A stretch of DNA of 64,000 nt from Candidatus Poribacteria bacterium (GTDB lineage Bacteria > Poribacteria > WGA-4E > GCA-2687025), in contig OY762492.1 of NCBI GenBank assembly GCA_963665845.2, forward strand, positions 1,280,001 through 1,344,000. Reading direction: 5' to 3'. A model generated the notes under the pieces. That model ran no database searches and was not told the origin of the DNA. It saw only the letters and a program-made list of their open reading frames with translations. Position numbers and translations under genes: made by a program. Of this stretch, positions 1 to 64,000 are shown in pieces. Within the stretch, counting starts at the first letter, position 1. Each line of letters opens with the position of its first letter.

Positions 1-1
1 T

Positions 2-1003
2 ATACACCTCAAACGCCTTGTCCGTTTGACCCATGATCTGGTACACGTTTGCAATGCGCGTGTAGAGATACGAGAAGGTGGGCTGCAGCGCCGAGGCGCG
101 TTCGTACTGCTCAACCGCGTCTTCAAAAAAGCCATGCCTTTGAAATAGATACCCCAGCTGCATCCGCTGGCTGTACTGCTCGTTGTCGGCGTCCACGGTG
201 CGCAGCCATGCCTCGCGCGCTTTTTCTCGGTCGCCTTTTGCGGCGTAGGCTCCGCCAAGCGATTCCAGCAGGTTCGAGTCGCCGGGGCGCCGCTCAAGAG
301 CCTTTTCTAATAGGCGCACCGCGTCGTCCATACGCCCCTGCTGCTGGTACACTTCCGCCAACTGATCCAGCAGGCTCGCATTGTTCGGCGTCATGCCGAG
401 CCGTTTTGTGAGAAGCGCCTCCGCTTTCTCCGCTTCTCCCGACTGTATCAGGAGGCTTGTGAGACGGCCGACCGCGCTGCTGAAGTACATTGAGTTCGGG
501 TACTGCTCAATAAACGATTCGTACGCATTCGCCGATTTCTCCGGTTTCGCCCCGCCCATCTCCAGATAGGTTCCCAACGAATAGTGGGCGTATTCCGCGG
601 CGGTCGTGTTCGGATAAGCGCGGATCAGGTTTTCGCACATCGTCTGCGCTTCCGTATACTGATAACGGCGGAGATACATATTTCCCCAGAGCGAGACGAT
701 AGAGTAGATGTAGGAGTCGTCCGGTCCCGCCTCAACGCCCTTCGCATACGCCTTGCGGGCGTTTTCCAGTTCTTCCAAGTTGCCGTATGCCTGTCCGAGG
801 CGCATATAGATACGGGTTAGGTACCTGTAGTCAGGATTTTCGGACGCAAAGGTTTCATACGCCGCCGCCGCTTCCCGCCATTTCGCCTGCGAATACAGCT
901 GGTCTGCATGCGTCGGCTCGCTCTCCTGCGCATACGCCGGCATAAGGGCGCCGATCAACAGCGCGCATACGCAAACGAGGCGAATCTGAACCGCAGCCGT
1001 CAT
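2..1003 (-). CDS. Exported TPR-repeat protein (partial, runs off the window start)
   Basis: Absent from the ORF track. Manual translation from ATG 1003 gives MTAAVQIRLVCVCALLIGALMPAYAQESEP... (signal peptide), then TPR-like units (LGQAYGNLEELENARKAY, LAEVYQQQGRMDDAVRLLEKAL). No stop before position 1. Confidence 0.85.
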   Translation of the reverse strand, partial: MTAAVQIRLVCVCALLIGALMPAYAQESEPTHADQLYSQAKWREAAAAYETFASENPDYRYLTRIYMRLGQAYGNLEELENARKAYAKGVEAGPDDSYIYSIVSLWGNMYLRRYQYTEAQTMCENLIRAYPNTTAAEYAHYSLGTYLEMGGAKPEKSANAYESFIEQYPNSMYFSSAVGRLTSLLIQSGEAEKAEALLTKRLGMTPNNASLLDQLAEVYQQQGRMDDAVRLLEKALERRPGDSNLLESLGGAYAAKGDREKAREAWLRTVDADNEQYSQRMQLGYLFQRHGFFEDAVEQYERASALQPTFSYLYTRIANVYQIMGQTDKAFEVY

Positions 1004-1026
1004 GGGCGTCTCTCTGTAAGCGGCCG

Positions 1027-2379
1027 TTAGATGTTGAACACTCCTGGGAGAACCCAGACATATTTCACCGCCAGCGTCCAGCGCAATGCCATCTTGATGG
1101 GAACGCCGAGCATGATCAAAAGCAGGTTTGAAACGATGAAAAAGCGCAGCAGTCCGAGGTCCGCCACTTTTGAGACGATCCATTCAGGGATCGTTTCCAT
1201 GACCGCGGCGCGCCAACGCTCCCAGTTTTCTCGACGCCTCAAATGCAGCAGCAGCCACAAGAGAAGCGCCGCCGTCAAGACGGTTGCCATCGAGAACAGA
1301 AACGCCGCATACGCCCCCAACAGCAGCAGACAAAGGAGAAAACCAGCCGCCCCCAGCGACGGAATCCTCAAGAGTCCCAAGAAGATCAACGCCGGCAATT
1401 TCATCGACCAGATAAACAGGTCTAGCGCCAAGCCTGTCGGCGTCATTTTTTGCGGATCGGTTCCGGCGATCCAGTCGACCGTCAGGAGCGGGGAGCCGTC
1501 TCGAATGCGGCTCGTTTCAGGGTCGACGATCTCGCGCCGGCGAAGGACGCGCCTGCCGTAAAGATACCCCATCGGCGCCAGTCCGAGGTAACCCATCACC
1601 GCCGCGGCTCCGATCAGAATGCCGAGCGGTTTTTGGGCGTCAAAATGGGACGCGACGGCGACGCCGCCTTCCATGTTCAGGGCGTCCATGATGCCGGCGA
1701 CCCATGATCCGATCAGGTTCGACATATCGACGTTGTTGAGCGGGACGATCTTATGCGGGTCCCACGTTTCAAACAGGCCGAAGAAGTTCCAGCCCGGTCC
1801 GCGAAGGAAGGTGCCGATGAAGATCTGGGCGCACCATAAGACGAAGAAGCCGAAAAAGAAGACCGCAATCGCAAAGGGGCGCTCCCGCACCGTGTAGTAG
1901 CCCGACCCCGACTCGTTTGAATCCACATACGGGATCGCAATCAGACCCATGATAATGAGTCCGGGCAGGACGACGCCCGCAAACCATGGGTCGAAATAGA
2001 CCAGCATCTCCTGCAAGCCTAGAAAATACCATGGCGCTTTGGAGGGGTTCGGCGTTGTGGACGGATCGGCAGGCTCCTCCAGCGGCGCGTCCAGCGCGAC
2101 CGACCAGACCGTCATGATGACCATGACGATGATCAGCGCCAGGAACTCAAGGCGCGTCAGATAGGGCCAGGTTTGCGTCTTCTCGCCGGACTGCTCAATG
2201 AGGGGAAGTCCGGCGCGCCGCCGCCGGTCGTTCTCCATTCCCTGAACGATTCCCCAGCCGGTAAAGAAGGCGAGCAGCGGGTAAAGACCCAGAACAGGCA
2301 CATTGTCCGGCTTGCTGATGATGAGCCAGAAGTTGTTGAAGTCAAGGTCTTGGATTGCATGTACGATGGCGTCGATCAC
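1027..2379 (-). CDS. petD: Cytochrome b C-terminal subunit (subunit IV/PetD-like, extended) of a Rieske/cytochrome b complex
   Basis: LEEPADPSTTPNPSKAPWYFLGLQE is the PEWY-equivalent loop. Multiple TM helices. Downstream of cytochrome b6. Confidence 0.8.
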   Translation of the reverse strand: MIDAIVHAIQDLDFNNFWLIISKPDNVPVLGLYPLLAFFTGWGIVQGMENDRRRRAGLPLIEQSGEKTQTWPYLTRLEFLALIIVMVIMTVWSVALDAPLEEPADPSTTPNPSKAPWYFLGLQEMLVYFDPWFAGVVLPGLIIMGLIAIPYVDSNESGSGYYTVRERPFAIAVFFFGFFVLWCAQIFIGTFLRGPGWNFFGLFETWDPHKIVPLNNVDMSNLIGSWVAGIMDALNMEGGVAVASHFDAQKPLGILIGAAAVMGYLGLAPMGYLYGRRVLRRREIVDPETSRIRDGSPLLTVDWIAGTDPQKMTPTGLALDLFIWSMKLPALIFLGLLRIPSLGAAGFLLCLLLLGAYAAFLFSMATVLTAALLLWLLLHLRRRENWERWRAAVMETIPEWIVSKVADLGLLRFFIVSNLLLIMLGVPIKMALRWTLAVKYVWVLPGVFNI

Positions 2380-2395
2380 GTATTCTTCTCCAGCC

Positions 2396-2560
2396 TCAAA
2401 CTGCCCACACGGTCAAAACGATCAGCAGCAATATCAGCAGCGCCGCAACGGCGGCTATAACAACGGCGCAGCCCCAGCAGCCGCCCCGGCAGCCTTCCCG
2501 TCCAAAAAGCGCATAGACAATCAACACAACCAAGCATGCGCCGACCATCAATTCGAGCAT
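2396..2560 (-). CDS. Small 54-aa two-TM protein with Cys-rich loop
   Basis: Manual translation MLELMVGACLVVLIVYALFGREGCRGGCWGCAVVIAAVAALLILLLIVLTVWAV*. AAGGAG RBS upstream. Fills the gap between petB and petD. Confidence 0.7.
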   Translation of the reverse strand: MLELMVGACLVVLIVYALFGREGCRGGCWGCAVVIAAVAALLILLLIVLTVWAV

Positions 2561-2587
2561 CGCTTGAACGCTCCTTTTTCGACATTC

Positions 2588-3355
2588 TCACATCGGCCCC
2601 GATATGCCGCCGTCCTTGCGGACGCGCCAAAAGTGAACCGCCATCAAAATGGAGGCGATCAACGGGACAAAAATGCAGTGAAGCACATAAAAGCGCAGCA
2701 GGGCGACCTCGCCGACCGTCGTACCCCCCAGCAGCACAAAGCGGATGTCGTTCGCCTGCGTCACAAACTCCGGCGTCAGCGGACCCTCCGCGCCGATGCC
2801 TGGATGCGACTTCGCCATCGTGGTGCCGACCGTCACCGCCCAGTACGCCAGCTGATCCCACGGCAGGAGATAGCCCGTGAAGCTCAAAAACAGCGTCAAC
2901 ACGAGCAGCACGACGCCGACGCCCCAGTTGAACTCGCGCGGCTTCTTATACGAGCCTGTCATGAAGACGCGCAGCATATGCAGCCAGATTGCAATCACCA
3001 TCCCATGCGCTGCCCAGCGGTGCATGTTCCGCAGCAGCGGACCGAAGGAGACGTCAAACGCCAGATGCGTGATGTCTGTGTAGGCGTACTCCGGCGTCGG
3101 GCGGTAGTAAAACATGAGCAGGACGCCCGTGACGGTACAGATGAGAAACATCAGAAAGGTGATGCCGCCCATGCACCATGTAAAACGTATCTTCGTCGCG
3201 TGGCGGGCGACCGAGACCGGATGGAGATGCAGGAAAACGTTGTTGAGAATCTGCAAAGCGCGGTTGCGCCGAGTGTCTTTGTAGTCGTGCCGAAACATCG
3301 ACTTCCAGACCTGCGATCCGGTGATTGAGTCTTTCAGATTCTGCCAAAACGCCAT
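2588..3355 (-). CDS. petB: Cytochrome b6-type N-terminal subunit
   Basis: WCMGGITF (heme ci Cys position), [30 protein letters not shown]...VHF heme b His pairs. Confidence 0.95.
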
Positions 3356-3398
3356 GATTCTCCTCTCGCCAGTATCAATGTTCTCATTTCAAGCGCCG

Positions 3399-3923
3399 TT
3401 ATGCGACCGGGCGCGGCGTCTCGATGATGCTCCGCGCGTCGGACCATTGCCCCTTCTCTTCTCGGTACCGCTGCGCCTTGTCGATGACGACCTGCCCCTC
3501 CAGCATCTGAATCGCCAGCTTTTCAAGCGGACGCGGCGCTGGACCTTCAAAGTTGACGCCGTACGGATAAAATCCGCTGCCGTGGCATGGGCATTTGAAT
3601 TTGCCCTCGTTTTCAAGCCAGCGCGGGGTGCAGCCCAGATGGGTGCATTGCGCATAAAAGGCGTAGATGCCATGCTTGCCGGTCGTCGGGTCGTCGCCAT
3701 GGACGATCCAGACCCGCTCGGTCGTCTTGTAGTTTTCATACACGCGGATGCGCCCGCCCGGATCCGGCGGGTAGTTGGAGGGCGGACCCGCCTTGAACTC
3801 CGTCGCCGGCTCATAAAGCGCGCGGGGGAAAAGAAACTTGACAAGGAGAAACAAGGAGCTCCCCGCCATACCCGCGAGCGTTCCGATCCAGCCAAACGCC
3901 TTGAAAAATTTTCGCCGACCCAT
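3399..3923 (-). CDS. petC: Rieske 2Fe-2S subunit
   Basis: CTHLGC and CPCHGS boxes, GPAPRPL. Start set at MGRRKFF (Tat-like RR, GGAGG RBS). Confidence 0.95.
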   Translation of the reverse strand: MGRRKFFKAFGWIGTLAGMAGSSLFLLVKFLFPRALYEPATEFKAGPPSNYPPDPGGRIRVYENYKTTERVWIVHGDDPTTGKHGIYAFYAQCTHLGCTPRWLENEGKFKCPCHGSGFYPYGVNFEGPAPRPLEKLAIQMLEGQVVIDKAQRYREEKGQWSDARSIIETPRPVA

Positions 3924-4036
3924 CGCTCCTCCGTAAATTTCTACACCGTCCAACGTCCGTCCAGGCGCGTTGCGCGATAATCGCCGCCAACGCATATTGT
4001 TCCATACTCTTGCCATGCGCGTCAACTGTTTTTTTT

Positions 4037-4203
4037 CTGACCCTGCATCTTTAGTTGGAACATGGCGGCGGGTGGACGCGGACGTCGTCTGCGGCGCCCC
4101 TAGATTCCCGCTTGCGCGGGAATGACGACCTGGTTGATGGCGCTTTTTCCCATGAATAGAGCGGTCATTCGTTCAGATGTCCCAACTTTCAGCATGAGGT
4201 CGG
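4037..4203. repeat. Composite MITE-like element: imperfect terminal inverted repeats around a REP-like palindrome (4101-4126)
   Basis: Left CTGACC-N10-AGTTGGAACAT; right end reverse-complements to CCGACC-N10-AGTTGGGACAT; internal AGATTCCCGCTTGCGCGGGAATGAC. Confidence 0.6.
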
Positions 4204-4214
4204 AAAGAAGAATG

Positions 4215-4243
4215 TTGCCGTACGCCGCCGTATCCTGTATGAT
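4215..4243 (+). promoter_or_regulatory. Putative sigma70 promoter
   Basis: TTGCCG-N17-TATGAT upstream of the lipoprotein/trkAH/selAB genes. Confidence 0.5.
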
Positions 4244-4276
4244 TGTATATGCGACTTCAGAACACAGGAAAGAAAA

Positions 4277-4849
4277 ATGAACGCAATCCCGAAGCTTTTT
4301 TTGACGACCGCTCTTGCCTTCGCCATCGCCCTCGCCAGCTGCGGCGATACTAAAGACCCTGTCGAGCCGATCGATCCCGGTCCGCAGGATCCCTGGGACG
4401 GACCATGGGGCATCCTCTCCGTCGACAATGTTCGCCCCAGCTCCGTCAACTCCACCTGGTTTGTTGAAGACAACGATGTTGGCTCCTTCACCAACAATGT
4501 CTCGTTTTACGCAAAGAGCCTGAAGTATGTGATCCGCCTCACATGGACCTACACACATGTTGACGGAACCCGTATGCCGACCGGCTCCAAAGTCGTTTAT
4601 ACGCAGGAAGGCTCCTACACGCGCGACGATCAAAATTACACGCTCACCGCCAATAACGACGGCTCCGTCAATGTCGCCTCCGCCATTAGGGTGCTGGACA
4701 ACTTCGTCGTCGGGGAAAGCTTTTTTAAGGCGGAAGGGATGAAATGGGCGACGCAAGGGACCGAGTCCGGAACCTGGAAACGCGAAGGAACCGTTCTCAC
4801 CCTGACAAGCGACGGCGGGCTGATACGCGAATTTAAAAGCCGGCGCTAG
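4277..4849 (+). CDS. Hypothetical lipoprotein
   Basis: Signal peptide with LASC lipobox; beta-rich mature part. Confidence 0.75.
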   Translation: MNAIPKLFLTTALAFAIALASCGDTKDPVEPIDPGPQDPWDGPWGILSVDNVRPSSVNSTWFVEDNDVGSFTNNVSFYAKSLKYVIRLTWTYTHVDGTRMPTGSKVVYTQEGSYTRDDQNYTLTANNDGSVNVASAIRVLDNFVVGESFFKAEGMKWATQGTESGTWKREGTVLTLTSDGGLIREFKSRR

Positions 4850-4896
4850 GGCATGACGACCTGCGCGGAGCCGAACCATAGAACCGCGAGACTCCG

Positions 4897-6249
4897 ATGC
4901 GCGCTGTGATCGTTGGAGCCGGCGAGATCGGTTACCATATCGCAAAAGCGCTCACCGACGAGCAATGCGATGTCGTCCTGATCGACAAGTCCAAAGAGGC
5001 GCTGCATAGAGTCGAAGAGCGGCTGGATCTGATGACGATCCACGGCTCCGGCTCGTCGCCTGTCATTCTGGAGAGGGCGGGCATTTCCTCCGCCGACTTC
5101 TCCATCGCCGTAACCCATGACGACGATGTGAATGTGATCGCCTCCATCGTCGCGCAAAAAAGCGGCGTTTTGACAAAGATCGCGCGCGTCTCGTCGTTGA
5201 ACTACTTCTCAAAGCAGTCGATACTCGCCCCCTCCGATGTCGGCATTGATCTGCTTGTGAACCCTGAAATGCTGTCGGCGGAGGAGTTTCTGCGCCTGCT
5301 TTCCGCGCCGGAAGCGCGGGAGCTGGTCGAATTCGCCCAAGGGCGCGTGCAGTTGATCGCCTTTGAGGTGCGCCCCGACAACAACCTGCGCAACCATTCC
5401 ATCGAAGACCTGCGCAAGAATATCATTCGCCGAGACCTGCTTTTCGCCGCCATCAAAAAGCCGGACGGCTCCGTCGTCATACCTAAAGGAAGCGATGTGA
5501 TTCGCGGCGGAGACGAGCTGTTTGCGGTCGGAAGCGGCGAGAGCGTCGCCCATCTGATGAGCTGCTCAGGCGCCAGCCGCATCGCCTTGGAGCGGGTCGT
5601 CATCAACGGGGCGGGGCGAATCGGCCTCGCGCTCGGTCGGTTGGTTGAAAAGAGCGGCGCCAAAGCGGTCGTCATCGAAAAAGACCGCGCCGCCGCCCAA
5701 GCCGCCGCCGAGCAGCTCGCCAGAGCGGATGTCATCCACGGCGACGTCCATGACGAAGAGGTTTTGGAAGACGCGGCGGTGGACGCCGCGGACGGGTTCG
5801 TCTCCGTCACCGGCGACGACGACAGCGACGTCATGGCATGCGTCTCCTCCAAGAAGAAGGGCTGCCCCCGCGTCCTGACGCTGATCCAAAAGCCCCGCTA
5901 TCTTCCGATCATCAAGTCGATACCGATGCTGGACGGCGCTGTCAGCCGGCACCTTGCCGCCGTCGGAGCGGCGCTGAAACTGATTCGCAGGGGCAATGTG
6001 ATCTCCGTCGCCGCGCTTCATGAAATCGACGCCGAGGCGCTGGAGCTGGTCGCGCGGCGAACCGCCAGAGTCGCCGGCAAGGAGCTTTCCAGCCTCGACA
6101 TGCCGGAGGACGCGATCATCGGAGCCATCGTGCGCGACGGAATGGTCATCATTCCGAAAGGCTCCGACGCGATCATGCCGGACGACCGCGTCGTCGTCTT
6201 CTGCCTGCCGCATGCGATACAGCCGGTGGAGCGGCTCTTTTCAGGTTAG
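4897..6249 (+). CDS. trkA: Trk K+ uptake NAD-binding subunit
   Basis: Two RCK_N domains with GxGxxG (GAGEIG, GAGRIG) plus two RCK_C domains. Confidence 0.95.
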   Translation: MRAVIVGAGEIGYHIAKALTDEQCDVVLIDKSKEALHRVEERLDLMTIHGSGSSPVILERAGISSADFSIAVTHDDDVNVIASIVAQKSGVLTKIARVSSLNYFSKQSILAPSDVGIDLLVNPEMLSAEEFLRLLSAPEARELVEFAQGRVQLIAFEVRPDNNLRNHSIEDLRKNIIRRDLLFAAIKKPDGSVVIPKGSDVIRGGDELFAVGSGESVAHLMSCSGASRIALERVVINGAGRIGLALGRLVEKSGAKAVVIEKDRAAAQAAAEQLARADVIHGDVHDEEVLEDAAVDAADGFVSVTGDDDSDVMACVSSKKKGCPRVLTLIQKPRYLPIIKSIPMLDGAVSRHLAAVGAALKLIRRGNVISVAALHEIDAEALELVARRTARVAGKELSSLDMPEDAIIGAIVRDGMVIIPKGSDAIMPDDRVVVFCLPHAIQPVERLFSG

Positions 6250-6259
6250 AGGCTCGGCT

Positions 6260-7759
6260 GTGAACAAAAAAGTTGTCGCCTACACCCTCAGCAACCTGCT
6301 GCTTTTTCTTGCCGCCGCTCTTGCCGCGCCTCTTTTCGTCGCCGTTTACTATAGCCGCGTTCACGGAGAGACCGGCGTCGCTTCGTTCCTTTTGTCGATT
6401 GTTGTGGCCGCTGTAGTCGGTTTCGCCGGACGGATCATTTTAAAGGGAAACGCGGAGCTGCGAAACCGCGAAGGGATTGCCGCCGTCGCTCTCGGTTGGA
6501 CGGCGGTCGCGCTGTTCGGCGCTTTGCCGTTTCTGTTTGAGGGCGTCTTTGCCGAACCTGGACGCAGCAAATTTGAAGAGCTTGTCTTTTGCTTTTTTGA
6601 ATCGATCTCTGGGTTCACGACGACCGGCGCCACCGTCCTGACCGACATCGAATCGGTCCCCCATGCCGTTCTTTTTTGGAGAAGCTTGACCCACTGGCTC
6701 GGCGGAATGGGCATCGTGGTGCTGGCGGTCGCGATCCTGCCGCTTCTCGGCGTCGGCGGAATGCAGCTGTACCGCGCTGAAGCTCCCGGACCCGAAACGG
6801 ACCGCCTCACCCCCCGCATCGCGCAGACCGCCAAGCTCATGTGGGGGATCTATGCGGTCGTCTCCGCCGCCGAGTTCATCCTGCTCTGGGCGGGCGGAAT
6901 GGCGCCCTTCGACGCCGCCTGCCACACCTTCGGAACCATGGCGACCGGCGGATTCTCCACCAAAAATGGAAGCATTCAGCATTACAACAGCCTCTATTTC
7001 GACCTCGTCATTCTTGTTTTCATGTTTCTGGCGGGAACCAACTTTGCGCTCCATCTGAAACTGATACGCGGCGACTTCAAGGCGCATATTCAAGACTCCG
7101 AATTCCGCTTCTACGCCGCCGTCTTCGCCGGCGCCGTCCTGCTGATCATATGGAACGTCATGCGCCCCTCCAACGGCGGCGCGCCCGTCTACGACTCGCT
7201 TCCCGAAGCGGCGCGGTATGCTTCGTTTCAGGTTGGAACGATCCTCACCACCACGGGCTACGCCACCGCCGACTTTGAGATGTGGCCCGCCTTGTCGCAG
7301 GCGCTTCTCGTGATACTCATGCTGTTTGGAGGATGCGCAGGCTCCACCGCCGGCGGCATGAAACATATCCGCATGATGCTGCTTCTCAAGCACGGGTATG
7401 TGGAGGTGAAACGGCTCATCAAGCCCAGATCGGTCATCGCGATTCGGGTCGGCGGCAGGGTCGTCTCGCCCGACATTATGCGAAACATACTCGGTTTCTT
7501 TTTTCTGTTTATGGCGCTTTTCGCCGTCGCAACCTGCTTTATGGCGGCGCTCGGCATGGACATTGTCAGCGCCGGCAGCTCCGTCATTGCGGCGATGTTC
7601 AATATCGGACCGGGGCTTGGAACGGTCGGTCCCACCGACAATTACGCGCACATACCGACGCTCGGCAAATGCGCGCTCTCCTTCTGTATGCTGCTGGGGC
7701 GTTTGGAGCTGTTTACGGTTCTGGCGCTCTTCATGCCTCAACTGTGGAAACGGCGATGA
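6260..7759 (+). CDS. trkH: Trk K+ uptake membrane subunit
   Basis: GTG start. FESISGFTTTGAT, WLGGMG, ATGGFS, TTTGY, GGCAGSTAGGMK, NIGPG, GRLE motifs. Confidence 0.95.
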   Translation: MNKKVVAYTLSNLLLFLAAALAAPLFVAVYYSRVHGETGVASFLLSIVVAAVVGFAGRIILKGNAELRNREGIAAVALGWTAVALFGALPFLFEGVFAEPGRSKFEELVFCFFESISGFTTTGATVLTDIESVPHAVLFWRSLTHWLGGMGIVVLAVAILPLLGVGGMQLYRAEAPGPETDRLTPRIAQTAKLMWGIYAVVSAAEFILLWAGGMAPFDAACHTFGTMATGGFSTKNGSIQHYNSLYFDLVILVFMFLAGTNFALHLKLIRGDFKAHIQDSEFRFYAAVFAGAVLLIIWNVMRPSNGGAPVYDSLPEAARYASFQVGTILTTTGYATADFEMWPALSQALLVILMLFGGCAGSTAGGMKHIRMMLLLKHGYVEVKRLIKPRSVIAIRVGGRVVSPDIMRNILGFFFLFMALFAVATCFMAALGMDIVSAGSSVIAAMFNIGPGLGTVGPTDNYAHIPTLGKCALSFCMLLGRLELFTVLALFMPQLWKRR

Positions 7760-9165
7760 ACGACGTCCAGCGATCCGCCCTGCGCAGCCTGCCCGTTGTC
7801 GATGAGGCGCTCAACAAGCCTGTTCTGGCGCCTTACGCGAAGCGTTTTCGCCGCCGTTTTTTAAAGCGCCTCGTCCAAGAGGAAATCGAACGGGCGCGTC
7901 AACGCATTCTGAACAGCCCCGACAATCCGCCGACCCTCTCCGCCGAAGAAGCCGCCCAATCTGCCGCAAACCGCCTTGCGCGCCGGACGCTCCCTCTCCG
8001 CCGAGTCATCAACGCGACCGGAACGGTCACGCATACGAACCTGGGGCGCTCCATTTTGCCTGAAGCGGCGGCAGACGCGCTTTTAACGGCGGCGAGTCAT
8101 TGCGTCAACCTTGAATACGACCTTCAAAAAGGCGGAAGAGGCGGCCGATACCAGAGCGTCGAAACCGCTTTAAAACGGCTGACGCAGGCGGAAGCGGCTG
8201 TCGTCGTCAACAACAACGCCGCCGCCGTTCTGATCGCGCTCAAAACGCTCGCCGAGGGGCGCGAAACGATCGTCTCGCGCGGCGAGCTGATCGAGATCGG
8301 CGGCTCCTTCAGGCTTCCCGATGTGATGGAGGCGGCGGGAACAACGCTGCGCGAGGTCGGGACGACCAACCGAACCCACCCGCGCGACTACGAAAACGCG
8401 GTCAACGAAAACACGGCGCTGCTACTCAAGGCGCATCCCAGCAACTACGCGGTTCAAGGTTTCACGCGCGAAACCTCCATCGAACAGCTTGCCGAGATCG
8501 GACGCCAACGCGGTTTGCCGGTGATGGAAGACCTCGGCAGCGGCGCGGTGATCCGCCTAGAGCAGTACGGGTTGCCGATGGAACCTACGCCGTCAGACCG
8601 CCTCGCCGCGGGCGCGGACATCGTAACCTTCAGCGGCGACAAGCTCCTCGGCGGGCCGCAGGCGGGAATACTGGTCGGCAAGGCGGCGCTGATAGAACAG
8701 ATCAAACGGCATCCGCTCATGCGCGCCGTCAGGGTTGGAAAATTGACGCTTGCCGCGCTCTCCGCTGTTCTGGATCTTTATGAAACGTCCGCGCGTCCTG
8801 AGCAGGAGCTTCCGATGCTTCGACAGATGACGCAGCCTCTGCGGAAGGTGAAACGGCGCGCCCGCCGATTCGTCCAAAAATGCGCGCAAGAGATGGACGG
8901 CGCCGCTGAAGTTGCTGTCATGCCGTCCGAAGCGCAAATCGGAAGCGGCGCCCAGCCGATGTCTCCGATACAGAGCGCGGCGGCGACCCTCCGCCCCGCG
9001 GATCCGCGCGCGTCTATTGAGCGGTGGGAAGCGGTCCTGCGTTCCGCCGACCCGCCCGTCATCGCGCGCCTTCAACGCGGGCGGCTCTGGTTCGACTTCC
9101 GCACGGTACGCCCGTCAGACGAGAGCGACCTGCTCCGCGCCGTCCGCCTTTTGAAAACTCCATGA
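7756..9165 (+). CDS. selA: L-seryl-tRNA(Sec) selenium transferase
   Basis: VINATGTVTHTNLGR, VNNNAAAV, SRGELIEIGGSFR, FSGDKLLGGPQAG (PLP Lys). ATG overlaps the trkH stop. Confidence 0.97.
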   Translation: MNDVQRSALRSLPVVDEALNKPVLAPYAKRFRRRFLKRLVQEEIERARQRILNSPDNPPTLSAEEAAQSAANRLARRTLPLRRVINATGTVTHTNLGRSILPEAAADALLTAASHCVNLEYDLQKGGRGGRYQSVETALKRLTQAEAAVVVNNNAAAVLIALKTLAEGRETIVSRGELIEIGGSFRLPDVMEAAGTTLREVGTTNRTHPRDYENAVNENTALLLKAHPSNYAVQGFTRETSIEQLAEIGRQRGLPVMEDLGSGAVIRLEQYGLPMEPTPSDRLAAGADIVTFSGDKLLGGPQAGILVGKAALIEQIKRHPLMRAVRVGKLTLAALSAVLDLYETSARPEQELPMLRQMTQPLRKVKRRARRFVQKCAQEMDGAAEVAVMPSEAQIGSGAQPMSPIQSAAATLRPADPRASIERWEAVLRSADPPVIARLQRGRLWFDFRTVRPSDESDLLRAVRLLKTP

Positions 9166-9175
9166 AAACGGCGCC

Positions 9176-11092
9176 ATGAAACATATCATCCTCGGCACCG
9201 CCGGACATGTCGACCATGGCAAAACGGAGCTGATCAAGGCTCTCACCGGCATCGAAACGGACCGCCTTAAAGAAGAAAAAGAGCGCGGACTCTCCATCGA
9301 ACTCGGCTTCGCCCACTTCGACCTGCCGAACGGCATGCGCATCGGCGTCGTCGATGTGCCGGGGCATGAGCGTTTCATCGACGCGATGATGGCGGGCGCG
9401 CATGGCATGGACATGGTACTGCTGGCGGTCTCCGCCAAAGAAGGCGTCCAGCCTCAAACGCGGGAACATCTGGAGGCGCTGAACCTGTTAGAAATACGGC
9501 GCGGCGTCCTTGTGTTGACGATGCGCGATCTGACCGACGAGGAGGAGACCGAATTTGCGCTTGAGGAGGCGCGCGAGACGCTGGAAGGAACCAGCCTCGC
9601 CGGTATGCCCGCCGTTGCCGTCTCGGCGCGCACGGGCGAAGGGATGGACGCATTAAAACGGCTCATCGAAGAAACCGCCATGCAAGCCGCCAAAGAAGAG
9701 CCTGAAGAAGACGGCGTCCCGACGCTGCCGGTCGACCGCGTCTTTACCCTGGACGGCATCGGCGCTGTCGTCACGGGGACGCTGCGCGGCGGCTGTCTTG
9801 AAGAGGGGGAGTCGGTCGTTCTTTGGCCTGAAGAGATCGAAGCGCGCGTCCGCAGCGTCCACACGCATGGCGAAAACGTTCCGCGCGCCAACCCTGGACA
9901 ACGCGCCGCGCTCAACCTTGCCGGCGTACGGCGTTCCCAGCTCGCGCGCGGACAGGTCGTTACGCTGCCGAATCACGGACGGCTCGCGGACCGCATCGAT
10001 GTCGATCTGCGCGTCGCCGGCGGTTATCCGCGCATCGTGGAGCGGTGGACGCGGGCGCGGCTGCATATCGGAACCGCGGAAACGTTCTGCCGTATCGTTC
10101 CGCTCGCCGAGGATGCGGCGCTTCTCCCAGGCGAAGCGGGAAGCGCGCAGCTGCGCATCGAAAAACCGATCTTCGCCCACCGAGGCGACCGATTCCTCAT
10201 ACGCGACGACTCTGTACAGCGAATACTCGGCGGCGGACGCATACTGGATCCGGTCGCGCCAATCTACAAACGAAGCGCCCCCGCAAGCCAGTCGGCTCTC
10301 CAAACGATGCGCGGCGACTCGGACGAGGCGGTCTTGCTGCATCTGCTCACGCGCGGGAAGGACCCGTTTTTTCCTATAGAAAGCCTGTCGGTCTATTTTC
10401 CGATGCGGCGCCGTCAGCGGCAAAACTGGATTGACGCGCTAGAGGAGGACGGGCGGCTGCTTCAAGCCGGCGCGTTTCTGATTGAGGCGGAGAGGTTTCA
10501 GCGGCTTCAACATGAGATTGAAACGGCGCTGCAGGATTTCCATGAGCAGAATCCGCTTGCAGGCGGCATGGGCGTCTCCGAACTTCGCAGCGCGGTTGAA
10601 TCGCCTGTCTCTGAAACGGCGTTTGAATGGGCGCTGAACCGATTTGCCGAAGCGGGCGTCGTTGAACGGGACGGTAACTTGGCTCGCCTCCGCGGACGTC
10701 AGATCGAGTTTGACGAAGCGGCTGACGCCCTGCGCGCCGAATTGGAACGCCGCCTCCAAAATGCGGGACTCGCGGCGCCCTCGGAGGCGGAGCTGCATGA
10801 GCGGTACGGTTTGGAGCTGGTGAACGCGCTGACGCAGCTCGGCGCGCTGGTGAAGATCGCGGACGGTTACTGGATACACCGCTCAACCTACGATGAGACG
10901 CTCCAGAAACTGCGCGCCGCCTTTCAGACGCAGCAGCGCGTGGACATCGCCGCGTTCCGCGAGCTGACCGGCGCCTCGCGCAAATACGCGCTGCCGTTCT
11001 TGGAGCATTGCGATCAGCAGGGATGGACGATGCGCGTCGGCAACGCGCGCAAAGCGTCGCAGCGGTTTCTCAACGCGCAAGAGCCGTCATAG
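9176..11092 (+). CDS. selB: Selenocysteine-specific elongation factor
   Basis: GTAGHVDHGKT, DRLKEEKERGLSIELGF, DVPGHERF, C-terminal winged-helix SRKYALPFLE. Confidence 0.97.
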   Translation: MKHIILGTAGHVDHGKTELIKALTGIETDRLKEEKERGLSIELGFAHFDLPNGMRIGVVDVPGHERFIDAMMAGAHGMDMVLLAVSAKEGVQPQTREHLEALNLLEIRRGVLVLTMRDLTDEEETEFALEEARETLEGTSLAGMPAVAVSARTGEGMDALKRLIEETAMQAAKEEPEEDGVPTLPVDRVFTLDGIGAVVTGTLRGGCLEEGESVVLWPEEIEARVRSVHTHGENVPRANPGQRAALNLAGVRRSQLARGQVVTLPNHGRLADRIDVDLRVAGGYPRIVERWTRARLHIGTAETFCRIVPLAEDAALLPGEAGSAQLRIEKPIFAHRGDRFLIRDDSVQRILGGGRILDPVAPIYKRSAPASQSALQTMRGDSDEAVLLHLLTRGKDPFFPIESLSVYFPMRRRQRQNWIDALEEDGRLLQAGAFLIEAERFQRLQHEIETALQDFHEQNPLAGGMGVSELRSAVESPVSETAFEWALNRFAEAGVVERDGNLARLRGRQIEFDEAADALRAELERRLQNAGLAAPSEAELHERYGLELVNALTQLGALVKIADGYWIHRSTYDETLQKLRAAFQTQQRVDIAAFRELTGASRKYALPFLEHCDQQGWTMRVGNARKASQRFLNAQEPS

Positions 11093-12997
11093 CTGCATCG
11101 GCAAAATGTTGTTCCCGCGCCCCGTGGCAAAGCCGAGCGCCGACAGCAGCCCCGCCGCCGCGTAATCGCCCAGAATCAACCCGAAAAAAAGCGGGCGCCA
11201 GGCATGGTAGGTCTTCGGGCCGCCGAAGCGTATCGCCATCGATTTCACCGCCCAGGCGGCAAAAAGCGACGACCACAGCACATACGGCGCCGAACTCGCC
11301 CCGACAGCGTACCCGATCGGATGGAGCGGAAAGCCGACGAACCGATAGCGCAGGAGAAGCATCGCCGCTGTCGCGCCCGCGCCGAGGGCGACGGAGCCAG
11401 CCTCCATCCCTGAAGGCGGCGCGGGCGAGTCGATCAGATTTGCCGCCCTGTTAAACGGCGTTCGGGTGAACCATCCGCCGCCGGTCGCCAAGTTGAGCGC
11501 GCCTTCCGTATAGCCGAGATACAGTGTCGCGGCATAGGACACTCCCGCCGCCGCCACAACGCCCCCCGCCAGCGCCAGCGCCACATGCCTGCCCTTCAGC
11601 CCCATCTCCGGTCCGATGCGCGCCCCATGCGCGAAATGCGGCATCGGCAGCTGCTCCCATGCGCGCATGAGCGTATGCTCTGGGAGCGCGAGTATCGGCA
11701 GGCTGCCCCGTCCGACCGCCCTTGACCCGAACAGCAGGACGATCCAATCGGACGGGTAAAAGGGGGCTTGGACGACCATCAACCCGCCGTTCGCCACCAT
11801 CCATGTCAAGACGGTTGAGATGAGCAGGAAGATCAGCATGACAGCGAGCGCCGGCCAGACCGAGACGCCCGCCCATATCAGCAGCAGAGCCGCGCCCGCC
11901 GCGCCGCCGACATACCCGCCGACCGCCTGTCGGCGCGACAGCAATTCCCCCTCTCCCTTGTTCGATCCGAAACCGAAGGCGCCCTTGACGGCGCGGTAAA
12001 GATGATCCTTCGCCGACCAGGCAATCAAGCAGCCGACAGCGATGATGGCGCCGATCGATTGACGGCTCGCCGCCGTCCATGGACGTATTGGAATCGAGAA
12101 CGCCGAGATGATCACATACTGCGCCTTAAACGCCCAGAAAAAGAACCAAAGGCTAAACGAAATCTCCAACGGCAGCAGATACCCGATGCCGATGACGGAC
12201 GGATAGATCATCGCGACGGGAGCCGGCCAATGGTTCAAGGTACCCCATGGGCGTCCTGTGATTCCGCGCGTCAAATGGAACCGGGTCGGTATTTCGGGGA
12301 CGGCGGGGTTCATGTCATGCAGCGCGTTCAGCCCATGAAGAAGGAGCGGAATGAGCGCGCCGATCCAGAGCCGCTTGTCGTAGAGGAGGCGCGGAAGCCG
12401 TCTGCCGGCGTTCGGCGTATGCATCAGCTCCATCGGAACGCGCGCCAGCGGGAACGAATACCGTTCGCGTTCCACCCATGGACGGCGCAGCAGAACGCAC
12501 AGGCAGTATAATGACAAGAAACAGAGCAGGACAAACGCGGTCCAAAATCCGAGCGGTTTGAGCCACGCTTCCCATGGGACGGCGGCGCCGTCAGCCGATT
12601 CAAAGAATTTGCGCGCCGCTTCAGCGTCGGAGACGCGCGCCCAGCTGGGGATCGCCTCGTTCAGCAGCGCTTCCCAGTCGTTCTCCGGCGTTTTGAAATA
12701 GGCGGTTGATGCGAGCAGCGGGATCAGAAACGCCGTCAGCCCGCGCAGGGGCAGGACGCTTGCGATGGCGGACATGATCCAGATGAACGCGAGTTCGCTG
12801 GAGCGCAGGCGCGCCTTGGGCGTCCATCTTGCGGCGGCGGGGTTCCATATCAGAACGAGAAACGCCAGCAGCAGAAGCGGAGCGAGCGGAAGGTTCCCCC
12901 CAAACGACGAATTGCGCAGAACGTAGTTGTTATACGGGGCTAACGCGCTCTGAACGGCGACCCACGCAAGCCCGATCAGAAAAGCGCGCGGCGTCAT
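11087..12997 (-). CDS. Polytopic membrane protein, DUF6785/DUF6784-like
   Basis: Many TM helices; W..ER..FPL..VP, PSVIGIGYLLP, FPLHPIGY, RPLFFGLILGD motifs. Confidence 0.7.
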   Translation of the reverse strand: MTPRAFLIGLAWVAVQSALAPYNNYVLRNSSFGGNLPLAPLLLLAFLVLIWNPAAARWTPKARLRSSELAFIWIMSAIASVLPLRGLTAFLIPLLASTAYFKTPENDWEALLNEAIPSWARVSDAEAARKFFESADGAAVPWEAWLKPLGFWTAFVLLCFLSLYCLCVLLRRPWVERERYSFPLARVPMELMHTPNAGRRLPRLLYDKRLWIGALIPLLLHGLNALHDMNPAVPEIPTRFHLTRGITGRPWGTLNHWPAPVAMIYPSVIGIGYLLPLEISFSLWFFFWAFKAQYVIISAFSIPIRPWTAASRQSIGAIIAVGCLIAWSAKDHLYRAVKGAFGFGSNKGEGELLSRRQAVGGYVGGAAGAALLLIWAGVSVWPALAVMLIFLLISTVLTWMVANGGLMVVQAPFYPSDWIVLLFGSRAVGRGSLPILALPEHTLMRAWEQLPMPHFAHGARIGPEMGLKGRHVALALAGGVVAAAGVSYAATLYLGYTEGALNLATGGGWFTRTPFNRAANLIDSPAPPSGMEAGSVALGAGATAAMLLLRYRFVGFPLHPIGYAVGASSAPYVLWSSLFAAWAVKSMAIRFGGPKTYHAWRPLFFGLILGDYAAAGLLSALGFATGRGNNILPMQL

Positions 12998-13085
12998 ATC
13001 AGATGAAGCGCGGCAGTTTTGCGCCGCTCGCGCCGCATGAGCGATGCAGTTTCCAACGCCCCGTGCCGTTCAACATGTCCATGCC

Positions 13086-16000
13086 CTAACGCAGAATCAC
13101 CAGTTTTCCGAGGCGCTCTTGCGCCTCTTTCTGATCAAAATGCCAAGATTCCATCCGGAACTTATAAAAGTAGACGCCGTTCGAGAGCGTCTCGCCGTCG
13201 TCGGATCGCCCGTCCCATCGGTACTCATTTTTGCCGCGCTCTGCCGGGGCGTCGTCAATCGTTTTCACCAGCCGACCCGCCGAGGTGTACACGCGCACCG
13301 TGACCGATTCCGCGGGCTGCGTCAGCGCGTAGGTGAAGAAGGTGCCGCGCGTGACAGGATCGATCGGGCTGAACGGATTCGGCGCGTTCAACACCTGCCC
13401 AATGAGGCGCGTCGGCTCTTCAACGGAAAATCGGAACGGCGCTTCGGGACTGCCGCTCAAATATCCTTCGTTCTCGGTCACATCCTGAAACGACGCATGG
13501 ATCTCATACTCGCCGTTCGGCAGGTCGGCGCTCCATGAGATGCGCGCCGTCTTCGGGTCGGGCCGCTGAAATTCATACGCGAGCGGCTCTGGGGTTTCCC
13601 CCTCTTCGCCTTTTCGCGCGACGGTCAATTGAAGGGTGCGCATGCTTAAAATGTGATTGTCGTCGATCTGCAGCGTCAAGGTCTCCGGCGTTTTCGTGAA
13701 GATATGATTCGGACTGACGGCGCCCTGTTCGCTGTGGAGAGCGATCGTCGGCGGGTCAAAATCGGGCGGGCGCTCCACCTTGAAGTTGAACTCGGCGCCC
13801 GGCTCCTCCATCCCTGTCAGGTCGACGGCGCGCAGCTGAAACGCATGCTCCCCGACATACAGCGCCGGCTTCATCCGCAGCGACATTTGAACAATCTGGC
13901 TTCGGTCAAGCGAATACTGGTCAGGAGAAACGGTTTCAAAATCAGCGGCGCCGGGAGCTTTATGCCGCAGCTGAATCGCATGCGGGTCGATGCCGTTCGG
14001 GTCCGTTATCAGAAAGGCAACCTCCGGCTGCGGCTCAATGACGGAGCCGTCCGCCGGCGTTTCGTTGTCGACAAAGATTTGAACGGCGGGCGGATTCAGG
14101 TCTTTGTCCCGCATGAGCGTGAAAATGCCGGCGGTATCCGTTTCGGCGCGTATCGTCATTACGCGCCCGATGCGCGCCCGCGCCAGATCGCCGAACGCAA
14201 ACGGGCGGTTGCCCTCAAGCGCCTGAAACTTCAGGCCGATGCTCCCTACATTGATCTCCACTCCGTTGACGGAGCCTTGGATCGCGCGTCCGGACGAATT
14301 GAGGATCTGATCGCCGTTTCCGTCCCGTATCTCATACAGGCTATCGCTTTTGAAGAAGACGAACCAGTCCCCGTACAGCGCGTTGTTGACCGTCACATTG
14401 GCGCGCAGCTGCAGCGTGACGGAGCCGTCGCCGGCGTTGGAATAGCGCATATTCTTCGCCTGAACGATTCCGTTTTCGCTGACCGTTTCAAAGGTCAGAA
14501 CATCTCCCGGCTGCGCCGGCTTGGAGACGGCGCTGGACGGACCCTCCGGGTCGATGTTCCTGACAAGCATCCGCCGCAGGTACACCGTCTCGTCCTGATA
14601 AGGCGCGTCCAACCGCCCTGGAACGGGGAGTTCGATATAGGCATGGTCGCCCCCTTCGTTAAACAACACGCGGTATTTCTGATGCGAAACGAACATGACC
14701 GCCCATTTCCCGATAGGTCCGATCGTGCTGTCCACCTCAATATCTCCATGGAAGCGCAGGTTGGAGCTCTCTAGGTTGTTATAGAGGGGAGGCGTGATAT
14801 GTACGCTTTCAATCGGCTCTCCGTCCTCTCCCCGGTCCAGCGTGGACGGAAAGCGCCGCCATGCCGCCAGCTCCTCATCCCACTGGTAGACGCTGACAAG
14901 GCTCAACGCCTCCTTGACCGCCTCTTTATGGCTCTCGATCTCTGGGCTAGTCCACTGAAACGGGTTGAACGGCAGGTCAAGGTCGCGCGCGACATCGTCC
15001 TTGAGCGCCTGATAGTTGAAACCGATGCGCAGCGTTGCCGGCGCCTTGAACGCGGTGTCGCCGGAGGTCAATTTGACTTCGAAGGCGGTCTTGTCGTTGT
15101 TTCGGATGCGCTGATATTGAACGCGCCCATACGGAGCGTCCTCCCCGTCCGATAAATCGCCCTCCATCGGCGGAAGCAGCGAGATCGACAAGGTTGTTGG
15201 AGACGGCGCCGCCTCTTTTGGAACGTCGATATGGAACGTTCGGTCAAGGCTGTATGCGGTCGCGTCGTCCTCTCCGATGTAAAAGTCGCTCACTTCAAAC
15301 GGCTTGAAGGTGACGTTGTCTGTCTCTCTCAACTCATAGATTTTTCCTAAGGCGGTGTCCGCCGGGTCGTCGGGTCTTTCAGGGTCAACCCAGACGGTGA
15401 TGTCATGAGAGCCGGGGCTGAGCGGCTTTTCCAGAGGCAGAACGACCGGCGCCTGTTCCCACTCGTCCAAGGCGGGATCGCCCGGCAGCCACTGGTCGGG
15501 GTGAACGACCGCTTGGGCGAGGATCTCCGGCGGCGGATCGGCGTCTAAAACGCCGTTGCCGTCGGCGTCCGCCGAGCCTCTGATGATCAGCACCTCAAAC
15601 GGAATTTCAGGGCGGTGGTCGCCCAGGTTCACCACCGTCGTTCTGAAGACCCATCTTTGCGTCTCTTCGTCAAATCCGTAAGACAGCTCCGGTATGTCCG
15701 TTGATCCGATCTGCCGCACCGCCAGATTCGGTCCTTCAGGCATACGGAACCGCTGCGTTTCCGAGACGACTTCAGGGCGTCCGCCGGCGTCTTCAAACCG
15801 GACATAATACAGAATGCTTCTGCCGAAACGCGGCAGCGGTATGCCTTCAACCGATTCAAACAAGCCGCCTTCTTTTCGCGGCATGGGGGTTTCTTTCCAT
15901 ACGTGGTCGTCCGTATTTTTCCAGTGCGCGGTAACTTTGGCGACGCCGTCCGGTCCTTCGGGGTGTACCGCTTCGGCGGAGATGTAAAGCATATCCTCTA

Positions 16001-19000
16001 TCCTCTCCGCGCTCACCGACAAGATGCGCGCCTGCCCTATCGAAAACCAGGCGCCGCCGACGGCGGTCTGTTTTCCGTCATGCGACTCCGCAAACACGCG
16101 CGCCGACGCCTCCCCCCATGTGGACAGATCGGCGGGAATCGTCAGCTGCGGGCTGTCCAGAAATTCCCCCCCGATCACCGGAACGGTATGCTCAACAACG
16201 GGGCTGTCGTTGTGCGGATACGGGTCAAGGTTGTTCGGAAAATCGAGCGCGATCCGCATCTGACCGTCAAAATCGGCAACCTTCATCGGCGGATCGACCG
16301 CCATGTTCAGTACCGAACCTTGAAGAACGCGCAGCTGCTGGCGCGGATCAACCGCTTCGGGTTTCACCTTCACCTCAACGTTAAAGTCGGGGCGCCGCAG
16401 CGGCGCCGCCGGGTCTCCAAACAGCGTGTACTGCATGAGTCCAGGGATGCAGTACGTGCTGCGCTCGTTTTCCGCAAACAGAACAGCTTCTATCTTTGCC
16501 GTTGTCAGCAGCTCGCCGATTCGGTTGGAGGGATGATGAAACAGTATCGGGAAGAAGATGTTGTCGAAGTCGATGTTGCAGTTGGCGTAGGTTTTGCGCG
16601 TCGCGCCAATCACCGCCGACGCCCCGGCTCCGCTTCGCAAAAGAAACTCTTCGCCCATAGAGCGCTGCCCGATCTGCTCGGGCGAGTCGAAGGCGCTGAT
16701 GAGGCATGTTGTGGCGATGACGAGCGGCTGCCGAGCGCCGTTGCGCATACGCAGGATGTCTTCGGTGCGCAGGATGTCCTCGTCCGCCCAGACGCTGCGC
16801 CCGCCATGCCCCGCGTACTCCAGAAGCAAAGCCCCCTCGGAGACCGCCTTGACGATGCGGTCGTTAGCCTCGCGGCTGGACGGCAGGGTCTCCTCTTCGG
16901 GCGGGTCCCATTTTCCGTTTGAGGGCGCCTTGTCCCGCAGGTAGATCTTGTTGACATCATACCCCGGCGGCGTCCGTTCGCGTATCAATTCTTCTCGGCT
17001 GGTTCGGAACACATGGTCGCCGTTGTGGGTGGTGCGGTTGTCGGAAATATGAATCACTCTGGAGCGCCATTCGGGGTTGGGTCCGCTCTCCGTTTCGTAG
17101 GCGATGATCTTCTGAATGACCGAGCGCAGCTCGCTGACGGTGTGGATCGGCAGACGCCCGATGTGAAGGTCGGGAATCTTGTCTTTCCCTTCGATGGTGG
17201 CGAAGCGGTGGTCCATCGGGGTCTCGCCGCCGCCTTCAAGCCCTCCGTCCGACCAGCCATGGATCGTCGGAATGAAGTTGGGGTACCCGTCGACGATTTC
17301 AGGGTTGGCTTGGCGCATAAAATAGTCGGAGTTGTCCCCTTTATAGTTGTAATGCCCGTCCCCGACAAGCAGCGCATATTCCGGCGGAATCTCCCAGCTT
17401 TGATACGCGGTGCGCAAAAAGGTTTTGATAGCGAAGGGGCTGAAACGCCCGTGGTTAAAGTCGTTGTAGATGTCTTCTATATTGGCGACAACGACATGGA
17501 AGCCTTGGTTCTCCCGATGCTCCTTCAGCTCGTCCAGCGCGTTCATGAAGACGGGATGCGCAATGATGAGATAGTTTCCCTTGATGGACGGGCTGCGGAG
17601 ACCGCTGCGCGGAGCCGGCAAAATCGCAAACGGCGTTTTCACATCCTCCGGACGAACGACGGCAAACTGCGCCGGCTTCGTCAGGTCGTCTTCAAAAGAG
17701 ACCGTGTAGGTTCTCGGATCGGCATTGTCGATCTGCGCATCCAGTTGGGCGAATCTCGTCTCTAAACTTCCGTCGCCGCCGATTCGATAGACCAGCGGAA
17801 ACGGCGTCGGGCATGCCTCCACCCTGAAAAGAACCGGCCCCGGGTCCGGTTCGGGATAAAGACGCTCCGATATATACGCGCCCTTCGGCTCCACGCGCGA
17901 ATACTCCATCCGCCGCCAGTAATCGATCTCATACCAGTCCAGCAGGATGTCGTAGTTGTTCGCTCGAGCCTCGGTGCCGTTGTCGTCGTTGGAGGTGAAG
18001 GTGAAACCTGTCTTTTCCGCCACAAAACGCTGCGGAAAATAGAACTCGCCGTATCGGGACTTCTGCCCGTTCCAGTTGAGCCGTCCGATGCGGTTCTGCC
18101 CGATATAGATGGAGAACTCATGCGGGTCGTTTGAGTTTTGTCCGCCATGCAGCAGGATGCGGAAGACGGCTTGCGCCGAGATGTTGTTCGCTTCGTCTGT
18201 GAAGTCGTACACCACAGGCGTTTTGCGCGTGACGCCGGTAAAGCCGGTCCAGAAATAATGGTCTATCTGGTCGTTGTCCTGCTTTTCGAGATTGTCATGA
18301 AATACATTGTCTTCAAAAAAACGGGGCGCGCGGAACGCCCTCGGCTGCGGCGCGTCAAGCGTCTTCGGCTTGCCGTTTTTTAAAAAGGTGCGGCTGCCCT
18401 GCTTTCCGCCCCATTCAAGAAAGTACGCGTTCGTCAAATTGTACCGGTTATGCGGTATACGCTCGGCGAAGAAATAGATGCGATCCGCGTCATCGAAGCG
18501 TCCATTTTCGTTTTTGTCCGTTATATCAATGGAGACCTCATTGCCAAGGCGCGTCAGTCTAAAGGTGTGCGGATCGATGCTGTCAGGGTCAACCCCCGCA
18601 GAACGCAGCGCGTTTGGCGAAATGCGGTGCAGCGCTGTCTGCACAACCAGTATTTTGACGCGCCTTAAGCTGTCATCCTCTTGCGTTGAGGCGGGAGCTG
18701 TCCGCGGACGCGCGCGCCCGACGCGCAGCCGTTCCGCCTGCCGGTTGTTGAGCAGCAGCCGATCCATGGATGTCTGCATCGTTTCAGACCGCGGCATTTT
18801 CTCCCGAACCCGACCGGGAACTGTCGAGACGGAAGCCCCGAACTCAATGCGGACGCTGCATCGCTCCGTGACAACAAGGTCGGCGCCGTCCACAGCGGCG
18901 GGGCGTATCTGCAGGGCGCCGAGGTACTGGTCGCGGAAATAGCCGGCGGCGCGGACGGAGACTAACGCGGGGCTGTACGTTTCAGGGAGATTCTGCGCCT

Positions 19001-19277
19001 TCGGAAATTGGGTGAGCGGAATGCGCCGCGTCGTCTTGGAGAGAACGACCGCTGTCGGCTTGGAATCAGCGGGGAGGGCGAGCGCCGCCGCGGCGTAAGG
19101 TTTGCCGGGGACGGCGCCGTCAAAGGTGAACGAGCTGCCGCTTTCGCGCAGGTTGTTCAACGTGAATTCAACGTTCAGGCCATGGTCGTCGGCGCCGACG
19201 ACTCGAATGTCGGCATCGGCGAATGCGCCGCTTCCAAAGAGGAGAGCCGCAGCCGCCCAAGAAAAAAGAGAGCGCAT
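13086..19277 (-). CDS. Large secreted C25 (gingipain/PorU-like) cysteine peptidase with C-terminal FlgD-Ig-like domain
   Basis: Signal peptide, YLIIAHP, YALLVGD, DLHIGRLP, catalytic GHG and ATTC, YTLFGDPA. C-terminal NAPNPF...VYTSAGRLV...WDGRSDDGETLSNGVYFY. Confidence 0.85.
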   Translation of the reverse strand: MRSLFSWAAAALLFGSGAFADADIRVVGADDHGLNVEFTLNNLRESGSSFTFDGAVPGKPYAAAALALPADSKPTAVVLSKTTRRIPLTQFPKAQNLPETYSPALVSVRAAGYFRDQYLGALQIRPAAVDGADLVVTERCSVRIEFGASVSTVPGRVREKMPRSETMQTSMDRLLLNNRQAERLRVGRARPRTAPASTQEDDSLRRVKILVVQTALHRISPNALRSAGVDPDSIDPHTFRLTRLGNEVSIDITDKNENGRFDDADRIYFFAERIPHNRYNLTNAYFLEWGGKQGSRTFLKNGKPKTLDAPQPRAFRAPRFFEDNVFHDNLEKQDNDQIDHYFWTGFTGVTRKTPVVYDFTDEANNISAQAVFRILLHGGQNSNDPHEFSIYIGQNRIGRLNWNGQKSRYGEFYFPQRFVAEKTGFTFTSNDDNGTEARANNYDILLDWYEIDYWRRMEYSRVEPKGAYISERLYPEPDPGPVLFRVEACPTPFPLVYRIGGDGSLETRFAQLDAQIDNADPRTYTVSFEDDLTKPAQFAVVRPEDVKTPFAILPAPRSGLRSPSIKGNYLIIAHPVFMNALDELKEHRENQGFHVVVANIEDIYNDFNHGRFSPFAIKTFLRTAYQSWEIPPEYALLVGDGHYNYKGDNSDYFMRQANPEIVDGYPNFIPTIHGWSDGGLEGGGETPMDHRFATIEGKDKIPDLHIGRLPIHTVSELRSVIQKIIAYETESGPNPEWRSRVIHISDNRTTHNGDHVFRTSREELIRERTPPGYDVNKIYLRDKAPSNGKWDPPEEETLPSSREANDRIVKAVSEGALLLEYAGHGGRSVWADEDILRTEDILRMRNGARQPLVIATTCLISAFDSPEQIGQRSMGEEFLLRSGAGASAVIGATRKTYANCNIDFDNIFFPILFHHPSNRIGELLTTAKIEAVLFAENERSTYCIPGLMQYTLFGDPAAPLRRPDFNVEVKVKPEAVDPRQQLRVLQGSVLNMAVDPPMKVADFDGQMRIALDFPNNLDPYPHNDSPVVEHTVPVIGGEFLDSPQLTIPADLSTWGEASARVFAESHDGKQTAVGGAWFSIGQARILSVSAERIEDMLYISAEAVHPEGPDGVAKVTAHWKNTDDHVWKETPMPRKEGGLFESVEGIPLPRFGRSILYYVRFEDAGGRPEVVSETQRFRMPEGPNLAVRQIGSTDIPELSYGFDEETQRWVFRTTVVNLGDHRPEIPFEVLIIRGSADADGNGVLDADPPPEILAQAVVHPDQWLPGDPALDEWEQAPVVLPLEKPLSPGSHDITVWVDPERPDDPADTALGKIYELRETDNVTFKPFEVSDFYIGEDDATAYSLDRTFHIDVPKEAAPSPTTLSISLLPPMEGDLSDGEDAPYGRVQYQRIRNNDKTAFEVKLTSGDTAFKAPATLRIGFNYQALKDDVARDLDLPFNPFQWTSPEIESHKEAVKEALSLVSVYQWDEELAAWRRFPSTLDRGEDGEPIESVHITPPLYNNLESSNLRFHGDIEVDSTIGPIGKWAVMFVSHQKYRVLFNEGGDHAYIELPVPGRLDAPYQDETVYLRRMLVRNIDPEGPSSAVSKPAQPGDVLTFETVSENGIVQAKNMRYSNAGDGSVTLQLRANVTVNNALYGDWFVFFKSDSLYEIRDGNGDQILNSSGRAIQGSVNGVEINVGSIGLKFQALEGNRPFAFGDLARARIGRVMTIRAETDTAGIFTLMRDKDLNPPAVQIFVDNETPADGSVIEPQPEVAFLITDPNGIDPHAIQLRHKAPGAADFETVSPDQYSLDRSQIVQMSLRMKPALYVGEHAFQLRAVDLTGMEEPGAEFNFKVERPPDFDPPTIALHSEQGAVSPNHIFTKTPETLTLQIDDNHILSMRTLQLTVARKGEEGETPEPLAYEFQRPDPKTARISWSADLPNGEYEIHASFQDVTENEGYLSGSPEAPFRFSVEEPTRLIGQVLNAPNPFSPIDPVTRGTFFTYALTQPAESVTVRVYTSAGRLVKTIDDAPAERGKNEYRWDGRSDDGETLSNGVYFYKFRMESWHFDQKEAQERLGKLVILR

Positions 19278-19354
19278 AAAGCGTCCTTTGCTTGCGTAAG
19301 GTTGACGCTATGATGATACTTGATTTTGATCGCTCAATCAAGTTCCCGCTTCCG

Positions 19355-19383
19355 TTGATGTCCTCCAGCGCGCGCGTTATACT
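19355..19383 (+). promoter_or_regulatory. Putative sigma70 promoter of the MTase-HNH gene
   Basis: TTGATG-N17-TATACT. Confidence 0.55.
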
Positions 19384-19425
19384 AACCGCGTCCAGCGCCC
19401 CTATGACGAGCGAAAGCATTCAACC

Positions 19426-20670
19426 ATGACGAACGCCAACTTTGCCAGTCGAACCATGTGGACAGGCGACAACCTGAACATCATGCGCGGCATGAACTCC
19501 GCCTGCGTCGACCTGATCTACCTTGATCCGCCCTTCAACAGCAAACGCGACTACGCCGCGCCGATCGGATCAAAGGCGGCGGGCGCCGAGTTCAAAGACA
19601 CATGGTCGCTGGAGGATGTGGACGTCGAATGGATCAACCTGATGGAATCGAGTTATCCGGCGATGCATCGGGTCTTGCTCGCCGCGATGACCGACTCGGA
19701 CAAAAGTTACCTCGCTTACATGGCAATACGGCTGCTGGAAATGAAGCGGATCTTGAAGCCGACAGGTTCTATCTACCTGCACTGCGACCCGACGATGAGC
19801 CACTATCTGAAGCTGCTGATGGACTCCATCTTTGGACGGAAGAATTTTAGAAATGAGATCGTCTGGTTTTACCCTGACTCTCCTGGACGAAGCACAAAAT
19901 ACTTTCCCAAAAAGCATGACATCATCATCTGCTACGGCAACGGAGGGGAGACGGTCTTCAACGGCGGCGATGTGCGAATTCCGCTGAAAGCCGCCTCGAT
20001 TCGCCGATACCAATCGCCGCGCACAATCGGCGGGAAAACATACCTCGGCGGCGAGGGAGCGAGTAAAGGCAAAATCCCTGAAGATGTATGGCAAATACCC
20101 GTTGTTAAAAAACACCGCGGATCCAAAGAGGCTACAGGCTATCCGACGCAGAAGCCTCTCGCGTTACTGAACCGCATCGTTAAGGCGTCGTCCAATGAGG
20201 GCGATCTTGTTCTGGATCCGTTTTGCGGCTGCGCGACGACTTTAGTCGCTGCCGAGGACCTGGGGCGCAACTGGACGGGTATCGATATCAGCCCAAAGGC
20301 ATCCGAGCTGGTCGTGTCGCGCATCGAAGAGCGGCAGGGGTTGTTTAAAGACATCGTCCACCGCAGCGACATTCCGAAACGCACTGACCTAGGCAAGCTT
20401 CCCCGACCCGCGACTCACAAGAAAACTCTATACGGCGAGCAGTCGGGCGACTGCGCAGGATGCGACGTCCATTTTGAAGCGCGCCATCTTGAAGTGGATC
20501 ATATCATCGCCAAGTCAAAGGGCGGAACCGACCATATCGACAACCTCCAACTGCTATGCGGCGACTGCAACCGAAAGAAAGGCAGTCGGGGCATGGAGTA
20601 TCTGCGCACTAGACTTCGACTTGGGATTCAGATGCAGGAGGGCAAGAGCGCGCGGGGGCGCGCCCGCTAA
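19426..20670 (+). CDS. Beta-class N6A/N4C DNA methyltransferase fused to a C-terminal HNH endonuclease
   Basis: DPPF (motif IV) near the N-terminus, YPTQKP, DPFCGCAT (motif I), then CAGC...VDHIIAKSKGGTDHIDNLQLLCGDCNRKKG. Confidence 0.9.
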   Translation: MTNANFASRTMWTGDNLNIMRGMNSACVDLIYLDPPFNSKRDYAAPIGSKAAGAEFKDTWSLEDVDVEWINLMESSYPAMHRVLLAAMTDSDKSYLAYMAIRLLEMKRILKPTGSIYLHCDPTMSHYLKLLMDSIFGRKNFRNEIVWFYPDSPGRSTKYFPKKHDIIICYGNGGETVFNGGDVRIPLKAASIRRYQSPRTIGGKTYLGGEGASKGKIPEDVWQIPVVKKHRGSKEATGYPTQKPLALLNRIVKASSNEGDLVLDPFCGCATTLVAAEDLGRNWTGIDISPKASELVVSRIEERQGLFKDIVHRSDIPKRTDLGKLPRPATHKKTLYGEQSGDCAGCDVHFEARHLEVDHIIAKSKGGTDHIDNLQLLCGDCNRKKGSRGMEYLRTRLRLGIQMQEGKSARGRAR

Positions 20671-20693
20671 GCAGGACTAAAACCCCCGCGCCC

Positions 20694-20722
20694 TTGCCCC
20701 GTTCGCCATATCGCGCCATAAT
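20694..20722 (+). promoter_or_regulatory. Putative sigma70 promoter; similar ones at 21812-21840, 22902-22930, 23614-23642 and 30782-30810
   Basis: TTGC(C/G)C-N17-(C/T)AT(A/G)(A/C)T in front of successive cassettes. Confidence 0.5.
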
Positions 20723-20780
20723 ATCCCCAGAGCCGCCTTTCAAATGCAGGGCATCATTGTGAGCAGAAGAGAGTATCTAT

Positions 20781-21299
20781 ATGAAAACGACCGACTATGA
20801 CGCCGAGGCGTATCTTCAGCGCGGCAACGCTTACCGCGCCAAAGGCGAGATCGACAAGGCGATTGCGGACTACACCTGCTTGCTAGAGATGCGTCCGAAG
20901 GTCGCGCGCCACTTTTACATTCGCGGGGAGACGCGTCTGCTGGCGCAAGACTGGGACGGCGCGCGGGACGACTTGTCCGCGTCGCTCCTTCAAGGCGTGG
21001 ATGTTGCCGCCGAGTTTCAAGCGAGCTTCGGAACCGCCCCCGCCTTTGAAGAGAAGACAGGCGTTCGTTTGCCGACAGAGATTGCGGAGCTGCTGCGGCC
21101 GCGGGAGGGCGTTCCGTTTGAGATGGACAAGGAGGCGCGCGTCGCCTTGGCGATGCGTTATTACGCGAGCGGCGAGCTGAGCAGCGGTCTTGCCGCGAAG
21201 CTTGCCGGCGTGATGCGCGAGGAGTTTTGGCGCCGCATGGGCGATTACGGGCTTTCTATCTTTAGTTTCGGCGATGTCAAAGTCGATAAAGGGCTTTGA
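20781..21299 (+). CDS. TPR + UPF0175 putative antitoxin (copy 1)
   Basis: N-terminal TPR pair (AEAYLQRGNAYRAKGEIDKAIADY). C-terminal HTH ARVALAMRYYASGELSSGLAAKLAGVMREEF. Confidence 0.8.
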   Translation: MKTTDYDAEAYLQRGNAYRAKGEIDKAIADYTCLLEMRPKVARHFYIRGETRLLAQDWDGARDDLSASLLQGVDVAAEFQASFGTAPAFEEKTGVRLPTEIAELLRPREGVPFEMDKEARVALAMRYYASGELSSGLAAKLAGVMREEFWRRMGDYGLSIFSFGDVKVDKGL

Positions 21300-21791
21300 A
21301 TGTCGATAGGTCCTATCGTCAGCGACAACAGTCCGCTTGTTGGGCTGTTGGAAATCAATCTGCTTTCTCTTCTTCGGGATCTTTATACAGAGGTTCTGAT
21401 CCCTAGAGCCGTTGAAAGCGAGTTTCTTCAATGGTCTCCAATTGCCCGCCGCGAGGCGCTTGACAACGCCCCATGGATCCGAGTCGTTGATTTACAGGAT
21501 CCGCAAAAAATATCGGACTATGGGAACCTTGGTCTAGGAGAAGCCGAGGCATTGGCTCTTGCCGACGAAAATAAGGCGCGTCTTGTTCTTATTGATGAGG
21601 AGGAAGGACGGAAGATAGCCGAAGAGCGCGGGTTTGCCGTCAAGGGGACAGTCGGCATTTTGCTGGAGGCAAAAGAGAAGCGTTTGATCGACAAGGTTGA
21701 ACCGCATTTGATCGCATTGAAAAAGAGCGGGATGCATATAAGCGACTCGCTCATCCGTCTAGCTCTGGAGATGGCAAGCGAGGCGGACTAA
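21300..21791 (+). CDS. DUF3368 PIN-domain putative toxin (copy 1)
   Basis: VSDNSPL, IPRAVESE, LGEAEALAL, LIDE..GR, KGTVGIL. Confidence 0.9.
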   Translation: MSIGPIVSDNSPLVGLLEINLLSLLRDLYTEVLIPRAVESEFLQWSPIARREALDNAPWIRVVDLQDPQKISDYGNLGLGEAEALALADENKARLVLIDEEEGRKIAEERGFAVKGTVGILLEAKEKRLIDKVEPHLIALKKSGMHISDSLIRLALEMASEAD

Positions 21792-21876
21792 CGAACGAGG
21801 CGCCTTCTTTCTTGCGCAGCCTGTCGGGGCGTGTCATGATGCCGGGCATATTATGAGCGCGTCGAGGAGAGAGACC

Positions 21877-22389
21877 ATGAGCAAACCGCTAAACGACGCC
21901 GAGGCGTATCTTCAGCGCGGCAACGCTCACCGCGCTAAAGGCGAGATCGACAAGGCGATTGCGGACTACACCTGCTTGCTAGAGATGCGTCCGAAGATCG
22001 CGCGCCACTTTTACATTCGCGGCGAGACGCGCCTGCTGGCGCAAGATTGGGACGGCGCGCGGGATGACCTGTCCGCGTCGCTCCTTCAAGGTATGGATGT
22101 TGCCGCCGAGTTTCAGGCGAGCTTCGGAACCGCCGCCGCCTTTGAAGAGAAAACAGGCGTTCGTCTGCCAACAGAGATTGTGGAGCTGTTGAGACCGCGG
22201 GAGGGCGTTCCGTTTGAGATGGACAAGGAGGCGCGCGTCGCCCTGGCGATGCGTTATTACGCAAACGATGAGCTCGGCAGCGGTCTTGCCGCCCGACTTG
22301 CCGGCGTGTCGCGCGTGGAGTTTTGGGATCTCATGGGCGATTACGGCCTTTATCTCATCACCGTCACCGACGACGACGACGGGCTTTAA
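21877..22389 (+). CDS. TPR + UPF0175 putative antitoxin (copy 2)
   Basis: Near-identical to copy 1; GAGGAG RBS. Confidence 0.8.
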   Translation: MSKPLNDAEAYLQRGNAHRAKGEIDKAIADYTCLLEMRPKIARHFYIRGETRLLAQDWDGARDDLSASLLQGMDVAAEFQASFGTAAAFEEKTGVRLPTEIVELLRPREGVPFEMDKEARVALAMRYYANDELGSGLAARLAGVSRVEFWDLMGDYGLYLITVTDDDDGL

Positions 22390-22881
22390 ATGTCAGTAGC
22401 TCCCGTCGTCAGCGACACGAGTCCGCTTATTTCGCTGTTGAAGATCGAAAAGCTTTTTCTTCTTCGGGATCTTTATACCGAAATTTTGATCCCTAGAGAA
22501 GTTGAAAACGAGTTTCTTGAAAAGTTTCCAGCAGCCTCCCGCGAGGCGCTTGACAACGCGCCATGGATCCGAGTCGTTGATTTACAGAACCCGCAAAAAA
22601 TAGCGGACTATGCGAGAATTAATCTAGGAGAAGCCGCAGCGTTGGTTCTTGTCGAGGAGAAAAAGGCACGTCTCATTCTTATGGACGATATGAAAGGACG
22701 GAAGGAAGCCAAAGCGCGCGGATTTGTCGTCAAGGGAACGGCAGGCGTTTTGCTGGAGGCAAAGGAAAAAGATTTGATCAACAAGGTGAAACCGCATTTA
22801 ATGGCAATGAAAAAGAGCGGGACATATCTAAGCGACTCGATCATCCGCGCAGCTCTGGAAAAGGCAGGCGAGACAGATTAA
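22390..22881 (+). CDS. DUF3368 PIN-domain putative toxin (copy 2)
   Basis: VSDTSPL, IPREVENE, LGEAAAL, LMDD..GR, KGTAGVL. Confidence 0.9.
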   Translation: MSVAPVVSDTSPLISLLKIEKLFLLRDLYTEILIPREVENEFLEKFPAASREALDNAPWIRVVDLQNPQKIADYARINLGEAAALVLVEEKKARLILMDDMKGRKEAKARGFVVKGTAGVLLEAKEKDLINKVKPHLMAMKKSGTYLSDSIIRAALEKAGETD

Positions 22882-22990
22882 CGAACAAGACGTATTCTTT
22901 CTTGCGCCCGCTCCGCTGCGTTGACATAATCCGCCTGACGCGTTACCGTAGAATCAACCTTTTTGAAAAATTGAAGCGTGGAGAAAGTCC

Positions 22991-23503
22991 ATGGGCAAAC
23001 CGCTAAACGACGCCGAGGCGTATCTTCAGCGCGGCAACGCTTACCGCGCTAAAGGTGAAATCGACAAGGCGATTGCGGACTACACCTGCTTGCTAGAGAT
23101 GCGTCCGAAGGTCGCGCATCACTTTTACATCCGCGGCGAGGCGCGCCTGCTGGCGCAAGACTGGGACGGCGCGCGGGACGACCTGTCCGCGTCGCTCCTT
23201 CAAGGCGTGGATGTTGCCGCCGAGTTTCAGGCAACCTTCGGAACCGCCGCCGCCTTTGAAGAGAAAACAGGCGTCCATTTGCCGGCAGAGATTGCGGAGC
23301 TGCTGCGCCCGCGGGAGGGCGTCCCGTTTGAGATGGACAAGGACGCGCGCGTCGCCCTGGCGATGCGCTATTACGCGAATGATGAGCTGAGCAGCGGTCT
23401 TGCCGCCCGACTTGCCGGCGTGTCGCGCGTGGATTTTTGGTATCTCATGGGCGATTACGGCCTTTATCTCATCACCGTCACCGACGACGATGACGGGCTT
23501 TGA
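22991..23503 (+). CDS. TPR + UPF0175 putative antitoxin (copy 3, orphan)
   Basis: Near-identical to copy 2. Followed only by ATGTCA (a toxin start remnant) and a REP. Confidence 0.8.
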   Translation: MGKPLNDAEAYLQRGNAYRAKGEIDKAIADYTCLLEMRPKVAHHFYIRGEARLLAQDWDGARDDLSASLLQGVDVAAEFQATFGTAAAFEEKTGVHLPAEIAELLRPREGVPFEMDKDARVALAMRYYANDELSSGLAARLAGVSRVDFWYLMGDYGLYLITVTDDDDGL

Positions 23504-23519
23504 ATGTCATAACCATGTC

Positions 23520-23596
23520 GTCATTCCCGCGTAAGCGGGAATCTAGAGTCCTGCGCAGGGCTAAAACCCCCCTGCCCCCCTTACAAAGGGGGAATC
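23520..23596. repeat. REP-like palindrome plus CCCCC...AAGGGGG repeat
   Basis: GTCATTCCCGCGTAAGCGGGAATCTAG followed by AAAACCCCCCTGCCCCCCTTACAAAGGGGGAATC. Confidence 0.75.
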
Positions 23597-23664
23597 TAGA
23601 AAACCCTGCGCTCTTGCGCCGCCCGCCGTATCGCGCCATAATGGGCGTCAGAAAAGGGCGGCAT

Positions 23665-26600
23665 ATGAAAATGATGGGCGGCAAGATGAGTCTCCGAGAC
23701 GAGATCAAGCGGGCATTGGGCGCCTTCAGCGGCGGAAAACTGTCCGACAACGCGGCAAACCTGTTCAAGACGCTCGGCTATGAGAGCCAGAGGACGCTCA
23801 ACCGCCCCGACAACTCCCCCGACGCGCTCCTGAAAGATTTTGACACGGAGGAATGCTTTGACCGCGAGAAGGCGCGCCTAAACGAATGGGAAACGGCGGA
23901 CTTCCTGTTTCAACTGACCGCCCACGAACTCTCCCTCCCGACAACGGACCCCCAGCCCGCCGCCGAAAATCGCCTTGACCGCAGCGTCTACAAATCGTAT
24001 CTGTTCTTTGCGGTTCGGCTAAAGGGCGACGAGTATCCGCGCGGCGCGCTCGCCCGAATGACGCGCGAAATCAACCGCCTCTTTTCGATGCCCTCGTTCG
24101 TTCTCTTTCAGCATGGGCGGACGCTCACCTTCTCCGTCATAGACCGCCGCCCGAATAAGATTCAGCCGGAGCGGGACGTCCTCGAAAAAGTGACGCTCAT
24201 CAAAGACATTGACGTCCAACAGCCGCACCGCGCGCATCTCGACATACTCGCCGACCTGTCGCTGGACATCCTCTCATCAACGCAGACGTTCGAGAACATC
24301 ATGCAGTTCCATGAGGCATGGCGAAAAACGCTGGACGCCTCCGAACTGAACAAACGCTTCTTCAAGGAGATCGCCGACTGGCACTTCTGGGCGGTCAAGA
24401 CGGCAGCCTTCCCCGAAGACGGCGATCCCGACGACTCGCAGCGGCGCAGCGCCAACGGCGTCATCCGCCTCATCACGCGGCTCATCTTCGTCTGGTTCCT
24501 GAAAGAAAAGCAGCTCGTTCCAGAGGAGCTGTTCGACAAGGAGGAGGCGGGGCGGCTGCTCAACAGCCTCGAAGACGAGGAGAGTTCCTACTACAAAGCG
24601 ATCCTGCAAAACCTGTTTTTTGCGACGCTGAACCAAGAGATGAACCAGCCCGGTAAAAAGAAAAAGCGGGACTTCCGCAACGACGGGCAGCATTACAACA
24701 TCACGCATCTTTACCGCTATCGGCGCCTCTTCAGCGACCCGCAGGCGGCTCTCAAACTCTTTGAGTCGATCCCGTTTCTGAACGGCGGCTTGTTTGAATG
24801 TCTAGACAAGCCCGACCCTGAAAACCCCAAGAAGGTCCTGCGCGTTGACGGCTTCTCGGACAGATCGGACAACCAGATCGATGTCCCAAACGAGCTGTTT
24901 TTCGCCGAGAAAAAGTCGGTCGATCTGAACGAAGCATACGGAACCGAAAACAAGCTCTATTCGGCGCGGGGCGTCCTGCGCATCCTGGAACGGTATAAAT
25001 TCACCGTCGCGGAAAACACGCCGATAGAGGAGGAAGTCGCGCTAGACCCCGAACTGCTAGGGCGCGTCTTTGAAAACCTGTTTGCCGCCTACAACACGGA
25101 AACCGCCGCCGCCGCCCGCAAAGAGCAAGGCTCCTTCTACACGCCGCGCGGCATGGTGAACTATATGGTTGACGAGTCGCTCGTTGCCTACCTCAAAAAC
25201 AGCGTCAACGACGAAGAGCGGCTGCGCAAACTGACCGCCTACAACGACGAACCGCATGGCTTCGCCGACGATGAAACGGAACGGCTCATCGAAGCCATTG
25301 ACCGCCTCAAAATCATCGACCCGGCATGCGGGTCGGGCGCGTTTCCGATGGGCATTCTGCATAAGCTGGTCCACATGCTCGGCAAACTGGACCCGCTCAA
25401 CGAACAATGGAAACAGCGGCAGATCGCGCGAGTCGACAACGCGATTAAAGAGGTTGAACAGATCGACGTCTACCAATCCCGCGACCATGTTGACGGAGCT
25501 ATAAAAGAACTGGAACAGGAAAAGGCGGACATCGAAGAGGCGTTTGCGCGAAACGAACTCGATTATCCGCGAAAACTGTTCCTCATCAATAAGTGCATAC
25601 ACGGCGCGGACATCCAGCCCATCGCCGCGCAGATTGCCAAACTGCGTTTCTTCATCTCGCTCATCATCGACCAAAAAACGGACGACAAACGAGAGAATCG
25701 AGGCGTCCGGCCGCTGCCGAACCTAGAAACAAGGTTTGTCGCCGCGAATACGCTGATTGATCTGGAGCGTCCGGAGGGGCTGCACTTCTCCGACATAGAG
25801 CGAAAAAAGAAGGACCTGAAGGCGATACGGGATAAGCATTTCACTGTCAGAGATCCGCGAACGAAGGAGAAGTACCGCAAGAAGGACGAGGAACTGCGCA
25901 AGCAAATCAGCGAACTGATCCTCAAGAAAATTGGCGCGGCGCGGGAATTCTCAAGAGAGACCGCCGAAATGATGGCGAACTGGGACCCATACGACCAAAA
26001 CGCTGTCGCCGACTTCTTCAACGCCGAATGGATGTTTGGCGTGGAGCAGTTCGACATCGTTATCGGAAACCCGCCCTATGTGCGCCAAGAGAAGATTGAT
26101 AAGAAACTGAAGGCGCTCCTCAAAGATAAAAAACGGTATACCGCTTTCACGGGCAAATCCGACCTGTATATCAGCTTTTATGAGCGCGGGTTCCAGCTGC
26201 TCAAAGAGCGCGGCGTCCATACCTTTATCTGCTCAAACAGCTGGCTCGACGTCCAATACGGCGCGCCGCTGCAGGAATACCTGTTGACGAACGCGGCGGA
26301 AGGCGTCGTCTGCCACAGCGAAGCGGAACGCGCCTTTGAAACGGCAGACGTCAACACCATCGTCAGCCTCTTCCGCAAAGGAAAGCCCGATGAGCTGGCG
26401 CAGATGCGCTTCATAACGTTCAAAGGGGCGGTCGGAGACGCGGAGCAGGAGGAACCCCAAGAACGCGCCCCCTCATACGAACAGCTGTTACAGGAAGGGA
26501 CGCGCAACGGAAAATACGCCGGCGGCAAATGGGGCGGACGGTATCTGCGCGCGCCCGACATCTACTGGACAATCCTGAAAAAAGGCGAAGGCAAACTGAA

Positions 26601-27381
26601 GCCGCTGAGCAGTCTTGCGGAGGCTCGGATCGGCGTCAAAACAGGCGCCAACGAGTTCTTTTTTCTGGACGAAGCGCAGATTCAGAAATGGGGAATTGAG
26701 CCGAAGTTTTTGCATCCCGGTGTCAAAAATTCGAGTGATTGCAAAACGATCCGCATTGATCCGAGGCGGCTGCATCTTCAGCTGTTCATGTGCCATACCG
26801 ATGAAGAGGCGTTGACGGGAACCGCCGCGCTGGAGTATATCCGCTGGGGCGAATCGCAAGGGTTCCATCAACGCCCAAGCTGCCGAGGACGCCCTAGATG
26901 GTATGATTTAGGGGAACGGCGGAAGCCGACGCTTGTGTTCAATCGTACGGTTCATTCAACAGCGAGAACCTTGTATGCGCCTGACGGTTGCTATGCAAGC
27001 AACACTTTTCATGAGGTACATGCGGATTCAGATTTGACGCTGCCGCTGTGCGCCGCCTTGAATTCAACGCCGTTTCAGTTGATGGTGAACACGATGGGGC
27101 GTTCGAATCTCGGCGGAGGCGCGCTGGCAATTGAGGCTTACGAACTTTTAGATTTGCAGTGCCTAGATCCAAAGACCTTTGCCTTTGACGACGCGGCGCT
27201 GTTCGATTCGTCGGCGTGGGATGCGGTCAAGTTGTCCGACGCCCGACGCGCTCTCGACAGCGTCATCTTCGATGCGCTCCATCTGACGCAAGGCGAACGC
27301 GACGGCGTTTATGAGGCGGTCGTCCGTCTGGTGGAGAATCGGCTTCGGAAGGCGAAGAGCGCGCGGGGCCGCTCCCGCTAG
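23665..27381 (+). CDS. Type IIG / Eco57I-like restriction-modification adenine methyltransferase
   Basis: PFLNGGLF, LLGRVFE, GSFYTPR, IIDPACGSGAF (motif I), GNPPY (motif IV), C-terminal TRD. The ORF-track start at 23500 runs through a REP. Confidence 0.9.
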   Translation: MKMMGGKMSLRDEIKRALGAFSGGKLSDNAANLFKTLGYESQRTLNRPDNSPDALLKDFDTEECFDREKARLNEWETADFLFQLTAHELSLPTTDPQPAAENRLDRSVYKSYLFFAVRLKGDEYPRGALARMTREINRLFSMPSFVLFQHGRTLTFSVIDRRPNKIQPERDVLEKVTLIKDIDVQQPHRAHLDILADLSLDILSSTQTFENIMQFHEAWRKTLDASELNKRFFKEIADWHFWAVKTAAFPEDGDPDDSQRRSANGVIRLITRLIFVWFLKEKQLVPEELFDKEEAGRLLNSLEDEESSYYKAILQNLFFATLNQEMNQPGKKKKRDFRNDGQHYNITHLYRYRRLFSDPQAALKLFESIPFLNGGLFECLDKPDPENPKKVLRVDGFSDRSDNQIDVPNELFFAEKKSVDLNEAYGTENKLYSARGVLRILERYKFTVAENTPIEEEVALDPELLGRVFENLFAAYNTETAAAARKEQGSFYTPRGMVNYMVDESLVAYLKNSVNDEERLRKLTAYNDEPHGFADDETERLIEAIDRLKIIDPACGSGAFPMGILHKLVHMLGKLDPLNEQWKQRQIARVDNAIKEVEQIDVYQSRDHVDGAIKELEQEKADIEEAFARNELDYPRKLFLINKCIHGADIQPIAAQIAKLRFFISLIIDQKTDDKRENRGVRPLPNLETRFVAANTLIDLERPEGLHFSDIERKKKDLKAIRDKHFTVRDPRTKEKYRKKDEELRKQISELILKKIGAAREFSRETAEMMANWDPYDQNAVADFFNAEWMFGVEQFDIVIGNPPYVRQEKIDKKLKALLKDKKRYTAFTGKSDLYISFYERGFQLLKERGVHTFICSNSWLDVQYGAPLQEYLLTNAAEGVVCHSEAERAFETADVNTIVSLFRKGKPDELAQMRFITFKGAVGDAEQEEPQERAPSYEQLLQEGTRNGKYAGGKWGGRYLRAPDIYWTILKKGEGKLKPLSSLAEARIGVKTGANEFFFLDEAQIQKWGIEPKFLHPGVKNSSDCKTIRIDPRRLHLQLFMCHTDEEALTGTAALEYIRWGESQGFHQRPSCRGRPRWYDLGERRKPTLVFNRTVHSTARTLYAPDGCYASNTFHEVHADSDLTLPLCAALNSTPFQLMVNTMGRSNLGGGALAIEAYELLDLQCLDPKTFAFDDAALFDSSAWDAVKLSDARRALDSVIFDALHLTQGERDGVYEAVVRLVENRLRKAKSARGRSR

Positions 27382-27388
27382 GCGGGTC

Positions 27389-27570
27389 GTCATTCCCGCC
27401 GCCGTTCCGCGTCCCCCGCCGTCCCCCGCTTCCGCGAGGGCATGCATTCCCGCGCCCCTCGCTGTCATTCCCGCGCCCCTCCTCGTCATTCCCGCGTAAG
27501 CGGGAATCCAGAGGCGCCGCCGAAACCGCCCGCGCTCCTCGCCGTCATTCCCGCGTAAGCGGGAATCCAG
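27389..27570. repeat. Cluster of REP-like palindromes and half-copies
   Basis: Two full GTCATTCCCGCGTAAGCGGGAATCCAG copies plus three partial CATTCCCGC copies. Confidence 0.85.
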
Positions 27571-27650
27571 AGTCCGCAAGGTCAGCCTTTTCTGTTGACA
27601 TTCGCTGTCGGGCATGATAGGGTTACTAGCGTAATGATTGGAGCGTCGGT

Positions 27651-30269
27651 ATGAGCGAAATACAGCCTCACGATAATTCGAGCTTGGCACGGTTTGTTCC
27701 GAGCTTGGCACAGTTTAACGAAAAGCAGCAGCCTATCGTTATTCGGATATCTGCACAGTTTCTGGAATTTGAGGCAGATCCGTATCTGTTCCGCGGCCTT
27801 CCGAAGGAGAGTGCGGATAACAGACCGTATAATGAATCTGATGTCCGGAACCACCTAAGACGCGGTAACGATGCGCATGTGAAAGGCGATCTTGACGACG
27901 CCATCAGAGAATATACCAAAGCGATTGAGCTGGATCCAAACTCTGCCGACGCTTATCGCCTGCGCGGCGTCGCTTACGGCACAAAAGGCGATCTTGACGA
28001 CGCTATCAAAGATTTCAGCAAGGCGATTGAGCTGGATCCAAACTCTGCCGACGCCTATCACAATCGCGGCTTTGCTTACGGCACAAAAGGCGATCTTGAC
28101 GACGCCATCGAAGATTATACCAAAGCGATTGAGCTGGATCCGAGCTCCGTCATCACTTATGTCTTTCGCGGCATGGCTTATGTTCAAAACAGCGAACATG
28201 AAAAAGCCATTGACGACTGCAGCAAGGCAATCGAAATCGATTCAGACAATCTTGACGCCTACAACTTTCGCGGCTGCGCTTATTTCGGAAAAGGCGATCT
28301 CGACAAAGCCATTGACGACTACAGCAAAGCAATCGAAATCGATCCAAACAATGCCATAACCTATGCCAACCGAGGCAGCGCTTATGTCCAAAATAGCGAG
28401 CGTGGAAAAGCCATTGACGACTGCAGCAAGGCAATCGAAATCGATCCAAACGATGCCTTCGCCCATCGGATTCGCGGCGACGCTCATGCCGAAAACAACG
28501 ATTTTCAGGCAGCCATAAAAGATTTTGACAAAGCGGTTGAACTGGACCCAAACGATGTCGGCGTCTATAACAGTCGCGGCTACGCTTATGTCCAAAAAGG
28601 CGATTTTCAGGCAGCCATAAAAGATTTTGACAAAGCGGTTGAACTGGACCCAAACAATATGGCTGTTTATAACAATCGCGGCTACGCTTATGTCCAAAAA
28701 GGCGATTTTCAGGCAGCCATAAAAGATTTTGACAAAGCGGTTGAACTGGACCCAAACAATGCGGCGGTCTATGCCAATCGTGGCAAGGCTTATGCCAAAA
28801 ACAGCGATTTTGAGACTGCCATCGAAGATTATACCGAAGCAATCGAACTGGACCCAAATGATGTCGACATCTATAACAATCGCGGCATTGCTCATGCCGA
28901 AAACAACGATTTTCATGCAGCCTTCGAAGATTTTAATAAAGCGATTGAGATCAATCCAAAATATGCAGAAGCCTATAGCAATCGCGGTGGAGCTTACGCC
29001 CGAAAAGGCGATTTTGAAACAGCCATCATAGATTATGACAAATCGATTAAACTGGACCCAAAAGGAGTCAATGCCTATAGCAATCGCGGTCGGGCTTACG
29101 CCCGAAAAGGCGATTTTGAAACAGCCATCGAAGATTATACCGCAGCGATCGAACTGAACCCGAACGATGTCGGCGTCTATAACAGCCGCGGCATTGCTCA
29201 TGCCGAAAACAACGATTTTGAGGCTGCCATCAAAGATTTTGACAAAGCGATTGAACTGGATCCAAACGAGGACAACATCTATAGAAATCGCGGTCGGGCT
29301 CACGCCATAAAAGGCGATTTTGAGGCTGCCATCGAAGATTATACCGAAGTGATTGAGCTGGACCCAAACGATGTCAATGCCTACCGCAATCGTGGCTTGG
29401 CCTATGCTCAAAACAGCAATTTTGATGCCGCTATCCTGGACTACACAAAAGCGATTGAGCTGAACCCAAACGATGCTGTCGCCTATAACAATCGCGGCTT
29501 GGCTTACATCCCAAAACGCGATTTTGACGCCGCCATCAGAGACTATGACAAGGCGATCGAGATAAATCCAAACTTTGCCGACGCCTATGGCAATCGCGGC
29601 AACGCTTATGCTGGAAACAGTGATTATGATGCGGCTATTCAGGACTACACAAAAGCGATTGAGCTGAACCCAAACGATGCTATCTCCTATAACAATCGCG
29701 GCAGCATTTATTACGCTGGAAAACGCGATTTTGACGCCGCTATCAGAGACTATGGCAAGGCAACAGAACTGGATCCAAACAATGCCGGCGCCTATAATAA
29801 CCGCGCCAATGTTTACCGCACTAAAGGCGAGATCGACAAGGCAATTGAGGACTACAGCCGCTTGCTAGAGATGCGTCCGAAGGTCGCGCGTCACTTTTAC
29901 CTACGCGGCGCAGCGCGGCTGCTGGCAAAAGACTGGGACGGCGCGGGGGATGACTTGTCCGCGTCGCTCCTTCAAGGCGTGGACGTTGCCGCCGAATTTG
30001 AGAAAACCTTCGGAAGTGCCGCTGTCTTTGAAGAGAAAACTGGCGCTCGTTTACCGTCCGAAATTATGGAGCTGGTGCGCCCGCGGGAGGGCGTCCCGTT
30101 TGAGATGGACAAGGAGGCGCGCGTCGCCTTGGCGATGCGTTATTACGCAAACGACGAATTGAGCAGCGGTCTTGCCGCCCGACTTGCCGGCGTGTCGCGC
30201 GTCGATTTTTGGGATCTCATGGGCGATTACGGACTTTCTATCTTTAGCTTTGACGACGACGAGCTTTGA
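27651..30269 (+). CDS. Long TPR protein (about 21 TPRs) with C-terminal UPF0175 antitoxin domain (copy 4)
   Basis: 34-aa repeats AYxNRGxAYxxKGDFxxAIxDYxKAIELDPN. The last ~165 aa match copies 1-3. N-terminal YLFRGL. Confidence 0.9.
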   Translation: MSEIQPHDNSSLARFVPSLAQFNEKQQPIVIRISAQFLEFEADPYLFRGLPKESADNRPYNESDVRNHLRRGNDAHVKGDLDDAIREYTKAIELDPNSADAYRLRGVAYGTKGDLDDAIKDFSKAIELDPNSADAYHNRGFAYGTKGDLDDAIEDYTKAIELDPSSVITYVFRGMAYVQNSEHEKAIDDCSKAIEIDSDNLDAYNFRGCAYFGKGDLDKAIDDYSKAIEIDPNNAITYANRGSAYVQNSERGKAIDDCSKAIEIDPNDAFAHRIRGDAHAENNDFQAAIKDFDKAVELDPNDVGVYNSRGYAYVQKGDFQAAIKDFDKAVELDPNNMAVYNNRGYAYVQKGDFQAAIKDFDKAVELDPNNAAVYANRGKAYAKNSDFETAIEDYTEAIELDPNDVDIYNNRGIAHAENNDFHAAFEDFNKAIEINPKYAEAYSNRGGAYARKGDFETAIIDYDKSIKLDPKGVNAYSNRGRAYARKGDFETAIEDYTAAIELNPNDVGVYNSRGIAHAENNDFEAAIKDFDKAIELDPNEDNIYRNRGRAHAIKGDFEAAIEDYTEVIELDPNDVNAYRNRGLAYAQNSNFDAAILDYTKAIELNPNDAVAYNNRGLAYIPKRDFDAAIRDYDKAIEINPNFADAYGNRGNAYAGNSDYDAAIQDYTKAIELNPNDAISYNNRGSIYYAGKRDFDAAIRDYGKATELDPNNAGAYNNRANVYRTKGEIDKAIEDYSRLLEMRPKVARHFYLRGAARLLAKDWDGAGDDLSASLLQGVDVAAEFEKTFGSAAVFEEKTGARLPSEIMELVRPREGVPFEMDKEARVALAMRYYANDELSSGLAARLAGVSRVDFWDLMGDYGLSIFSFDDDEL

Positions 30270-30761
30270 ATGTCAGTAAAGCCCGTCATCAGCGACACAA
30301 GTCCGCTTATTGCGCTGTCGAAGATCCAGAAGCTTTCGCTTCTTCGGGATCTTTATACAGAGGTTCTGATCCCTAGAGCTGTTGAAAACGAGTTTCTTCA
30401 AAAGTTTCCAATTGCCCGCCAGGAGGAGCTTGACAACGCCCCATGGATCCGAGTCGTTGATTTACAGGACCCTCAAAAAGCAGCGGCAAATGTAAGACTT
30501 GGTCTAGGGGAAGCCGAGGCTTTGGTTCTTGCCGACGAGAAAAAAGCGCGACTCGTTCTTATGGACGAGAAGAAAGGACGGAAGGCAGCCAGAGAGGGCG
30601 AGTTTATCGTTAAGAGAATGGCAGATATTTTGCTGGAGGCAAAGAAGAAACGCCTGATTGACATGGTTGAACCGTATTTAAACGCATTGAAAGCTAAGGG
30701 AGAACGTCTAAGCGATCCGATGATCCATAAAATTCTGAAGGCGGCGGGCGAGGCGGACTAA
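30270..30761 (+). CDS. DUF3368 PIN-domain putative toxin (third intact copy)
   Basis: ISDTSPL, IPRAVENE, LGEAEAL, LMDEKKGR. The usual GTxG reads KRMAD. Confidence 0.85.
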   Translation: MSVKPVISDTSPLIALSKIQKLSLLRDLYTEVLIPRAVENEFLQKFPIARQEELDNAPWIRVVDLQDPQKAAANVRLGLGEAEALVLADEKKARLVLMDEKKGRKAAREGEFIVKRMADILLEAKKKRLIDMVEPYLNALKAKGERLSDPMIHKILKAAGEAD

Positions 30762-30845
30762 CGGACACGGCGCGTTCTTTCTTGCGCCGCCCGCCCCGAT
30801 GCGTTATGCTGTATCGGCAATCGGTTCGTTATGGAGGCTTTTTCG

Positions 30846-31652
30846 ATGAGAATGACTGACGAGGAGCGTTTTCGTTTTGACCTGAACGGGTATCTGCTGC
30901 GTCCGGCGATTTTGTCCCAGGACGAAATCGACGCGATCATTGACCAGATCGACCGCATCAAGCATGACCCTGAATCGCTGCCGCCTGAGCATCGCGCTGT
31001 GCCGGGCGGTCCGTCCAGCGTGTTGATTGATCATCCGATGGTGATCGGCGTTCTGAATGACATCATCGGACCTGAAATCCGTCTGGAGAGCAGTTTTTGC
31101 ATCTGGCGGCAGAAGGGTCAGAGCGCGGGCGGTTTGCATGGCGGCGGCCCGAGTCAGGGGGATCCGATCTTCGGCTATCGGGTTCGCAACGGGCGGATCC
31201 ATGCGGGGATGGTGCGCGTCGCGTTTGAGTTGACGGCCGTTTCCAAAGAGGACGGCGGGACGCATTTCATACCGGGCAGCCACAAGTCCAACTTCCCGAT
31301 GCATCCTGATCATATGTCGTTGGAGGACGGGAAGCGCAGCCCGTTTTTGACCAGCTACGACTGCCCCGCCGGCAGCGCGCTGTTCTTCACGGAGAACCTG
31401 TGCCATGCGGGTCCTGTATGGAAGCGGGACACGCCGCGCGTCACGGTTTTCAACGCTTACGCGCATCTGGCGACGCACTGGCATCGGTTGACGATTCCGC
31501 CCGCTGTGTTGAACGCCCTGCCGCGCGAGAAGCAGGCGTATTTCAGGGAGCCTTGGGTGGCAGACTTCCGCACCAGTCCCGCGACGCACAACACAATTGA
31601 GCGTTTTGTCGGGAACGAGGAGCCGACGGTCAACACGGATCGGCAGCCTTAG
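30846..31652 (+). CDS. PhyH-family Fe(II)/2-oxoglutarate oxygenase
   Basis: FDLNGYL, GLHGGG, GGTHFIPGSHK, AGSALFFTENLCHAG..W...R. Confidence 0.85.
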   Translation: MRMTDEERFRFDLNGYLLRPAILSQDEIDAIIDQIDRIKHDPESLPPEHRAVPGGPSSVLIDHPMVIGVLNDIIGPEIRLESSFCIWRQKGQSAGGLHGGGPSQGDPIFGYRVRNGRIHAGMVRVAFELTAVSKEDGGTHFIPGSHKSNFPMHPDHMSLEDGKRSPFLTSYDCPAGSALFFTENLCHAGPVWKRDTPRVTVFNAYAHLATHWHRLTIPPAVLNALPREKQAYFREPWVADFRTSPATHNTIERFVGNEEPTVNTDRQP

Positions 31653-31710
31653 CGTTGGCGCTTGAGTCGGGACAACGCTGAATATGAACGCGGACGTCGT
31701 TTGTTGGACT

Positions 31711-31737
31711 CTGGATTCCCGCTTACGCGGGAATGAC
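31711..31737. repeat. REP-like palindrome
   Basis: CTGGATTCCCGCTTACGCGGGAATGAC. Confidence 0.85.
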
Positions 31738-31783
31738 GGCAAAGCCGCTTGCGTTCCGCCGCCGAATCGCGTAGGATTGCCGT

Positions 31784-32830
31784 ATGACAGCCAAGAAGAT
31801 ACGTTTGACAGAAACGGTCGAGTGCGCGGGTTGAGCGTCTAAGTTGTCTCCGGCGGCGCTGGAGAAGGCGGTCGGTCTTTTGCCGAAAACGGACGATCCG
31901 TCCCTGCTTTGGGGGATGGACACGTCGGACGATGCCGGCGTGTACCAGCTCTCTGACGAGATCGCGGTCGTCAACAGCGTCGACTATTTCACTCCCATTG
32001 TGGACGACCCGCGCATGTTCGGCGAGATCGCCGCGGCGAACGCGTTGAGCGATATTTACGCGATGGGCGCCGTCCCGAAAACGGCTCTCAACATCGTCTA
32101 CTGGGACAAGAACCTGCCGATAGAGATTCTGTCGGAGATTCTTCTCGGCGGATCGCTTCAGCTGGAACGCGCCGGCTGCGCTCTTGTCGGAGGACACTCG
32201 GTCGAAGCGCCGGAGCTGATGTACGGCTTGGCGGTAACGGGCGTCGTTCATCCGAACCGTTTCAAGCGCAACCGCGGCGCGCGGGCGGGCGATCTTCTCG
32301 TTTTGACAAAACCGCTCGGCGTCGGCGTCCTCACTACCGCCGCAAAGTTCAACATGATCAGCGAGGCGGAGCTGCAGCCCGCCATCGATTCGATGCGTCA
32401 GCTGAACGACGCGGCAGGCGTCGTCCTTCAGAAATATGAAGGCAGAGCCGCGACCGACATTACAGGTTACGGTTTGGCGGGGCATGGTTATGAAATGGCG
32501 GCGGCGAGCGGCGTCGCGCTGGAGTTTGACGCCGAACGGCTGCCCGTCTTGCCGTTGGCGCTGGAGCTGATTCGCAAGGGGGTCAAGACGCGCGCGCCGA
32601 AGACGAACGCCGCCTATGTCGGCAAAAACTTGAAAACGGCGCGCGGCGTTTCAAAAGCGGCGCGTCAGCTGTTCTTAGAGGCGGAGACCTCCGGCGGCTT
32701 GCTGATTGCATTTCCGCCGGAGCGGGCGGCGGCGGCGCTGGCGGCGCTGCATGAGCGCGGCTGCGTCCATGCGGCGGAGGTTGGGCGCGTTGTTGAGTCG
32801 CCGGCAGGGGGCGTCTCGCTCCTGTCGTAG
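31784..32830 (+). CDS. selD: Selenide, water dikinase, selenoprotein form (in-frame UGA = Sec17)
   Basis: MTAKKIRLTETVECAG-TGA-ASKLSP; DDAGVY, DYFTPIVDDP, NALSDIYAMG, GGHS, TDITGYGL, ETSGGLL. Confidence 0.93.
31847..31865 (+). promoter_or_regulatory. Putative bacterial SECIS hairpin
   Basis: TCTCCGGC-GGC-GCTGGAGA 8-bp stem with a G-initial loop, 12 nt after the UGA at 31832-31834. Confidence 0.7.
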
Positions 32831-32837
32831 ATTCGGC

Positions 32838-33680
32838 TCAACGCAAAAAGAACCGTACCCCTCCCGTAAATCCGACCTGAGCGTCGTTGTCTCCTTCAAA
32901 GACGGTTCGAGACGCTTCCACATACGCGGCGGCAGGTTCCGAGAACCGATACTCCAAACGCGCATGGGGCGTCATCCAACGCGTCGCGGCGGTTCTATTC
33001 CTCCTATCGCGCTGATCGTCAAAACTTCGCAGCTCGCCGATGAGAATGCCCGCGGACGCCTTCAGGTCTTTGAGAATGCGGTAGGACGCCTCCGCATGAA
33101 AGCGGTTGATTGCAAAGAATCGATGGTCTTCGTTTTCATTCATGGTTGAGCGGTTCATATTCGCCGACAAGACCAGATCGGGAGTCGCAAACACGGAGCC
33201 GCCCAAGAGAAGCGCATACCCGTCTAAAGTCTGCGAATCTACAGAGTTCACGCCCGACAGATTGTCCGAAGCGAAGCGCATATTGTAGAACGAATAGCCT
33301 GCCCGCGCGTAGAGCTGGAGGCGGTCGATCGGTTCCGCATGCGCGCCGATTCCTGCGCTCAAGAAGGAATCGAGCGCGCTGGCGGTCAGGCGGCGTTCTT
33401 CTCCATTGTCATTCACAACGGCGCTCCGAAAATAACGATCCGCATACCCGCTTCCCCATGCGTGAAAATGCCGGCCAAACGTTTTTCCGCCCAGGAAGTT
33501 CAAGCCGTTGCCGTCATCGAGGTAGCTTGTATCCGTATGGGCGTATCCGATGCGGATATGATCGCGGTCGGGCGCCGACGCGAATTCATCCAGCGGATAA
33601 ATGAACAGATGATTCAGGGCGCGGGACGGCAGCGCCAGCGCCAATAGAAACAGAGCAGAAATGAACGCTCTCATGAACAT
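32838..33680 (-). CDS. Outer-membrane beta-barrel protein
   Basis: Signal peptide, alternating aromatic beta strands, C-terminal GFTGGVRFF. Confidence 0.65.
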   Translation of the reverse strand: MFMRAFISALFLLALALPSRALNHLFIYPLDEFASAPDRDHIRIGYAHTDTSYLDDGNGLNFLGGKTFGRHFHAWGSGYADRYFRSAVVNDNGEERRLTASALDSFLSAGIGAHAEPIDRLQLYARAGYSFYNMRFASDNLSGVNSVDSQTLDGYALLLGGSVFATPDLVLSANMNRSTMNENEDHRFFAINRFHAEASYRILKDLKASAGILIGELRSFDDQRDRRNRTAATRWMTPHARLEYRFSEPAAAYVEASRTVFEGDNDAQVGFTGGVRFFLR

Positions 33681-33753
33681 GGCAAGTTCCCTTCGCAACG
33701 AGTTCGATTCATGCTGTGTTGTTAAGATGCCATGAAGACGCAATGCCTGTCAA

Positions 33754-33855
33754 CTGACCTCGCCGTCATTCCCGCGTAAGCGGGAATCCAGAGGCGCCGC
33801 AGACGACGTCGGCGCTCGCCATCAGATTTGTCCCTATTAAAGACGTAAAGGTCAG
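33754..33855. repeat. Composite repeat, inverted copy of the 4037-4126 element
   Basis: Bounded by CTGACCT...AGGTCAG. Contains a REP at 33765-33791 and GGCGCCGCAGACGACGTC, the reverse complement of 4081-4098. Confidence 0.7.
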
Positions 33856-33858
33856 CTA

Positions 33859-34899
33859 TCAATTCAACGGGGCTTTTAGTTCGGTCATCAAAACCCAGGG
33901 ATCGTCTGCGGTTCGGCGGTACCGCACCGTTGCGTTCAGCTCGGCGCCTTTCCGGCTTGCGCGGTTGAACGGAACGGCGATGACGCGCGTTTCGCCCGCC
34001 TTTAGCCGTATGTCCTTTGCCGCTGGTTGAACGGGCTTGCCTCCCTCGTCCAGCGGGTGTTGATGCGTCTCCCGCGCGTCATGGAGAACGGCGCCGCCCG
34101 CCGCTGCGATCCGTATGCGCAGCTCAATTTCACGCAGAGGCGCCGCCGGGACGGGATGATCCGCCGTGTTCGTTAAATACAGCTGAACGCCCTCCTCCGT
34201 CGTTTCATAATCCAAAAACAGCGCCGACTGCAGAAACTCTTCGCTGCGCGATCCCAAGAACGCATGCGAAGCGGAGCGCTTGATTTCAGCGCTGTACTGG
34301 CTCGGCTTCCGCTGCGTTTCCGGCATGTGGCACCGCTGGCATGTCTCTCTAGACCCTTCCGCCCGATCCTTCACCTGATTGTGCGCCGCAACCTTCGGCT
34401 GTCCATGACAGCTGCCGCACAACTTGATCTGGCGCGTATAGTAGACGTTGGACGCTTTCGTTTTATGAAACGGGGACGGGTCGTTGTAGGGACCTTTCAT
34501 GGCGCCGTCCGCGTCCAGATGGCATGTGAGGCAGTCGACGCCTGTCTCTTTGCCTTCGGCGCGCAGCAGCGGCATCGGGTACGGGTTCTCCTTCGTCAGC
34601 TTCGCTCCCGCGCCTGTGATGAGTATCGGCTGCGGGGCGTGGCACGGGTCGCATGCTGTCGGCGCATCCTCATACTCGGCGCGCAGCTGTTGATACAGCT
34701 TGCTTTCCCACGCCTGCGCATGCCCCGACGCATCCCACTCCTCCCAGATCTGTTGATGGCAGTCGGCGCATTTTCCCTCCTCCATATGCGCGCGCATCTC
34801 GTTCGCGTCAGGATAGGTCTTCTGCGCATGAAGAACCCATGCGGCGGCAAAGGCGAACAGCGCAGCGAAAACAGCGGCGGCGGCAAGTCGGGGTTTCAT
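33859..34899 (-). CDS. Periplasmic pentaheme cytochrome c (c554/c552-like)
   Basis: Five CxxCH motifs: CADCH, CDPCH, CLTCH, CGSCH, CQRCH. Signal peptide MKPRLAAAAVF. Confidence 0.9.
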   Translation of the reverse strand: MKPRLAAAAVFAALFAFAAAWVLHAQKTYPDANEMRAHMEEGKCADCHQQIWEEWDASGHAQAWESKLYQQLRAEYEDAPTACDPCHAPQPILITGAGAKLTKENPYPMPLLRAEGKETGVDCLTCHLDADGAMKGPYNDPSPFHKTKASNVYYTRQIKLCGSCHGQPKVAAHNQVKDRAEGSRETCQRCHMPETQRKPSQYSAEIKRSASHAFLGSRSEEFLQSALFLDYETTEEGVQLYLTNTADHPVPAAPLREIELRIRIAAAGGAVLHDARETHQHPLDEGGKPVQPAAKDIRLKAGETRVIAVPFNRASRKGAELNATVRYRRTADDPWVLMTELKAPLN

Positions 34900-34944
34900 C
34901 CCAGAAAGTATAATCGACCGCGCCCCTCCTGTCATCCCGCGCCC

Positions 34945-35117
34945 CTGACCTTACGTTTTTAGTTGGAACATGCCGGCGGGCGGATGCGGACGGGTTTTGC
35001 GGAGCTTCAGATTCTCTCCCTGTCCCCATTTTCACGGGGACATGTTCGCAGGGTCATGGCTTGCGCAGGAATGAAAAGACTGGCGGGGGTTTGTCCGCAG
35101 ATAGAAGGCGTCGTCAG
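34945..35117. repeat. Degenerate composite MITE-like repeat
   Basis: CTGACC-N10-AGTTGGAACAT at left; right end reverse-complements to CTGACG-N10-TCTGCGGACAA; decayed REP inside. Confidence 0.5.
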
Positions 35118-35917
35118 CGCCGCCTGCCGTATTTGACATCCAGCTCCCGAAGACGCGCCAAAGCCTTTTCCGTCGGCTCCTTAAATTCGCCCGACTCATA
35201 AAAATCGCGCGTCTTTGCGTTCAGGTTGCCGTAGAAACGGCGCGTGGATTCGTTAGAACTGCCGCGCCAAAGCTCCGCCGGAATGATCGAATCTTCGCTT
35301 AAATACGGGCGGTCGGCGAACCCGTAATAAATCTGCGCCGTTTTGCGTTCGCGCTGCGTGGGGCGGGTCGTCGCCGTGTGGAGCGCGCCGATGTTGAAAA
35401 GGATGCCCGTTCCCGCTTCGCCGTACAGATCGCGCTTTCCGCCGCGCTCCAGCTGCGGATCGTTTTCAAGGATCGGCTCATCGACCGATTCGGGCGAGAT
35501 GGAAAAGCAGTGCGTCGTCTCGTCCACATCCGTAAAATACAGCATCAGCTGCAGAAAACCGACGCGCAGCGGATGCTCCATCCAGTGTCGCGGCCCGTCC
35601 CTGTGCCACGCCTGATGAAACTCGCCCTCGTAAGCCGCCATGTTGCGCAGGCAGATCTCCGAAAAGCATGGGTTTGGACCCATCAGCTGCCACAGCGCCT
35701 CCATCACAACGGGATGCCGCACAATGCGGTCGAACGCCGGCGAGGTGAATAAGGCGTCGCAGTTGACCGTCTGATGATGCCCGATCCGGTACCAGTGTCC
35801 GTTGGCGCGGTCGCGTTCAAACAGCGCCGTGAACTCCTCCACCTCAGCGTCGGTCAAGATTTTTCCCAGCGACGCGTATCCGTTCTGTTTAAAGAAATGC
35901 ATCTGGACGTCGGTCAT
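35114..35917 (-). CDS. PhyH-family Fe(II)/2-oxoglutarate dioxygenase
   Basis: FFKQNGY, WHRD (HxD), GEAGTGILFNIGALH...R. Confidence 0.85.
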   Translation of the reverse strand: MTDVQMHFFKQNGYASLGKILTDAEVEEFTALFERDRANGHWYRIGHHQTVNCDALFTSPAFDRIVRHPVVMEALWQLMGPNPCFSEICLRNMAAYEGEFHQAWHRDGPRHWMEHPLRVGFLQLMLYFTDVDETTHCFSISPESVDEPILENDPQLERGGKRDLYGEAGTGILFNIGALHTATTRPTQRERKTAQIYYGFADRPYLSEDSIIPAELWRGSSNESTRRFYGNLNAKTRDFYESGEFKEPTEKALARLRELDVKYGRRR

Positions 35918-36801
35918 GGGGTCTCCTCTTCGTTTGGGAGAATGCGCTGCCGGAGACGCGCCATCTCCCGTTCCACTTCCATATTTTGGACTCTCTGATC
36001 AAGCCCGCCGTTCAACTCCACGCCTTCGCCAGGGATGAATTGCGCTCTCATCTCAGCGATCGCCGCGTTCACTTCGTTATGGTCGTCCGCGACTTCATGC
36101 TGGATCATTGATGCCGCTTTTTTAAATCCTTCCTGCTGCTTCGCCGCTTTGATTTCCGCAATTTGTATCCGATAATCTTCCGCTTTCATCTCCATTTGGT
36201 TCAGAGCCTCTGAGCAGTCGTTGATGTTTTGGTCAATCAGCGCGCATAATTCTTCGGCGTTGGCTTTTCGGACGAGAAGGCGCCGCGCGTCGTCTTCCAG
36301 ATCGTCCCGCAAAAACTGCATGGCTGCCATTTCGTAATCCACGATGTTTTGCTGATGCTGACCCAATTCATCCCGCATCTCTTTCAATTTGGTTTGAAAT
36401 TGTTCGATCATGTTGACGAGGCGGATGCGAGCTTTGGATAATTGAAGGATCGCCTTATGGTATTTTTTCCTTCTGCTCACCCGCTGATTTTCTCGATGAA
36501 CAGACACGATCCGATAGACCGCCAATATGAAAATGAGAAGAAACAGCGCCGCGGCGGCATACGCTGCAACCTCGGCGAACCATGGGGAAGCAGGATCCGA
36601 CGCGATCGGAATCACGTATCTGAAGACCGTATAGACCTCTATGATGAACGAGAGCGCCGCCGCAAAGATCCACAACTCGAAGCGCGACTTATGGATGAAT
36701 TGCTTGATGCGCCGAAAACTCCTCTGAATTCGATACCGCAGCGAACCAGGCTTATTGGTCCAATCTCTCGGCAGTAAAGGCGGGAAATGCGGCAATTTCA
36801 T
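35914..36801 (-). CDS. Two-TM-anchored PspA/IM30-like coiled-coil protein
   Basis: MKLPHF start, two TM helices, YEMAAMQFLRDDLEDDARRLLVRK (PspA hairpin-like), C-terminal EVEREMARLRQRI. Confidence 0.6.
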   Translation of the reverse strand: MKLPHFPPLLPRDWTNKPGSLRYRIQRSFRRIKQFIHKSRFELWIFAAALSFIIEVYTVFRYVIPIASDPASPWFAEVAAYAAAALFLLIFILAVYRIVSVHRENQRVSRRKKYHKAILQLSKARIRLVNMIEQFQTKLKEMRDELGQHQQNIVDYEMAAMQFLRDDLEDDARRLLVRKANAEELCALIDQNINDCSEALNQMEMKAEDYRIQIAEIKAAKQQEGFKKAASMIQHEVADDHNEVNAAIAEMRAQFIPGEGVELNGGLDQRVQNMEVEREMARLRQRILPNEEETP

Positions 36802-38027
36802 TCGGATAAATCTTTCGCAAGCTCCATGATGTTGCGCATCTGATTGACGAGCGGACCGTAATCCTGCGTAAACTGTTTGGCGATTTGAGAAAGCTGTTCA
36901 TGCAGCTCATTCATCGATCTGGTCAACGCCGCTTCCGTCGCCTTTTCGAGAGAATGCAACGCATCCGCGCGTTCTCTGATCATCGCATCGATCGAATCGC
37001 CCGCCTTAACCGCGCCGGACTGGAGCGCCGCATTCACCTCCTCTTGGCTCTGTAGTATCAACTCGCGCTGATCCTGCATCCCTGTGTTGATCTCATTCGC
37101 CGCTTCTGTAAACGCCTCGATGGCGCTCATCATCAGAGGCGTGGAGGCGTTTAGGTTTTCGGTTCCTTTCTGAATTGCATGCTGCGCAGGTTCAAGCATA
37201 TCGGCGGCTAGATTAGCCGATTCCACAATCTGCGCAGTTCCTCTCTCCATCTGCGTGACGATCGAATCGAGTCCTGTCAGCGCATGCTCTAGCCGCTCTG
37301 CAATCGTTGAAAACCGTTCGCTTCTTTCAACGACGCTTGTCAGCGTCTGTTCGCAAGCGTCAAGCGCCATGACAGCGCGTTCGATCTGCGCAGTTTGCTC
37401 CTGAATCATCTGCTGATGCTGCCGCTGCCACTCCAGCAAATTGTTGGTTGATTCCGCCAATTTGCGAAAACTTTCTCCGCACTGCCTGCTGATTTCGGCG
37501 TTGAATTTATCGATTGTGCCGGCGAGCGCTTTTTCAATCGCTTTGGCGCATTTTTCAGACACCTCCGCTTCAAACGCTTTTATGTCGCTGCGCATCACTT
37601 GGACTTCGGCGGTGAGCGTCGATACGCCCTCTTTCACCGTTGCGACAATCTCGGCCATACCCGCGTTCCCTTCCGCGAGGGATTCGGAGATCGATTTGAT
37701 CATGACGACCGCTTCCGGCGGTTTTTCATAGGCTTTGGCATGGACAATCTTGAGCAAAACCGCCGTACCCATTCCAAACACGGAGGTGATGAAGGCGAAG
37801 CGCAGCCCCGACAGCAGACTTTGGACGCTGCCCACAAGATTCGCGTTCGGCGCGGACGGGCTGATATTTAAGCCGAAGAGACCGACGCAGATGCCGACGA
37901 ACGTTCCAAGCACGCCCAGCATCGTCGCCAGATTCGGGAGCCGCTCCTTCTGCTCCAACCTTCGATTTGCCAATAGGACGATCAGAACGATCCCTGCGCA
38001 CCAGGCGATAGAAAACGTTAGGTTCAT
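36798..38027 (-). CDS. zorA: ZorA-like MotA-type protein (copy 3, 409 aa)
   Basis: LGVLGTFVGI, GLRFAFITSVFG, helical tail, C-terminal FTQDYGPL. Confidence 0.8.
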   Translation of the reverse strand: MNLTFSIAWCAGIVLIVLLANRRLEQKERLPNLATMLGVLGTFVGICVGLFGLNISPSAPNANLVGSVQSLLSGLRFAFITSVFGMGTAVLLKIVHAKAYEKPPEAVVMIKSISESLAEGNAGMAEIVATVKEGVSTLTAEVQVMRSDIKAFEAEVSEKCAKAIEKALAGTIDKFNAEISRQCGESFRKLAESTNNLLEWQRQHQQMIQEQTAQIERAVMALDACEQTLTSVVERSERFSTIAERLEHALTGLDSIVTQMERGTAQIVESANLAADMLEPAQHAIQKGTENLNASTPLMMSAIEAFTEAANEINTGMQDQRELILQSQEEVNAALQSGAVKAGDSIDAMIRERADALHSLEKATEAALTRSMNELHEQLSQIAKQFTQDYGPLVNQMRNIMELAKDLSE

Positions 38028-38061
38028 GTGCGATCCGTTATTGAAGTTGTCAGATTAAATT

Positions 38062-38853
38062 TCATTGACTGCGCCATTTTTCCAGATATTTTTTGATCTT
38101 TTCGACGACGCCCTCAATCTCTTTCAGTTTCTTTTCCGAGTTGATTCGGACGCGAAACTCCACGCGGCGCGATTTAGACGGGTCTTCATGATTGCCGCTC
38201 TGGGCAATCAGTTTTCCGCCGCTGTCCAGAAGCTTGCTGGACGATAAACCGTTGGCGGTCAGTTTGCTCAATATCCATGCTTGATCGTTCTGAACCGCCT
38301 CTTTTTCGAGTCCGATCACATATTCTAGGACGGAGCGGGTTCGATCCTGCGACAGCTCCATGTTGTTGATGTAGGCGATTCTGGACGTCTCGGCGCCTTC
38401 CCACTCGCTGGATGTATGCCCCTCAATTCGAATCTCTTCAATGTGTCCGCGGAATTTTGAATCGGATACAACCGCAATATACCGCGGAAAAAATTCGTCC
38501 ATGATGCGGAGAAATTTCTCTGGCAGTCTGGAGCTTCCCCTTTCAAAAAACTCTTCAGGGTTAAAGCGTATGTACAGCGTTTCTCGGTCAAGGCTGGCGT
38601 TCCATTTTTCCAGGTCCGCCTCAAATTCACTGTTTAGAGCCTTGTATAACTCATCCTGTAAATCGCGGTGAGATTCTGAAATATCCTTAACATCTTCAAC
38701 CAGCCCCTGAGCGTCCTTCGTTTTCTGCACCGCGTCCACCATGAAACTGATGGCGACAAAAAGAAAAATCACCATCAGCCCCGCCATCATGTCCGATATT
38801 GAAATCCATTGACCCTCGCGCTGATTGTCGGAGGCGCCTAAAAAGGTGCGCAT
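38062..38853 (-). CDS. zorB: ZorB-like MotB/OmpA protein (copy 4)
   Basis: WISISDMMAGLMVIFLF, EIRIEGHTSSEW, LSQDRTRSV, ANGLSSS, SRRVEFR. Confidence 0.9.
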   Translation of the reverse strand: MRTFLGASDNQREGQWISISDMMAGLMVIFLFVAISFMVDAVQKTKDAQGLVEDVKDISESHRDLQDELYKALNSEFEADLEKWNASLDRETLYIRFNPEEFFERGSSRLPEKFLRIMDEFFPRYIAVVSDSKFRGHIEEIRIEGHTSSEWEGAETSRIAYINNMELSQDRTRSVLEYVIGLEKEAVQNDQAWILSKLTANGLSSSKLLDSGGKLIAQSGNHEDPSKSRRVEFRVRINSEKKLKEIEGVVEKIKKYLEKWRSQ

Positions 38854-38909
38854 CGTTCAATCCCTAGTTTGCGTTAAAATGCCTGCTTGAAAATGCGTCT
38901 GCGCGTCGG

Positions 38910-39551
38910 TCATACGGCGTCCTCCCCGCTGGGTTGAAGGCGTTCTCGGAGACGCGTCATCTCCTGTTCCACCAGCTCATCCGGTTCGTTCGCCGGCGCC
39001 TTGTTCAGCTCGCGCTCCAGCCCCTTCTTCTCCGCTTTGATGTCCATCTCATGCGCGATGCCGCTGCGCCTGTTCTGCGTCTGCGCCGCCTCATGTTTCA
39101 GTATCCACATCTCATGCTGCCGTTTTAACCGTTCAATTTCAAACATATCTTCGTCGTTGCTCATCTTCATCGCCGCCGTCAACGTTTCAATGGAGCGTAT
39201 GTCGTCTTCGATTCGTTCGCATGCCTCCAGCGCCGTCAGTTTGAGTCGGAGATGTTTCTTCGCGTTCTGCTCTTCGTCTAGCAATAGGGCGTTTTCCGCC
39301 GCTTTTTGCGCCTGTTCCGCCTTCCGTTCGTTTTTTTTCAATTCCTCGCGCCAATGCGCTACCGTCTTGTTCGCCTCGCGGATAAATCTTCTCCGCTCCC
39401 CGATCTTTTTGACGCCGTTGACGATCGCCCCTAAGAATTTCTTGTCTGTTTTGGAGGAACGGCGCGGCGCCTGTTTCGGCCAAGGGGATGTCGCCATCCG
39501 TTTGCGCAAACCGGCAAAGTGTCGGTTTTGTCCAAAATCCGGCAGCTTCAT
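38910..39551 (-). CDS. PspA/IM30-like coiled-coil protein with ZorE-like N-terminus
   Basis: MKLPDFGQNRHFAGLRKRM start, KAAENALLLDEEQNAKKHLRLK, C-terminal VEQEMTRLRERL. Confidence 0.6.
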   Translation of the reverse strand: MKLPDFGQNRHFAGLRKRMATSPWPKQAPRRSSKTDKKFLGAIVNGVKKIGERRRFIREANKTVAHWREELKKNERKAEQAQKAAENALLLDEEQNAKKHLRLKLTALEACERIEDDIRSIETLTAAMKMSNDEDMFEIERLKRQHEMWILKHEAAQTQNRRSGIAHEMDIKAEKKGLERELNKAPANEPDELVEQEMTRLRERLQPSGEDAV

Positions 39552-41053
39552 TCTAAATCCTTCGCCATCTGAACCACCTCGCGCAGCCTTTCGGTCAGCG
39601 GTCCGTAATCGTCCACAAACTTTTCCGACAGCTCCGCCAACTGACGACCCAGCGTGATCAGCGACTGCTTCAGCGCCGCCTCAAGACTTTTCTCCAGATT
39701 GTTCAACGCCCGCGCCCGCTCCATGAACAGCCGATCCACGCTCTCGCCGATCTTTTCAGCCGCCGCGGCGACCGCTTTATTCATGCCGGCGATGTTTTCA
39801 TCCACCTTCGGCAGCTCGCGGTTCGCCGAGGAGGCGGCGTCCGCAAACGCTTTCCATTCGTCCGTCAAACGGGAGGCGCCGTCGGTCAACGCTTTCAGCG
39901 CCGGCGCTAGTTCCCGCGCCGGCTCCTCCACCGCCGCCAGCGTTTCCTGCCGCGCGGACATATGCTGAATAACCGCCTCTAGACGCTCCGCGGTCTCGAC
40001 AAACAGACCGCTTTGCGCGACCAGTTTGCCCATCGCCCCTTGAATCTCCGAAAGCGCCTGCGAACCCGCCTCCAGCGCCTCTTGCGAGCGGCGGCTCCGT
40101 TCGTCTAGGTTTTTGCTGATTTCGTCCGCCGCCGTTTGAAACGCGCCTGACGCCTGCTTTAAACCGCTCTCTAGCTGTGGAATCGTTTGACCGGCTGTTT
40201 TGGCTGAATCGGCGACGGACCGAAACTCGCCGCCCAGATTGCCCGCCCCTTCCCGCAGCGCTTCCAGCGCCGACGCCAGCTGCGCCGCCGGCTCAACGAG
40301 GCGCGCGATGCGCTCCTCCCGCGTCTCCAGCTCCTCCAATGCGCCGTCCAGACGATCCGCGATGGACGCGAACGCGCCGCTGCGCTCCACAAACGCGCTC
40401 ATCGCCTCCTCCGACGCCTTCAGCGCCGCGATGGAGGCGTCCAGCTGCTTCGACTGCTCCTCCACCTGTTTTGCATGCGCCGTCTGCCATAGATGAAGAC
40501 GGCCGGCAGTGTCGTTCAGCTGACGAAAACTCTCGGCGCATTGGGCGTTGATCTCGGCGTTGAAACCCTCGACAAGGCTCTCCATCGCGGCGGTCAGCGC
40601 CGCCGCCGATTTATCGGCAACCTCCGCCTCAAAGGTTTTGAAATCGCCGCGCAGCTTCTCCGACTGGTCAATGAGGCGCGCGTTGCCGTCGTTGAGCGCC
40701 TGAACAAGCGCGTCCAGCCGCTCCGTCAACGGCTCCAGCGGATCGGACGCATCCTCGTCCGTTTGCTTCATTTTAAGAAAGACGGCGGTACCCATGCCGA
40801 ATACAGAGGTGATGAAGGCGAAGCGGAGACCGTTTAAAAGGCTGCTGGCGCCTTTCTCCAGCTGGGCGATGCCGCCCGTTTCGGACAGCTGAATCCCAAG
40901 CAGGCTCCAACAGACGCCGACGAAGGTGCCGAGAACGCCCAGCATCGTCGCCAGATGCGGCAGCCGCTCTTTTTCCACATTCGGTTTGCGGCTTAGCCAA
41001 AAGACCGCCGCGACGATGCCGACGCACCAGAGAGCGGGAAAAAGATAGTTCAT
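39548..41053 (-). CDS. zorA: ZorA-like MotA-type protein (copy 2, 501 aa)
   Basis: LGVLGTFVGV, GLRFAFITSVFG, helical tail, LGRQLAELSEKFVDDYGPLT. Confidence 0.8.
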   Translation of the reverse strand: MNYLFPALWCVGIVAAVFWLSRKPNVEKERLPHLATMLGVLGTFVGVCWSLLGIQLSETGGIAQLEKGASSLLNGLRFAFITSVFGMGTAVFLKMKQTDEDASDPLEPLTERLDALVQALNDGNARLIDQSEKLRGDFKTFEAEVADKSAAALTAAMESLVEGFNAEINAQCAESFRQLNDTAGRLHLWQTAHAKQVEEQSKQLDASIAALKASEEAMSAFVERSGAFASIADRLDGALEELETREERIARLVEPAAQLASALEALREGAGNLGGEFRSVADSAKTAGQTIPQLESGLKQASGAFQTAADEISKNLDERSRRSQEALEAGSQALSEIQGAMGKLVAQSGLFVETAERLEAVIQHMSARQETLAAVEEPARELAPALKALTDGASRLTDEWKAFADAASSANRELPKVDENIAGMNKAVAAAAEKIGESVDRLFMERARALNNLEKSLEAALKQSLITLGRQLAELSEKFVDDYGPLTERLREVVQMAKDLE

Positions 41054-41062
41054 TCGCGCGTC

Positions 41063-41890
41063 TCAATCGGCGTCAAAGTTTCCCTGCGCCTCCTTGAATT
41101 CGTCATACAGCTCTTCGATCATCTCGATGCGTTTTTCGGCGCTGATGCGGACGCGGAACTCAACGCGCCGCGACCGCCGCTTGTCTTCGCCCTTGCCGCT
41201 TATTTTAATCAGATTTCCGTTCCTGTCCAACCGCTTGCTGAACGACAAGCCGTTCGCGGTCATGCGGTCTTGGATCCATTCCAGGTTGTCTCTCACGACG
41301 CGCTTTGGAATCTGCAGAACATATTGGAGCGTTGAACGGGTGCGGTCTTGGGACAGCTGCATGTTGAAAAAATACGCCTCATCGGGCGAGGCGCTTTCGT
41401 TCCATTCGCTGGAGGTATGCCCCTCAATGCGTATCTCTTCGATGTCGCCCCGATACTTCTCCTGGGCGAGAATATGCACATAGCGCGGGAAAAAGTCGTC
41501 CAGTATCGCGCGAAAACCAGCCGGCAGACGCGAGCTGCCCTGCCGAAAAAGCATGCCGGGGTCCTGAAACCGAATCGAAAGCGTGTCGGGATCGATCTCG
41601 GCGTTCCACTTTTGGAGATCGTTTGTCCGCTCAAATTCTTGGCGCAGGTCTTGCAGCAGCTCCTTCTGAAGATTGCGGTAGGTTTCCGCCGCCTCCTGGA
41701 CGCTGTCGCGCTGGCGTTCGGCTGTTTTCCGCTGCCTGTCCGCCTCCGCTTTTTTCTGCGCCGCGTCGATCATAAAACTGATTGCAATGAACAGAAAAAC
41801 CGCCATCAGCACGGTCATCATATCGGAGATGGAGAGCCACTGTCCCTCGTTTTGATCGGGGTTTCGGCGGAAGAGATTGCGCATCGTCAA
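41063..41890 (-). CDS. zorB: ZorB-like MotB/OmpA protein (copy 3)
   Basis: WLSISDMMTVLMAVFLF, EGHTSSEW, LSQDRTRS, SRRVEFR. Confidence 0.9.
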   Translation of the reverse strand: MTMRNLFRRNPDQNEGQWLSISDMMTVLMAVFLFIAISFMIDAAQKKAEADRQRKTAERQRDSVQEAAETYRNLQKELLQDLRQEFERTNDLQKWNAEIDPDTLSIRFQDPGMLFRQGSSRLPAGFRAILDDFFPRYVHILAQEKYRGDIEEIRIEGHTSSEWNESASPDEAYFFNMQLSQDRTRSTLQYVLQIPKRVVRDNLEWIQDRMTANGLSFSKRLDRNGNLIKISGKGEDKRRSRRVEFRVRISAEKRIEMIEELYDEFKEAQGNFDAD

Positions 41891-41899
41891 GACATCCCC

Positions 41900-42718
41900 C
41901 TAGCGTCCGGCGGATACTGGATTCCTCGCCATGTGACCATGTCCAGGCTGCTTTCGGTGGCACCAATGGCACAAAGCCTTCAGGTTGGTGCGGTCGTTGT
42001 TCGCCTTATTTCCGTCGATGTGGTGAACATGCAGACGTTGTCTCTGTACTCGGAAATTAATTAGGCATTGTTCACATACCCACCCGACAGACTCCCGGTA
42101 TTGGAGCGATATTTCATGCCAATCTTCTGGATATACGTTGGCAGGGGCTGTTTCGTTATTGTGCAGCGGGAGCCATGTGGTCGGCGTTTCCCGATACATC
42201 TCAAAAAACTCATCCAGCCTGAAATTACGATAGATTTCGTCCCAATCCCGTCCGTATTGGCGATAGCCTTTATACCGCAGCTTAGCGAGGCAGTTTTTAC
42301 AGACATTCAAGCGGACATGTTCGGTTTGGACGCCGGCGTACCCGTTGTTAACATTGATCTGGAAGATGCCGTCTGTCCGATTTGAGACGACATATCGATG
42401 CCCTCTACCGCCCTTGATCATGCCACTGAGCGTTCCGCAGTGCGCGATGTGAAATTTCGGTCTTGATCCTAAGGAGCTGACATCGCGGATATAGATCAGC
42501 ACCCTCTCTCCATTGATCGCGAGAGTGCCGTCAGATCCTATGACGAGATCATCGGGGTTCACCTCCAGGCCTTCGCGAGACGCGAGCGTTTTACGAAGCT
42601 CGTTCGGGTCCAGGGATTTCCATCCGGCCCCGCCTCGTTCCTGCTCCACATATTCGGCGCCCATCGCGCGGCGCAGGAGATTCAGACGCGCATGTTCACG
42701 GAAATTGGGCAGCTTCAT
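41900..42718 (-). CDS. zorE: ZorE-like HNH endonuclease
   Basis: KFHIAHCGTL, VCKNCL, C-terminal CEQC...LHVHHIDGNKANNDRTNLKALCHWCH. Lies downstream of zorAB. Confidence 0.85.
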   Translation of the reverse strand: MKLPNFREHARLNLLRRAMGAEYVEQERGGAGWKSLDPNELRKTLASREGLEVNPDDLVIGSDGTLAINGERVLIYIRDVSSLGSRPKFHIAHCGTLSGMIKGGRGHRYVVSNRTDGIFQINVNNGYAGVQTEHVRLNVCKNCLAKLRYKGYRQYGRDWDEIYRNFRLDEFFEMYRETPTTWLPLHNNETAPANVYPEDWHEISLQYRESVGWVCEQCLINFRVQRQRLHVHHIDGNKANNDRTNLKALCHWCHRKQPGHGHMARNPVSAGR

Positions 42719-43425
42719 TATGCAATTCCTCCCTCTTCGACAATGCGGGTGATGCGCTTCTCGGCGTTGATGGCGATTCGGAATTCAAGGCGGCGCGACC
42801 GCATTTTGTCCTCGTTTCCGTTTTTCAGCAAGCGCGGTTTGCTTGATGAAAGCCCGTTGGCGGTCAGTCGGCTTAGCATCCACTGCCGCTCTCTGGGTAT
42901 CGGCGTACGCGAGATGCCCAGGACAAATTCCAACGCGGCGCGGGCGCGGTTTTGGGTCAGCTCCATGTTGCGGATATACGCCTCTTCAGAGGTTGCAGTT
43001 TTGCTCCAGTCGCTGGATGTGTGCGCTTCAATGCGTATTTCTTTGATGGCGTCCCGATACTTTTCGCGGGCGAGTATCCGTATGTAACGCGGGAAGAAAT
43101 CGTCCAGGATCGCGCGCAGCGGCGTTTGAAGCTTTGAGGCTTCTGCTTGAAAGAGCATGTCGGGCGTTTGAAAACGCACCGAAAGGGCGACGGCGTCCAG
43201 CTCGGCTTGCCACTCGTCCAGATCGTTTCTGAATTCATCGTAGAGATCTTTGTACAGACCTGCCTGAAGACGTTGATGGCCAACGGCAATCGCCTTGAGT
43301 CCATCTCGAACGCTCTCCGCTCTCTTTCTTTGGGTACGCTCACGGATCAGCGAGCCGATGAGGACGATAAGGATTGCGACAGCAAAAACCCCCATGCTTT
43401 CAACCGGCATATTCTCAAAAGGCAT
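42718..43425 (-). CDS. zorB: ZorB-like protein (copy 2) with atypical TM helix
   Basis: OmpA-like domain closely similar to copy 1 (EAHTSS, LTQNRARA, SRRLEFR), but no WISISD TM motif. Confidence 0.8.
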   Translation of the reverse strand: MPFENMPVESMGVFAVAILIVLIGSLIRERTQRKRAESVRDGLKAIAVGHQRLQAGLYKDLYDEFRNDLDEWQAELDAVALSVRFQTPDMLFQAEASKLQTPLRAILDDFFPRYIRILAREKYRDAIKEIRIEAHTSSDWSKTATSEEAYIRNMELTQNRARAALEFVLGISRTPIPRERQWMLSRLTANGLSSSKPRLLKNGNEDKMRSRRLEFRIAINAEKRITRIVEEGGIA

Positions 43426-43500
43426 ACGGCGCCTTTCTACGAGTTTCGGATGCCGGCAAGGAGCCGACTCCTGTAAAAGCGCGAGCCAGGTTTGAGCGCG

Positions 43501-44253
43501 TCATTCAACGATTCCTCCCTCTTGGATAATGCGGACGATCTGTTCCTCGGCGTTCGTACGGACGCGAAACTCAACGCGCCGAGACTGTATTTTATCTTCT
43601 TCGTCGCCATTTTTGAAGCGGAGCTTGCTGGACGAAAGCCCGTTGGCGGTCAAATGCTTCTTGACCCAATCCCGCTCTTTCGGCATCGGAGATTTCTGGA
43701 TATTTAAGACGTGCTTTAACACGGCGCGCGTCCGATCCTGGGACAGTTTCATGTTTAGAATATATGCCTTATCCTGCGAAACGGACACATTCCACTCGCT
43801 GGACGTATGCCCTTCAATGCGTATCTCTTCGATGTCGTCCCGATATTTTTCCTGATCGTCCAGGGCGAGAATTCGAATATAGCGCGGGAAGAAATCGTCC
43901 AGGATGCCTTCAAACCGCTCCTGAAGATCTGCTTTTCCTATCTCAAAAAGAACGTCCGGCGCACGAAAACGCACCGAGAGCGTCGGCTTGTCGATGGTGG
44001 CGTCCCACTCGTCTAGATTGTCTTTGAACTCATCAAGCAGATCGTTGTACAGATCGTTCTGAAGACGCTGGTAGGTGACGGCGATCTCTTTGATGCTGTC
44101 TCTTTCCACCTCGATTTTGTTCTTTTTCTCCTGCGCGTCCAGCATGAAACTGAGCGCGACAAACAGGAAAATCACCATGAGACCGGCCATCATGTCGGAG
44201 ATGGAGATCCATTGTCCCTCGTCCTGCTGTTCGGGAAGCTGCTGGTCATTCAT
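43501..44253 (-). CDS. zorB: ZorB (copy 1)
   Basis: WISISDMMAGLMVIFLF, EGHTSSEW, LSQDRTRAV, SRRVEFR. Confidence 0.9.
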   Translation of the reverse strand: MNDQQLPEQQDEGQWISISDMMAGLMVIFLFVALSFMLDAQEKKNKIEVERDSIKEIAVTYQRLQNDLYNDLLDEFKDNLDEWDATIDKPTLSVRFRAPDVLFEIGKADLQERFEGILDDFFPRYIRILALDDQEKYRDDIEEIRIEGHTSSEWNVSVSQDKAYILNMKLSQDRTRAVLKHVLNIQKSPMPKERDWVKKHLTANGLSSSKLRFKNGDEEDKIQSRRVEFRVRTNAEEQIVRIIQEGGIVE

Positions 44254-44287
44254 CGTTCAAACCTTCCATTTTCATCGCTTGAGCGGT

Positions 44288-46741
44288 TCAAGATCGGCTC
44301 CGAGAAGTCGCCGACGATCTTGGCGGGGAGGGGTCCTCTAAACCTTCCGCTATCCGCACAACTCTGCGCAGTTGCTCCGTAAGCGGCGTGTAATCTTGAA
44401 CAAACCTTGTCGAAAGCGACACCAGCTGACTCGCAAGTGAATTGAGCGCTTTGGTAAGCTCTTCGCCGAGCGCATTGTCCAGCTCCTCCGTCTGCTTCGC
44501 CATGTTTTCGCCTGCCGTTCTGACGAATTCCGCTATATGGTTGCTCATCTGCGTTGCGGATTCTGTGACGCGCCGGTTCATGGCATTGTGAGCTTGCTCA
44601 ATCCGTTGGCTTGTGTTGTTGACGCTGAGCAGAGCTTCGGCGGCGGCGCTTGAGATGGATCCGCTAGCGTTCTGGACGCTTTCGCTCATCTCGGCTTGAA
44701 CTCTCTGAAATTCCGTTATCAGCTCCATCTGGCTTTTCATGTTTTCAAGCGCATCCGCGGCGGCGCTGACAAATCCATTGACAGCGGCTTTGATCTGTTC
44801 ATTGACAGTCTCTTGGGTTTGCGCGATTTGATACCGCTGGTTCGCCATACTTGCGAACGCGCTGTCCGCGGCGTTTTTGAATCCGTCCGCGGTCGCTTCG
44901 ATTTGTGCGTTCACGTTCGTTTGCGTCTGTTCGATCTGCGTTCGCTGGTTTTCCATGCTCGTCAGCGCCGTTTGAGTCGATTTCTCAAATCCAGCCGCTG
45001 TTTGCTCAATGCGGCTTTGCTGCGTTTTCAGACCCTCAACCGACGCTTCAGCGGCGTCCTTGAATCCATCCGCCGCTTCTTGTATCTGCGCATTCACACC
45101 CTGCTGAAACGACTGCATCTGATTTCTCTGCTGACTCATGCTGTCAAGCGACGCCGCAACCGATTGTTGAAAATCTGCCGCCGTTTGCTTTACTCCTGCA
45201 TTGACGGCATCTTGATTTTCTTTAATTCGTTCGCGCTGCTTGTCCATACTCTCAACCGACGCATCAACCGATTTTTTGAATTCGTCTGCGGCATTCGTCA
45301 CCCCCGAGTTGACGATCTCTTGATTCTTTTCAATCAGTTCGCGCTGACCATCCATGCTCGCCAATGACGCATCAACCGAATTCTTGAAGCCAGCCGCTGT
45401 CTCCTGTATCTGCGCGCCAACCTGCTTCTGGTTTTCCGCCATCAACGTCTGCTGTTCCTCCAGGCTCGTTTTCAGTTGGGCGTTCACCTGTTCCTGATTC
45501 TTTTCCAGCTGACCAGCTTGATTCTTGATACTTTCCAACGCGGCGCCGGCGGATTCCGTAAACCCGTTCGCCGTTTCCTGTATCTGCGCGCCGACCTGCT
45601 TCTGGTTTTCAGCCATCAATGTCTGCTGTTCCTCCAGGCTGGTTTTCAGTTGGGCGTTCACCTGCGCCTGATTCTTTTCCAGCTGGTCAGCTTGATTCTC
45701 GATACTTTTCATTGCGGCGCCGGCGGATTCCGTAAATCCATTCGCCGTTGTCGTCAGCCCGCTTGTGATCTGCTCAATGTTCTGCTGTATCGATGGGAAG
45801 GCGCTTTCCGCCCGTTCGCCGAGATTCGCCAGCGCCGCAAGATGCGCGTTCATCGCCTCGTTGCGCGCGCTTAGATCGCCCAGCGCCTCGTCTAGCCGGT
45901 CGGCGACGCCCGCAAACGTCTCGCTCCGCTCAACGACGACTCCCATCGACTCCTTACAGCTCTCCAGCGCCTCCATCGACTGCCGCAGCTGCCCGACCAT
46001 CGCCTCCACCTGCTCCTTGTAGTTTTCCTGCCAAGTGAGCAGCTGCCCGACCGCTTCATTGAGCTGCTTGAAGTTGTCGCCGAACTGCTCATTGATTTTG
46101 GCGTTGAAATCGCGCATCACCTCCTCCAGCGCCTCAATGAGCGCCTTGGAGTTGTTCTCCGCCATCGATTCGGCAAACTCCCGAAATTCCTTGATGAGAT
46201 CGTCCTGCTTGTCGGAAAAGGTTGTGCGCATCTTCTGCATCTGCGTCAACAGGGTTGTGTCGCCTTCACCGGTCAGGGCGCGCTCCACCGCCCCGATCTT
46301 GTTTAAAAGCGTCGACTCGCCCTCTCCCGTGACCGCATTCGCGACCGCCGCCGTGTTTTCGTTGATTTCCTGAAAGCCGTTCTTCAGTAGATCGGCAAGC
46401 GTGTCAAGCGTGGCGCCTTCCGTCGCCTGTCCCTCTGTCTTGCCCCGCCCCGAGATCTTGCCCAGAAAGAATCCTCTCAGTACGACTGCAGTAAGAATTC
46501 CAGCTACGGAGGTGATGAACGCAGTACTGAGACCCTCCAGCAGACCAGGTATGCTGCCGTTGATGTCCGCTACGTCGAATCCCCGTAGCCCGTACAGGAT
46601 TCCTCCGAAGGTTCCGAGAATGCCTAAGACCGTCGCAAAGTTGGGAATGGACGCTCTGTGAGGATTCCCCCGCAGCCGAATCGCAAGGATGATTGAAACA
46701 ACGATGATGAACGCGCTATACGCCAGCGCTAAGTTCAGCAT
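44288..46741 (-). CDS. zorA: ZorA (copy 1, 817 aa) with repeat-expanded tail
   Basis: LGILGTFGGI, GLSTAFITSVAG, FNAKINEQFGDNFKQLNEAV..L..WQENYK, C-terminal FVQDYTPLT. Confidence 0.9.
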   Translation of the reverse strand: MLNLALAYSAFIIVVSIILAIRLRGNPHRASIPNFATVLGILGTFGGILYGLRGFDVADINGSIPGLLEGLSTAFITSVAGILTAVVLRGFFLGKISGRGKTEGQATEGATLDTLADLLKNGFQEINENTAAVANAVTGEGESTLLNKIGAVERALTGEGDTTLLTQMQKMRTTFSDKQDDLIKEFREFAESMAENNSKALIEALEEVMRDFNAKINEQFGDNFKQLNEAVGQLLTWQENYKEQVEAMVGQLRQSMEALESCKESMGVVVERSETFAGVADRLDEALGDLSARNEAMNAHLAALANLGERAESAFPSIQQNIEQITSGLTTTANGFTESAGAAMKSIENQADQLEKNQAQVNAQLKTSLEEQQTLMAENQKQVGAQIQETANGFTESAGAALESIKNQAGQLEKNQEQVNAQLKTSLEEQQTLMAENQKQVGAQIQETAAGFKNSVDASLASMDGQRELIEKNQEIVNSGVTNAADEFKKSVDASVESMDKQRERIKENQDAVNAGVKQTAADFQQSVAASLDSMSQQRNQMQSFQQGVNAQIQEAADGFKDAAEASVEGLKTQQSRIEQTAAGFEKSTQTALTSMENQRTQIEQTQTNVNAQIEATADGFKNAADSAFASMANQRYQIAQTQETVNEQIKAAVNGFVSAAADALENMKSQMELITEFQRVQAEMSESVQNASGSISSAAAEALLSVNNTSQRIEQAHNAMNRRVTESATQMSNHIAEFVRTAGENMAKQTEELDNALGEELTKALNSLASQLVSLSTRFVQDYTPLTEQLRRVVRIAEGLEDPSPPRSSATSRSRS
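45402..45749. repeat. 174-bp tandem duplication inside zorA1, adjacent to degenerate 108-bp units
   Basis: TCCTGTATCTGCGCGCC... starts at 45402 and 45576; the 58-aa unit occurs twice. Confidence 0.9.
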
Positions 46742-46774
46742 TGAAATCTTCTCCGAATGTAAGGTTAAGTTTAA

Positions 46775-46803
46775 AGTTTAGCGTTAAACGCTGTCGGCGT
46801 CAA
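46775..46803 (-). promoter_or_regulatory. Putative sigma70 promoter of the Zorya-like operon
   Basis: TTGACG-N17-TAAACT on the minus strand, with GGAG RBS before zorA1. Confidence 0.65.
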
Positions 46804-46857
46804 GGGTAACGGGCTGATGTTGACGCAATGCGAACGCGGACGGTTTCCGCGCAGGAA

Positions 46858-49800
46858 TTACGAGGCGGGGGAGCGCGGCGCCTTCAAAACGACCCCCCAT
46901 TCGCCCAAAGCCCAGACCGCCGCGCCGTCTTCCGACACGGCTAAAAAGCGCAGGGCGTATTGGACAGGGGAGCGCAGTTTCTGCCATGTCTCTCCGCCGT
47001 CCGTTGTATGGAGAATGACGCCGTCGTTTCCGACCGCATACGCCTCCTTCTCCGACAGCGCCTCAACCCAGTTCAAGTCGCTTGAGAGACCGCTCTTCTG
47101 CTTTGTCCATGCGGCGCCGATGTCTTCCGTCCGCAGAATGATTCCGTATTGCCCGACCGCCCATCCGACGCGGGGCGACGCGGCGCAAACGCTGTTCAAG
47201 GAGTATGCCGTGCCGCTCTCCTGGTCTCGCCAGCGCGTTCCGCCGGAGGAGCTGTGCAGCATGATGCCGCGCGAACCCGCGATCCATCCGTAGCCGAACC
47301 GGTCGAGGTGAACGGAGCGCAGGTCGTATCCTTCGCCTTTCATCTGCCGTTCCCATTCGGGTCCGCCGTCTGGGTTATGGACGATGACGCCGCCCTGTCC
47401 GACCGCCCAGGTTTCGCCGAAGCCGGACATGAACCCGCCGTTGAGTCGGACGCGCCCCTGCAGCGGCTCCGATTCCAGCGGCGTCCATCCGAAGCCGTCT
47501 TCGGTGAAGAGATGCGACCCGGCGGCGTCCAACGCCCATCCGAAACCGCGCCCTTTGCTTGCCCAGTGCATGGCGATGATGCTGGGTCCGCCGCTTTTCT
47601 GCTCTGTCCATGTTTGTCCGCCGTCTGCCGTGTGGATAATCAGCCCGTCTTCGCCTGCCGCCCATCCTTCGTCTGTCGACAGAAACCGACCCGCGCCGAG
47701 AGCCTGCGGCGAGCTTTCAACGAGCGTATCCCATGACGCGCCGCCGTCCGTCGTTTTATAGAGCCGCCCGCCTTCTGCCGCCCAGCCTTGCGAGGGCGAC
47801 AGAAAATAGGTCGACGCAAAACGCTCCGTCCCGGCGGGCGACCAGCTCTGCCCTCCGTTCAGCGTGAAATAGGCGCGCCCCTGACGCTGCGCCGCCCATG
47901 CGGTCTGTTCATCCAAGACGCGCGCCTTCTGCATGCCGAGCAGGCGGCGCCTTCCTCCCGACTCCCAGGTCTCTCCGTCCCTTGTGATGAGCGTCTCTCC
48001 GCTGGATGAGATCGTCATTCCGTTCGTTGGGGTAAAGAAGAGTATTGCCGCCGGCGTCTGCGCAGGTTTTGCCTGTATCGCCCAGGTTTCGCCGCCGTCG
48101 CGCGTGTGGAGAATGAAGCCGCCTTCGCCTCTCTGCGGGGCGACCGCCCATCCATGCGTCGGCGAGACGAAAAAGAGCGTTCGGACCGCCGCGTTCGTCG
48201 CCGCGGTGTCCTTATGGAGCCATGTTTGTCCGCCGTCGTTGGTGCGCAGGATCGTCCCATGCCCTGCGCTGATCCAGGCATGCCGCGCGTCTAAAACGAA
48301 CAGGTCGGTGAAACGCTGGCGCGCCGAGGAGTTTTGATATTCCCATGTTTCGCCGCCGTCTTTGGTGGCGAGTATCGTTCCTTCGCCGCCGATCGCCCAG
48401 CCATGCATATCGTCCGCGAAGGCGACGCGGGTCAAGCGGTTCTGGACGCCCGATTCGCGCGGCTCCCAGGTCTTTCCGCCGTCGTTCGTCAAGGCGATCA
48501 TGCCGTTCAAGCCGACGGCGGCGCCGCGCGTCTCGTTGGCAAAGGCGACGTCCAGAAACTGGGTCGGCCATGCGCTGACGCGGACAACCTCCCAGCCCGC
48601 CTCCAGTTCGGGTACGCGCGGCGGCTCTTCGACGGTTGGGCGCGTCTGCGCGATCACATCGTCCAGCGTCCCCTGGTCAGGTTTGATGTCGGGCGTGTAG
48701 CGGATGACGATTCCGCCCTGTCCGACCGCGACGACGCCTTGGGAGGAGACGGCAAAATCGAGCAGATCGTTCTCGGAGCCGCTTTCGTTTTGAATCCATA
48801 TTTCGCCGCCGTTGACGGTGGTCAGAAGCATGCCGTCGTCCCCGATCGCCATCCCCCAATACTCGTTCAGGAAGAAGACGCGGTTTAGGTTCGTGAGCGT
48901 TCCGCTGGCTTGAAACGCCCATGTGTCGCCGCCGTCTTTAGTGTGCAGTATTTCGCCTTCCTGCCCGACGATCCATCCGACATTTTGGTTCACAAAATGC
49001 AAGCCGTAGAGTTCGTTGAAGGTGCCGCTGTCCTGCCGTTCCCAGGTCAGCCCGCCGTCCTGTGTGCGGTAGACGATGCCCGGCCATCCGACGATCCAGC
49101 CATGGTTTTGGTCAAGAAAGAAAACAGCGGTGAGCGTTTGAAACTCGAACGGCTTCTGGTTCGCCCAGTTGCGCCCGCCGTCCTTGGTGTAGATGATGGT
49201 GCCGAGATCGCCGACCGCCCAGCCGCGGTTCGCGTCTAAAAAGAAAACGCCGTTCAGTTGGAACCCCATGCCGCCTGTTTGGTAACGCCATGTTTTTCCG
49301 CCGTCTACGGTGTTCATGACGATGCCGCGTTCGCCGACCGCCCAGCCGCGCAGTTCGTCGATGAAGGCGACGCTTTTGAGCGTGTCGACCTGCCCCGTTT
49401 TCTGTTCCACCCATGTTTTTCCGCCGTCTTCGGAAGTGAGCAGCGTCCCGCCCGTTCCGACGGCGATGGCGCGTTCGTCCGACACAAATTCAACCGATTC
49501 AAGATGGTGCGCCATGACGGCTCCGCTGACCGTGTTCCAGGTTTTCCCGCCGTCTTCAGAGTGGAGAATGACGCCGTACCATCCGCATGCCCATGCTTCG
49601 TTTTTGGAGACGAATTGAATGTCGGTCAGGTTTGTTTGATAGCCGCTGTTGCGGAGCGTCCATGTGTCGCCGCCGTCGTCGGTTTGGGAGATATGTCCGC
49701 CGTTTGCGACGGCGGCGCCGTTTCGGTCGTCCCAGAAGTCGATGCCGTTGACCGAGAAGCGCACATGGTCGGTGAACGGGATTCGGCTGTCTTGGCGTTC

Positions 49801-50499
49801 CCAGCTGCCGCCGCCGTTGACTGTTTTGAAGATGGAGCCGTCCGTTCCGCAGATCCAGCCGACCCGCTCGTTGTAGAAATCGGCGCGGTGGTAGTTGTTG
49901 AGAAGCCGATCTTCCATGCCTTCGTGTCGGGTTGTGAGCGGCGCCCAGGACTGTCCCCCGTCCAGCGTTTTCAGCAGAACCTCCATGTCGCCCATGGCGT
50001 ATCCGATCTGTTTGGTGACGAATTCGGCGTCGTTGAGCGGGTATTCGGCGCCGCTGGGGACGCGCCCCCATTCTTCGCCTGCGGTTTCGCTGGCGTAGAT
50101 GTCCCATGTTTCGCCGACCGCATAGACCGTGTTTCGGTCGGTGTAATGGGCGCCGCGCAGGATCGCGCGCGTTGGAAAGTTTGCCCGTTTCCATTGCTTT
50201 CCGCCGTCGGTTGTGTAGACGGCGGTTCCGAGTTCGCCGACCGCGAATCCGCGCAGCTGGTCGTAAAAATGGATGTCGTACAGTTCTCGGTTGACGCCGC
50301 TGTCCTGCCGTTCCCAGGTCTGTCCGCCGTCGGAGGTGTGGGCGATCATGCCGCCGGAGCCGACGAACCATCCGCGTTGGGCGTCCACGAAGGAGAGGGC
50401 GCGGAAGTCGGTTTCCCAGTCCGCTTTTCGAACAACCTCGTGGCGCGCGCATCCGAGTATGCATACGGCGGCGGCAATCAAGGCGCAGTGTCTCAACAT
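46858..50499 (-). CDS. YCF48/BNR-repeat multi-beta-propeller lipoprotein
   Basis: ILGC lipobox; more than 20 (S/T)xDGGxTW Asp-box repeats with GW.VG..G blades. Confidence 0.9.
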   Translation of the reverse strand: MLRHCALIAAAVCILGCARHEVVRKADWETDFRALSFVDAQRGWFVGSGGMIAHTSDGGQTWERQDSGVNRELYDIHFYDQLRGFAVGELGTAVYTTDGGKQWKRANFPTRAILRGAHYTDRNTVYAVGETWDIYASETAGEEWGRVPSGAEYPLNDAEFVTKQIGYAMGDMEVLLKTLDGGQSWAPLTTRHEGMEDRLLNNYHRADFYNERVGWICGTDGSIFKTVNGGGSWERQDSRIPFTDHVRFSVNGIDFWDDRNGAAVANGGHISQTDDGGDTWTLRNSGYQTNLTDIQFVSKNEAWACGWYGVILHSEDGGKTWNTVSGAVMAHHLESVEFVSDERAIAVGTGGTLLTSEDGGKTWVEQKTGQVDTLKSVAFIDELRGWAVGERGIVMNTVDGGKTWRYQTGGMGFQLNGVFFLDANRGWAVGDLGTIIYTKDGGRNWANQKPFEFQTLTAVFFLDQNHGWIVGWPGIVYRTQDGGLTWERQDSGTFNELYGLHFVNQNVGWIVGQEGEILHTKDGGDTWAFQASGTLTNLNRVFFLNEYWGMAIGDDGMLLTTVNGGEIWIQNESGSENDLLDFAVSSQGVVAVGQGGIVIRYTPDIKPDQGTLDDVIAQTRPTVEEPPRVPELEAGWEVVRVSAWPTQFLDVAFANETRGAAVGLNGMIALTNDGGKTWEPRESGVQNRLTRVAFADDMHGWAIGGEGTILATKDGGETWEYQNSSARQRFTDLFVLDARHAWISAGHGTILRTNDGGQTWLHKDTAATNAAVRTLFFVSPTHGWAVAPQRGEGGFILHTRDGGETWAIQAKPAQTPAAILFFTPTNGMTISSSGETLITRDGETWESGGRRRLLGMQKARVLDEQTAWAAQRQGRAYFTLNGGQSWSPAGTERFASTYFLSPSQGWAAEGGRLYKTTDGGASWDTLVESSPQALGAGRFLSTDEGWAAGEDGLIIHTADGGQTWTEQKSGGPSIIAMHWASKGRGFGWALDAAGSHLFTEDGFGWTPLESEPLQGRVRLNGGFMSGFGETWAVGQGGVIVHNPDGGPEWERQMKGEGYDLRSVHLDRFGYGWIAGSRGIMLHSSSGGTRWRDQESGTAYSLNSVCAASPRVGWAVGQYGIILRTEDIGAAWTKQKSGLSSDLNWVEALSEKEAYAVGNDGVILHTTDGGETWQKLRSPVQYALRFLAVSEDGAAVWALGEWGVVLKAPRSPAS

Positions 50500-50591
50500 A
50501 GGGTGTCGCCTTCTAAGTTGAAGTGAGCAGCGTCCATGATCGGACGTCTTTTAATTAGCGCCTTTATGGACAGAAGGCAAGCGGCCGCCAT

Positions 50592-50857
50592 CCGACCTGA
50601 TATCTTTAGTTGGGACATGCCGGGGTAGTACGCTCATACGAGGATATTCGCGGCGCCGCGTCCGATTCCCCCTTGAAAGGGGTTAAGGGTGTTTAAAGCG
50701 CGGGCGTTGCGACTGTTAAGATTCCCGCTTACGCGGGAATGACAGGATGGGGGCTTGGAATGACGCCGTTTTCACGGGGGCAGGCTATGGGGGGCGCGGG
50801 AATGCATGTCCTCGCGGAAGCGGGGAACCCCGTTTTCACGGGGGCAGGCTATGGGGG
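50592..50857. repeat. Mosaic intergenic repeat region
   Basis: CCGACC-N10-AGTTGGGACAT, REP at 50719-50743, a 28-bp direct repeat at 50766 and 50830, CCCC/GGGG repeat. Confidence 0.75.
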
Positions 50858-50862
50858 CCGCC

Positions 50863-51864
50863 CTACTCTTTGATAAAGTCGGAGCGCTTCCAGGTGGTGA
50901 AATCGCCGGCGCTCCATCGCGACAGCTCCACATAAAAAAGCGAGTCGGAAGACCGCGCCGCGTAATTCTCCTCCTCCTCCGTTTTCCGTCCGATTCGAAT
51001 AGTGCGCGTTTCCGTTTCGATTTCCTTCTCCGCCGTATCTTCAGACGCCTCCTCGTTGGACGCGCCCGTCTCAACGGCGATCTCTAGCGAGACGACCGCC
51101 GCGGGATTGCTGAACCCGTATTCAGGTTTCTCCTCTTTGCCGAGCGGCTTCGTCATGCGCATCGGCGACAGGCGGTTCAACAGCGTCGACATCTTCGCAT
51201 CGTCGAACGTTTCATTGGAGCGGAGACCTTTTAGGGTCCAAGCGTCTGCCTCCCCGCGTTCAAAGACGATCCGCCCCTCGTCGTTTTTGAGCGCGATTGT
51301 CTGTAAGGCGTCTTTGTCCACCTTAAAATACTCCGTATCGACCCAAGAGGACATATCGGTTCCCGCCTGCCAGCTGGACAGATCGTCCGCGATATAGGTT
51401 TCGTTCTCGCCCTCCAGGCGCGCATGCGCCGACCGCGCCCCAAACGCGGAGCCGATGTAGAGCGTCTTTGTTTTGCCGTCCGCTTCGATGGACGCTTTGC
51501 GTTCAAACTCGTTTTCCGCCACTTTCAACTGCTTATGGCTTTTCTTTGTGCGCGCGATGAGCTGTTTTTTGACGATCCCGGCAATCTTGTCTAAGAATTC
51601 GCCCGCTTTGCCGCTGTCGACGGGGAAGTTGTCCGCGTCCGGCAAGACCCACTCGCCGTTCTCTTTGGCGAATGCGACCGCATTGCCTTCGCTGTCCTCA
51701 ATCGTCACCCGCTCCGCCTTTTCCCGAATGCCAGGGAGAAGAGGCTCGCTCGCCGCCTCGGACGATCCGCCGCGCGGCCAGTAGACGACCGCGATCAACA
51801 GCGCCTGAACGAGAACGGCTCCGATGAGTATCTGAAAACGCCGCCCCTTGAGATAAAACCTCAT
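50863..51864 (-). CDS. DUF4340-like protein associated with the Gld-type ABC system
   Basis: N-terminal TM anchor; duplicated W...D..K...L..L / L.IG pattern; follows gldG. Confidence 0.75.
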   Translation of the reverse strand: MRFYLKGRRFQILIGAVLVQALLIAVVYWPRGGSSEAASEPLLPGIREKAERVTIEDSEGNAVAFAKENGEWVLPDADNFPVDSGKAGEFLDKIAGIVKKQLIARTKKSHKQLKVAENEFERKASIEADGKTKTLYIGSAFGARSAHARLEGENETYIADDLSSWQAGTDMSSWVDTEYFKVDKDALQTIALKNDEGRIVFERGEADAWTLKGLRSNETFDDAKMSTLLNRLSPMRMTKPLGKEEKPEYGFSNPAAVVSLEIAVETGASNEEASEDTAEKEIETETRTIRIGRKTEEEENYAARSSDSLFYVELSRWSAGDFTTWKRSDFIKE

Positions 51865-54752
51865 GCCGACTCCTCCGCTTCCTTCGTCTCCAACGGCTCC
51901 AGCAGTATCGTCCGTTGTCTTCTCCGCCGTATCTGCCACATCAGCGCCAGCAGCCCCAAAGCCGCCAGCGCGGCAACATAATTGACAATCTCCCAAACCC
52001 GCTGCTCGCCTTCTGTCATGGGTTTCAGCAGGCGGGACTGGGCGCCGCGCGCGCGTATGTTGAGCAGGTCCAAATCCTCCACGGACCAATCGACCGCGTT
52101 TTGGATCAGCAGACGGTTTTCCTGCCGGCGCTCCTCGGAGGACATCGCGACGATCGGATCGTTGATAAAGTCGCTGCTGCCGATGACAACCAAGCGGGAC
52201 GACTCGGGCGACGACTCGATCATATTCGCCGGCGCGGGCGATTCCTCCTCTTCGTTCTGCCCGCCGTTTTCGTCTTCCGGCTCCTCCGTCAACAACGGCG
52301 ACGGCTTGTCCTTGAAATAACTCTCAAACGAACCTTTCACGGCGACCGCCAGCGTGTGCGATGTGAACTCCTGACCTGGATGAAACCCTAGATCCGGATA
52401 GGTCTGGAAATCAGGGTTGACGTTCGTCTCGGTCGTCGTCCATGCCTGATCGCTGGATTTCAGCAGCGCTTCCGTCTCCCGATTGGCATTTTTATCCTTG
52501 TCAAGCAGTATCGGGGATGTCCAGTGCAGCGTCACGGCAGACAGGTTGGCGGCGATCGGATGTCCGCCCGCCATGCCGCCCCGCCGTATGTCGATGAAAA
52601 ACGGGTATTTCCTCTTCACCACCTCCGATACGGTAAAATTGCCGACCTGCTTTGTTTGTTGGAAGGTGAGCGGCTCATTCTCCATGTCCATCACGGTGGA
52701 CGCGCCCACCTCTATTCCGTAATGGCTCAACAGCTCGCGCGCGCCGCCGACAACAGGTTTCAGCGCCGGGGCGCGTGTGAACTGGTCAGGCTCCATCAGA
52801 TGCGCGCCGGCCGCAATGACCGCCGAGCCGCCCCGCATCAGATACTGGTCAATGGCAAACAGCTCCTTCTCGCTCAAGTTTTGAGGCGCCGCAATCACCA
52901 GCGTGTCCACTTCGGCGGGAACCGAGCCGCCGGACAGGTCGATATTTTGAACCGTGTAATCGCTCTGGAGCTGTTCGGAAATGGATTGATAGGAGGCAAA
53001 CGGCTGCGTCATCTGTCCAAAAGCGTTCTGGGTCGGCGTTCGAGGCGGAACCCACACCCCGGCGACTTTCAGAAAACCGGGAGCCATGCGCTTGACAGCC
53101 GCCTCAACGGCTCTGCGTATGTCCGCTTCCAGATCGCTGCCGACGATAATGATCTCAAATTGGTCGTCCAGAGCGAGTATGAGCGAAAAGTAGTACGTGT
53201 CGGTCGAAAGAAAAGCGACAGGAGTCGGGCGCAAACCGTATTTTTGAAAAAGCGATTCTGACGTTTCGCCGCTGTTTGGATCGGTCGGGTCGACTGTTTT
53301 AAAGAGCAGTTTGCCGTTTGAATTGTCGGCGAGTTCGTTTCCGACCTGCTCAAACGGTTCCATCAGTTCGTCTCCGCCGGGAACCGTTTTTGGCGTGGCA
53401 TAGAGCGTCAACTCTGCCGGCTGCTGAAACGATTCCAGAGCCGTATCGATGCTTTGAAACCCGTATGCGGATTTCTTGACGGCGCGCGTCAGATCGTACT
53501 CTAGATTGCGGAGCCTCACCTCTATTCCGCCGTCCGCCAGCGGCTCTATTTGAGCGATGTCCCGAAATCCAAACACCTCATGCTGATCGCCGTAGCGAAC
53601 CAGGATGTTGAAGTAGATGTTTCGAACCGAGGTCTCCGTGCGCCCTTGATTCATCAGCGCCTCCGTTACGATGCCGTAGGCGTCGCGCGCCTCCTGCATC
53701 ATCTCCTCGTTGCCGCTTGGATCGACCGTTTCCGTCTCCACCATGCCCTTGCCGGCGATCGCATACTCGTTCAGCATATCCGCAATCTGCGAGCGGAGGC
53801 GGTCAAGGAGCGGGTGCGTCTGCTTGCTGATGTAGGCGCGCATCAGAAGCGGTTCCGACAGCCCGCCCAGCAGCTGTTTTGTCTGCTTAGAAAGGCTGTA
53901 TTGCCGCTGGCTTGTTAGGTCGACGCGCAGCCCGTAAAGCGGATACATCCAGATATTGAGCAGCGTTATGTTCGCAAGCAGCAGCCCTGTCGTCCACGCG
54001 GCGGCTCGTCGATGCGCCTTCGTTTGCCCGCCTCGGCTCCACCGCTTTGCGTCCAGCGAGACGGCGTTCAAGATCAGAAATCCAGCGGCGATGGAGAGAT
54101 AGTAGAGCAGGTCGCGCAGGTCTAGGACGCCGCGTTCAATCGATTCGAATCGGCTGCCGGCTCCGAGCGCGCGGAACAGATCGCCCGCGTCGCCCGCAAA
54201 ATTGGCGACGGCGCCGGTTCCAATCAGGTAGAAAAAACCGCCGACAATCGCCGTCATAATGAGCGCGACAAACGGGTTGTCGGTTCTAGAGGATAGAAAG
54301 AGGCCGATGGCGGCGTAGGCGCAGGTGAGCAGCAGCGCCGCCGCATATCCGCCGACGACAGGACCCCAGTCGAGGTCTCCCATGAAGGCGACCGTGATCG
54401 GAATCGGCAGCGTCAGCGCGAGCGCCAAACCGACCAGCCCCGTTGCCGCGAGAAACTTGCCCAGCGCCAGCTGATAGGACGGAACAGGGAGCGTCAACAG
54501 CGTTTCAAGGGTGCCGGAGCTTTGCTCCTCGCTCCACTGGCGCATCGTCAACGCCGCGACGAGAAAGATCAGCAGCAGCGGCATCGACCTGAACAGCGGT
54601 CGGACATCGGCGATTTCGCGCGCGAAGAAACGCTCCCGCCAGAAGAACAGAAACAGCAGCGCCGACAAAAAAACGCCGATAAAAATAAACGCGAGAGGCG
54701 AACCGAAGTAGCCGCTCATCTCTTTGCGCGCGATGGCTAACGTACGCTTCAT
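51861..54752 (-). CDS. GldF (ABC-2 permease)-GldG fusion protein
   Basis: ARKEMSGYFGSPLA, EEQSSGTLETLLTLP, RVDLT..QYSLS, LEYDLTRA, DQYLMRGG. Confidence 0.85.
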   Translation of the reverse strand: MKRTLAIARKEMSGYFGSPLAFIFIGVFLSALLFLFFWRERFFAREIADVRPLFRSMPLLLIFLVAALTMRQWSEEQSSGTLETLLTLPVPSYQLALGKFLAATGLVGLALALTLPIPITVAFMGDLDWGPVVGGYAAALLLTCAYAAIGLFLSSRTDNPFVALIMTAIVGGFFYLIGTGAVANFAGDAGDLFRALGAGSRFESIERGVLDLRDLLYYLSIAAGFLILNAVSLDAKRWSRGGQTKAHRRAAAWTTGLLLANITLLNIWMYPLYGLRVDLTSQRQYSLSKQTKQLLGGLSEPLLMRAYISKQTHPLLDRLRSQIADMLNEYAIAGKGMVETETVDPSGNEEMMQEARDAYGIVTEALMNQGRTETSVRNIYFNILVRYGDQHEVFGFRDIAQIEPLADGGIEVRLRNLEYDLTRAVKKSAYGFQSIDTALESFQQPAELTLYATPKTVPGGDELMEPFEQVGNELADNSNGKLLFKTVDPTDPNSGETSESLFQKYGLRPTPVAFLSTDTYYFSLILALDDQFEIIIVGSDLEADIRRAVEAAVKRMAPGFLKVAGVWVPPRTPTQNAFGQMTQPFASYQSISEQLQSDYTVQNIDLSGGSVPAEVDTLVIAAPQNLSEKELFAIDQYLMRGGSAVIAAGAHLMEPDQFTRAPALKPVVGGARELLSHYGIEVGASTVMDMENEPLTFQQTKQVGNFTVSEVVKRKYPFFIDIRRGGMAGGHPIAANLSAVTLHWTSPILLDKDKNANRETEALLKSSDQAWTTTETNVNPDFQTYPDLGFHPGQEFTSHTLAVAVKGSFESYFKDKPSPLLTEEPEDENGGQNEEEESPAPANMIESSPESSRLVVIGSSDFINDPIVAMSSEERRQENRLLIQNAVDWSVEDLDLLNIRARGAQSRLLKPMTEGEQRVWEIVNYVAALAALGLLALMWQIRRRRQRTILLEPLETKEAEESA

Positions 54753-54759
54753 TGGACTC

Positions 54760-55680
54760 CTACCCAGAGGTCGCTAATTCATTGAAAACCGATTCGAGCG
54801 TTCGGGCGTCCCGCTTGATTTCGCGCGCCGACCAGCCCTGTTCCTTGCTAAGTTGATAAAGCGCGGGGCAAAGATCCGTTTCAGGAGACGCCGCGATGCG
54901 GTATGACGGGTACCCGTCAGACGATTCAAACTCTTGGACCGATTCAACGCCGTCGATCCGATTCAGCTGCCGTTGGATGTTCTTGACCGGCGCCTGAAGG
55001 GTCAGGACAGCGTCCGGCGATTTTGCCAGCTCGGAGAGGCGCGCGTCCGCGCGCACTTCGCCGTTCATCAGGATGATGACGCGGTCGCACAGCGCTTCCA
55101 CTTCGGACAGGATATGCGTCGAAAACAGGACGGTGCTGCGCTCGGCGAGCCGCTTGATCAGGTTGCGTATCTCCACGATTTGGGTCGGGTCTAAGCCGAC
55201 GGTCGGTTCGTCAAAAATGAGCAGTTTGGGTCGGCTGAGGATCGCCTGCGCCAGTCCGACGCGCTGGCGGTAACCCTTGCTAAGATGCCCGATAGCGCGC
55301 GTCATCTGGTCTTCGATCTGCGTCGCGCGCGCCGCCTCAGAGATGCGGCGGAGCTGTTCCTCCGGCGGAATCATGCGCAGGTCGGCGATCATTTTCAGAT
55401 ACTCCTGCGTCGACAGCTCCTTATATAAAGGCGCGTTTTCGGGGAGATATCCGATCTGCGCCTGCGCTTCGAGCCGTTTTTCCGTTACATCCAAGCCGTT
55501 GACGCGCGCCGCGCCCGCGTCGGGCTGAAGATAGCCTGTCAGTATTTTGATGATGGTGGTTTTGCCGGCTCCGTTGGGTCCGAGGAGACCGACGATTTCG
55601 CCCTGCTCAATTTCAAACTCGACATTCCGCAAAGCGCGAACGCTGCCGTACGATTTGCCGAGGTTCGATACTTCAATCAT
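54760..55680 (-). CDS. ABC transporter ATP-binding protein (GldA-like)
   Basis: GPNGAGKT, LSKGYRQRVGLAQA, DEPTVGLDP, STH. Confidence 0.95.
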   Translation of the reverse strand: MIEVSNLGKSYGSVRALRNVEFEIEQGEIVGLLGPNGAGKTTIIKILTGYLQPDAGAARVNGLDVTEKRLEAQAQIGYLPENAPLYKELSTQEYLKMIADLRMIPPEEQLRRISEAARATQIEDQMTRAIGHLSKGYRQRVGLAQAILSRPKLLIFDEPTVGLDPTQIVEIRNLIKRLAERSTVLFSTHILSEVEALCDRVIILMNGEVRADARLSELAKSPDAVLTLQAPVKNIQRQLNRIDGVESVQEFESSDGYPSYRIAASPETDLCPALYQLSKEQGWSAREIKRDARTLESVFNELATSG

Positions 55681-55749
55681 CTCCGTTTTCCGTTTGTATG
55701 TCCGCTTATATGATACACAATGCCGCCCGTTCTGTCATGCCGTCAAGGG

Positions 55750-56784
55750 CTATTTGCCGCCGGCGATTCGCGCAAACTCCTCCAGCTGCTCGCGGGTTCC
55801 AAGCGCGATGAGGCGGGCGCCCGGCTGCAGCGTGGTCGCCGGGTCGGGGCTGGCGTTATACTGCGGCGGCTGCCCCTGTTCGGGCAAGGCGCATGCCAGA
55901 ACCGTCACTCCCGTCCGCTTGCGCAGGTCGGTTTCCGCCAGCGTCATCCCTGTGAGAGGCGATTCGTCCGGCAGGTCGATCTGCTCCAGCAGCAGCTCCA
56001 GGTCGTCCGCATGCATCACCTCGTCTAAAAAGTCGGCGACGCTAGGGCGAATCAGGCGCGTCACCATCCGATGCGCGCCGATCCGGTAGGGCGACATCAC
56101 CTGATCAGCCCCCGCCTTGATCAGTTTCGGCTCGGACGTTTCTAAATTCGCCCTCGCCGCGATGATCAGGTTCGGGTTCAGCGTACGCGCTGTCAGGACG
56201 ATAAACACATTGTCGGCGTCCGAGCTGAGCGCCGCCACCAGAAACGCCGCCCGCTCAACGCCCGCTTCCCGCAGCGTTTCTTCATAAGTGGCGTCGCCTT
56301 CTAACGCGTTGTATCCTTCCGCGCCGGCGCGCTCCAGAGCGCCTTCGTCCGGGTCCACCACCACAAACGGCATGCCTTCCCGCTTCAGCTCGTCGGCGAC
56401 ATGTCCGCCGACGCGCCCAAATCCGCATAAGATTGCATGCCCCTGCAGTTTGTTGAGCATTCTACTTCTCCATTGATGTTTCCAGTGGGCGCGCCATTCT
56501 CCGTCATAAAACAGCTGCCCCGCGACGCCGACAAAATACGCCGCTGTCGCCGCCCCTGACACGATTAAAAACACGGTGAAAAGCATGCCCCACTGACTCA
56601 ACGGTTCCGGATTTCCGATATACAATCCGACCGTGCTGATCACCACCGTCGTCATATACAGCGCTTCCACTGCGCTCATGCCTTCGAGGAGATGGTATCC
56701 CGCCATTCCGATGAGGATCAGCGCCATAAGAGTCGCAAAGGCGGGGATCTCTCGGCGCAAAAACCGCTGTATTAGCCACAACAT
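55750..56784 (-). CDS. Two-TM K+ channel-like protein with RCK (TrkA-N/C) domains
   Basis: TM-pore-TM with STVG, CGFGRVG, GDAT, C-terminal TrkA-C. Confidence 0.9.
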   Translation of the reverse strand: MLWLIQRFLRREIPAFATLMALILIGMAGYHLLEGMSAVEALYMTTVVISTVGLYIGNPEPLSQWGMLFTVFLIVSGAATAAYFVGVAGQLFYDGEWRAHWKHQWRSRMLNKLQGHAILCGFGRVGGHVADELKREGMPFVVVDPDEGALERAGAEGYNALEGDATYEETLREAGVERAAFLVAALSSDADNVFIVLTARTLNPNLIIAARANLETSEPKLIKAGADQVMSPYRIGAHRMVTRLIRPSVADFLDEVMHADDLELLLEQIDLPDESPLTGMTLAETDLRKRTGVTVLACALPEQGQPPQYNASPDPATTLQPGARLIALGTREQLEEFARIAGGK

Positions 56785-56862
56785 GGCGCGACCCGTTTCC
56801 GTTGTGTGAGAACGGAATGCGCCGAACGCTGCGGCGTCTTTTGAAAGCTCGCCATGGGCGCC

Positions 56863-58815
56863 TTACGGAGCCGCCGAGGGCGCGGAGATCGTTTCCGCTT
56901 TTAAGGCGTCGCGGAGACCCTGTATGCGCTTATCGCGCGGGTTTTTCTGTAGATACGCCGTATAAACGCTGACCGCCTCCGCCGCATTGCCGTTCGCAAG
57001 ATGCAGGTTGGCGAGCGCTTCCGCAAAGTCGGCGTTCATCGGGTCCAACTCCATCGCTTTGCCGTATTCCGCCGCGGCTTTTTCGGTCTCGTTCATGATC
57101 TCCGCGAGATGTCCAACAGCGTATCGCGCCAGGGCGTTTTGCGGGTTGCTCTGCGCGAGAGCCGCCAGCTCAACGCCCGCTTCCTCTCGGTACGATTCGG
57201 AGGCGCGGGCGCGCGACGCATGCCGCAGCGCGGTCATTCCGATGGAGGCGTTGACCGCCTGTTTTTCGGCGCGGGCGTCTCCATTTTTTACCGCCCGCTC
57301 CGCCGCTTTTGCCGCGGCGCGCGCGCCGATGTTGAACTGCTGCGACGCCTGCCGCCAGTAACCGTAACGCATCGCCGTTTTGCCGACATCAAAGTAGGTC
57401 GGCCAGTCGATCTTCTTGTCGATGATGTCCTGGTAGAGGTAGGCGCGTTTGCGGTTTCCCGCGCGGTAGTAAAGCGCTTCGGCGAGGCTCTGCGCCGCCT
57501 CTTCGTTGCGCGGGTTTGCGGCGACCGACCGCTCAAACGCCGCCACTTCAGCGGCTGCGTTTTTAAGATCGCGCTGGGCGAGACCGATCAAATAGAAGAT
57601 CTGGCTGTCCCTGCCCTCCGAAAGCCCGACGACGAAGCTCCATATGTCGATCGCCTTCTGGTAGTCGCCGACGCCGTACTCATACTCGCCCTGGGTGATG
57701 ACCTGATCAATGACGGCGCTATCGGCGCGGATAGCCTCTTCGAACAGCTTTTTCGCGCGCTCTTTCAGTCCAAGTTTCAGGTACACATCCGACAAGCCCT
57801 TGATGGCGGCGACGCGGCTGTCCCATGCGGAACCGACCGCCTCTTCCGCCATCCGCAGCGAACGGTGATAAAGAGCGCCCGATTTCTTGTACTCGGCGGT
57901 TGTGAACATCACGCCCGCCATGGAGAACATGGCGTCGTACATCGTTCCCTGATCGTCTAGGGTGATCTGTATCTCGTTCATGATCTCATCGGCGTTGTAT
58001 CCGAAGATCAGCTCTTCGGCGCTTTTAGACACCGCGTCTTCGGGCTGCTGCGATCTTGGGCGGTCGCGTTCTCGGCGCGCCTCCCGCCGTTCCGCCATCA
58101 CGTCCGCGTCGGTTCTCTCCCGCGATTCGATGTCGGGAACCTCCGCGCCCGCTTTCACCAGCTCCTCGGCGGCGAGGCGCACCACCGCTTCGGCGTCGGG
58201 GCGTTCGCCGAATTTGCGCACAATATCCTGCCGCTGCTGTATCGCCTCATCCTTTTTTCCGAGGCTGTCCAGAAGCCGCGCGCGTTTCTCAAGGGCGATG
58301 ACCGCGTTCTTGTCCTCTTCATGCAAGCGCGAAAATTCGCCGTAGGTCTCCTGCGCCTCGTCCAGTTTGCCCGCCTTTTCATAGGTTTGCGCGAGCATCA
58401 TCTGCGCGTTCCCGCCCTGCGCGGAGGAGGGAGCCGCCATCAACAAACTTCGGAACGACTCCGCCGCCGCGTCAAAATCGCCGCCCGCAAAATGAATCAG
58501 ACCGAGCTGATACTGCGCATCGAGACCGATCTCCTCTTCAGGAGCCGCTTCGATGACCGCCGCATAGATCTCCGCCGCCTTTTCGAGCTGTTCGAGATTC
58601 ACATGGTAGATGCTTGCGATCTTCATCTGCGCCTTGAGCGCGTCGGACGAGCCGGGATTTTTCGCCGCCGCCAGTTCGTACTGCTCAATCGCCAGCTCAT
58701 AGGAACCTTGCCGCTCAAGCGTCTCCCCCTGTTGATACGGGCCGCCTGAGCAAGCGGCTAAAGAAACCGCCAAAACTGCCGTCAACACAAGCTTCGTGAT
58801 GGATATGCGCCGCAT
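56863..58815 (-). CDS. TPR-repeat lipoprotein
   Basis: LAAC lipobox; many TPRs, BamD/CpoB-like in the N-terminal half. Confidence 0.85.
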   Translation of the reverse strand: MRRISITKLVLTAVLAVSLAACSGGPYQQGETLERQGSYELAIEQYELAAAKNPGSSDALKAQMKIASIYHVNLEQLEKAAEIYAAVIEAAPEEEIGLDAQYQLGLIHFAGGDFDAAAESFRSLLMAAPSSAQGGNAQMMLAQTYEKAGKLDEAQETYGEFSRLHEEDKNAVIALEKRARLLDSLGKKDEAIQQRQDIVRKFGERPDAEAVVRLAAEELVKAGAEVPDIESRERTDADVMAERREARRERDRPRSQQPEDAVSKSAEELIFGYNADEIMNEIQITLDDQGTMYDAMFSMAGVMFTTAEYKKSGALYHRSLRMAEEAVGSAWDSRVAAIKGLSDVYLKLGLKERAKKLFEEAIRADSAVIDQVITQGEYEYGVGDYQKAIDIWSFVVGLSEGRDSQIFYLIGLAQRDLKNAAAEVAAFERSVAANPRNEEAAQSLAEALYYRAGNRKRAYLYQDIIDKKIDWPTYFDVGKTAMRYGYWRQASQQFNIGARAAAKAAERAVKNGDARAEKQAVNASIGMTALRHASRARASESYREEAGVELAALAQSNPQNALARYAVGHLAEIMNETEKAAAEYGKAMELDPMNADFAEALANLHLANGNAAEAVSVYTAYLQKNPRDKRIQGLRDALKAETISAPSAAP

Positions 58816-58904
58816 GTCTTCAATCCTTTCCGTTCTCAACATCTCCGCCAATCACAGCATAACCGAATTTGCCCCTCGGCGCAACCGACGCCGCCAACCA
58901 ATCC

Positions 58905-59035
58905 GTTCCCCGCTTCCGCGAGGACATGCATTCCCGCGTAAGCGGGAATCCAGAGGCGCCGCCCACGCCTTAAACCCCCCTAGCCCCCCTTTTCAAGGGG
59001 GGAATCGGAGGCGCCCCTTTTCAAGGGGGAATCGG
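58905..59035. repeat. REP-like palindrome plus CCCCC...AAGGGGG repeats
   Basis: GTTCCCCGCTTCCGCGAGGACATGCATTCCCGCGTAAGCGGGAATCCAG, then CCCCCCTAGCCCCCCTTTTCAAGGGGGGAATCGG. Confidence 0.8.
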
Positions 59036-59046
59036 ACGCGCCGCTG

Positions 59047-59487
59047 TCAATCCTCATATTCGCCGTCGTCGCTGATCGGGAACGGGCTGTCGTCCTCTTC
59101 GTCTTCGTCTTCATTGACGTTCAGGTTTTCGTACTCTTCAAAGAGCGCGGCAACCTCCTCGTCGGGCGCGTCATCGAAGATGAGATCGTCTTCGGCGAGA
59201 GCGGCTTGCGCCTGCACCCGCTCGTATTTCAGCTGTCCGTCCATCAGTTCGAGAAGCGCCTGCGTCGTCGGCTTCTTCGCGCCGCGGGCGATCTCGCCGA
59301 TCGGAAGGTCGCGGTCGTTCAGCTCGCGGGCGCGCTGCGCCGCGATGTTGACGACCAGATATTTGTTGATGTACCCGCCGCTCTCCTGGTTAGGGTCTTT
59401 CAGGTCGTCAATATAGATCTCTTGCGGCTTGCTGCCGGATCCGAGGCGCCGAGGCGCCTTGACGACTTTGGGGGTGTCCTCGCTCAT
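59047..59487 (-). CDS. rpoZ: RNA polymerase omega subunit with acidic C-terminal extension
   Basis: NKYLVVNIAAQRAREL...KPTTQALLEL; adjacent to gmk. Confidence 0.9.
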   Translation of the reverse strand: MSEDTPKVVKAPRRLGSGSKPQEIYIDDLKDPNQESGGYINKYLVVNIAAQRARELNDRDLPIGEIARGAKKPTTQALLELMDGQLKYERVQAQAALAEDDLIFDDAPDEEVAALFEEYENLNVNEDEDEEDDSPFPISDDGEYED

Positions 59488-59524
59488 ATCAAACGCTCCT
59501 TACATCGCTGCCTGTCCGATGAGT

Positions 59525-60172
59525 TCATTGTCCTGACGCCGCAAACGCCGCTTGGCGAACCGCCATCTTGCGCCTTTCTGCCTCCATAACCGCCTCCAGC
59601 GCCTTCACCGCTTCGTCCAGTTCGCCGTCCCTGTTCTCGATCACATAATCGTAAAACTTCGCCGCCTGTATCTCGTTCAAGGCTGCTTCGGCGCGCGTTT
59701 CCTGTTGCTCTTTAGAGTCGGTTCCGCGCTGTATCAAACGCCGATTCAGCTCCTCCATGCTGGGCGGAATCAGCAGTATCAGCGCGGCAAGCGGATATTT
59801 TGCCCGTATCTGCGCCCCGCCTCTTGGATCAATCACCAGCAGGAGATCGTCGCCGACCTTCTGCGCCTCCTGTATCGTTCGGTTCAAGGTGCCGTATCGA
59901 TGCGCGCCGTACATCGTCGTCCATTCCGCCAGTTCGCCGTTCCGTATGCATGCGTCGAATTCGGCGCCGCTCATGAAAAAGTAGTCGACGCCATGCTGTT
60001 CTCCCGGTCTTGGGGGTCGCGTCGTCGCCGAGACGGAGCAGCGGGCGGAGTTTTTTTGGGCGTAAGCGTCCGCCACCGACGTTTTGCCGCAGCCTGAAGG
60101 TCCCGACAAAACCGCCAACACGGGCGGAGACGCCAACAGCTCTCGATAAAATGATATACCGTTTGAACGCAT
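59525..60172 (-). CDS. gmk: Guanylate kinase
   Basis: SGPSGCGKT, SVSATTRPPRPGEQHGVDYFF, YGT, PPSMEEL..RL..RGTD. Confidence 0.95.
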   Translation of the reverse strand: MRSNGISFYRELLASPPVLAVLSGPSGCGKTSVADAYAQKNSARCSVSATTRPPRPGEQHGVDYFFMSGAEFDACIRNGELAEWTTMYGAHRYGTLNRTIQEAQKVGDDLLLVIDPRGGAQIRAKYPLAALILLIPPSMEELNRRLIQRGTDSKEQQETRAEAALNEIQAAKFYDYVIENRDGELDEAVKALEAVMEAERRKMAVRQAAFAASGQ

Positions 60173-60307
60173 GCATCCTCGCTATGGCAAACGTCATCAG
60201 CCGCCTTAGTATGAAGTGTAGCGCGCGGGGGCGGCGGAGTCAAATTGAGCGGCGACCGTTGAACGAACAAGCCTTTGTTATTGGGAAAAGGCTTCGTCAA
60301 CCAGATC

Positions 60308-60356
60308 GTTCCCCGCTTCCGCGAGGACATGCATTCCCGCGCAAGCGGAAATCCAG
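60308..60356. repeat. REP-like palindrome with 5' extension
   Basis: GTTCCCCGCTTCCGCGAGGACATGCATTCCCGCGCAAGCGGAAATCCAG. Confidence 0.8.
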
Positions 60357-60396
60357 AGGCGGCGCGCGGCGGTTTTGCGTCCGACCGACGCCCTGC

Positions 60397-61518
60397 TCAC
60401 TCTTCTGTTTTGTTTGCGTCCGTTTCTTCTCGAATCGCTAGAAGCGCCCTCGACCTTATTTCCAGCCATGTGAGCAGCCATGCGAACATGCCTAAGCTGA
60501 ACGGAAATATCGCGGCGGAGAGCAGCATATTGGTCGTAAGGTACTTTCCCCGATGCCGCTGTATCTCTGTGATCGCTACAGTATCGTCGAAGTCAGAGTA
60601 TCCGATCTTGTTGTCATCCTGGGTCTGACGCAGCAGATCCCGCGCCGTCTCCTGCGCGTCTTGCATCTCTCTTAGATACGATGTCATCCTCGTATAATTG
60701 TCCAGCCAGTTGTGCGCCGAACTTTGCCCGCCAAGCGTCCCGGCGCTTGATGCGCACATGCACCAGAGGATCAAAAATATGAGCGCCATCTTTCCGATAC
60801 CCTTGTCCTTTATAAGCCGTATCCCGCGGCTGTCCGACCTGGGCGTCTGGATTAAGTATCTGGTCAACACCCAGGAAGCAACCAAAAAACATGCAATCGA
60901 AATCGGCAGCGCAATCCGCATCGTCTCGCGCGTCGATTTTTTCTCCTGTTTAATGGCGTCGTCTACCATGGAATCCAGCCGCTTCTTTGCGTCCGGCCAT
61001 TTTTTCAGGTCGCCGTCCATGAGGGCGTTTTCCAGCTCCGCCCATGACGCGCTTTCGGGCAGATCATACAGCGCGCGAATGGTGGGGTATTCCGCGTCTT
61101 CTGGATGTTCCGCAACCCGCCGCCGCTCATACTCTGCCGCCTGCTTGAAACGGCGCATGAGCGCCGGACCGAAATGCAGCATATCTAGATTGTCTTTAAA
61201 AACGGCGCCGCGCTCTAAGACCCGTTCAAAATGCGCCTTCAGTTTTGCAGTTTGCGCCTCGCTTTTCTCGATGCCCAGGTCGAAGCGCATCGCGGAGGCG
61301 AGCGCGTCGGCGTTTTGCGGACCGATGTAGCGGGGTCGGATTTCATTTTTGCTTTGGACGAACCATTCGCCGTTCGGTTCATCCGCGTCGATCTTCGCTT
61401 TCAGGTCTAGGGCGAGATGAAAAGAATAGCAGTAACCCAGAATGATTCCCGCCGCGAGAACGATTTTGAACGCGCGGGCGAATATGCCGCGCAAGTTACG
61501 GCGCGTTCCATTTTTCAT
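60397..61518 (-). CDS. Hypothetical 4-TM membrane protein (paralog A)
   Basis: Long ORF whose N-terminal ~200 aa are nearly identical to the neighbour. Confidence 0.75.
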   Translation of the reverse strand: MKNGTRRNLRGIFARAFKIVLAAGIILGYCYSFHLALDLKAKIDADEPNGEWFVQSKNEIRPRYIGPQNADALASAMRFDLGIEKSEAQTAKLKAHFERVLERGAVFKDNLDMLHFGPALMRRFKQAAEYERRRVAEHPEDAEYPTIRALYDLPESASWAELENALMDGDLKKWPDAKKRLDSMVDDAIKQEKKSTRETMRIALPISIACFLVASWVLTRYLIQTPRSDSRGIRLIKDKGIGKMALIFLILWCMCASSAGTLGGQSSAHNWLDNYTRMTSYLREMQDAQETARDLLRQTQDDNKIGYSDFDDTVAITEIQRHRGKYLTTNMLLSAAIFPFSLGMFAWLLTWLEIRSRALLAIREETDANKTEE

Positions 61519-61531
61519 TCGTCAGGCTCCG

Positions 61532-62629
61532 TCAGCGTGTCCGCATTAGATTGAAGTACTGCCTCCACCCTATGCCCAGCCATTTCAACATGCCAAAGCT
61601 GATCGGGAGTATCGCGGCAAAGACCAGCGTACTGGTCGCAATGTACTTTCCCCGAGGCCGCCGCATTTCTGTTATCGCTACATGATAGTCGAAGTCAGAG
61701 TAACCGAACTTATTGTCTTCTCTGATCCGACGCAGCAGATCACGCGCTGTCTGCTTCGTTTCCTGCGGTTCCTGCGTCATTCTTAGAAACGTTTTCAGCA
61801 TCGTATAATCGTCCCGCCAGTTGTGCGCCAAATCCGGCCCGCCAACTATGAAGAGGCTGGATCCAAAAGCGCACCAGATGAGCAATACTACGAGCGCTAT
61901 CTTTGCTTTTCCCTTGCCCTGTATAAGCCGTATACCGCGGCTGTTGGATTTGAGCGCCTGGACGAGAGATTTGGCCAACGCCCAGGAACCCCACAATATA
62001 GGTATCAGCAAAGCCGGCAGCACAATCAGCAGCGTCTCGCGCGTCGATTCTTTCTCGCGTTTAATGGCATCGTCTACCCAGTCATCCAGCCGCTTCTTTG
62101 CGTCCGGCCATTTTTTCAGGCCTCCGTCCATGAGGGCGTTTTCCAGCTCCTCCCATGACGCGCTTTCGGGCAGATCATACAGCGCGCGAATGGAGGGGTA
62201 TTCCGCGTCTTCAGGATGCTCCGCAACCCGCCGCCGTTCATACTCTGCCGCCAGCTTGAAACGGCGCATGAGCGCATGACCGAAATGCAGCATATCCATG
62301 TTGTCTTGAAAGACGGCGCCGCGCTCTAAGACCCGCTCAAAATGCGCCTTCAGTTTTGCAGTTTGCGCCTCGCTTTTCTCGATGCCCAGGTCGAAGCGCA
62401 TCGCGGAGGCGAGCGCGTCGGCGTTTTGCGGACCGATGTAGCGCGGTCGGATTTCATTTTTGCTTTGGACGAACCATTCGCCGCTCGGTTCGTCCGCGTT
62501 GATCGTCGCTTTCATATCTAGGGCGAGATGAACGGCATAGCAATAACCCAGAACGATTCCCGCCGCGAGAACGATTTTGAGCGCGCGGGCGGATATGCCG
62601 CGCAATTTGCGGCGCGTTCCATTTTTCAT
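61532..62629 (-). CDS. Hypothetical 4-TM membrane protein (paralog B)
   Basis: Tandem paralog of 60397-61518. Confidence 0.75.
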   Translation of the reverse strand: MKNGTRRKLRGISARALKIVLAAGIVLGYCYAVHLALDMKATINADEPSGEWFVQSKNEIRPRYIGPQNADALASAMRFDLGIEKSEAQTAKLKAHFERVLERGAVFQDNMDMLHFGHALMRRFKLAAEYERRRVAEHPEDAEYPSIRALYDLPESASWEELENALMDGGLKKWPDAKKRLDDWVDDAIKREKESTRETLLIVLPALLIPILWGSWALAKSLVQALKSNSRGIRLIQGKGKAKIALVVLLIWCAFGSSLFIVGGPDLAHNWRDDYTMLKTFLRMTQEPQETKQTARDLLRRIREDNKFGYSDFDYHVAITEMRRPRGKYIATSTLVFAAILPISFGMLKWLGIGWRQYFNLMRTR

Positions 62630-63237
62630 TCGTCTGGCTCCGTCAGCGCGTCCGCCTGCCTGCGCAGCTGTTGCAGGTTTGTTGCCAGCTGTCGGAACGC
62701 GCCTTGAGCCGCCATCTGTGCTGACAGCGCCGATTCGGGCGCGGCCGTTTCGATCAGCCTGAACCGCTGAACATACCCCATCGCGCGTTCATACTGCGCC
62801 GGCAGCGACTCCAGCCGGTCGTAGAAATCGGCGGTTTGAAGCGTTTTCGGGTCGCGCATGTTCAGCTTGCCGGACGCCAGTTTCCATCGAGACGCGCTGA
62901 AGTCGGGGGTCAAACGTTCGGCGCGGGCAAAATCGCCGTCCGCGGCCGCCTCCGCCGCGGAAGACAATGCCGCCAGCGCCGCCGCGTTCGCGCTTATCTC
63001 CTGTTCAAGAGCCTCGTATGCCGCCTCAAACTGTGACATGCGCAGACGCTCCATAAAGACGTATCCGCCGAGAAACGGTCCGATCAAGACAGCCGCCGCT
63101 ATCAAGACAACGGGCAGGCGCCGTTTCAACCATCTGCGCAGGACGCTCCGCTCCACCGGCAGCGTCCTGTCCGCATACGAATCCACCCGCACCTCCGACA
63201 GCTCTTCGCCGCTGGCGTCTGTTTTTTTTGCCGTCAA
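62626..63237 (-). CDS. Hypothetical single-TM protein
   Basis: One TM helix, then an Ala-rich helical domain; stop overlaps the next start (ATGA). Confidence 0.6.
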   Translation of the reverse strand: MTAKKTDASGEELSEVRVDSYADRTLPVERSVLRRWLKRRLPVVLIAAAVLIGPFLGGYVFMERLRMSQFEAAYEALEQEISANAAALAALSSAAEAAADGDFARAERLTPDFSASRWKLASGKLNMRDPKTLQTADFYDRLESLPAQYERAMGYVQRFRLIETAAPESALSAQMAAQGAFRQLATNLQQLRRQADALTEPDE

Positions 63238-63344
63238 CTGCCCGCCTTTCCGTATTCCGTCGATATTCTTGTCAACCGTATCGCCTCATGCTATGTTAAA
63301 GATACCTGTAAACAGCAGCGTTGTCATTGTTCAGGAGCATCCGA

Positions 63345-63962
63345 ATGAAACGATACGTCGCGCAGATCGCTTGTTTTTCGATGATCGTTATGCTGGCAGC
63401 CGCCGCTGGATGCGGTTCCGGCAAGAGAGTCACGCGCCTGGATCCGTCCGAAGTGGTGGACCTGTCGGGTCGGTGGAACGACACCGATTCGCAGCAGGTG
63501 GCGCAACAAATGATCATGGACTGCATCAACCATATCTGGATCACACAATTCACCAGCTCCAACGGCGGCAAAAAGCCGATCGTCATCGTCGGGTCGATTC
63601 GCAACCGCGGGATGGAGCATATTCCCGCCGCCACCTTCATCACGGACATTGAGCGGGCGTTCATCAATTCGGGCCGCGTTTCCGTTGTGGCGAGCGCCGA
63701 GGAGCGCAGCGAGCTGCGCGACGAACGGCTTGACCAGCGCGCCAACGCCAGCCTGGACACCATCAAAGAGATGGGTCGGGAGCTTGGAGCCGACTACATG
63801 ATGACGGGCGAAGTGAACACCATCGAAGACCGCGAGGGAGGCGAGCAGGTTCTGTTTTATCAGGTCGACCTGACGCTCACCAACATCGAGACGAACGAAA
63901 AGGTCTGGATTCACTCTGTAAAACCGAAGAAGTACATTCAGCGAAAACGAACCGTTCTATAA
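63345..63962 (+). CDS. lpoB: LpoB-like penicillin-binding protein activator lipoprotein
   Basis: AAGC lipobox, DLSGRWNDTD, IRNR..EHI, GADYMMTG, YQVDLTL..IETNEKVW; AGGAG RBS. Confidence 0.8.
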   Translation: MKRYVAQIACFSMIVMLAAAAGCGSGKRVTRLDPSEVVDLSGRWNDTDSQQVAQQMIMDCINHIWITQFTSSNGGKKPIVIVGSIRNRGMEHIPAATFITDIERAFINSGRVSVVASAEERSELRDERLDQRANASLDTIKEMGRELGADYMMTGEVNTIEDREGGEQVLFYQVDLTLTNIETNEKVWIHSVKPKKYIQRKRTVL

Positions 63963-64000
63963 TGAGGACGAACCTTGCGCTGCGTTTGGGGGCGTCTCTG

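Follow-up and report, generated by a model that had tools for sequence, protein, structure and literature searches.

A Zorya type II operon of a Candidatus Poribacteria bacterium with two additional motor units ending in predicted PspA relatives

In Zorya defence, ZorAB is reported to direct the ZorE nuclease to the membrane only upon infection (PMC11890865), and the tip of the ZorA tail is reported to be needed for the co-localisation of the effector (PMC11946911). The portions of the published Zorya accounts available to us report this recruitment, and in those portions the site of ZorE that binds ZorAB is not stated. The PspA family, which also matters here, is described as supporting the maintenance of the inner membrane under many stresses (PMC7619361), and PspA/Snf7 homologues carrying a transmembrane segment are known from operons that encode an OmpA-domain protein together with AAA+ ATPases and ABC transporters (PMC11237479).

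Here, we describe a locus in which the two families seem to meet. It lies in a window of 64,000 nt from a Candidatus Poribacteria bacterium (GCA_963665845.2, contig OY762492.1, positions 1,280,001-1,344,000); the window is the whole stretch of DNA that was analysed, and all coordinates below are window positions. Our literature searches found no paper describing this Zorya layout.

Organisation of the operon and its motor genes

The original prediction had placed ten open reading frames in one run at 35914..46741. All ten were found on the minus strand in the proposed order zorA1-zorB1-zorB2-zorE, zorB3-zorA2-X1 and zorB4-zorA3-X2, the second and third units having the reversed B-A order and ending in an X gene. 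The genes are separated by the expected short gaps or overlaps (34, 75, -1, 9, 9, -4, 56, 34 and -4 nt), and both X genes overlap the stop codon of the preceding zorA by 4 nt. The operon had been thought to end at X2, but a phyH-family dioxygenase gene (35114-35917, minus strand; Pfam PhyH above the cut-off) continues the run with a 4-nt overlap with the X2 stop codon. In the genome G001 of the same phylum, phyH is 92% identical and occupies the same position, while the flanks of the operon otherwise differ between the two genomes. This arrangement predicts that translation of phyH is coupled to that of the last X gene and that phyH travels with the cassette.

For the proposed single promoter, there is one candidate of the sigma-70 type, at 46775..46803 (minus strand) with 9/12 consensus matches and a 17-nt spacer; it is weak alone, the scan having found 10 sites versus 5.0 +/- 2.4 in shuffled sequences. 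The similarity to G001 ends at 46804, exactly at the -35 box of this candidate. The neighbourhood in the window consists of housekeeping genes, the operon lies outside any defence island, and neither Rfam families nor tRNA genes were found in the 64,000 nt. A 16,890-nt contig from sequencing run X1 spans positions 33781-48000 with 0 differences from the window, and run X4 spans the same interval in abutting pieces, also with 0 differences; both runs come from a single study, and the source sample may be part of them. These read-derived contigs rule out an assembly artefact.

The three zorA-type, four zorB-type and one zorE gene all match Zorya II profiles, the type II models of PADLOC (ZorA2, ZorB2 and ZorE2) being the best for each protein. 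As had been proposed, the A and B proteins group with ZorAB and not with ordinary MotAB or ExbBD: on the ZorB proteins, the MotB models reach 18-31 bits versus 180-242 bits for the ZorB2 models, and the ZorA proteins have long cytoplasmic tails (300-700 residues), a feature that Mot/Exb proteins lack. None of the ZorA proteins reaches the 700-bit cut-off set by NCBIfam for the E. coli equivalog.

Unit 1 is a normal ZorA-ZorB-ZorE set. The zorA1 gene (44288-46741, minus strand) encodes an 817-aa type II ZorA (PADLOC ZorA2, E 3e-102) with a long, repeat-expanded tail (174-nt internal repeat) ending in a conserved F-x-x-D-Y-x-P-L tip motif; in the G001 assembly this gene is split over two frames. 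The zorB1 gene (43501-44253, minus strand) encodes a canonical type II ZorB (PADLOC ZorB2, E 1e-92) in which the alignment places the transmembrane Asp and the peptidoglycan-binding residues. It is followed by its duplicate zorB2 (42718-43425, minus strand; PADLOC ZorB2, E 4e-65; PDB 8VVI, E 3e-34), which has a rewritten N-terminus. The two proteins pair in the tree (92/88, on a long branch); the gene is absent from the G001 locus, and P0018 is a relative. In ZorB2, a Glu is aligned in register with the ion-binding Asp and the periplasmic His, Ser and Arg are kept. That ZorB2 has no acidic residue at the Asp position was considered and rejected on this alignment. The unit ends in zorE (41900-42718, minus strand; PADLOC ZorE2, E 4e-80; Pfam HNH above the cut-off), which encodes an HNH nuclease that retains its four CxxC-type or HNH motifs and begins with the conserved helix.

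Units 2 and 3 carry intact ZorA and ZorB proteins of a separate clade. Unit 2 consists of zorB3 (41063-41890, minus strand; PADLOC ZorB2, E 2e-84; canonical Asp and peptidoglycan-binding residues), zorA2 (39548-41053, minus strand; 501 aa; PADLOC ZorA2, E 3e-58) and X1. In unit 3, zorB4 (38062-38853, minus strand; PADLOC ZorB2, E 2e-83; canonical Asp) is followed by zorA3 (36798-38027, minus strand; 409 aa; PADLOC ZorA2, E 9e-46), which has the shortest tail and finds 8VVI as its best PDB match (E 2e-17), and by X2. ZorB1, ZorB3 and ZorB4 keep the Asp, H-T-S and Arg motifs, and a tip motif of the F-x-x-D-Y-x-P-L type is common to all three ZorA tails. The X-associated ZorA and ZorB proteins each form their own clade, with ZorA2 in the ZorA clade (98/97) and ZorB4 sister to ZorB3 (99/96).

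The 3' end of X1 and an 18-codon stub that starts like phyH lie at 38857..38972 (minus strand), where 82 nt of the X2/phyH junction (35895-35976) recur as an imperfect direct repeat (77%). A joint of 35948 to 39072 is present in sequencing runs X5 and X4, and unit 3 has been gained and lost between strains. The repeat is likely to be the crossover point for this gain and loss.

X1, X2 and the helix shared with ZorE

The X1 gene (38910-39551, minus strand) encodes a predicted soluble protein of 213 aa with an N-terminal helix of the ZorE type (residues 1-21), a hairpin, a short helix 4 and helix 5. The X2 gene (35914-36801, minus strand) encodes 295 aa, with two transmembrane helices predicted by hydropathy (41-59 and 78-96) before the hairpin. 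The resemblance of both to PspA/IM30 had been noticed earlier, but the plain Pfam scan with PF04012 (cut-off 33.9 bits) finds neither of them. Direct scans of Pfam, NCBIfam and PADLOC gave no name to X1 or X2, the best being X2 against PspA models with E 0.04-0.05, and the relatives P0005, P0007 and P0019 reach 14-16 bits with PF04012. Five other lines of comparison supported the PspA ancestry. A profile built from X proteins only was compared with the PDB, where the top 10 of the 21 rows were Vipp1/PspA (best E 1.3e-6) and the alignment was colinear with Vipp1 23-219, beginning at residue 23, past helix 0. Among 1.84 billion proteins the same profile found 11 matches, namely four of the X family, six above-cut-off PF04012 proteins and one 827-aa protein. 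HHalign placed X with PspA at 98.9% (E 2.6e-17), versus 27.7% and 2.1% for the ZorA coiled-coil controls, and Atlas linked X1 to PspA with 0.92.

The predicted folds may point the same way. The first 20 Foldseek rows listed for X1 and the first 19 listed for X2 are all Vipp1/PspA/ESCRT-III, with a best E of 2e-3 and all values above 0.001, and the predicted fold superposes on PspA 4WHE with an rmsd of 1.3 A over 109 columns. In a wide search with VIA-align (X2 only), unrelated coiled coils scored as high as 4WHE (Z 12.5; rmsd of 2.4 A over 122 for 4WHE). By these comparisons X descends from PspA, as a divergent relative that keeps the hairpin and helix 5, the parts through which family members make polymer contacts; as helix 4 of X1 is shortened, polymerisation may be altered. 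The usual helix 0 is absent, its place being taken by the ZorE-type helix in X1 and by the two membrane helices in X2. The genome has three ordinary PspA genes besides X1 and X2, the third of which (C1:2641838-2642503) is the nearest full PspA match to X. In the PspA tree, X is placed with a DUF151-adjacent PspA paralogue, weakly (85/80, long branches), which makes that paralogue a likely donor and no more.

A profile of 14 ZorE N-termini from other genera was compared with 33,233 candidate starts of the genome. ZorE (9e-8) and X1 (7.5e-6) ranked first, X1 being the best non-ZorE match, and the next match was an ABC ATPase (0.002). The motif is also present in ZorE of Psychrobacter and Burkholderia, while the ZorE proteins of E. 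coli, Vibrio and P. putida did not score against the motif profile. X2 keeps just the first six residues (E 31). Among the relatives of X, P0019 is borderline (E 0.02) and P0022 has no score (E 61), though it is similar by eye. The helix is the best-conserved part of X1 (dN/dS 0.10 over codons 1-21). We infer that the helix shared by ZorE and X1 may be a docking or membrane-targeting tag. Since it is basic and amphipathic, it could simply stand in for helix 0. As a natural chimaera that joins just the N-terminal 20 residues of ZorE to an otherwise unrelated protein, X1 points to a candidate docking tag that is directly testable. A complex prediction that paired X1 with the ZorA2 tail tip (425-501) in four copies, the native tail being a pentamer, scored 0.00, which speaks neither for nor against docking.

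Distribution and selection

Among 176 genomes of the phylum, the X unit was found in two (G000 and G001), both in one genus of the 31 searched; further relatives, from metagenomes, have two or three units. We examined 30 ZorE loci of the phylum. Of these, 28 are plain and lack genes of this kind in the 1.5 kb that follow zorE; a B-A pair comes next in G000 and G001 alone. For the matches to the X profile in 18 further genomes of the phylum, and for the second match in G001, no Zorya gene lies closer than 1.5 kb; these were rejected as X units and, where translated, are ordinary PspA-like genes. Single-sequence searches returned three proteins for X2 and four for X1, all close relatives. Relatives of X1, ZorA2 and ZorB3 lie on same-size contigs in 6 of the 8 members of the X1 cluster, and the distant, transmembrane-bearing P0022 lies on the same 424,732-nt contig as two ZorA proteins of the X-associated clade; co-location on the 88,715-, 89,418- and 424,732-nt ENA contigs rests on equal contig size. 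The scans of JGI metagenomes found no X among 599 candidates; for ZorA they gave a single distant match, on a contig of 1,830 nt. The GTDB genome scan with ZorA2 found the G001 contig and three weak coiled-coil matches, and plasmids gave no match to X2.

In all ordered loci seen (G000, G001 and a 7,323-nt contig of run X6), the extra units stand behind the zorE slot of a Zorya II operon. On the X6 contig this slot is about 490 nt long and matches neither ZorE, and B3-A2-X1-phyH is kept. It seems that this strain has kept the X unit next to a zorE slot that could not hold a complete nuclease gene.

The expectation that the triplet is conserved and not under relaxed selection was borne out in that relatives carry zorB-zorA-X and that, in the one genome pair compared (the window genome and G001), the genes of unit 2 are under purifying selection (dN/dS 0.15 for zorB3, 0.28 for zorA2 and 0.36 for X1; in unit 1, 0.24 for zorB1 and 0.43 for zorE).

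Possible roles and comparison with known systems

We give about an even chance to the reading that X is a repurposed PspA/ESCRT-III-family protein through which its own ZorAB motor would remodel the membrane once a phage has breached the envelope. Following the published Zorya work, each ZorA5B2 motor would anchor to peptidoglycan on envelope damage and its partner would be recruited via the ZorA tail. X1 would be recruited as ZorE is, through the shared helix, whereas X2 would be pre-anchored in the inner membrane. Once concentrated, X1 and X2 could form polymers by which the membrane is sealed, stiffened or constricted where the phage enters, and unit 1 would meanwhile supply the nuclease. 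We propose more tentatively, as a possibility with the balance somewhat against it, a new Zorya subtype in which peptidoglycan-anchored ion motors nucleate ESCRT-III-like polymers where the phage enters, so that an immune sensor has a PspA-derived protein as its dedicated effector, and in which the 20-residue helix of ZorE is a portable docking tag whose move to a PspA paralogue of the host gave rise to that effector. Should X be an output, envelope sensing by Zorya would lead to membrane remodelling besides the cutting of DNA, and bacterial immunity would have a dedicated component from the ESCRT-III family, reminiscent of membrane repair by ESCRT-III in eukaryotes; the breadth so far is one Poribacteria genus and a few metagenome records.

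It should be noted that the operon lies outside a defence island, that phyH stands at its end and that X1, zorA2 and zorB3 are more uniform across strains than ZorE; a housekeeping stress role fits these observations as well. The extra motors could have been domesticated for general envelope surveillance, wall or membrane damage of any origin, be it host attack or osmotic or chemical stress, triggering a PspA-like repair with no special link to phages. The many-stress role of the PspA family (PMC7619361), the housekeeping neighbourhood, the B3-A2-X1-phyH genes kept behind a short zorE slot, and the 8-9-member 90% clusters of the unit 2 proteins (both ZorE are singletons) would suit such a function, which we nevertheless regard as unlikely: all ordered loci seen place the units behind zorE within a Zorya II operon, three ordinary PspA genes are already present in the genome, and unit 3 comes and goes between strains as accessory defence genes do.

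The shared helix would also be compatible with X1 and X2 being regulators, X1 competing with ZorE for the ZorA tails or sequestering it, so that the extra motors tune or damp the toxic nuclease. ZorE is reported to nick host DNA (PMC11890865), so a brake would be useful; PspA is reported to hold the CBASS cyclase inactive in Bacillus (PMC11153139); and the tip motif common to the three ZorA tails makes cross-recruitment possible. But a brake is not generally needed, as the 28 plain loci among 30 indicate, each X has its own dedicated motor, and the X unit is retained despite an apparent loss of full-length zorE, which makes regulation improbable.

We think it more improbable still that the X proteins are killing effectors, whose motor-triggered polymers would deform or sever the inner membrane and abort the infected cell. 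ESCRT-III-type polymers are reported to curve and cut membranes (PMC8281802) and the two membrane helices of X2 recall those of many abortive effectors, but the PspA family is protective, the described Zorya systems are reported not to have depolarised cells (PMC11890865), and type I is reported to act without killing (PMC11946911). Lastly, the narrow distribution, the recombination indicated by the junction repeat and the phyH stub, and the two frames of zorA1 in the G001 assembly could suggest that units 2 and 3 are decaying duplicates and X1 and X2 chance chimaeras whose ZorE-like beginning is just a leftover translation start, but this is very improbable given dN/dS values well below 1 and lowest in the helix motif, genes still intact at 39% (ZorA2 versus ZorA3) and 28% (X1 versus X2) identity, and counterparts at about 20-40% identity in other records.

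Four features were not part of the original prediction: X1 begins with a ZorE-type helix, X2 has a pair of predicted membrane helices, ZorB2 is altered, and phyH is the last gene of the operon. Compared with the type II system as described (PMC11890865, PDB 8VVI), unit 1 has the canonical order with all three families, and all seven motor proteins are best matched by type II models. The locus differs in that a single operon holds three ZorA and four ZorB genes, two of its units have the B-A order and end in a non-nuclease protein, ZorB2 has Glu for Asp, and phyH is coupled to the run. Type III is described as ZorAB flanked by ZorF (DUF3348) and ZorG (DUF2894) (PMC8565338), and it likewise combines a motor with partners other than the type I/II nucleases; here, however, X1, X2 and the flanking genes had no match to the ZorF/ZorG models at E 0.1, and the type III models ZorA3/ZorB3 score far lower than those of type II. 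With PspA/Vipp1/IM30 (PF04012, PMC8281802), X shares the hairpin of helices 1-3 followed by helices 4 and 5, but it is below the Pfam cut-off, has helix 0 replaced and, in X1, helix 4 short, and is encoded with an ion motor and not with Psp partners. In the type II CBASS of Bacillus, a PspA protein is likewise tied to membrane phage defence (PMC11153139); there, it is reported to be the ordinary PspA of the host, a conjugation target holding the cyclase off, whereas here dedicated, remodelled derivatives appear to be encoded inside the operon.

Layout and motor genes of the operon

All ten minus-strand ORFs of the original prediction were found at their predicted positions. They form unit 1 (zorA1-zorB1-zorB2-zorE), unit 2 (zorB3-zorA2-X1) and unit 3 (zorB4-zorA3-X2), the last two ending in genes for the coiled-coil proteins X1 and X2. 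The compact gene run that had been claimed was seen as well, with intergenic gaps of at most 75 nt and overlapping stop and start codons at three pairs. Contrary to the proposed layout, the operon runs on past X2: its eleventh minus-strand gene is phyH (35114-35917), which overlaps the stop codon of X2. In a genome of the same genus (G001), phyH is also placed after the last X gene, whereas the G001 flanks map elsewhere in the source genome (G000; 3.98 Mb, 90% complete). The predicted Zorya II identity agreed with PADLOC, which reported three ZorA2, four ZorB2 and one ZorE2, and with NCBIfam, where MotB models scored far below Zorya models for the motor proteins of the operon. By tblastn, no further ZorA, ZorB or ZorE was detected elsewhere in G000. 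A single contig of the public sequencing run X1 (a run, not the protein) covered 33781-48000 with zero differences.

The residues needed for motor function are kept in ZorB1, ZorB3 and ZorB4, and one tip motif is common to the ends of all three ZorA tails. These tails have approximately 720, 400 and 310 residues. The zorA1 tail (44288-45800) is expanded by tandem repeats, namely a 174-nt pair and units spaced at 75-216 nt, and its length varies among strains. In zorB2 (42718-43425), the membrane segment is rewritten, Glu stands in the register of the Asp, and the branch is long; the gene is nearly identical in a second strain (P0018). ZorB2 could alter ion use or enter mixed ZorB dimers.

In a tree of 29 ZorB proteins, ZorB3 and ZorB4 were sisters (99/96), as were ZorB1 and ZorB2 (92/88). 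The ZorA tree comprised 26 proteins after 7 of 33 rows lacking the membrane core had been left out; ZorA2, ZorA3 and two ZorA of a 424,732-nt ENA contig, which also encodes the X relative P0022, formed one clade (98/97). From the gene order and the matching clades, we inferred which ZorB partners which ZorA.

Other genes of the window were recognised by eye. Repeated gene pairs (21853-23503, 27651-30761) combine a TPR gene, whose short tail is helix-turn-helix-like, with a PIN-like gene of 163 aa; they resemble toxin-antitoxin modules fused to TPR arrays. There are also SelB-like and SelD-like genes (9176-11092, 31844-32830); the SelD-like ORF has a TTG start and may reach further upstream across a selenocysteine codon.

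Ancestry and N-termini of X1 and X2

The PspA/ESCRT-III resemblance claimed for X1 and X2 held up in profile and HHalign comparisons, in spite of neither protein matching the Pfam PspA model. The two proteins are homologous, with 28% identity across 155 aa (E 2e-6). X2 also matched a PspA gene elsewhere in G000 (E 1e-5). For the database searches, profiles were built from X-family sequences only. Among 1.84 billion representatives, such a profile gave 11 matches: four X-family proteins, six PF04012 members over the cut-off, the top one being the third PspA gene of G000 itself, and one 827-aa protein. Against the PDB, rows 1-10 of 21 were Vipp1/PspA, four of them with E < 0.001; the alignment covered Vipp1 23-219, and Snf7 appeared at E 0.12. 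When X was aligned to ten PspA proteins with HHalign, the result was 98.9% (E 2.6e-17), compared with 27.7% and 2.1% for the ZorA coiled-coil controls; it should be noted that six of these ten came from the X-profile search, so that the result is not independent of it. The AlphaFold2 model of X1 from X-only alignments (pLDDT 78.6) has predicted helices at 10-20, 34-90, 94-163, 171-183 and 190-205, the same pattern as described for Vipp1 (PMC8281802). Foldseek rows 1-20 for X1 and 1-19 for X2 were exclusively Vipp1/PspA/ESCRT-III, every E-value being at or above 0.001. In VIA-align, PspA tied with unrelated hairpins. Atlas scored X1 at 0.92 and X2 at just 0.82. Descent of X1 and X2 from PspA is well supported.

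The nearest ordinary relative of X is the divergent pspA that follows a gene at G000:C1:2641386-2642503; this pair is conserved in four genomes of the class (loci L006, L047, L050 and L066), and its first gene is one we take to be DUF151-like.

X1 has a ZorE-like start. A profile of 14 ZorE N-termini from other genera was searched against 33,233 ATG starts of G000, and the top two were the ZorE of the window (E 9e-8) and X1 (7.5e-6). Three X1 orthologues come next, and the best unrelated match was an ABC ATPase (0.002). The motif is also present in Psychrobacter and Burkholderia ZorE; the ZorE of E. coli, Vibrio and P. putida gave no score with this profile. Between G000 and G001, X1 is 86% identical in the motif and 66% over the whole protein, with a dN/dS of 0.10 over the 21 motif codons. 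X2 retains just the first six motif residues (E 31) and carries two hydrophobic helices bordered by basic stretches, an arrangement that would keep its PspA core in the cytoplasm. Two distant TM-bearing relatives have a similar-looking N-terminal helix (P0019, E 0.02; P0022, no score, E 61). It is likely that a PspA paralogue acquired a ZorE start and a membrane hairpin, the helix being retained in X1 and the anchor in X2.

Conservation, distribution and strain variation

The operon is real, intact and under selection. In the single pair G000/G001, dN/dS was 0.15 for zorB3, 0.28 for zorA2, 0.36 for X1, 0.24 for zorB1, 0.43 for zorE, 0.42 for the N-terminal part of zorA1 and 0.10 for phyH. G001 has two units without zorB2 (zorA-zorB-zorE-zorB-zorA-X1-phyH). 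In its assembly, zorA1 is split over two frames (L007:15156-15206); runs X4 and X5 have one extra base at the break, which is absent from run X6, and the break may be a true strain lesion or an assembly error.

As judged from source contigs of the same size, six of the eight proteins in the G001-type X1 cluster are found together with ZorA2 as well as ZorB3 relatives, all three members of a second X1 cluster co-occur with ZorA2 relatives, and an 88,715-nt contig carries X1-, X2-, ZorA2-, ZorA3- and ZorB3-type proteins. The ZorE of G000 and that of G001 are each a singleton cluster. A ZorB2 match at E < 1e-60 was present in 56 of 176 phylum genomes, and X was detected in G000 and G001 only; no ZorA or ZorB lay within 1.5 kb downstream of zorE in 28 of the best 30 phylum ZorE loci. 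The range of the X-bearing system is narrow.

Many Poribacteria carry a second kind of Zorya (L026, L028-L037, L039, L041, L043), probably type I-like, in which ZorB has a different starting motif and the gene after it, of 460-490 aa, is not zorE; L043 adds a 1,073-aa gene. At L044 (G005:C9:55000-71000), an array of flagellin-like genes encloses a Zorya II unit whose ZorE is divergent and 394 aa long.

Unit 3 is variable between strains. The X1 3' end and an 18-codon phyH-like stub repeat the X2/phyH junction (82 nt, 77%), and run X5 contains a joint bypassing unit 3, which run X4 also shows at low depth. Two relatives (P0003, P0005) have swapped tails. A 7,323-nt contig of run X6 has the order zorA1-zorB1-zorB2-gap-zorB3-zorA2-X1-phyH; its gap of ~490 nt had no match to either ZorE at 80% and cannot hold a full ZorE, being too short for 263-272 aa. 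A short dispersed repeat (33756-33825) has ~940 blastn matches in the genome, and similar copies flank the operon and lie at G001 synteny breaks.

Possible function and comparison with known systems

ZorAB is a 5:2 ion motor that must bind peptidoglycan and that requires both the ZorA tail and the ZorB Asp; ZorE reaches the membrane only upon infection and only with ZorAB (PMC11890865). In type I Zorya, effector co-localisation requires the ZorA tail tip (PMC11946911). Given this mechanism, the kept ZorB residues and the shared tail tip, we therefore read units 2 and 3, with about even confidence, as extra sensors with a membrane-remodelling partner, X. X1 would be recruited via its ZorE-type helix and X2 would be pre-anchored in the membrane; both would gather at an envelope breach, where they would most likely seal or stiffen the membrane, unit 1 meanwhile cleaving DNA. 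ESCRT-III repairs eukaryotic membranes.

That X serves general envelope repair is unlikely. A role of X as a brake on ZorE appears improbable, and membrane killing by X is a decidedly doubtful reading. Decay of the extra units is very improbable.

In the literature searched, which includes PMC11153139, PMC7619361, PMC13192584 and PMC12988326 and leaves subscription papers and supplements outside, no Zorya with a PspA/ESCRT-III-type partner was found described. The main text of a PSP neighbourhood survey (PMC11237479) has no mention of Zorya; its Table S3 and web data, beyond that scope, could bear on novelty. The partners of type III are ZorF and ZorG (PMC8565338), neither of which X1 or X2 matches. 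Unit 1 belongs to Zorya II, whereas the whole operon fits no described type: relative to that literature, it is a new Zorya II variant with PspA/ESCRT-III-derived partners and a helix common to ZorE and X1.

Follow-up and report, generated by a model that had tools for sequence, protein, structure and literature searches.

The 64,000-nucleotide stretch of Poribacteria DNA analysed here (the window) carries a Zorya type II locus in triplicate, in which the 20-residue N-terminus of the ZorE nuclease is reused at the start of a protein, X1, with a PspA/ESCRT-III-like body. This short segment may be a portable recruitment tag, likely one that binds the conserved tail tip of ZorA, by which the outputs of ZorAB motors would extend beyond the nuclease to membrane remodelling; given the sequence evidence, the chance that this is right seems about even. 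The locus is a variant form of Zorya type II.

Work on Zorya has reported that ZorE is monomeric and, in uninfected cells, mostly cytoplasmic, and that infection brings it to the membrane via ZorAB (PMC11890865). In type I systems, deletion of the ZorA tail tip reportedly abolishes co-localisation of ZorD (PMC11946911). E. coli ZorE alone has been described as binding PE/cardiolipin bilayers, with no rise in signal when it was added to ZorAB (PMC11329788), and in one synergy setting ZorE was able to act without ZorAB (10.64898/2026.05.12.724681). The excerpts of the Zorya literature consulted show effector recruitment by the ZorA tail with the contact left unnamed, and they name no docking element in ZorE.

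Organization of the locus

Three zorA and four zorB copies occur in the locus, which has been duplicated in place. All of its features lie on the minus strand:

44288..46741, minus strand: zorA1, type II ZorA, 817 aa, long tail (PADLOC ZorA2 E 2.9e-102)
44342..44539, minus strand: ZorA1 tail tip (aa 735-800), 20/22 conserved positions (tip comparison)
43501..44253, minus strand: zorB1, canonical ZorB, WISISD membrane motif (PADLOC ZorB2 E 1.3e-92)
42718..43425, minus strand: zorB2, extra ZorB copy, membrane helix without the WISISD aspartate motif (missing from sister genome G001)
41900..42718, minus strand: zorE, HNH nuclease, 272 aa (PADLOC ZorE2 E 4.2e-80 from residue 1; Pfam HNH)
42659..42718, minus strand: ZorE tag at the N-terminus (aa 1-20), helix predicted at 10-18, then low-confidence linker (alignment and model)
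41063..41890, minus strand: zorB3 (PADLOC ZorB2 E 2.4e-84)
39548..41053, minus strand: zorA2, 501 aa (PADLOC)
39557..39754, minus strand: ZorA2 tail tip, 18/22 conserved positions, dN/dS 0.11 (tip comparison)
38910..39551, minus strand: X1, 213 aa, soluble PspA/ESCRT-III-like body behind a ZorE-type tag (PspA comparisons)
39492..39551, minus strand: X1 N-terminal tag (aa 1-20), at the place of PspA helix alpha0 (profile E 1.2e-10; dN/dS 0.13)
38062..38853, minus strand: zorB4, sister paralogue of zorB3 (tree support 96/93)
36798..38027, minus strand: zorA3, 409 aa (PADLOC)
36810..37007, minus strand: ZorA3 tail tip, degenerate, 10/22 conserved positions (tip comparison)
35914..36801, minus strand: X2, PspA-like paralogue of X1, 295 aa, predicted membrane helices at aa 41-59 and 78-96 (PspA comparisons)
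36784..36801, minus strand: MKLPHF, the six residues left of the tag in X2, its helix part missing (motif scoring)

Each ZorA has the type II architecture of a MotA-like membrane part and a long helical tail (best PADLOC ZorA2 E 3e-102, 3e-58 and 9e-46), and all three score under the NCBIfam cut-off, which is E. coli-centred. A W[IL]SISD membrane aspartate motif and an OmpA-like domain are found on zorB1, zorB3 and zorB4; the motif is absent from zorB2. The effector of module 1 is a ZorE HNH nuclease (PADLOC ZorE2 E 4e-80; Pfam HNH), and those of modules 2 and 3, X1 and X2, possess neither a ZorE core nor an HNH domain. An assembly artefact was rejected on two grounds: the paralogues are only 26-56% identical, and a single contig from one sequencing run, possibly itself the source of this DNA, spans the whole locus with zero differences. 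In the sister genome G001, zorA1 is split.

The shared N-terminal segment

Members of the ZorE family begin with the consensus MKLP[DN]F-x5-[LF]xxL[RK]xxMG, followed by a linker and then the nuclease. Residues M1, L3, F6, M19 and G20 are at least 90% conserved across 40 ZorE homologues, and the adjoining linker is variable. In a structure model, a low-confidence linker separates helix 10-18 from the nuclease core; in the search for a solved ZorE structure none was found, and the best match (E 0.003) was to a different HNH nuclease.

A first-pass annotation of this DNA had described an MKLPxF start on three different effector-slot proteins. The three open reading frames and their starts were correctly placed, and ZorE and X1 do share MKLP.F........LR..M. 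Across the 3.98 Mb genome, read in all six frames, MKLP.F occurs four times: at the starts of ZorE, X1 and X2, and in a 9-codon stretch. The full 20-residue motif is nevertheless present only in X1 of the two added effectors. A matrix built on the N-termini of 28 distant ZorE proteins was used to score all 52,673 Met-start windows of the genome; X1 came 2nd, and its tag matches the tag profile at E 1.2e-10, X1 itself being a row of that profile. Positions 7-20 of X2 are at background with the same matrix (94% of Met-start windows score equal or higher), and its N-terminus gave no match to the profile at E 1, which leaves X2 with six residues. A chance origin of the motif was rejected on the genome-wide count and the window rank of X1. 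The overlap of each start with the upstream stop, also noted earlier, is real, amounting to 1 nt between zorE and zorB2 (TAATG) and 4 nt each between X1 and zorA2 and between X2 and zorA3 (ATGA). Such an overlap constrains only 4 bases, the ATG and one more, and thus does not explain LPxF; it was rejected as the cause of the motif.

PspA-like bodies of X1 and X2

By sequence comparison, X1 and X2 are PspA/ESCRT-III-like and remotely homologous to PspA. They are paralogues (28% identity over 155 aa, E 1e-7), so that the effector slots hold two kinds of body, nuclease and PspA-like, rather than the three different effectors first described. In phmmer searches, X2 matches the genome's own PspA at E 1.9e-6 and X1 at E 0.002. 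With hhalign, a PspA set gathered by a profile containing that same PspA (6/6 checked members pass PF04012) gave 96% and E 4.2e-9 over 141 columns, the match beginning at about X1 residue 69. Neither X1 nor X2 gave a PF04012 match at E 0.1, and their orthologues reach 9.7-16.2 bits, below the gathering score of 33.9.

In structural comparison, the first 14 listed Foldseek rows are all Vipp1 or PspA, the best at E 1.5e-3 and none under 1e-3. VIA-align places PspA second (Z 12.9, rmsd 3.1, 123 aligned) in a tie with unrelated coiled coils, a long helical hairpin being a shape that fits many folds. The top ESM Atlas clusters carry PF04012 (0.92). In a PspA tree, X1 and X2 group together (SH-aLRT 94), on branches so long that no donor can be named. 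The N-terminal amphipathic helix alpha0, reported as the membrane anchor of PspA (10.1101/2025.06.13.659447), was found in neither protein: the ZorE tag stands there in X1, and membrane helices in X2.

Selection on the tag and the ZorA tail tip

Compared with G001, residues 2-20 of X1 have a dN/dS of 0.13 against 0.39 for the body (Fisher p 0.026), and between the X1 and ZorE tags synonymous sites are saturated (pS 0.81). The X1 tag is therefore under purifying selection and not a neutral scar. The ZorA2 tip is similarly constrained (dN/dS 0.11 against 0.31, p 0.0005). The C-terminal F..DY.PL that had been reported in all three ZorA copies is indeed kept in each, although the ZorA3 tip is otherwise degenerate, retaining 10/22 conserved positions where 42 other tips retain 14-22 of 22. 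This most degenerate tip precedes X2, the carrier without the tag helix; the two losses together count as a single event. X1 occurs in 2/61 related genomes. In three other X1 orthologues the tag is 74-79% identical and the body 73-85%; orthologue sets from different searches overlap and are not independent samples.

The tag on other proteins

A genome scan with a partial pattern gave 80 matches. Among the 47 that also fit helix positions 15-16, 44 adjoin zorAB, compared with 1/33 of the non-fitting matches; those positions were not used in selecting matches, and N15 and H16 were let into the fit rule once the matches had been inspected. When loci were instead collected via the ZorA tip, the tag started the third gene in 31/34 that had a third gene in view. 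A ZorE core is present in 33/34 of these genes, and body swaps are a minority.

Listing the bodies fused to a ZorE-type N-terminus, as had been proposed, yielded HNH-less ZorE remnants, single-pass membrane proteins and 95-residue proteins directly after zorAB, as well as plasmid HD-phosphohydrolases. Those non-nuclease carriers that adjoin zorAB fall in separate ZorB clades, the tag lies always at the N-terminus or at most 3 residues from it, and the kept segment stops at the same M19 across unrelated bodies. Across residues 2-20, 8/9 pairs of tagged single-pass membrane proteins show 84-100% identity, compared with 43-59% elsewhere in the protein (95% against 89% in the ninth), a contrast inflated by collection of the members through the tag. 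Within the 95-aa and HD families, conservation of the tag (53-58%) is no higher than that of the body (53-69%). A ZorA-II tip was found in 0/3 genomes with tagged HD proteins (0/4 searched, one being a chance-match genome), although these genomes may be incomplete, and not on the one plasmid tested that carries such a protein.

Several matches were set aside: four long repeat proteins reached the profile through summed weak matches, and Bryobacterales matches of 138-142 aa and short frames from the pattern scan had no helix motif and no zorAB. A metagenome scan with the ZorA2 tip found 3 loci only. No phage mimic of the tag was found in viral contigs by DNA pattern (1 match, a 37-codon frame) or with the 30-aa tag (1 weak phage match, E 0.7). 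Separately, the proline-rich single-pass membrane protein has weak TonB-like neighbours in the ESM Atlas, a lead only.

What the tag may bind

Portability, one half of the docking helix first proposed for this locus, is borne out by the unrelated bodies behind zorAB and by selection on X1. The other half, the ZorA tail tip as partner, is likely on the basis of co-occurrence and co-conservation. In complex prediction, four ZorA2 tips (66 aa) with X1 residues 1-30, both with alignments, scored 0.02 and 0.01 against a mark of 0.32; the native tail is pentameric and controls were not folded, and the result counts neither for nor against binding.

The main competitor, which the first-pass annotation had not named, is an amphipathic lipid-binding helix that keeps ZorE at the inner membrane and replaces PspA alpha0 in X1, its partner not being ZorA. 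The reported binding of ZorE to bilayers without ZorAB (PMC11329788) would fit such a helix, as would the position of the X1 tag at the place of alpha0 (10.1101/2025.06.13.659447), with a charge of +4 over residues 10-20, the gain of membrane helices by X2 along with loss of the tag's helix part, and the tagged HD proteins where no ZorA tip was found. Yet over residues 1-20 the net charge of 46 tags runs from -2 to +4 with a mean of +0.5, and residues 10-20 have a hydrophobic moment of 0.37, lower than the 0.59 that the PspA of this genome shows in its first 11 residues. The near-invariant L3, F6, M19 and G20 suggest a specific interface, and ZorE is reported as mostly cytoplasmic before infection (PMC11890865). 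Tagged single-pass proteins already span the membrane, and a lipid anchor would thus be redundant there. On balance, a lipid helix seems unlikely, if a serious contender.

Some other partner common to the hosts is also conceivable, such as the short cytoplasmic end of ZorB, a second tagged subunit with which the carrier oligomerises, or a protease or chaperone controlling protein levels. The strictly N-terminal position, the plasmid proteins without a ZorA tip nearby, and an upstream gene that is usually zorB speak for it, but ZorE is reported to be monomeric (PMC11890865) and a general host signal would not predict strict zorAB linkage; such a partner is improbable. Quite improbable is a fusion scar, in which genes landing in the zorE slot retain the coupled start and first codons without function: the scar suggested in the first-pass annotation fits the origin of the fusion, the three overlapped stops, the lack of better tag conservation in the 95-aa and HD families, an unstable locus (zorB2 without its aspartate motif; zorA1 split in G001) and perhaps the six residues of X2, but not the overlap's reach of 4 bases, the shared end at M19, or an X1 tag with low dN/dS, normal dS and family residues kept despite saturation against ZorE.

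To return to docking on the ZorA tip, the ZorE N-terminus was reused on X1 after duplication of the Zorya II operon. When the envelope is damaged, every ZorAB motor would call in the tagged partner that belongs to it: for ZorA1B1 this would be the ZorE nickase, delivered to DNA, and for ZorA2B3 it would be X1, which would gather at the lesion and there polymerise as an ESCRT-III-type filament to patch or remodel the membrane. X2 would be a later duplicate whose own helices are predicted to anchor it in the membrane, which would have left its tag helix and the ZorA3 tip free to drift. Against docking stand ZorE's own bilayer binding and action without ZorAB, the charged X1 tag at the alpha0 place, the tagged HD proteins lacking a detected ZorA tip, the minority status of body swaps, the sequence observation that conservation of the tag does not exceed that of the body in the HD family, the 95-aa family and the three other X1 orthologues, and a PspA likeness that stays under the Pfam cut-off and rests on a hairpin shape common to many folds.

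A bolder extension, which is doubtful, is that Zorya II is a plug-in platform where an N-terminal tag of 20 residues is sufficient for any protein to dock at the tip of the ZorA tail. The nuclease would have been swapped for ESCRT-III membrane remodellers in this genus, and elsewhere for single-pass proline-rich membrane proteins or HNH-less remnants; the plasmid HD-phosphohydrolase would be a captured decoy that blocks Zorya, and X1 a motor-recruited ESCRT-III sealing or cutting the membrane at the phage entry site.

Significance and relationship to known systems

Residues 1-20 of ZorE and the last ~45 of ZorA are two short conserved segments that form a candidate recruitment contact, testable in E. 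coli Zorya II. Should the two bind each other, the outputs of Zorya II would be swappable and annotation tools would miss the non-nuclease variants; the motor would also be tied to bacterial ESCRT-III, and tags carried on plasmids would be candidates for anti-Zorya factors. A tag that binds lipid would still account for the reported membrane binding of ZorE.

Like known Zorya type II, the locus encodes ZorA and ZorB of that type together with an HNH ZorE from the ~280 aa subfamily (PADLOC PDLC00642/00643), and module 1 keeps the usual zorA-zorB-zorE order plus one extra zorB. It differs in two added modules ordered zorB-zorA-effector, with a PspA-like effector in place of a nuclease. Types I and III (ZorC/ZorD and ZorF/ZorG) are a precedent for ZorAB motors paired with differing soluble effectors; however, they are separate subtypes, each with its own ZorA, whereas here the effector body swaps inside type II and the short tag and ZorA tip are retained. 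With PspA/Vipp1/IM30 (bacterial ESCRT-III), X1 and X2 share a long helical hairpin and a C-terminal helix, but X1 has the ZorE tag for alpha0, and X2 the hexapeptide, a basic helix and two membrane helices. Their genes lie behind zorA, not in a psp operon, and the genome has a separate pspA besides them.

Organization and history of the locus

The Zorya locus comprises three modules, zorA1-zorB1-zorB2-zorE, zorB3-zorA2-X1 and zorB4-zorA3-X2, the last two of which end in genes for PspA/ESCRT-III-like proteins:

44288-46741, minus strand: zorA1, first gene of the locus, followed by zorB1 and zorB2
41900-42718, minus strand: zorE, after zorB2 and before zorB3 and zorA2
38910-39551, minus strand: X1, after zorA2 and before zorB4 and zorA3
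35914-36801, minus strand: X2, after zorA3, with a PhyH-family gene next

The best-matching models are of type II for every zor gene in the window, and a whole-genome search found no copies of zorA, zorB or zorE beyond those of the locus. ZorE is 65% identical to a close named homologue from Candidatus Poribacteria, and the ZorB copies cluster with Poribacteria ZorB in a tree, where all four form one group (support 87/92, under the starred level) and ZorB3 and ZorB4 are sisters (96/93). The genome therefore probably belongs to the Poribacteria. A sister genome of the same genus, G001, carries zorA1 (split), zorB1, zorE, zorB3, zorA2, X1 and phyH and lacks zorB2 and the third module, and in related-strain contigs (runs X5 and X6) the end of X1 is joined straight to the phyH side. 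Since the third module is missing from all of these and ZorB3 and ZorB4 are sisters, it is a later duplicate of the second. We regard the locus as a new variant of Zorya type II, of which earlier mention is possible; in the mainly open-access literature searched, no PspA was found in a Zorya locus.

Several irregularities occur in the locus. The product of zorB2 (42718-43425) keeps the OmpA-like domain, but its membrane helix is of another kind and lacks the aspartate motif; it could make mixed or inactive motors. The zorA1 tail contains an internal duplication of ~60 codons (about 45400-45760), and the three ZorA proteins, of 817, 501 and 409 aa, have tails of unequal length. Record 23 of run X6, from a related strain, has 489 letters instead of 817 at the zorE position (window 41884-42702), perhaps a shortened ZorE.

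The N-terminal tag and its carriers

The first-pass annotation held that ZorE, X1 and X2 have an MKLPxF start in common. MKLP.F has four matches in the six-frame genome translation, three of which are these starts. Each start does overlap the upstream stop, by 1 nt for ZorE and 4 nt for X1 and X2, which is too short to impose the motif. The motif opens the conserved N-terminal segment of the ZorE family, a tag of about 20 residues (MKLP[DN]F-x5-[LF]xxL[RK]xxMG): 40 homologues (a 41st, a fragment of 190 aa, was set aside) show at least 90% conservation at M1, L3, F6, M19 and G20, and PADLOC ZorE models align starting at residue 1. The predicted structure places a helix at 10-18, then a low-confidence linker and the nuclease core. 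When all 52,673 genomic windows starting with Met were scored by a matrix built from 28 distant ZorE homologues, X1 ranked second, below ZorE, mostly through positions 2-6, with positions 7-20 within the top 1.4%; positions 7-20 of X2 scored at background. Thus the hexapeptide is common to all three and the match extends further in X1, but not in X2 beyond residue 6.

X1 and X2 are homologous (E 1e-7). Both match a separate gene of the genome, at C1:2641856, whose product passes Pfam PspA_IM30, and profile-profile comparison of seven X1/X2 bodies with 25 PspA homologues, a set gathered using a profile that contained the host genome's own PspA, gave 96% (E 4e-9). ESM Atlas returned PF04012 clusters at 0.92. 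The X1 model has pLDDT 79, and Foldseek matches 1-14 as listed were Vipp1 or PspA, none below E 1e-3; a second structure aligner placed PspA level with unrelated coiled coils, so the fold alone is not decisive. X1 is soluble and X2 has two predicted membrane helices. Homologues are scarce, with three for X1 and two for X2, excluding themselves.

In a comparison with G001, 3 of 44 non-synonymous sites differ in X1 residues 2-20 (dN/dS 0.13) and 85 of 407 in the body (dN/dS 0.39), a contrast of Fisher p 0.026 with similar synonymous rates. The ZorA2 tip likewise has a dN/dS of 0.11 versus 0.31 in the mid-tail (p 0.0005). Between the ZorE and X1 tags, 81% of synonymous sites differ, and the family residues are still common to both. 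Among the three other X1 orthologues, however, the tag (74-79% identical) is conserved no better than the body (73-85%); the X1 tag is constrained, though not clearly beyond the rest of X1. The X2 N-terminus is 95-100% conserved among its orthologues and therefore has some function, other than as a ZorE helix. In ZorA3, whose gene precedes X2, the tip retains 10 of the 22 conserved positions, compared with 14-22 in 42 other tips.

The tag in other genomes

A DNA pattern for tag positions 1-6, 12 and 19 found at least 118 stretches in the genome collection, 80 of them with flanks; with one duplicate locus removed, 80 matches were analysed. Matches adjoined zorAB in 44 of 47 cases also fitting positions 15-16, a rule broadened after inspection of the matches, versus 1 of 33 not fitting. 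The 44 proteins directly behind a zorB comprised 17 full ZorE, 19 HNH-less forms of 157-202 aa (one a frameshifted ZorE) and 8 others. Of these 8, two are truncated at contig ends, four are single-pass proteins (three proline-rich membrane proteins and a shorter one) and two have 95 aa. Full ZorE, HNH-less, membrane and 95-aa types occupy separate ZorB clades. Four tags in 401 genomes of one class included another proline-rich membrane protein behind zorAB.

A 36-position profile of the tag retrieved 255 cluster representatives at E 0.001. Among the best 150, 26 are full ZorE, 63 have a short or partial ZorE body, 34 are too short to be assigned and 27 are others. The last group includes 4 HD-phosphohydrolases, 5 proteins with a single membrane pass, one protein of 95 aa, several pieces that are probably frameshifted ZorE, and 4 repeat proteins, which were rejected as chance. 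The suggestion that the tag is portable is supported by these bodies; effector swaps are real but uncommon.

Conversely, 38 loci were located through the ZorA tip, some near-identical and 4 with no third gene in view; in the remaining 34, the third gene starts with the tag in 31 and has a ZorE core in 33. Of 176 genomes belonging to the window's phylum, 24 yielded the tag and 42 the tip, and divergent N-termini explain several of the inspected misses. The tag accordingly accompanies type II ZorA almost always.

In the Alphaproteobacterial loci L029, L052, L078, L229 and L073, the gene after zorB encodes a tagged single-pass protein with a proline-rich outer part, which resembles TonB in layout only. 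In a 17-ZorB clade of marine Gammaproteobacteria (L008, L014, L015, L044, L083 and others), the third gene encodes a ZorE remnant of 157-190 aa that lacks HNH; the genes lie amid housekeeping-type genes and are possibly a domesticated Zorya. In L031 (8001-8285) and L065 (7773-8057), a 95-aa tagged protein follows zorAB, and genes for a PP2C phosphatase and a kinase-like protein lie upstream of zorA.

The tag also begins an HD/YfbR-like phosphohydrolase on Beijerinckiaceae plasmids:

L053:6999-8057, minus strand: tagged phosphohydrolase
L038:6028-6765, plus strand: tagged phosphohydrolase
L227:12001-13065, plus strand: tagged phosphohydrolase

Of 98 plasmid records with a homologue, 3 have the tagged form. 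Most plasmid homologues lack the tag, and the syntenic Methylosinus gene lacks the N-terminal extension. The tagged gene is flanked by DUF3991/toprim and UvrD genes, with WGR, zincin-like and methylase genes nearby; anti-defence genes abound in plasmid regions of this kind. Searches of the three genomes with HD fusions and of the one plasmid tested found no ZorA-II tip, which weakens an obligate link to ZorA unless these proteins are decoys, and the tagged protein is a candidate Zorya decoy.

Proposed role of the tag

ZorAB is described as a 5:2 ion-driven motor via which ZorE reaches the membrane upon infection (PMC11890865), and in type I a tail-tip deletion is reported to abolish ZorD co-localization (PMC11946911). 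We infer that the recruited part of ZorE would be the tag, and its partner the conserved ZorA tip. The second module would carry an ESCRT-III-like protein to where the envelope is damaged, with X1 as a repair or remodelling output alongside the nuclease, and the third would be an offshoot anchored in the membrane, for which the helix has become dispensable. We put at about even the chance that the tag recruits its carriers to the ZorA tip and that the second module is such a membrane output.

The tag could instead be a lipid-binding helix, since ZorE alone is reported to bind bilayers (PMC11329788) and the X1 tag replaces PspA alpha0 (10.1101/2025.06.13.659447), but its average charge is near-neutral and it is also found on proteins already spanning the membrane, and we consider this rather unlikely. 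A fusion scar, the other origin raised in the first-pass annotation, fits X2 better than X1 and is quite improbable.

The literature searched describes no ZorE N-terminal docking motif (earlier mention is possible) and nothing joining PspA or ESCRT-III with anti-phage defence; by word search, Zorya is absent from the main text of a survey of PspA gene contexts (PMC11237479). The ZorE mutants discussed in the available part of one study begin at H90 (10.64898/2026.05.12.724681). The locus offers a specific, cheap test of how the ZorA tail recruits its effector.

Other genes of the window

Four TPR-UPF0175 genes (20781-23503 and 27651-30761), three of them followed by a DUF3368 (PIN-type) gene, form repeated toxin-antitoxin-like pairs that surround an Eco57I-type methylase gene (23500-27381). 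At 19426-20670, an HNH domain is fused to a DNA methylase.
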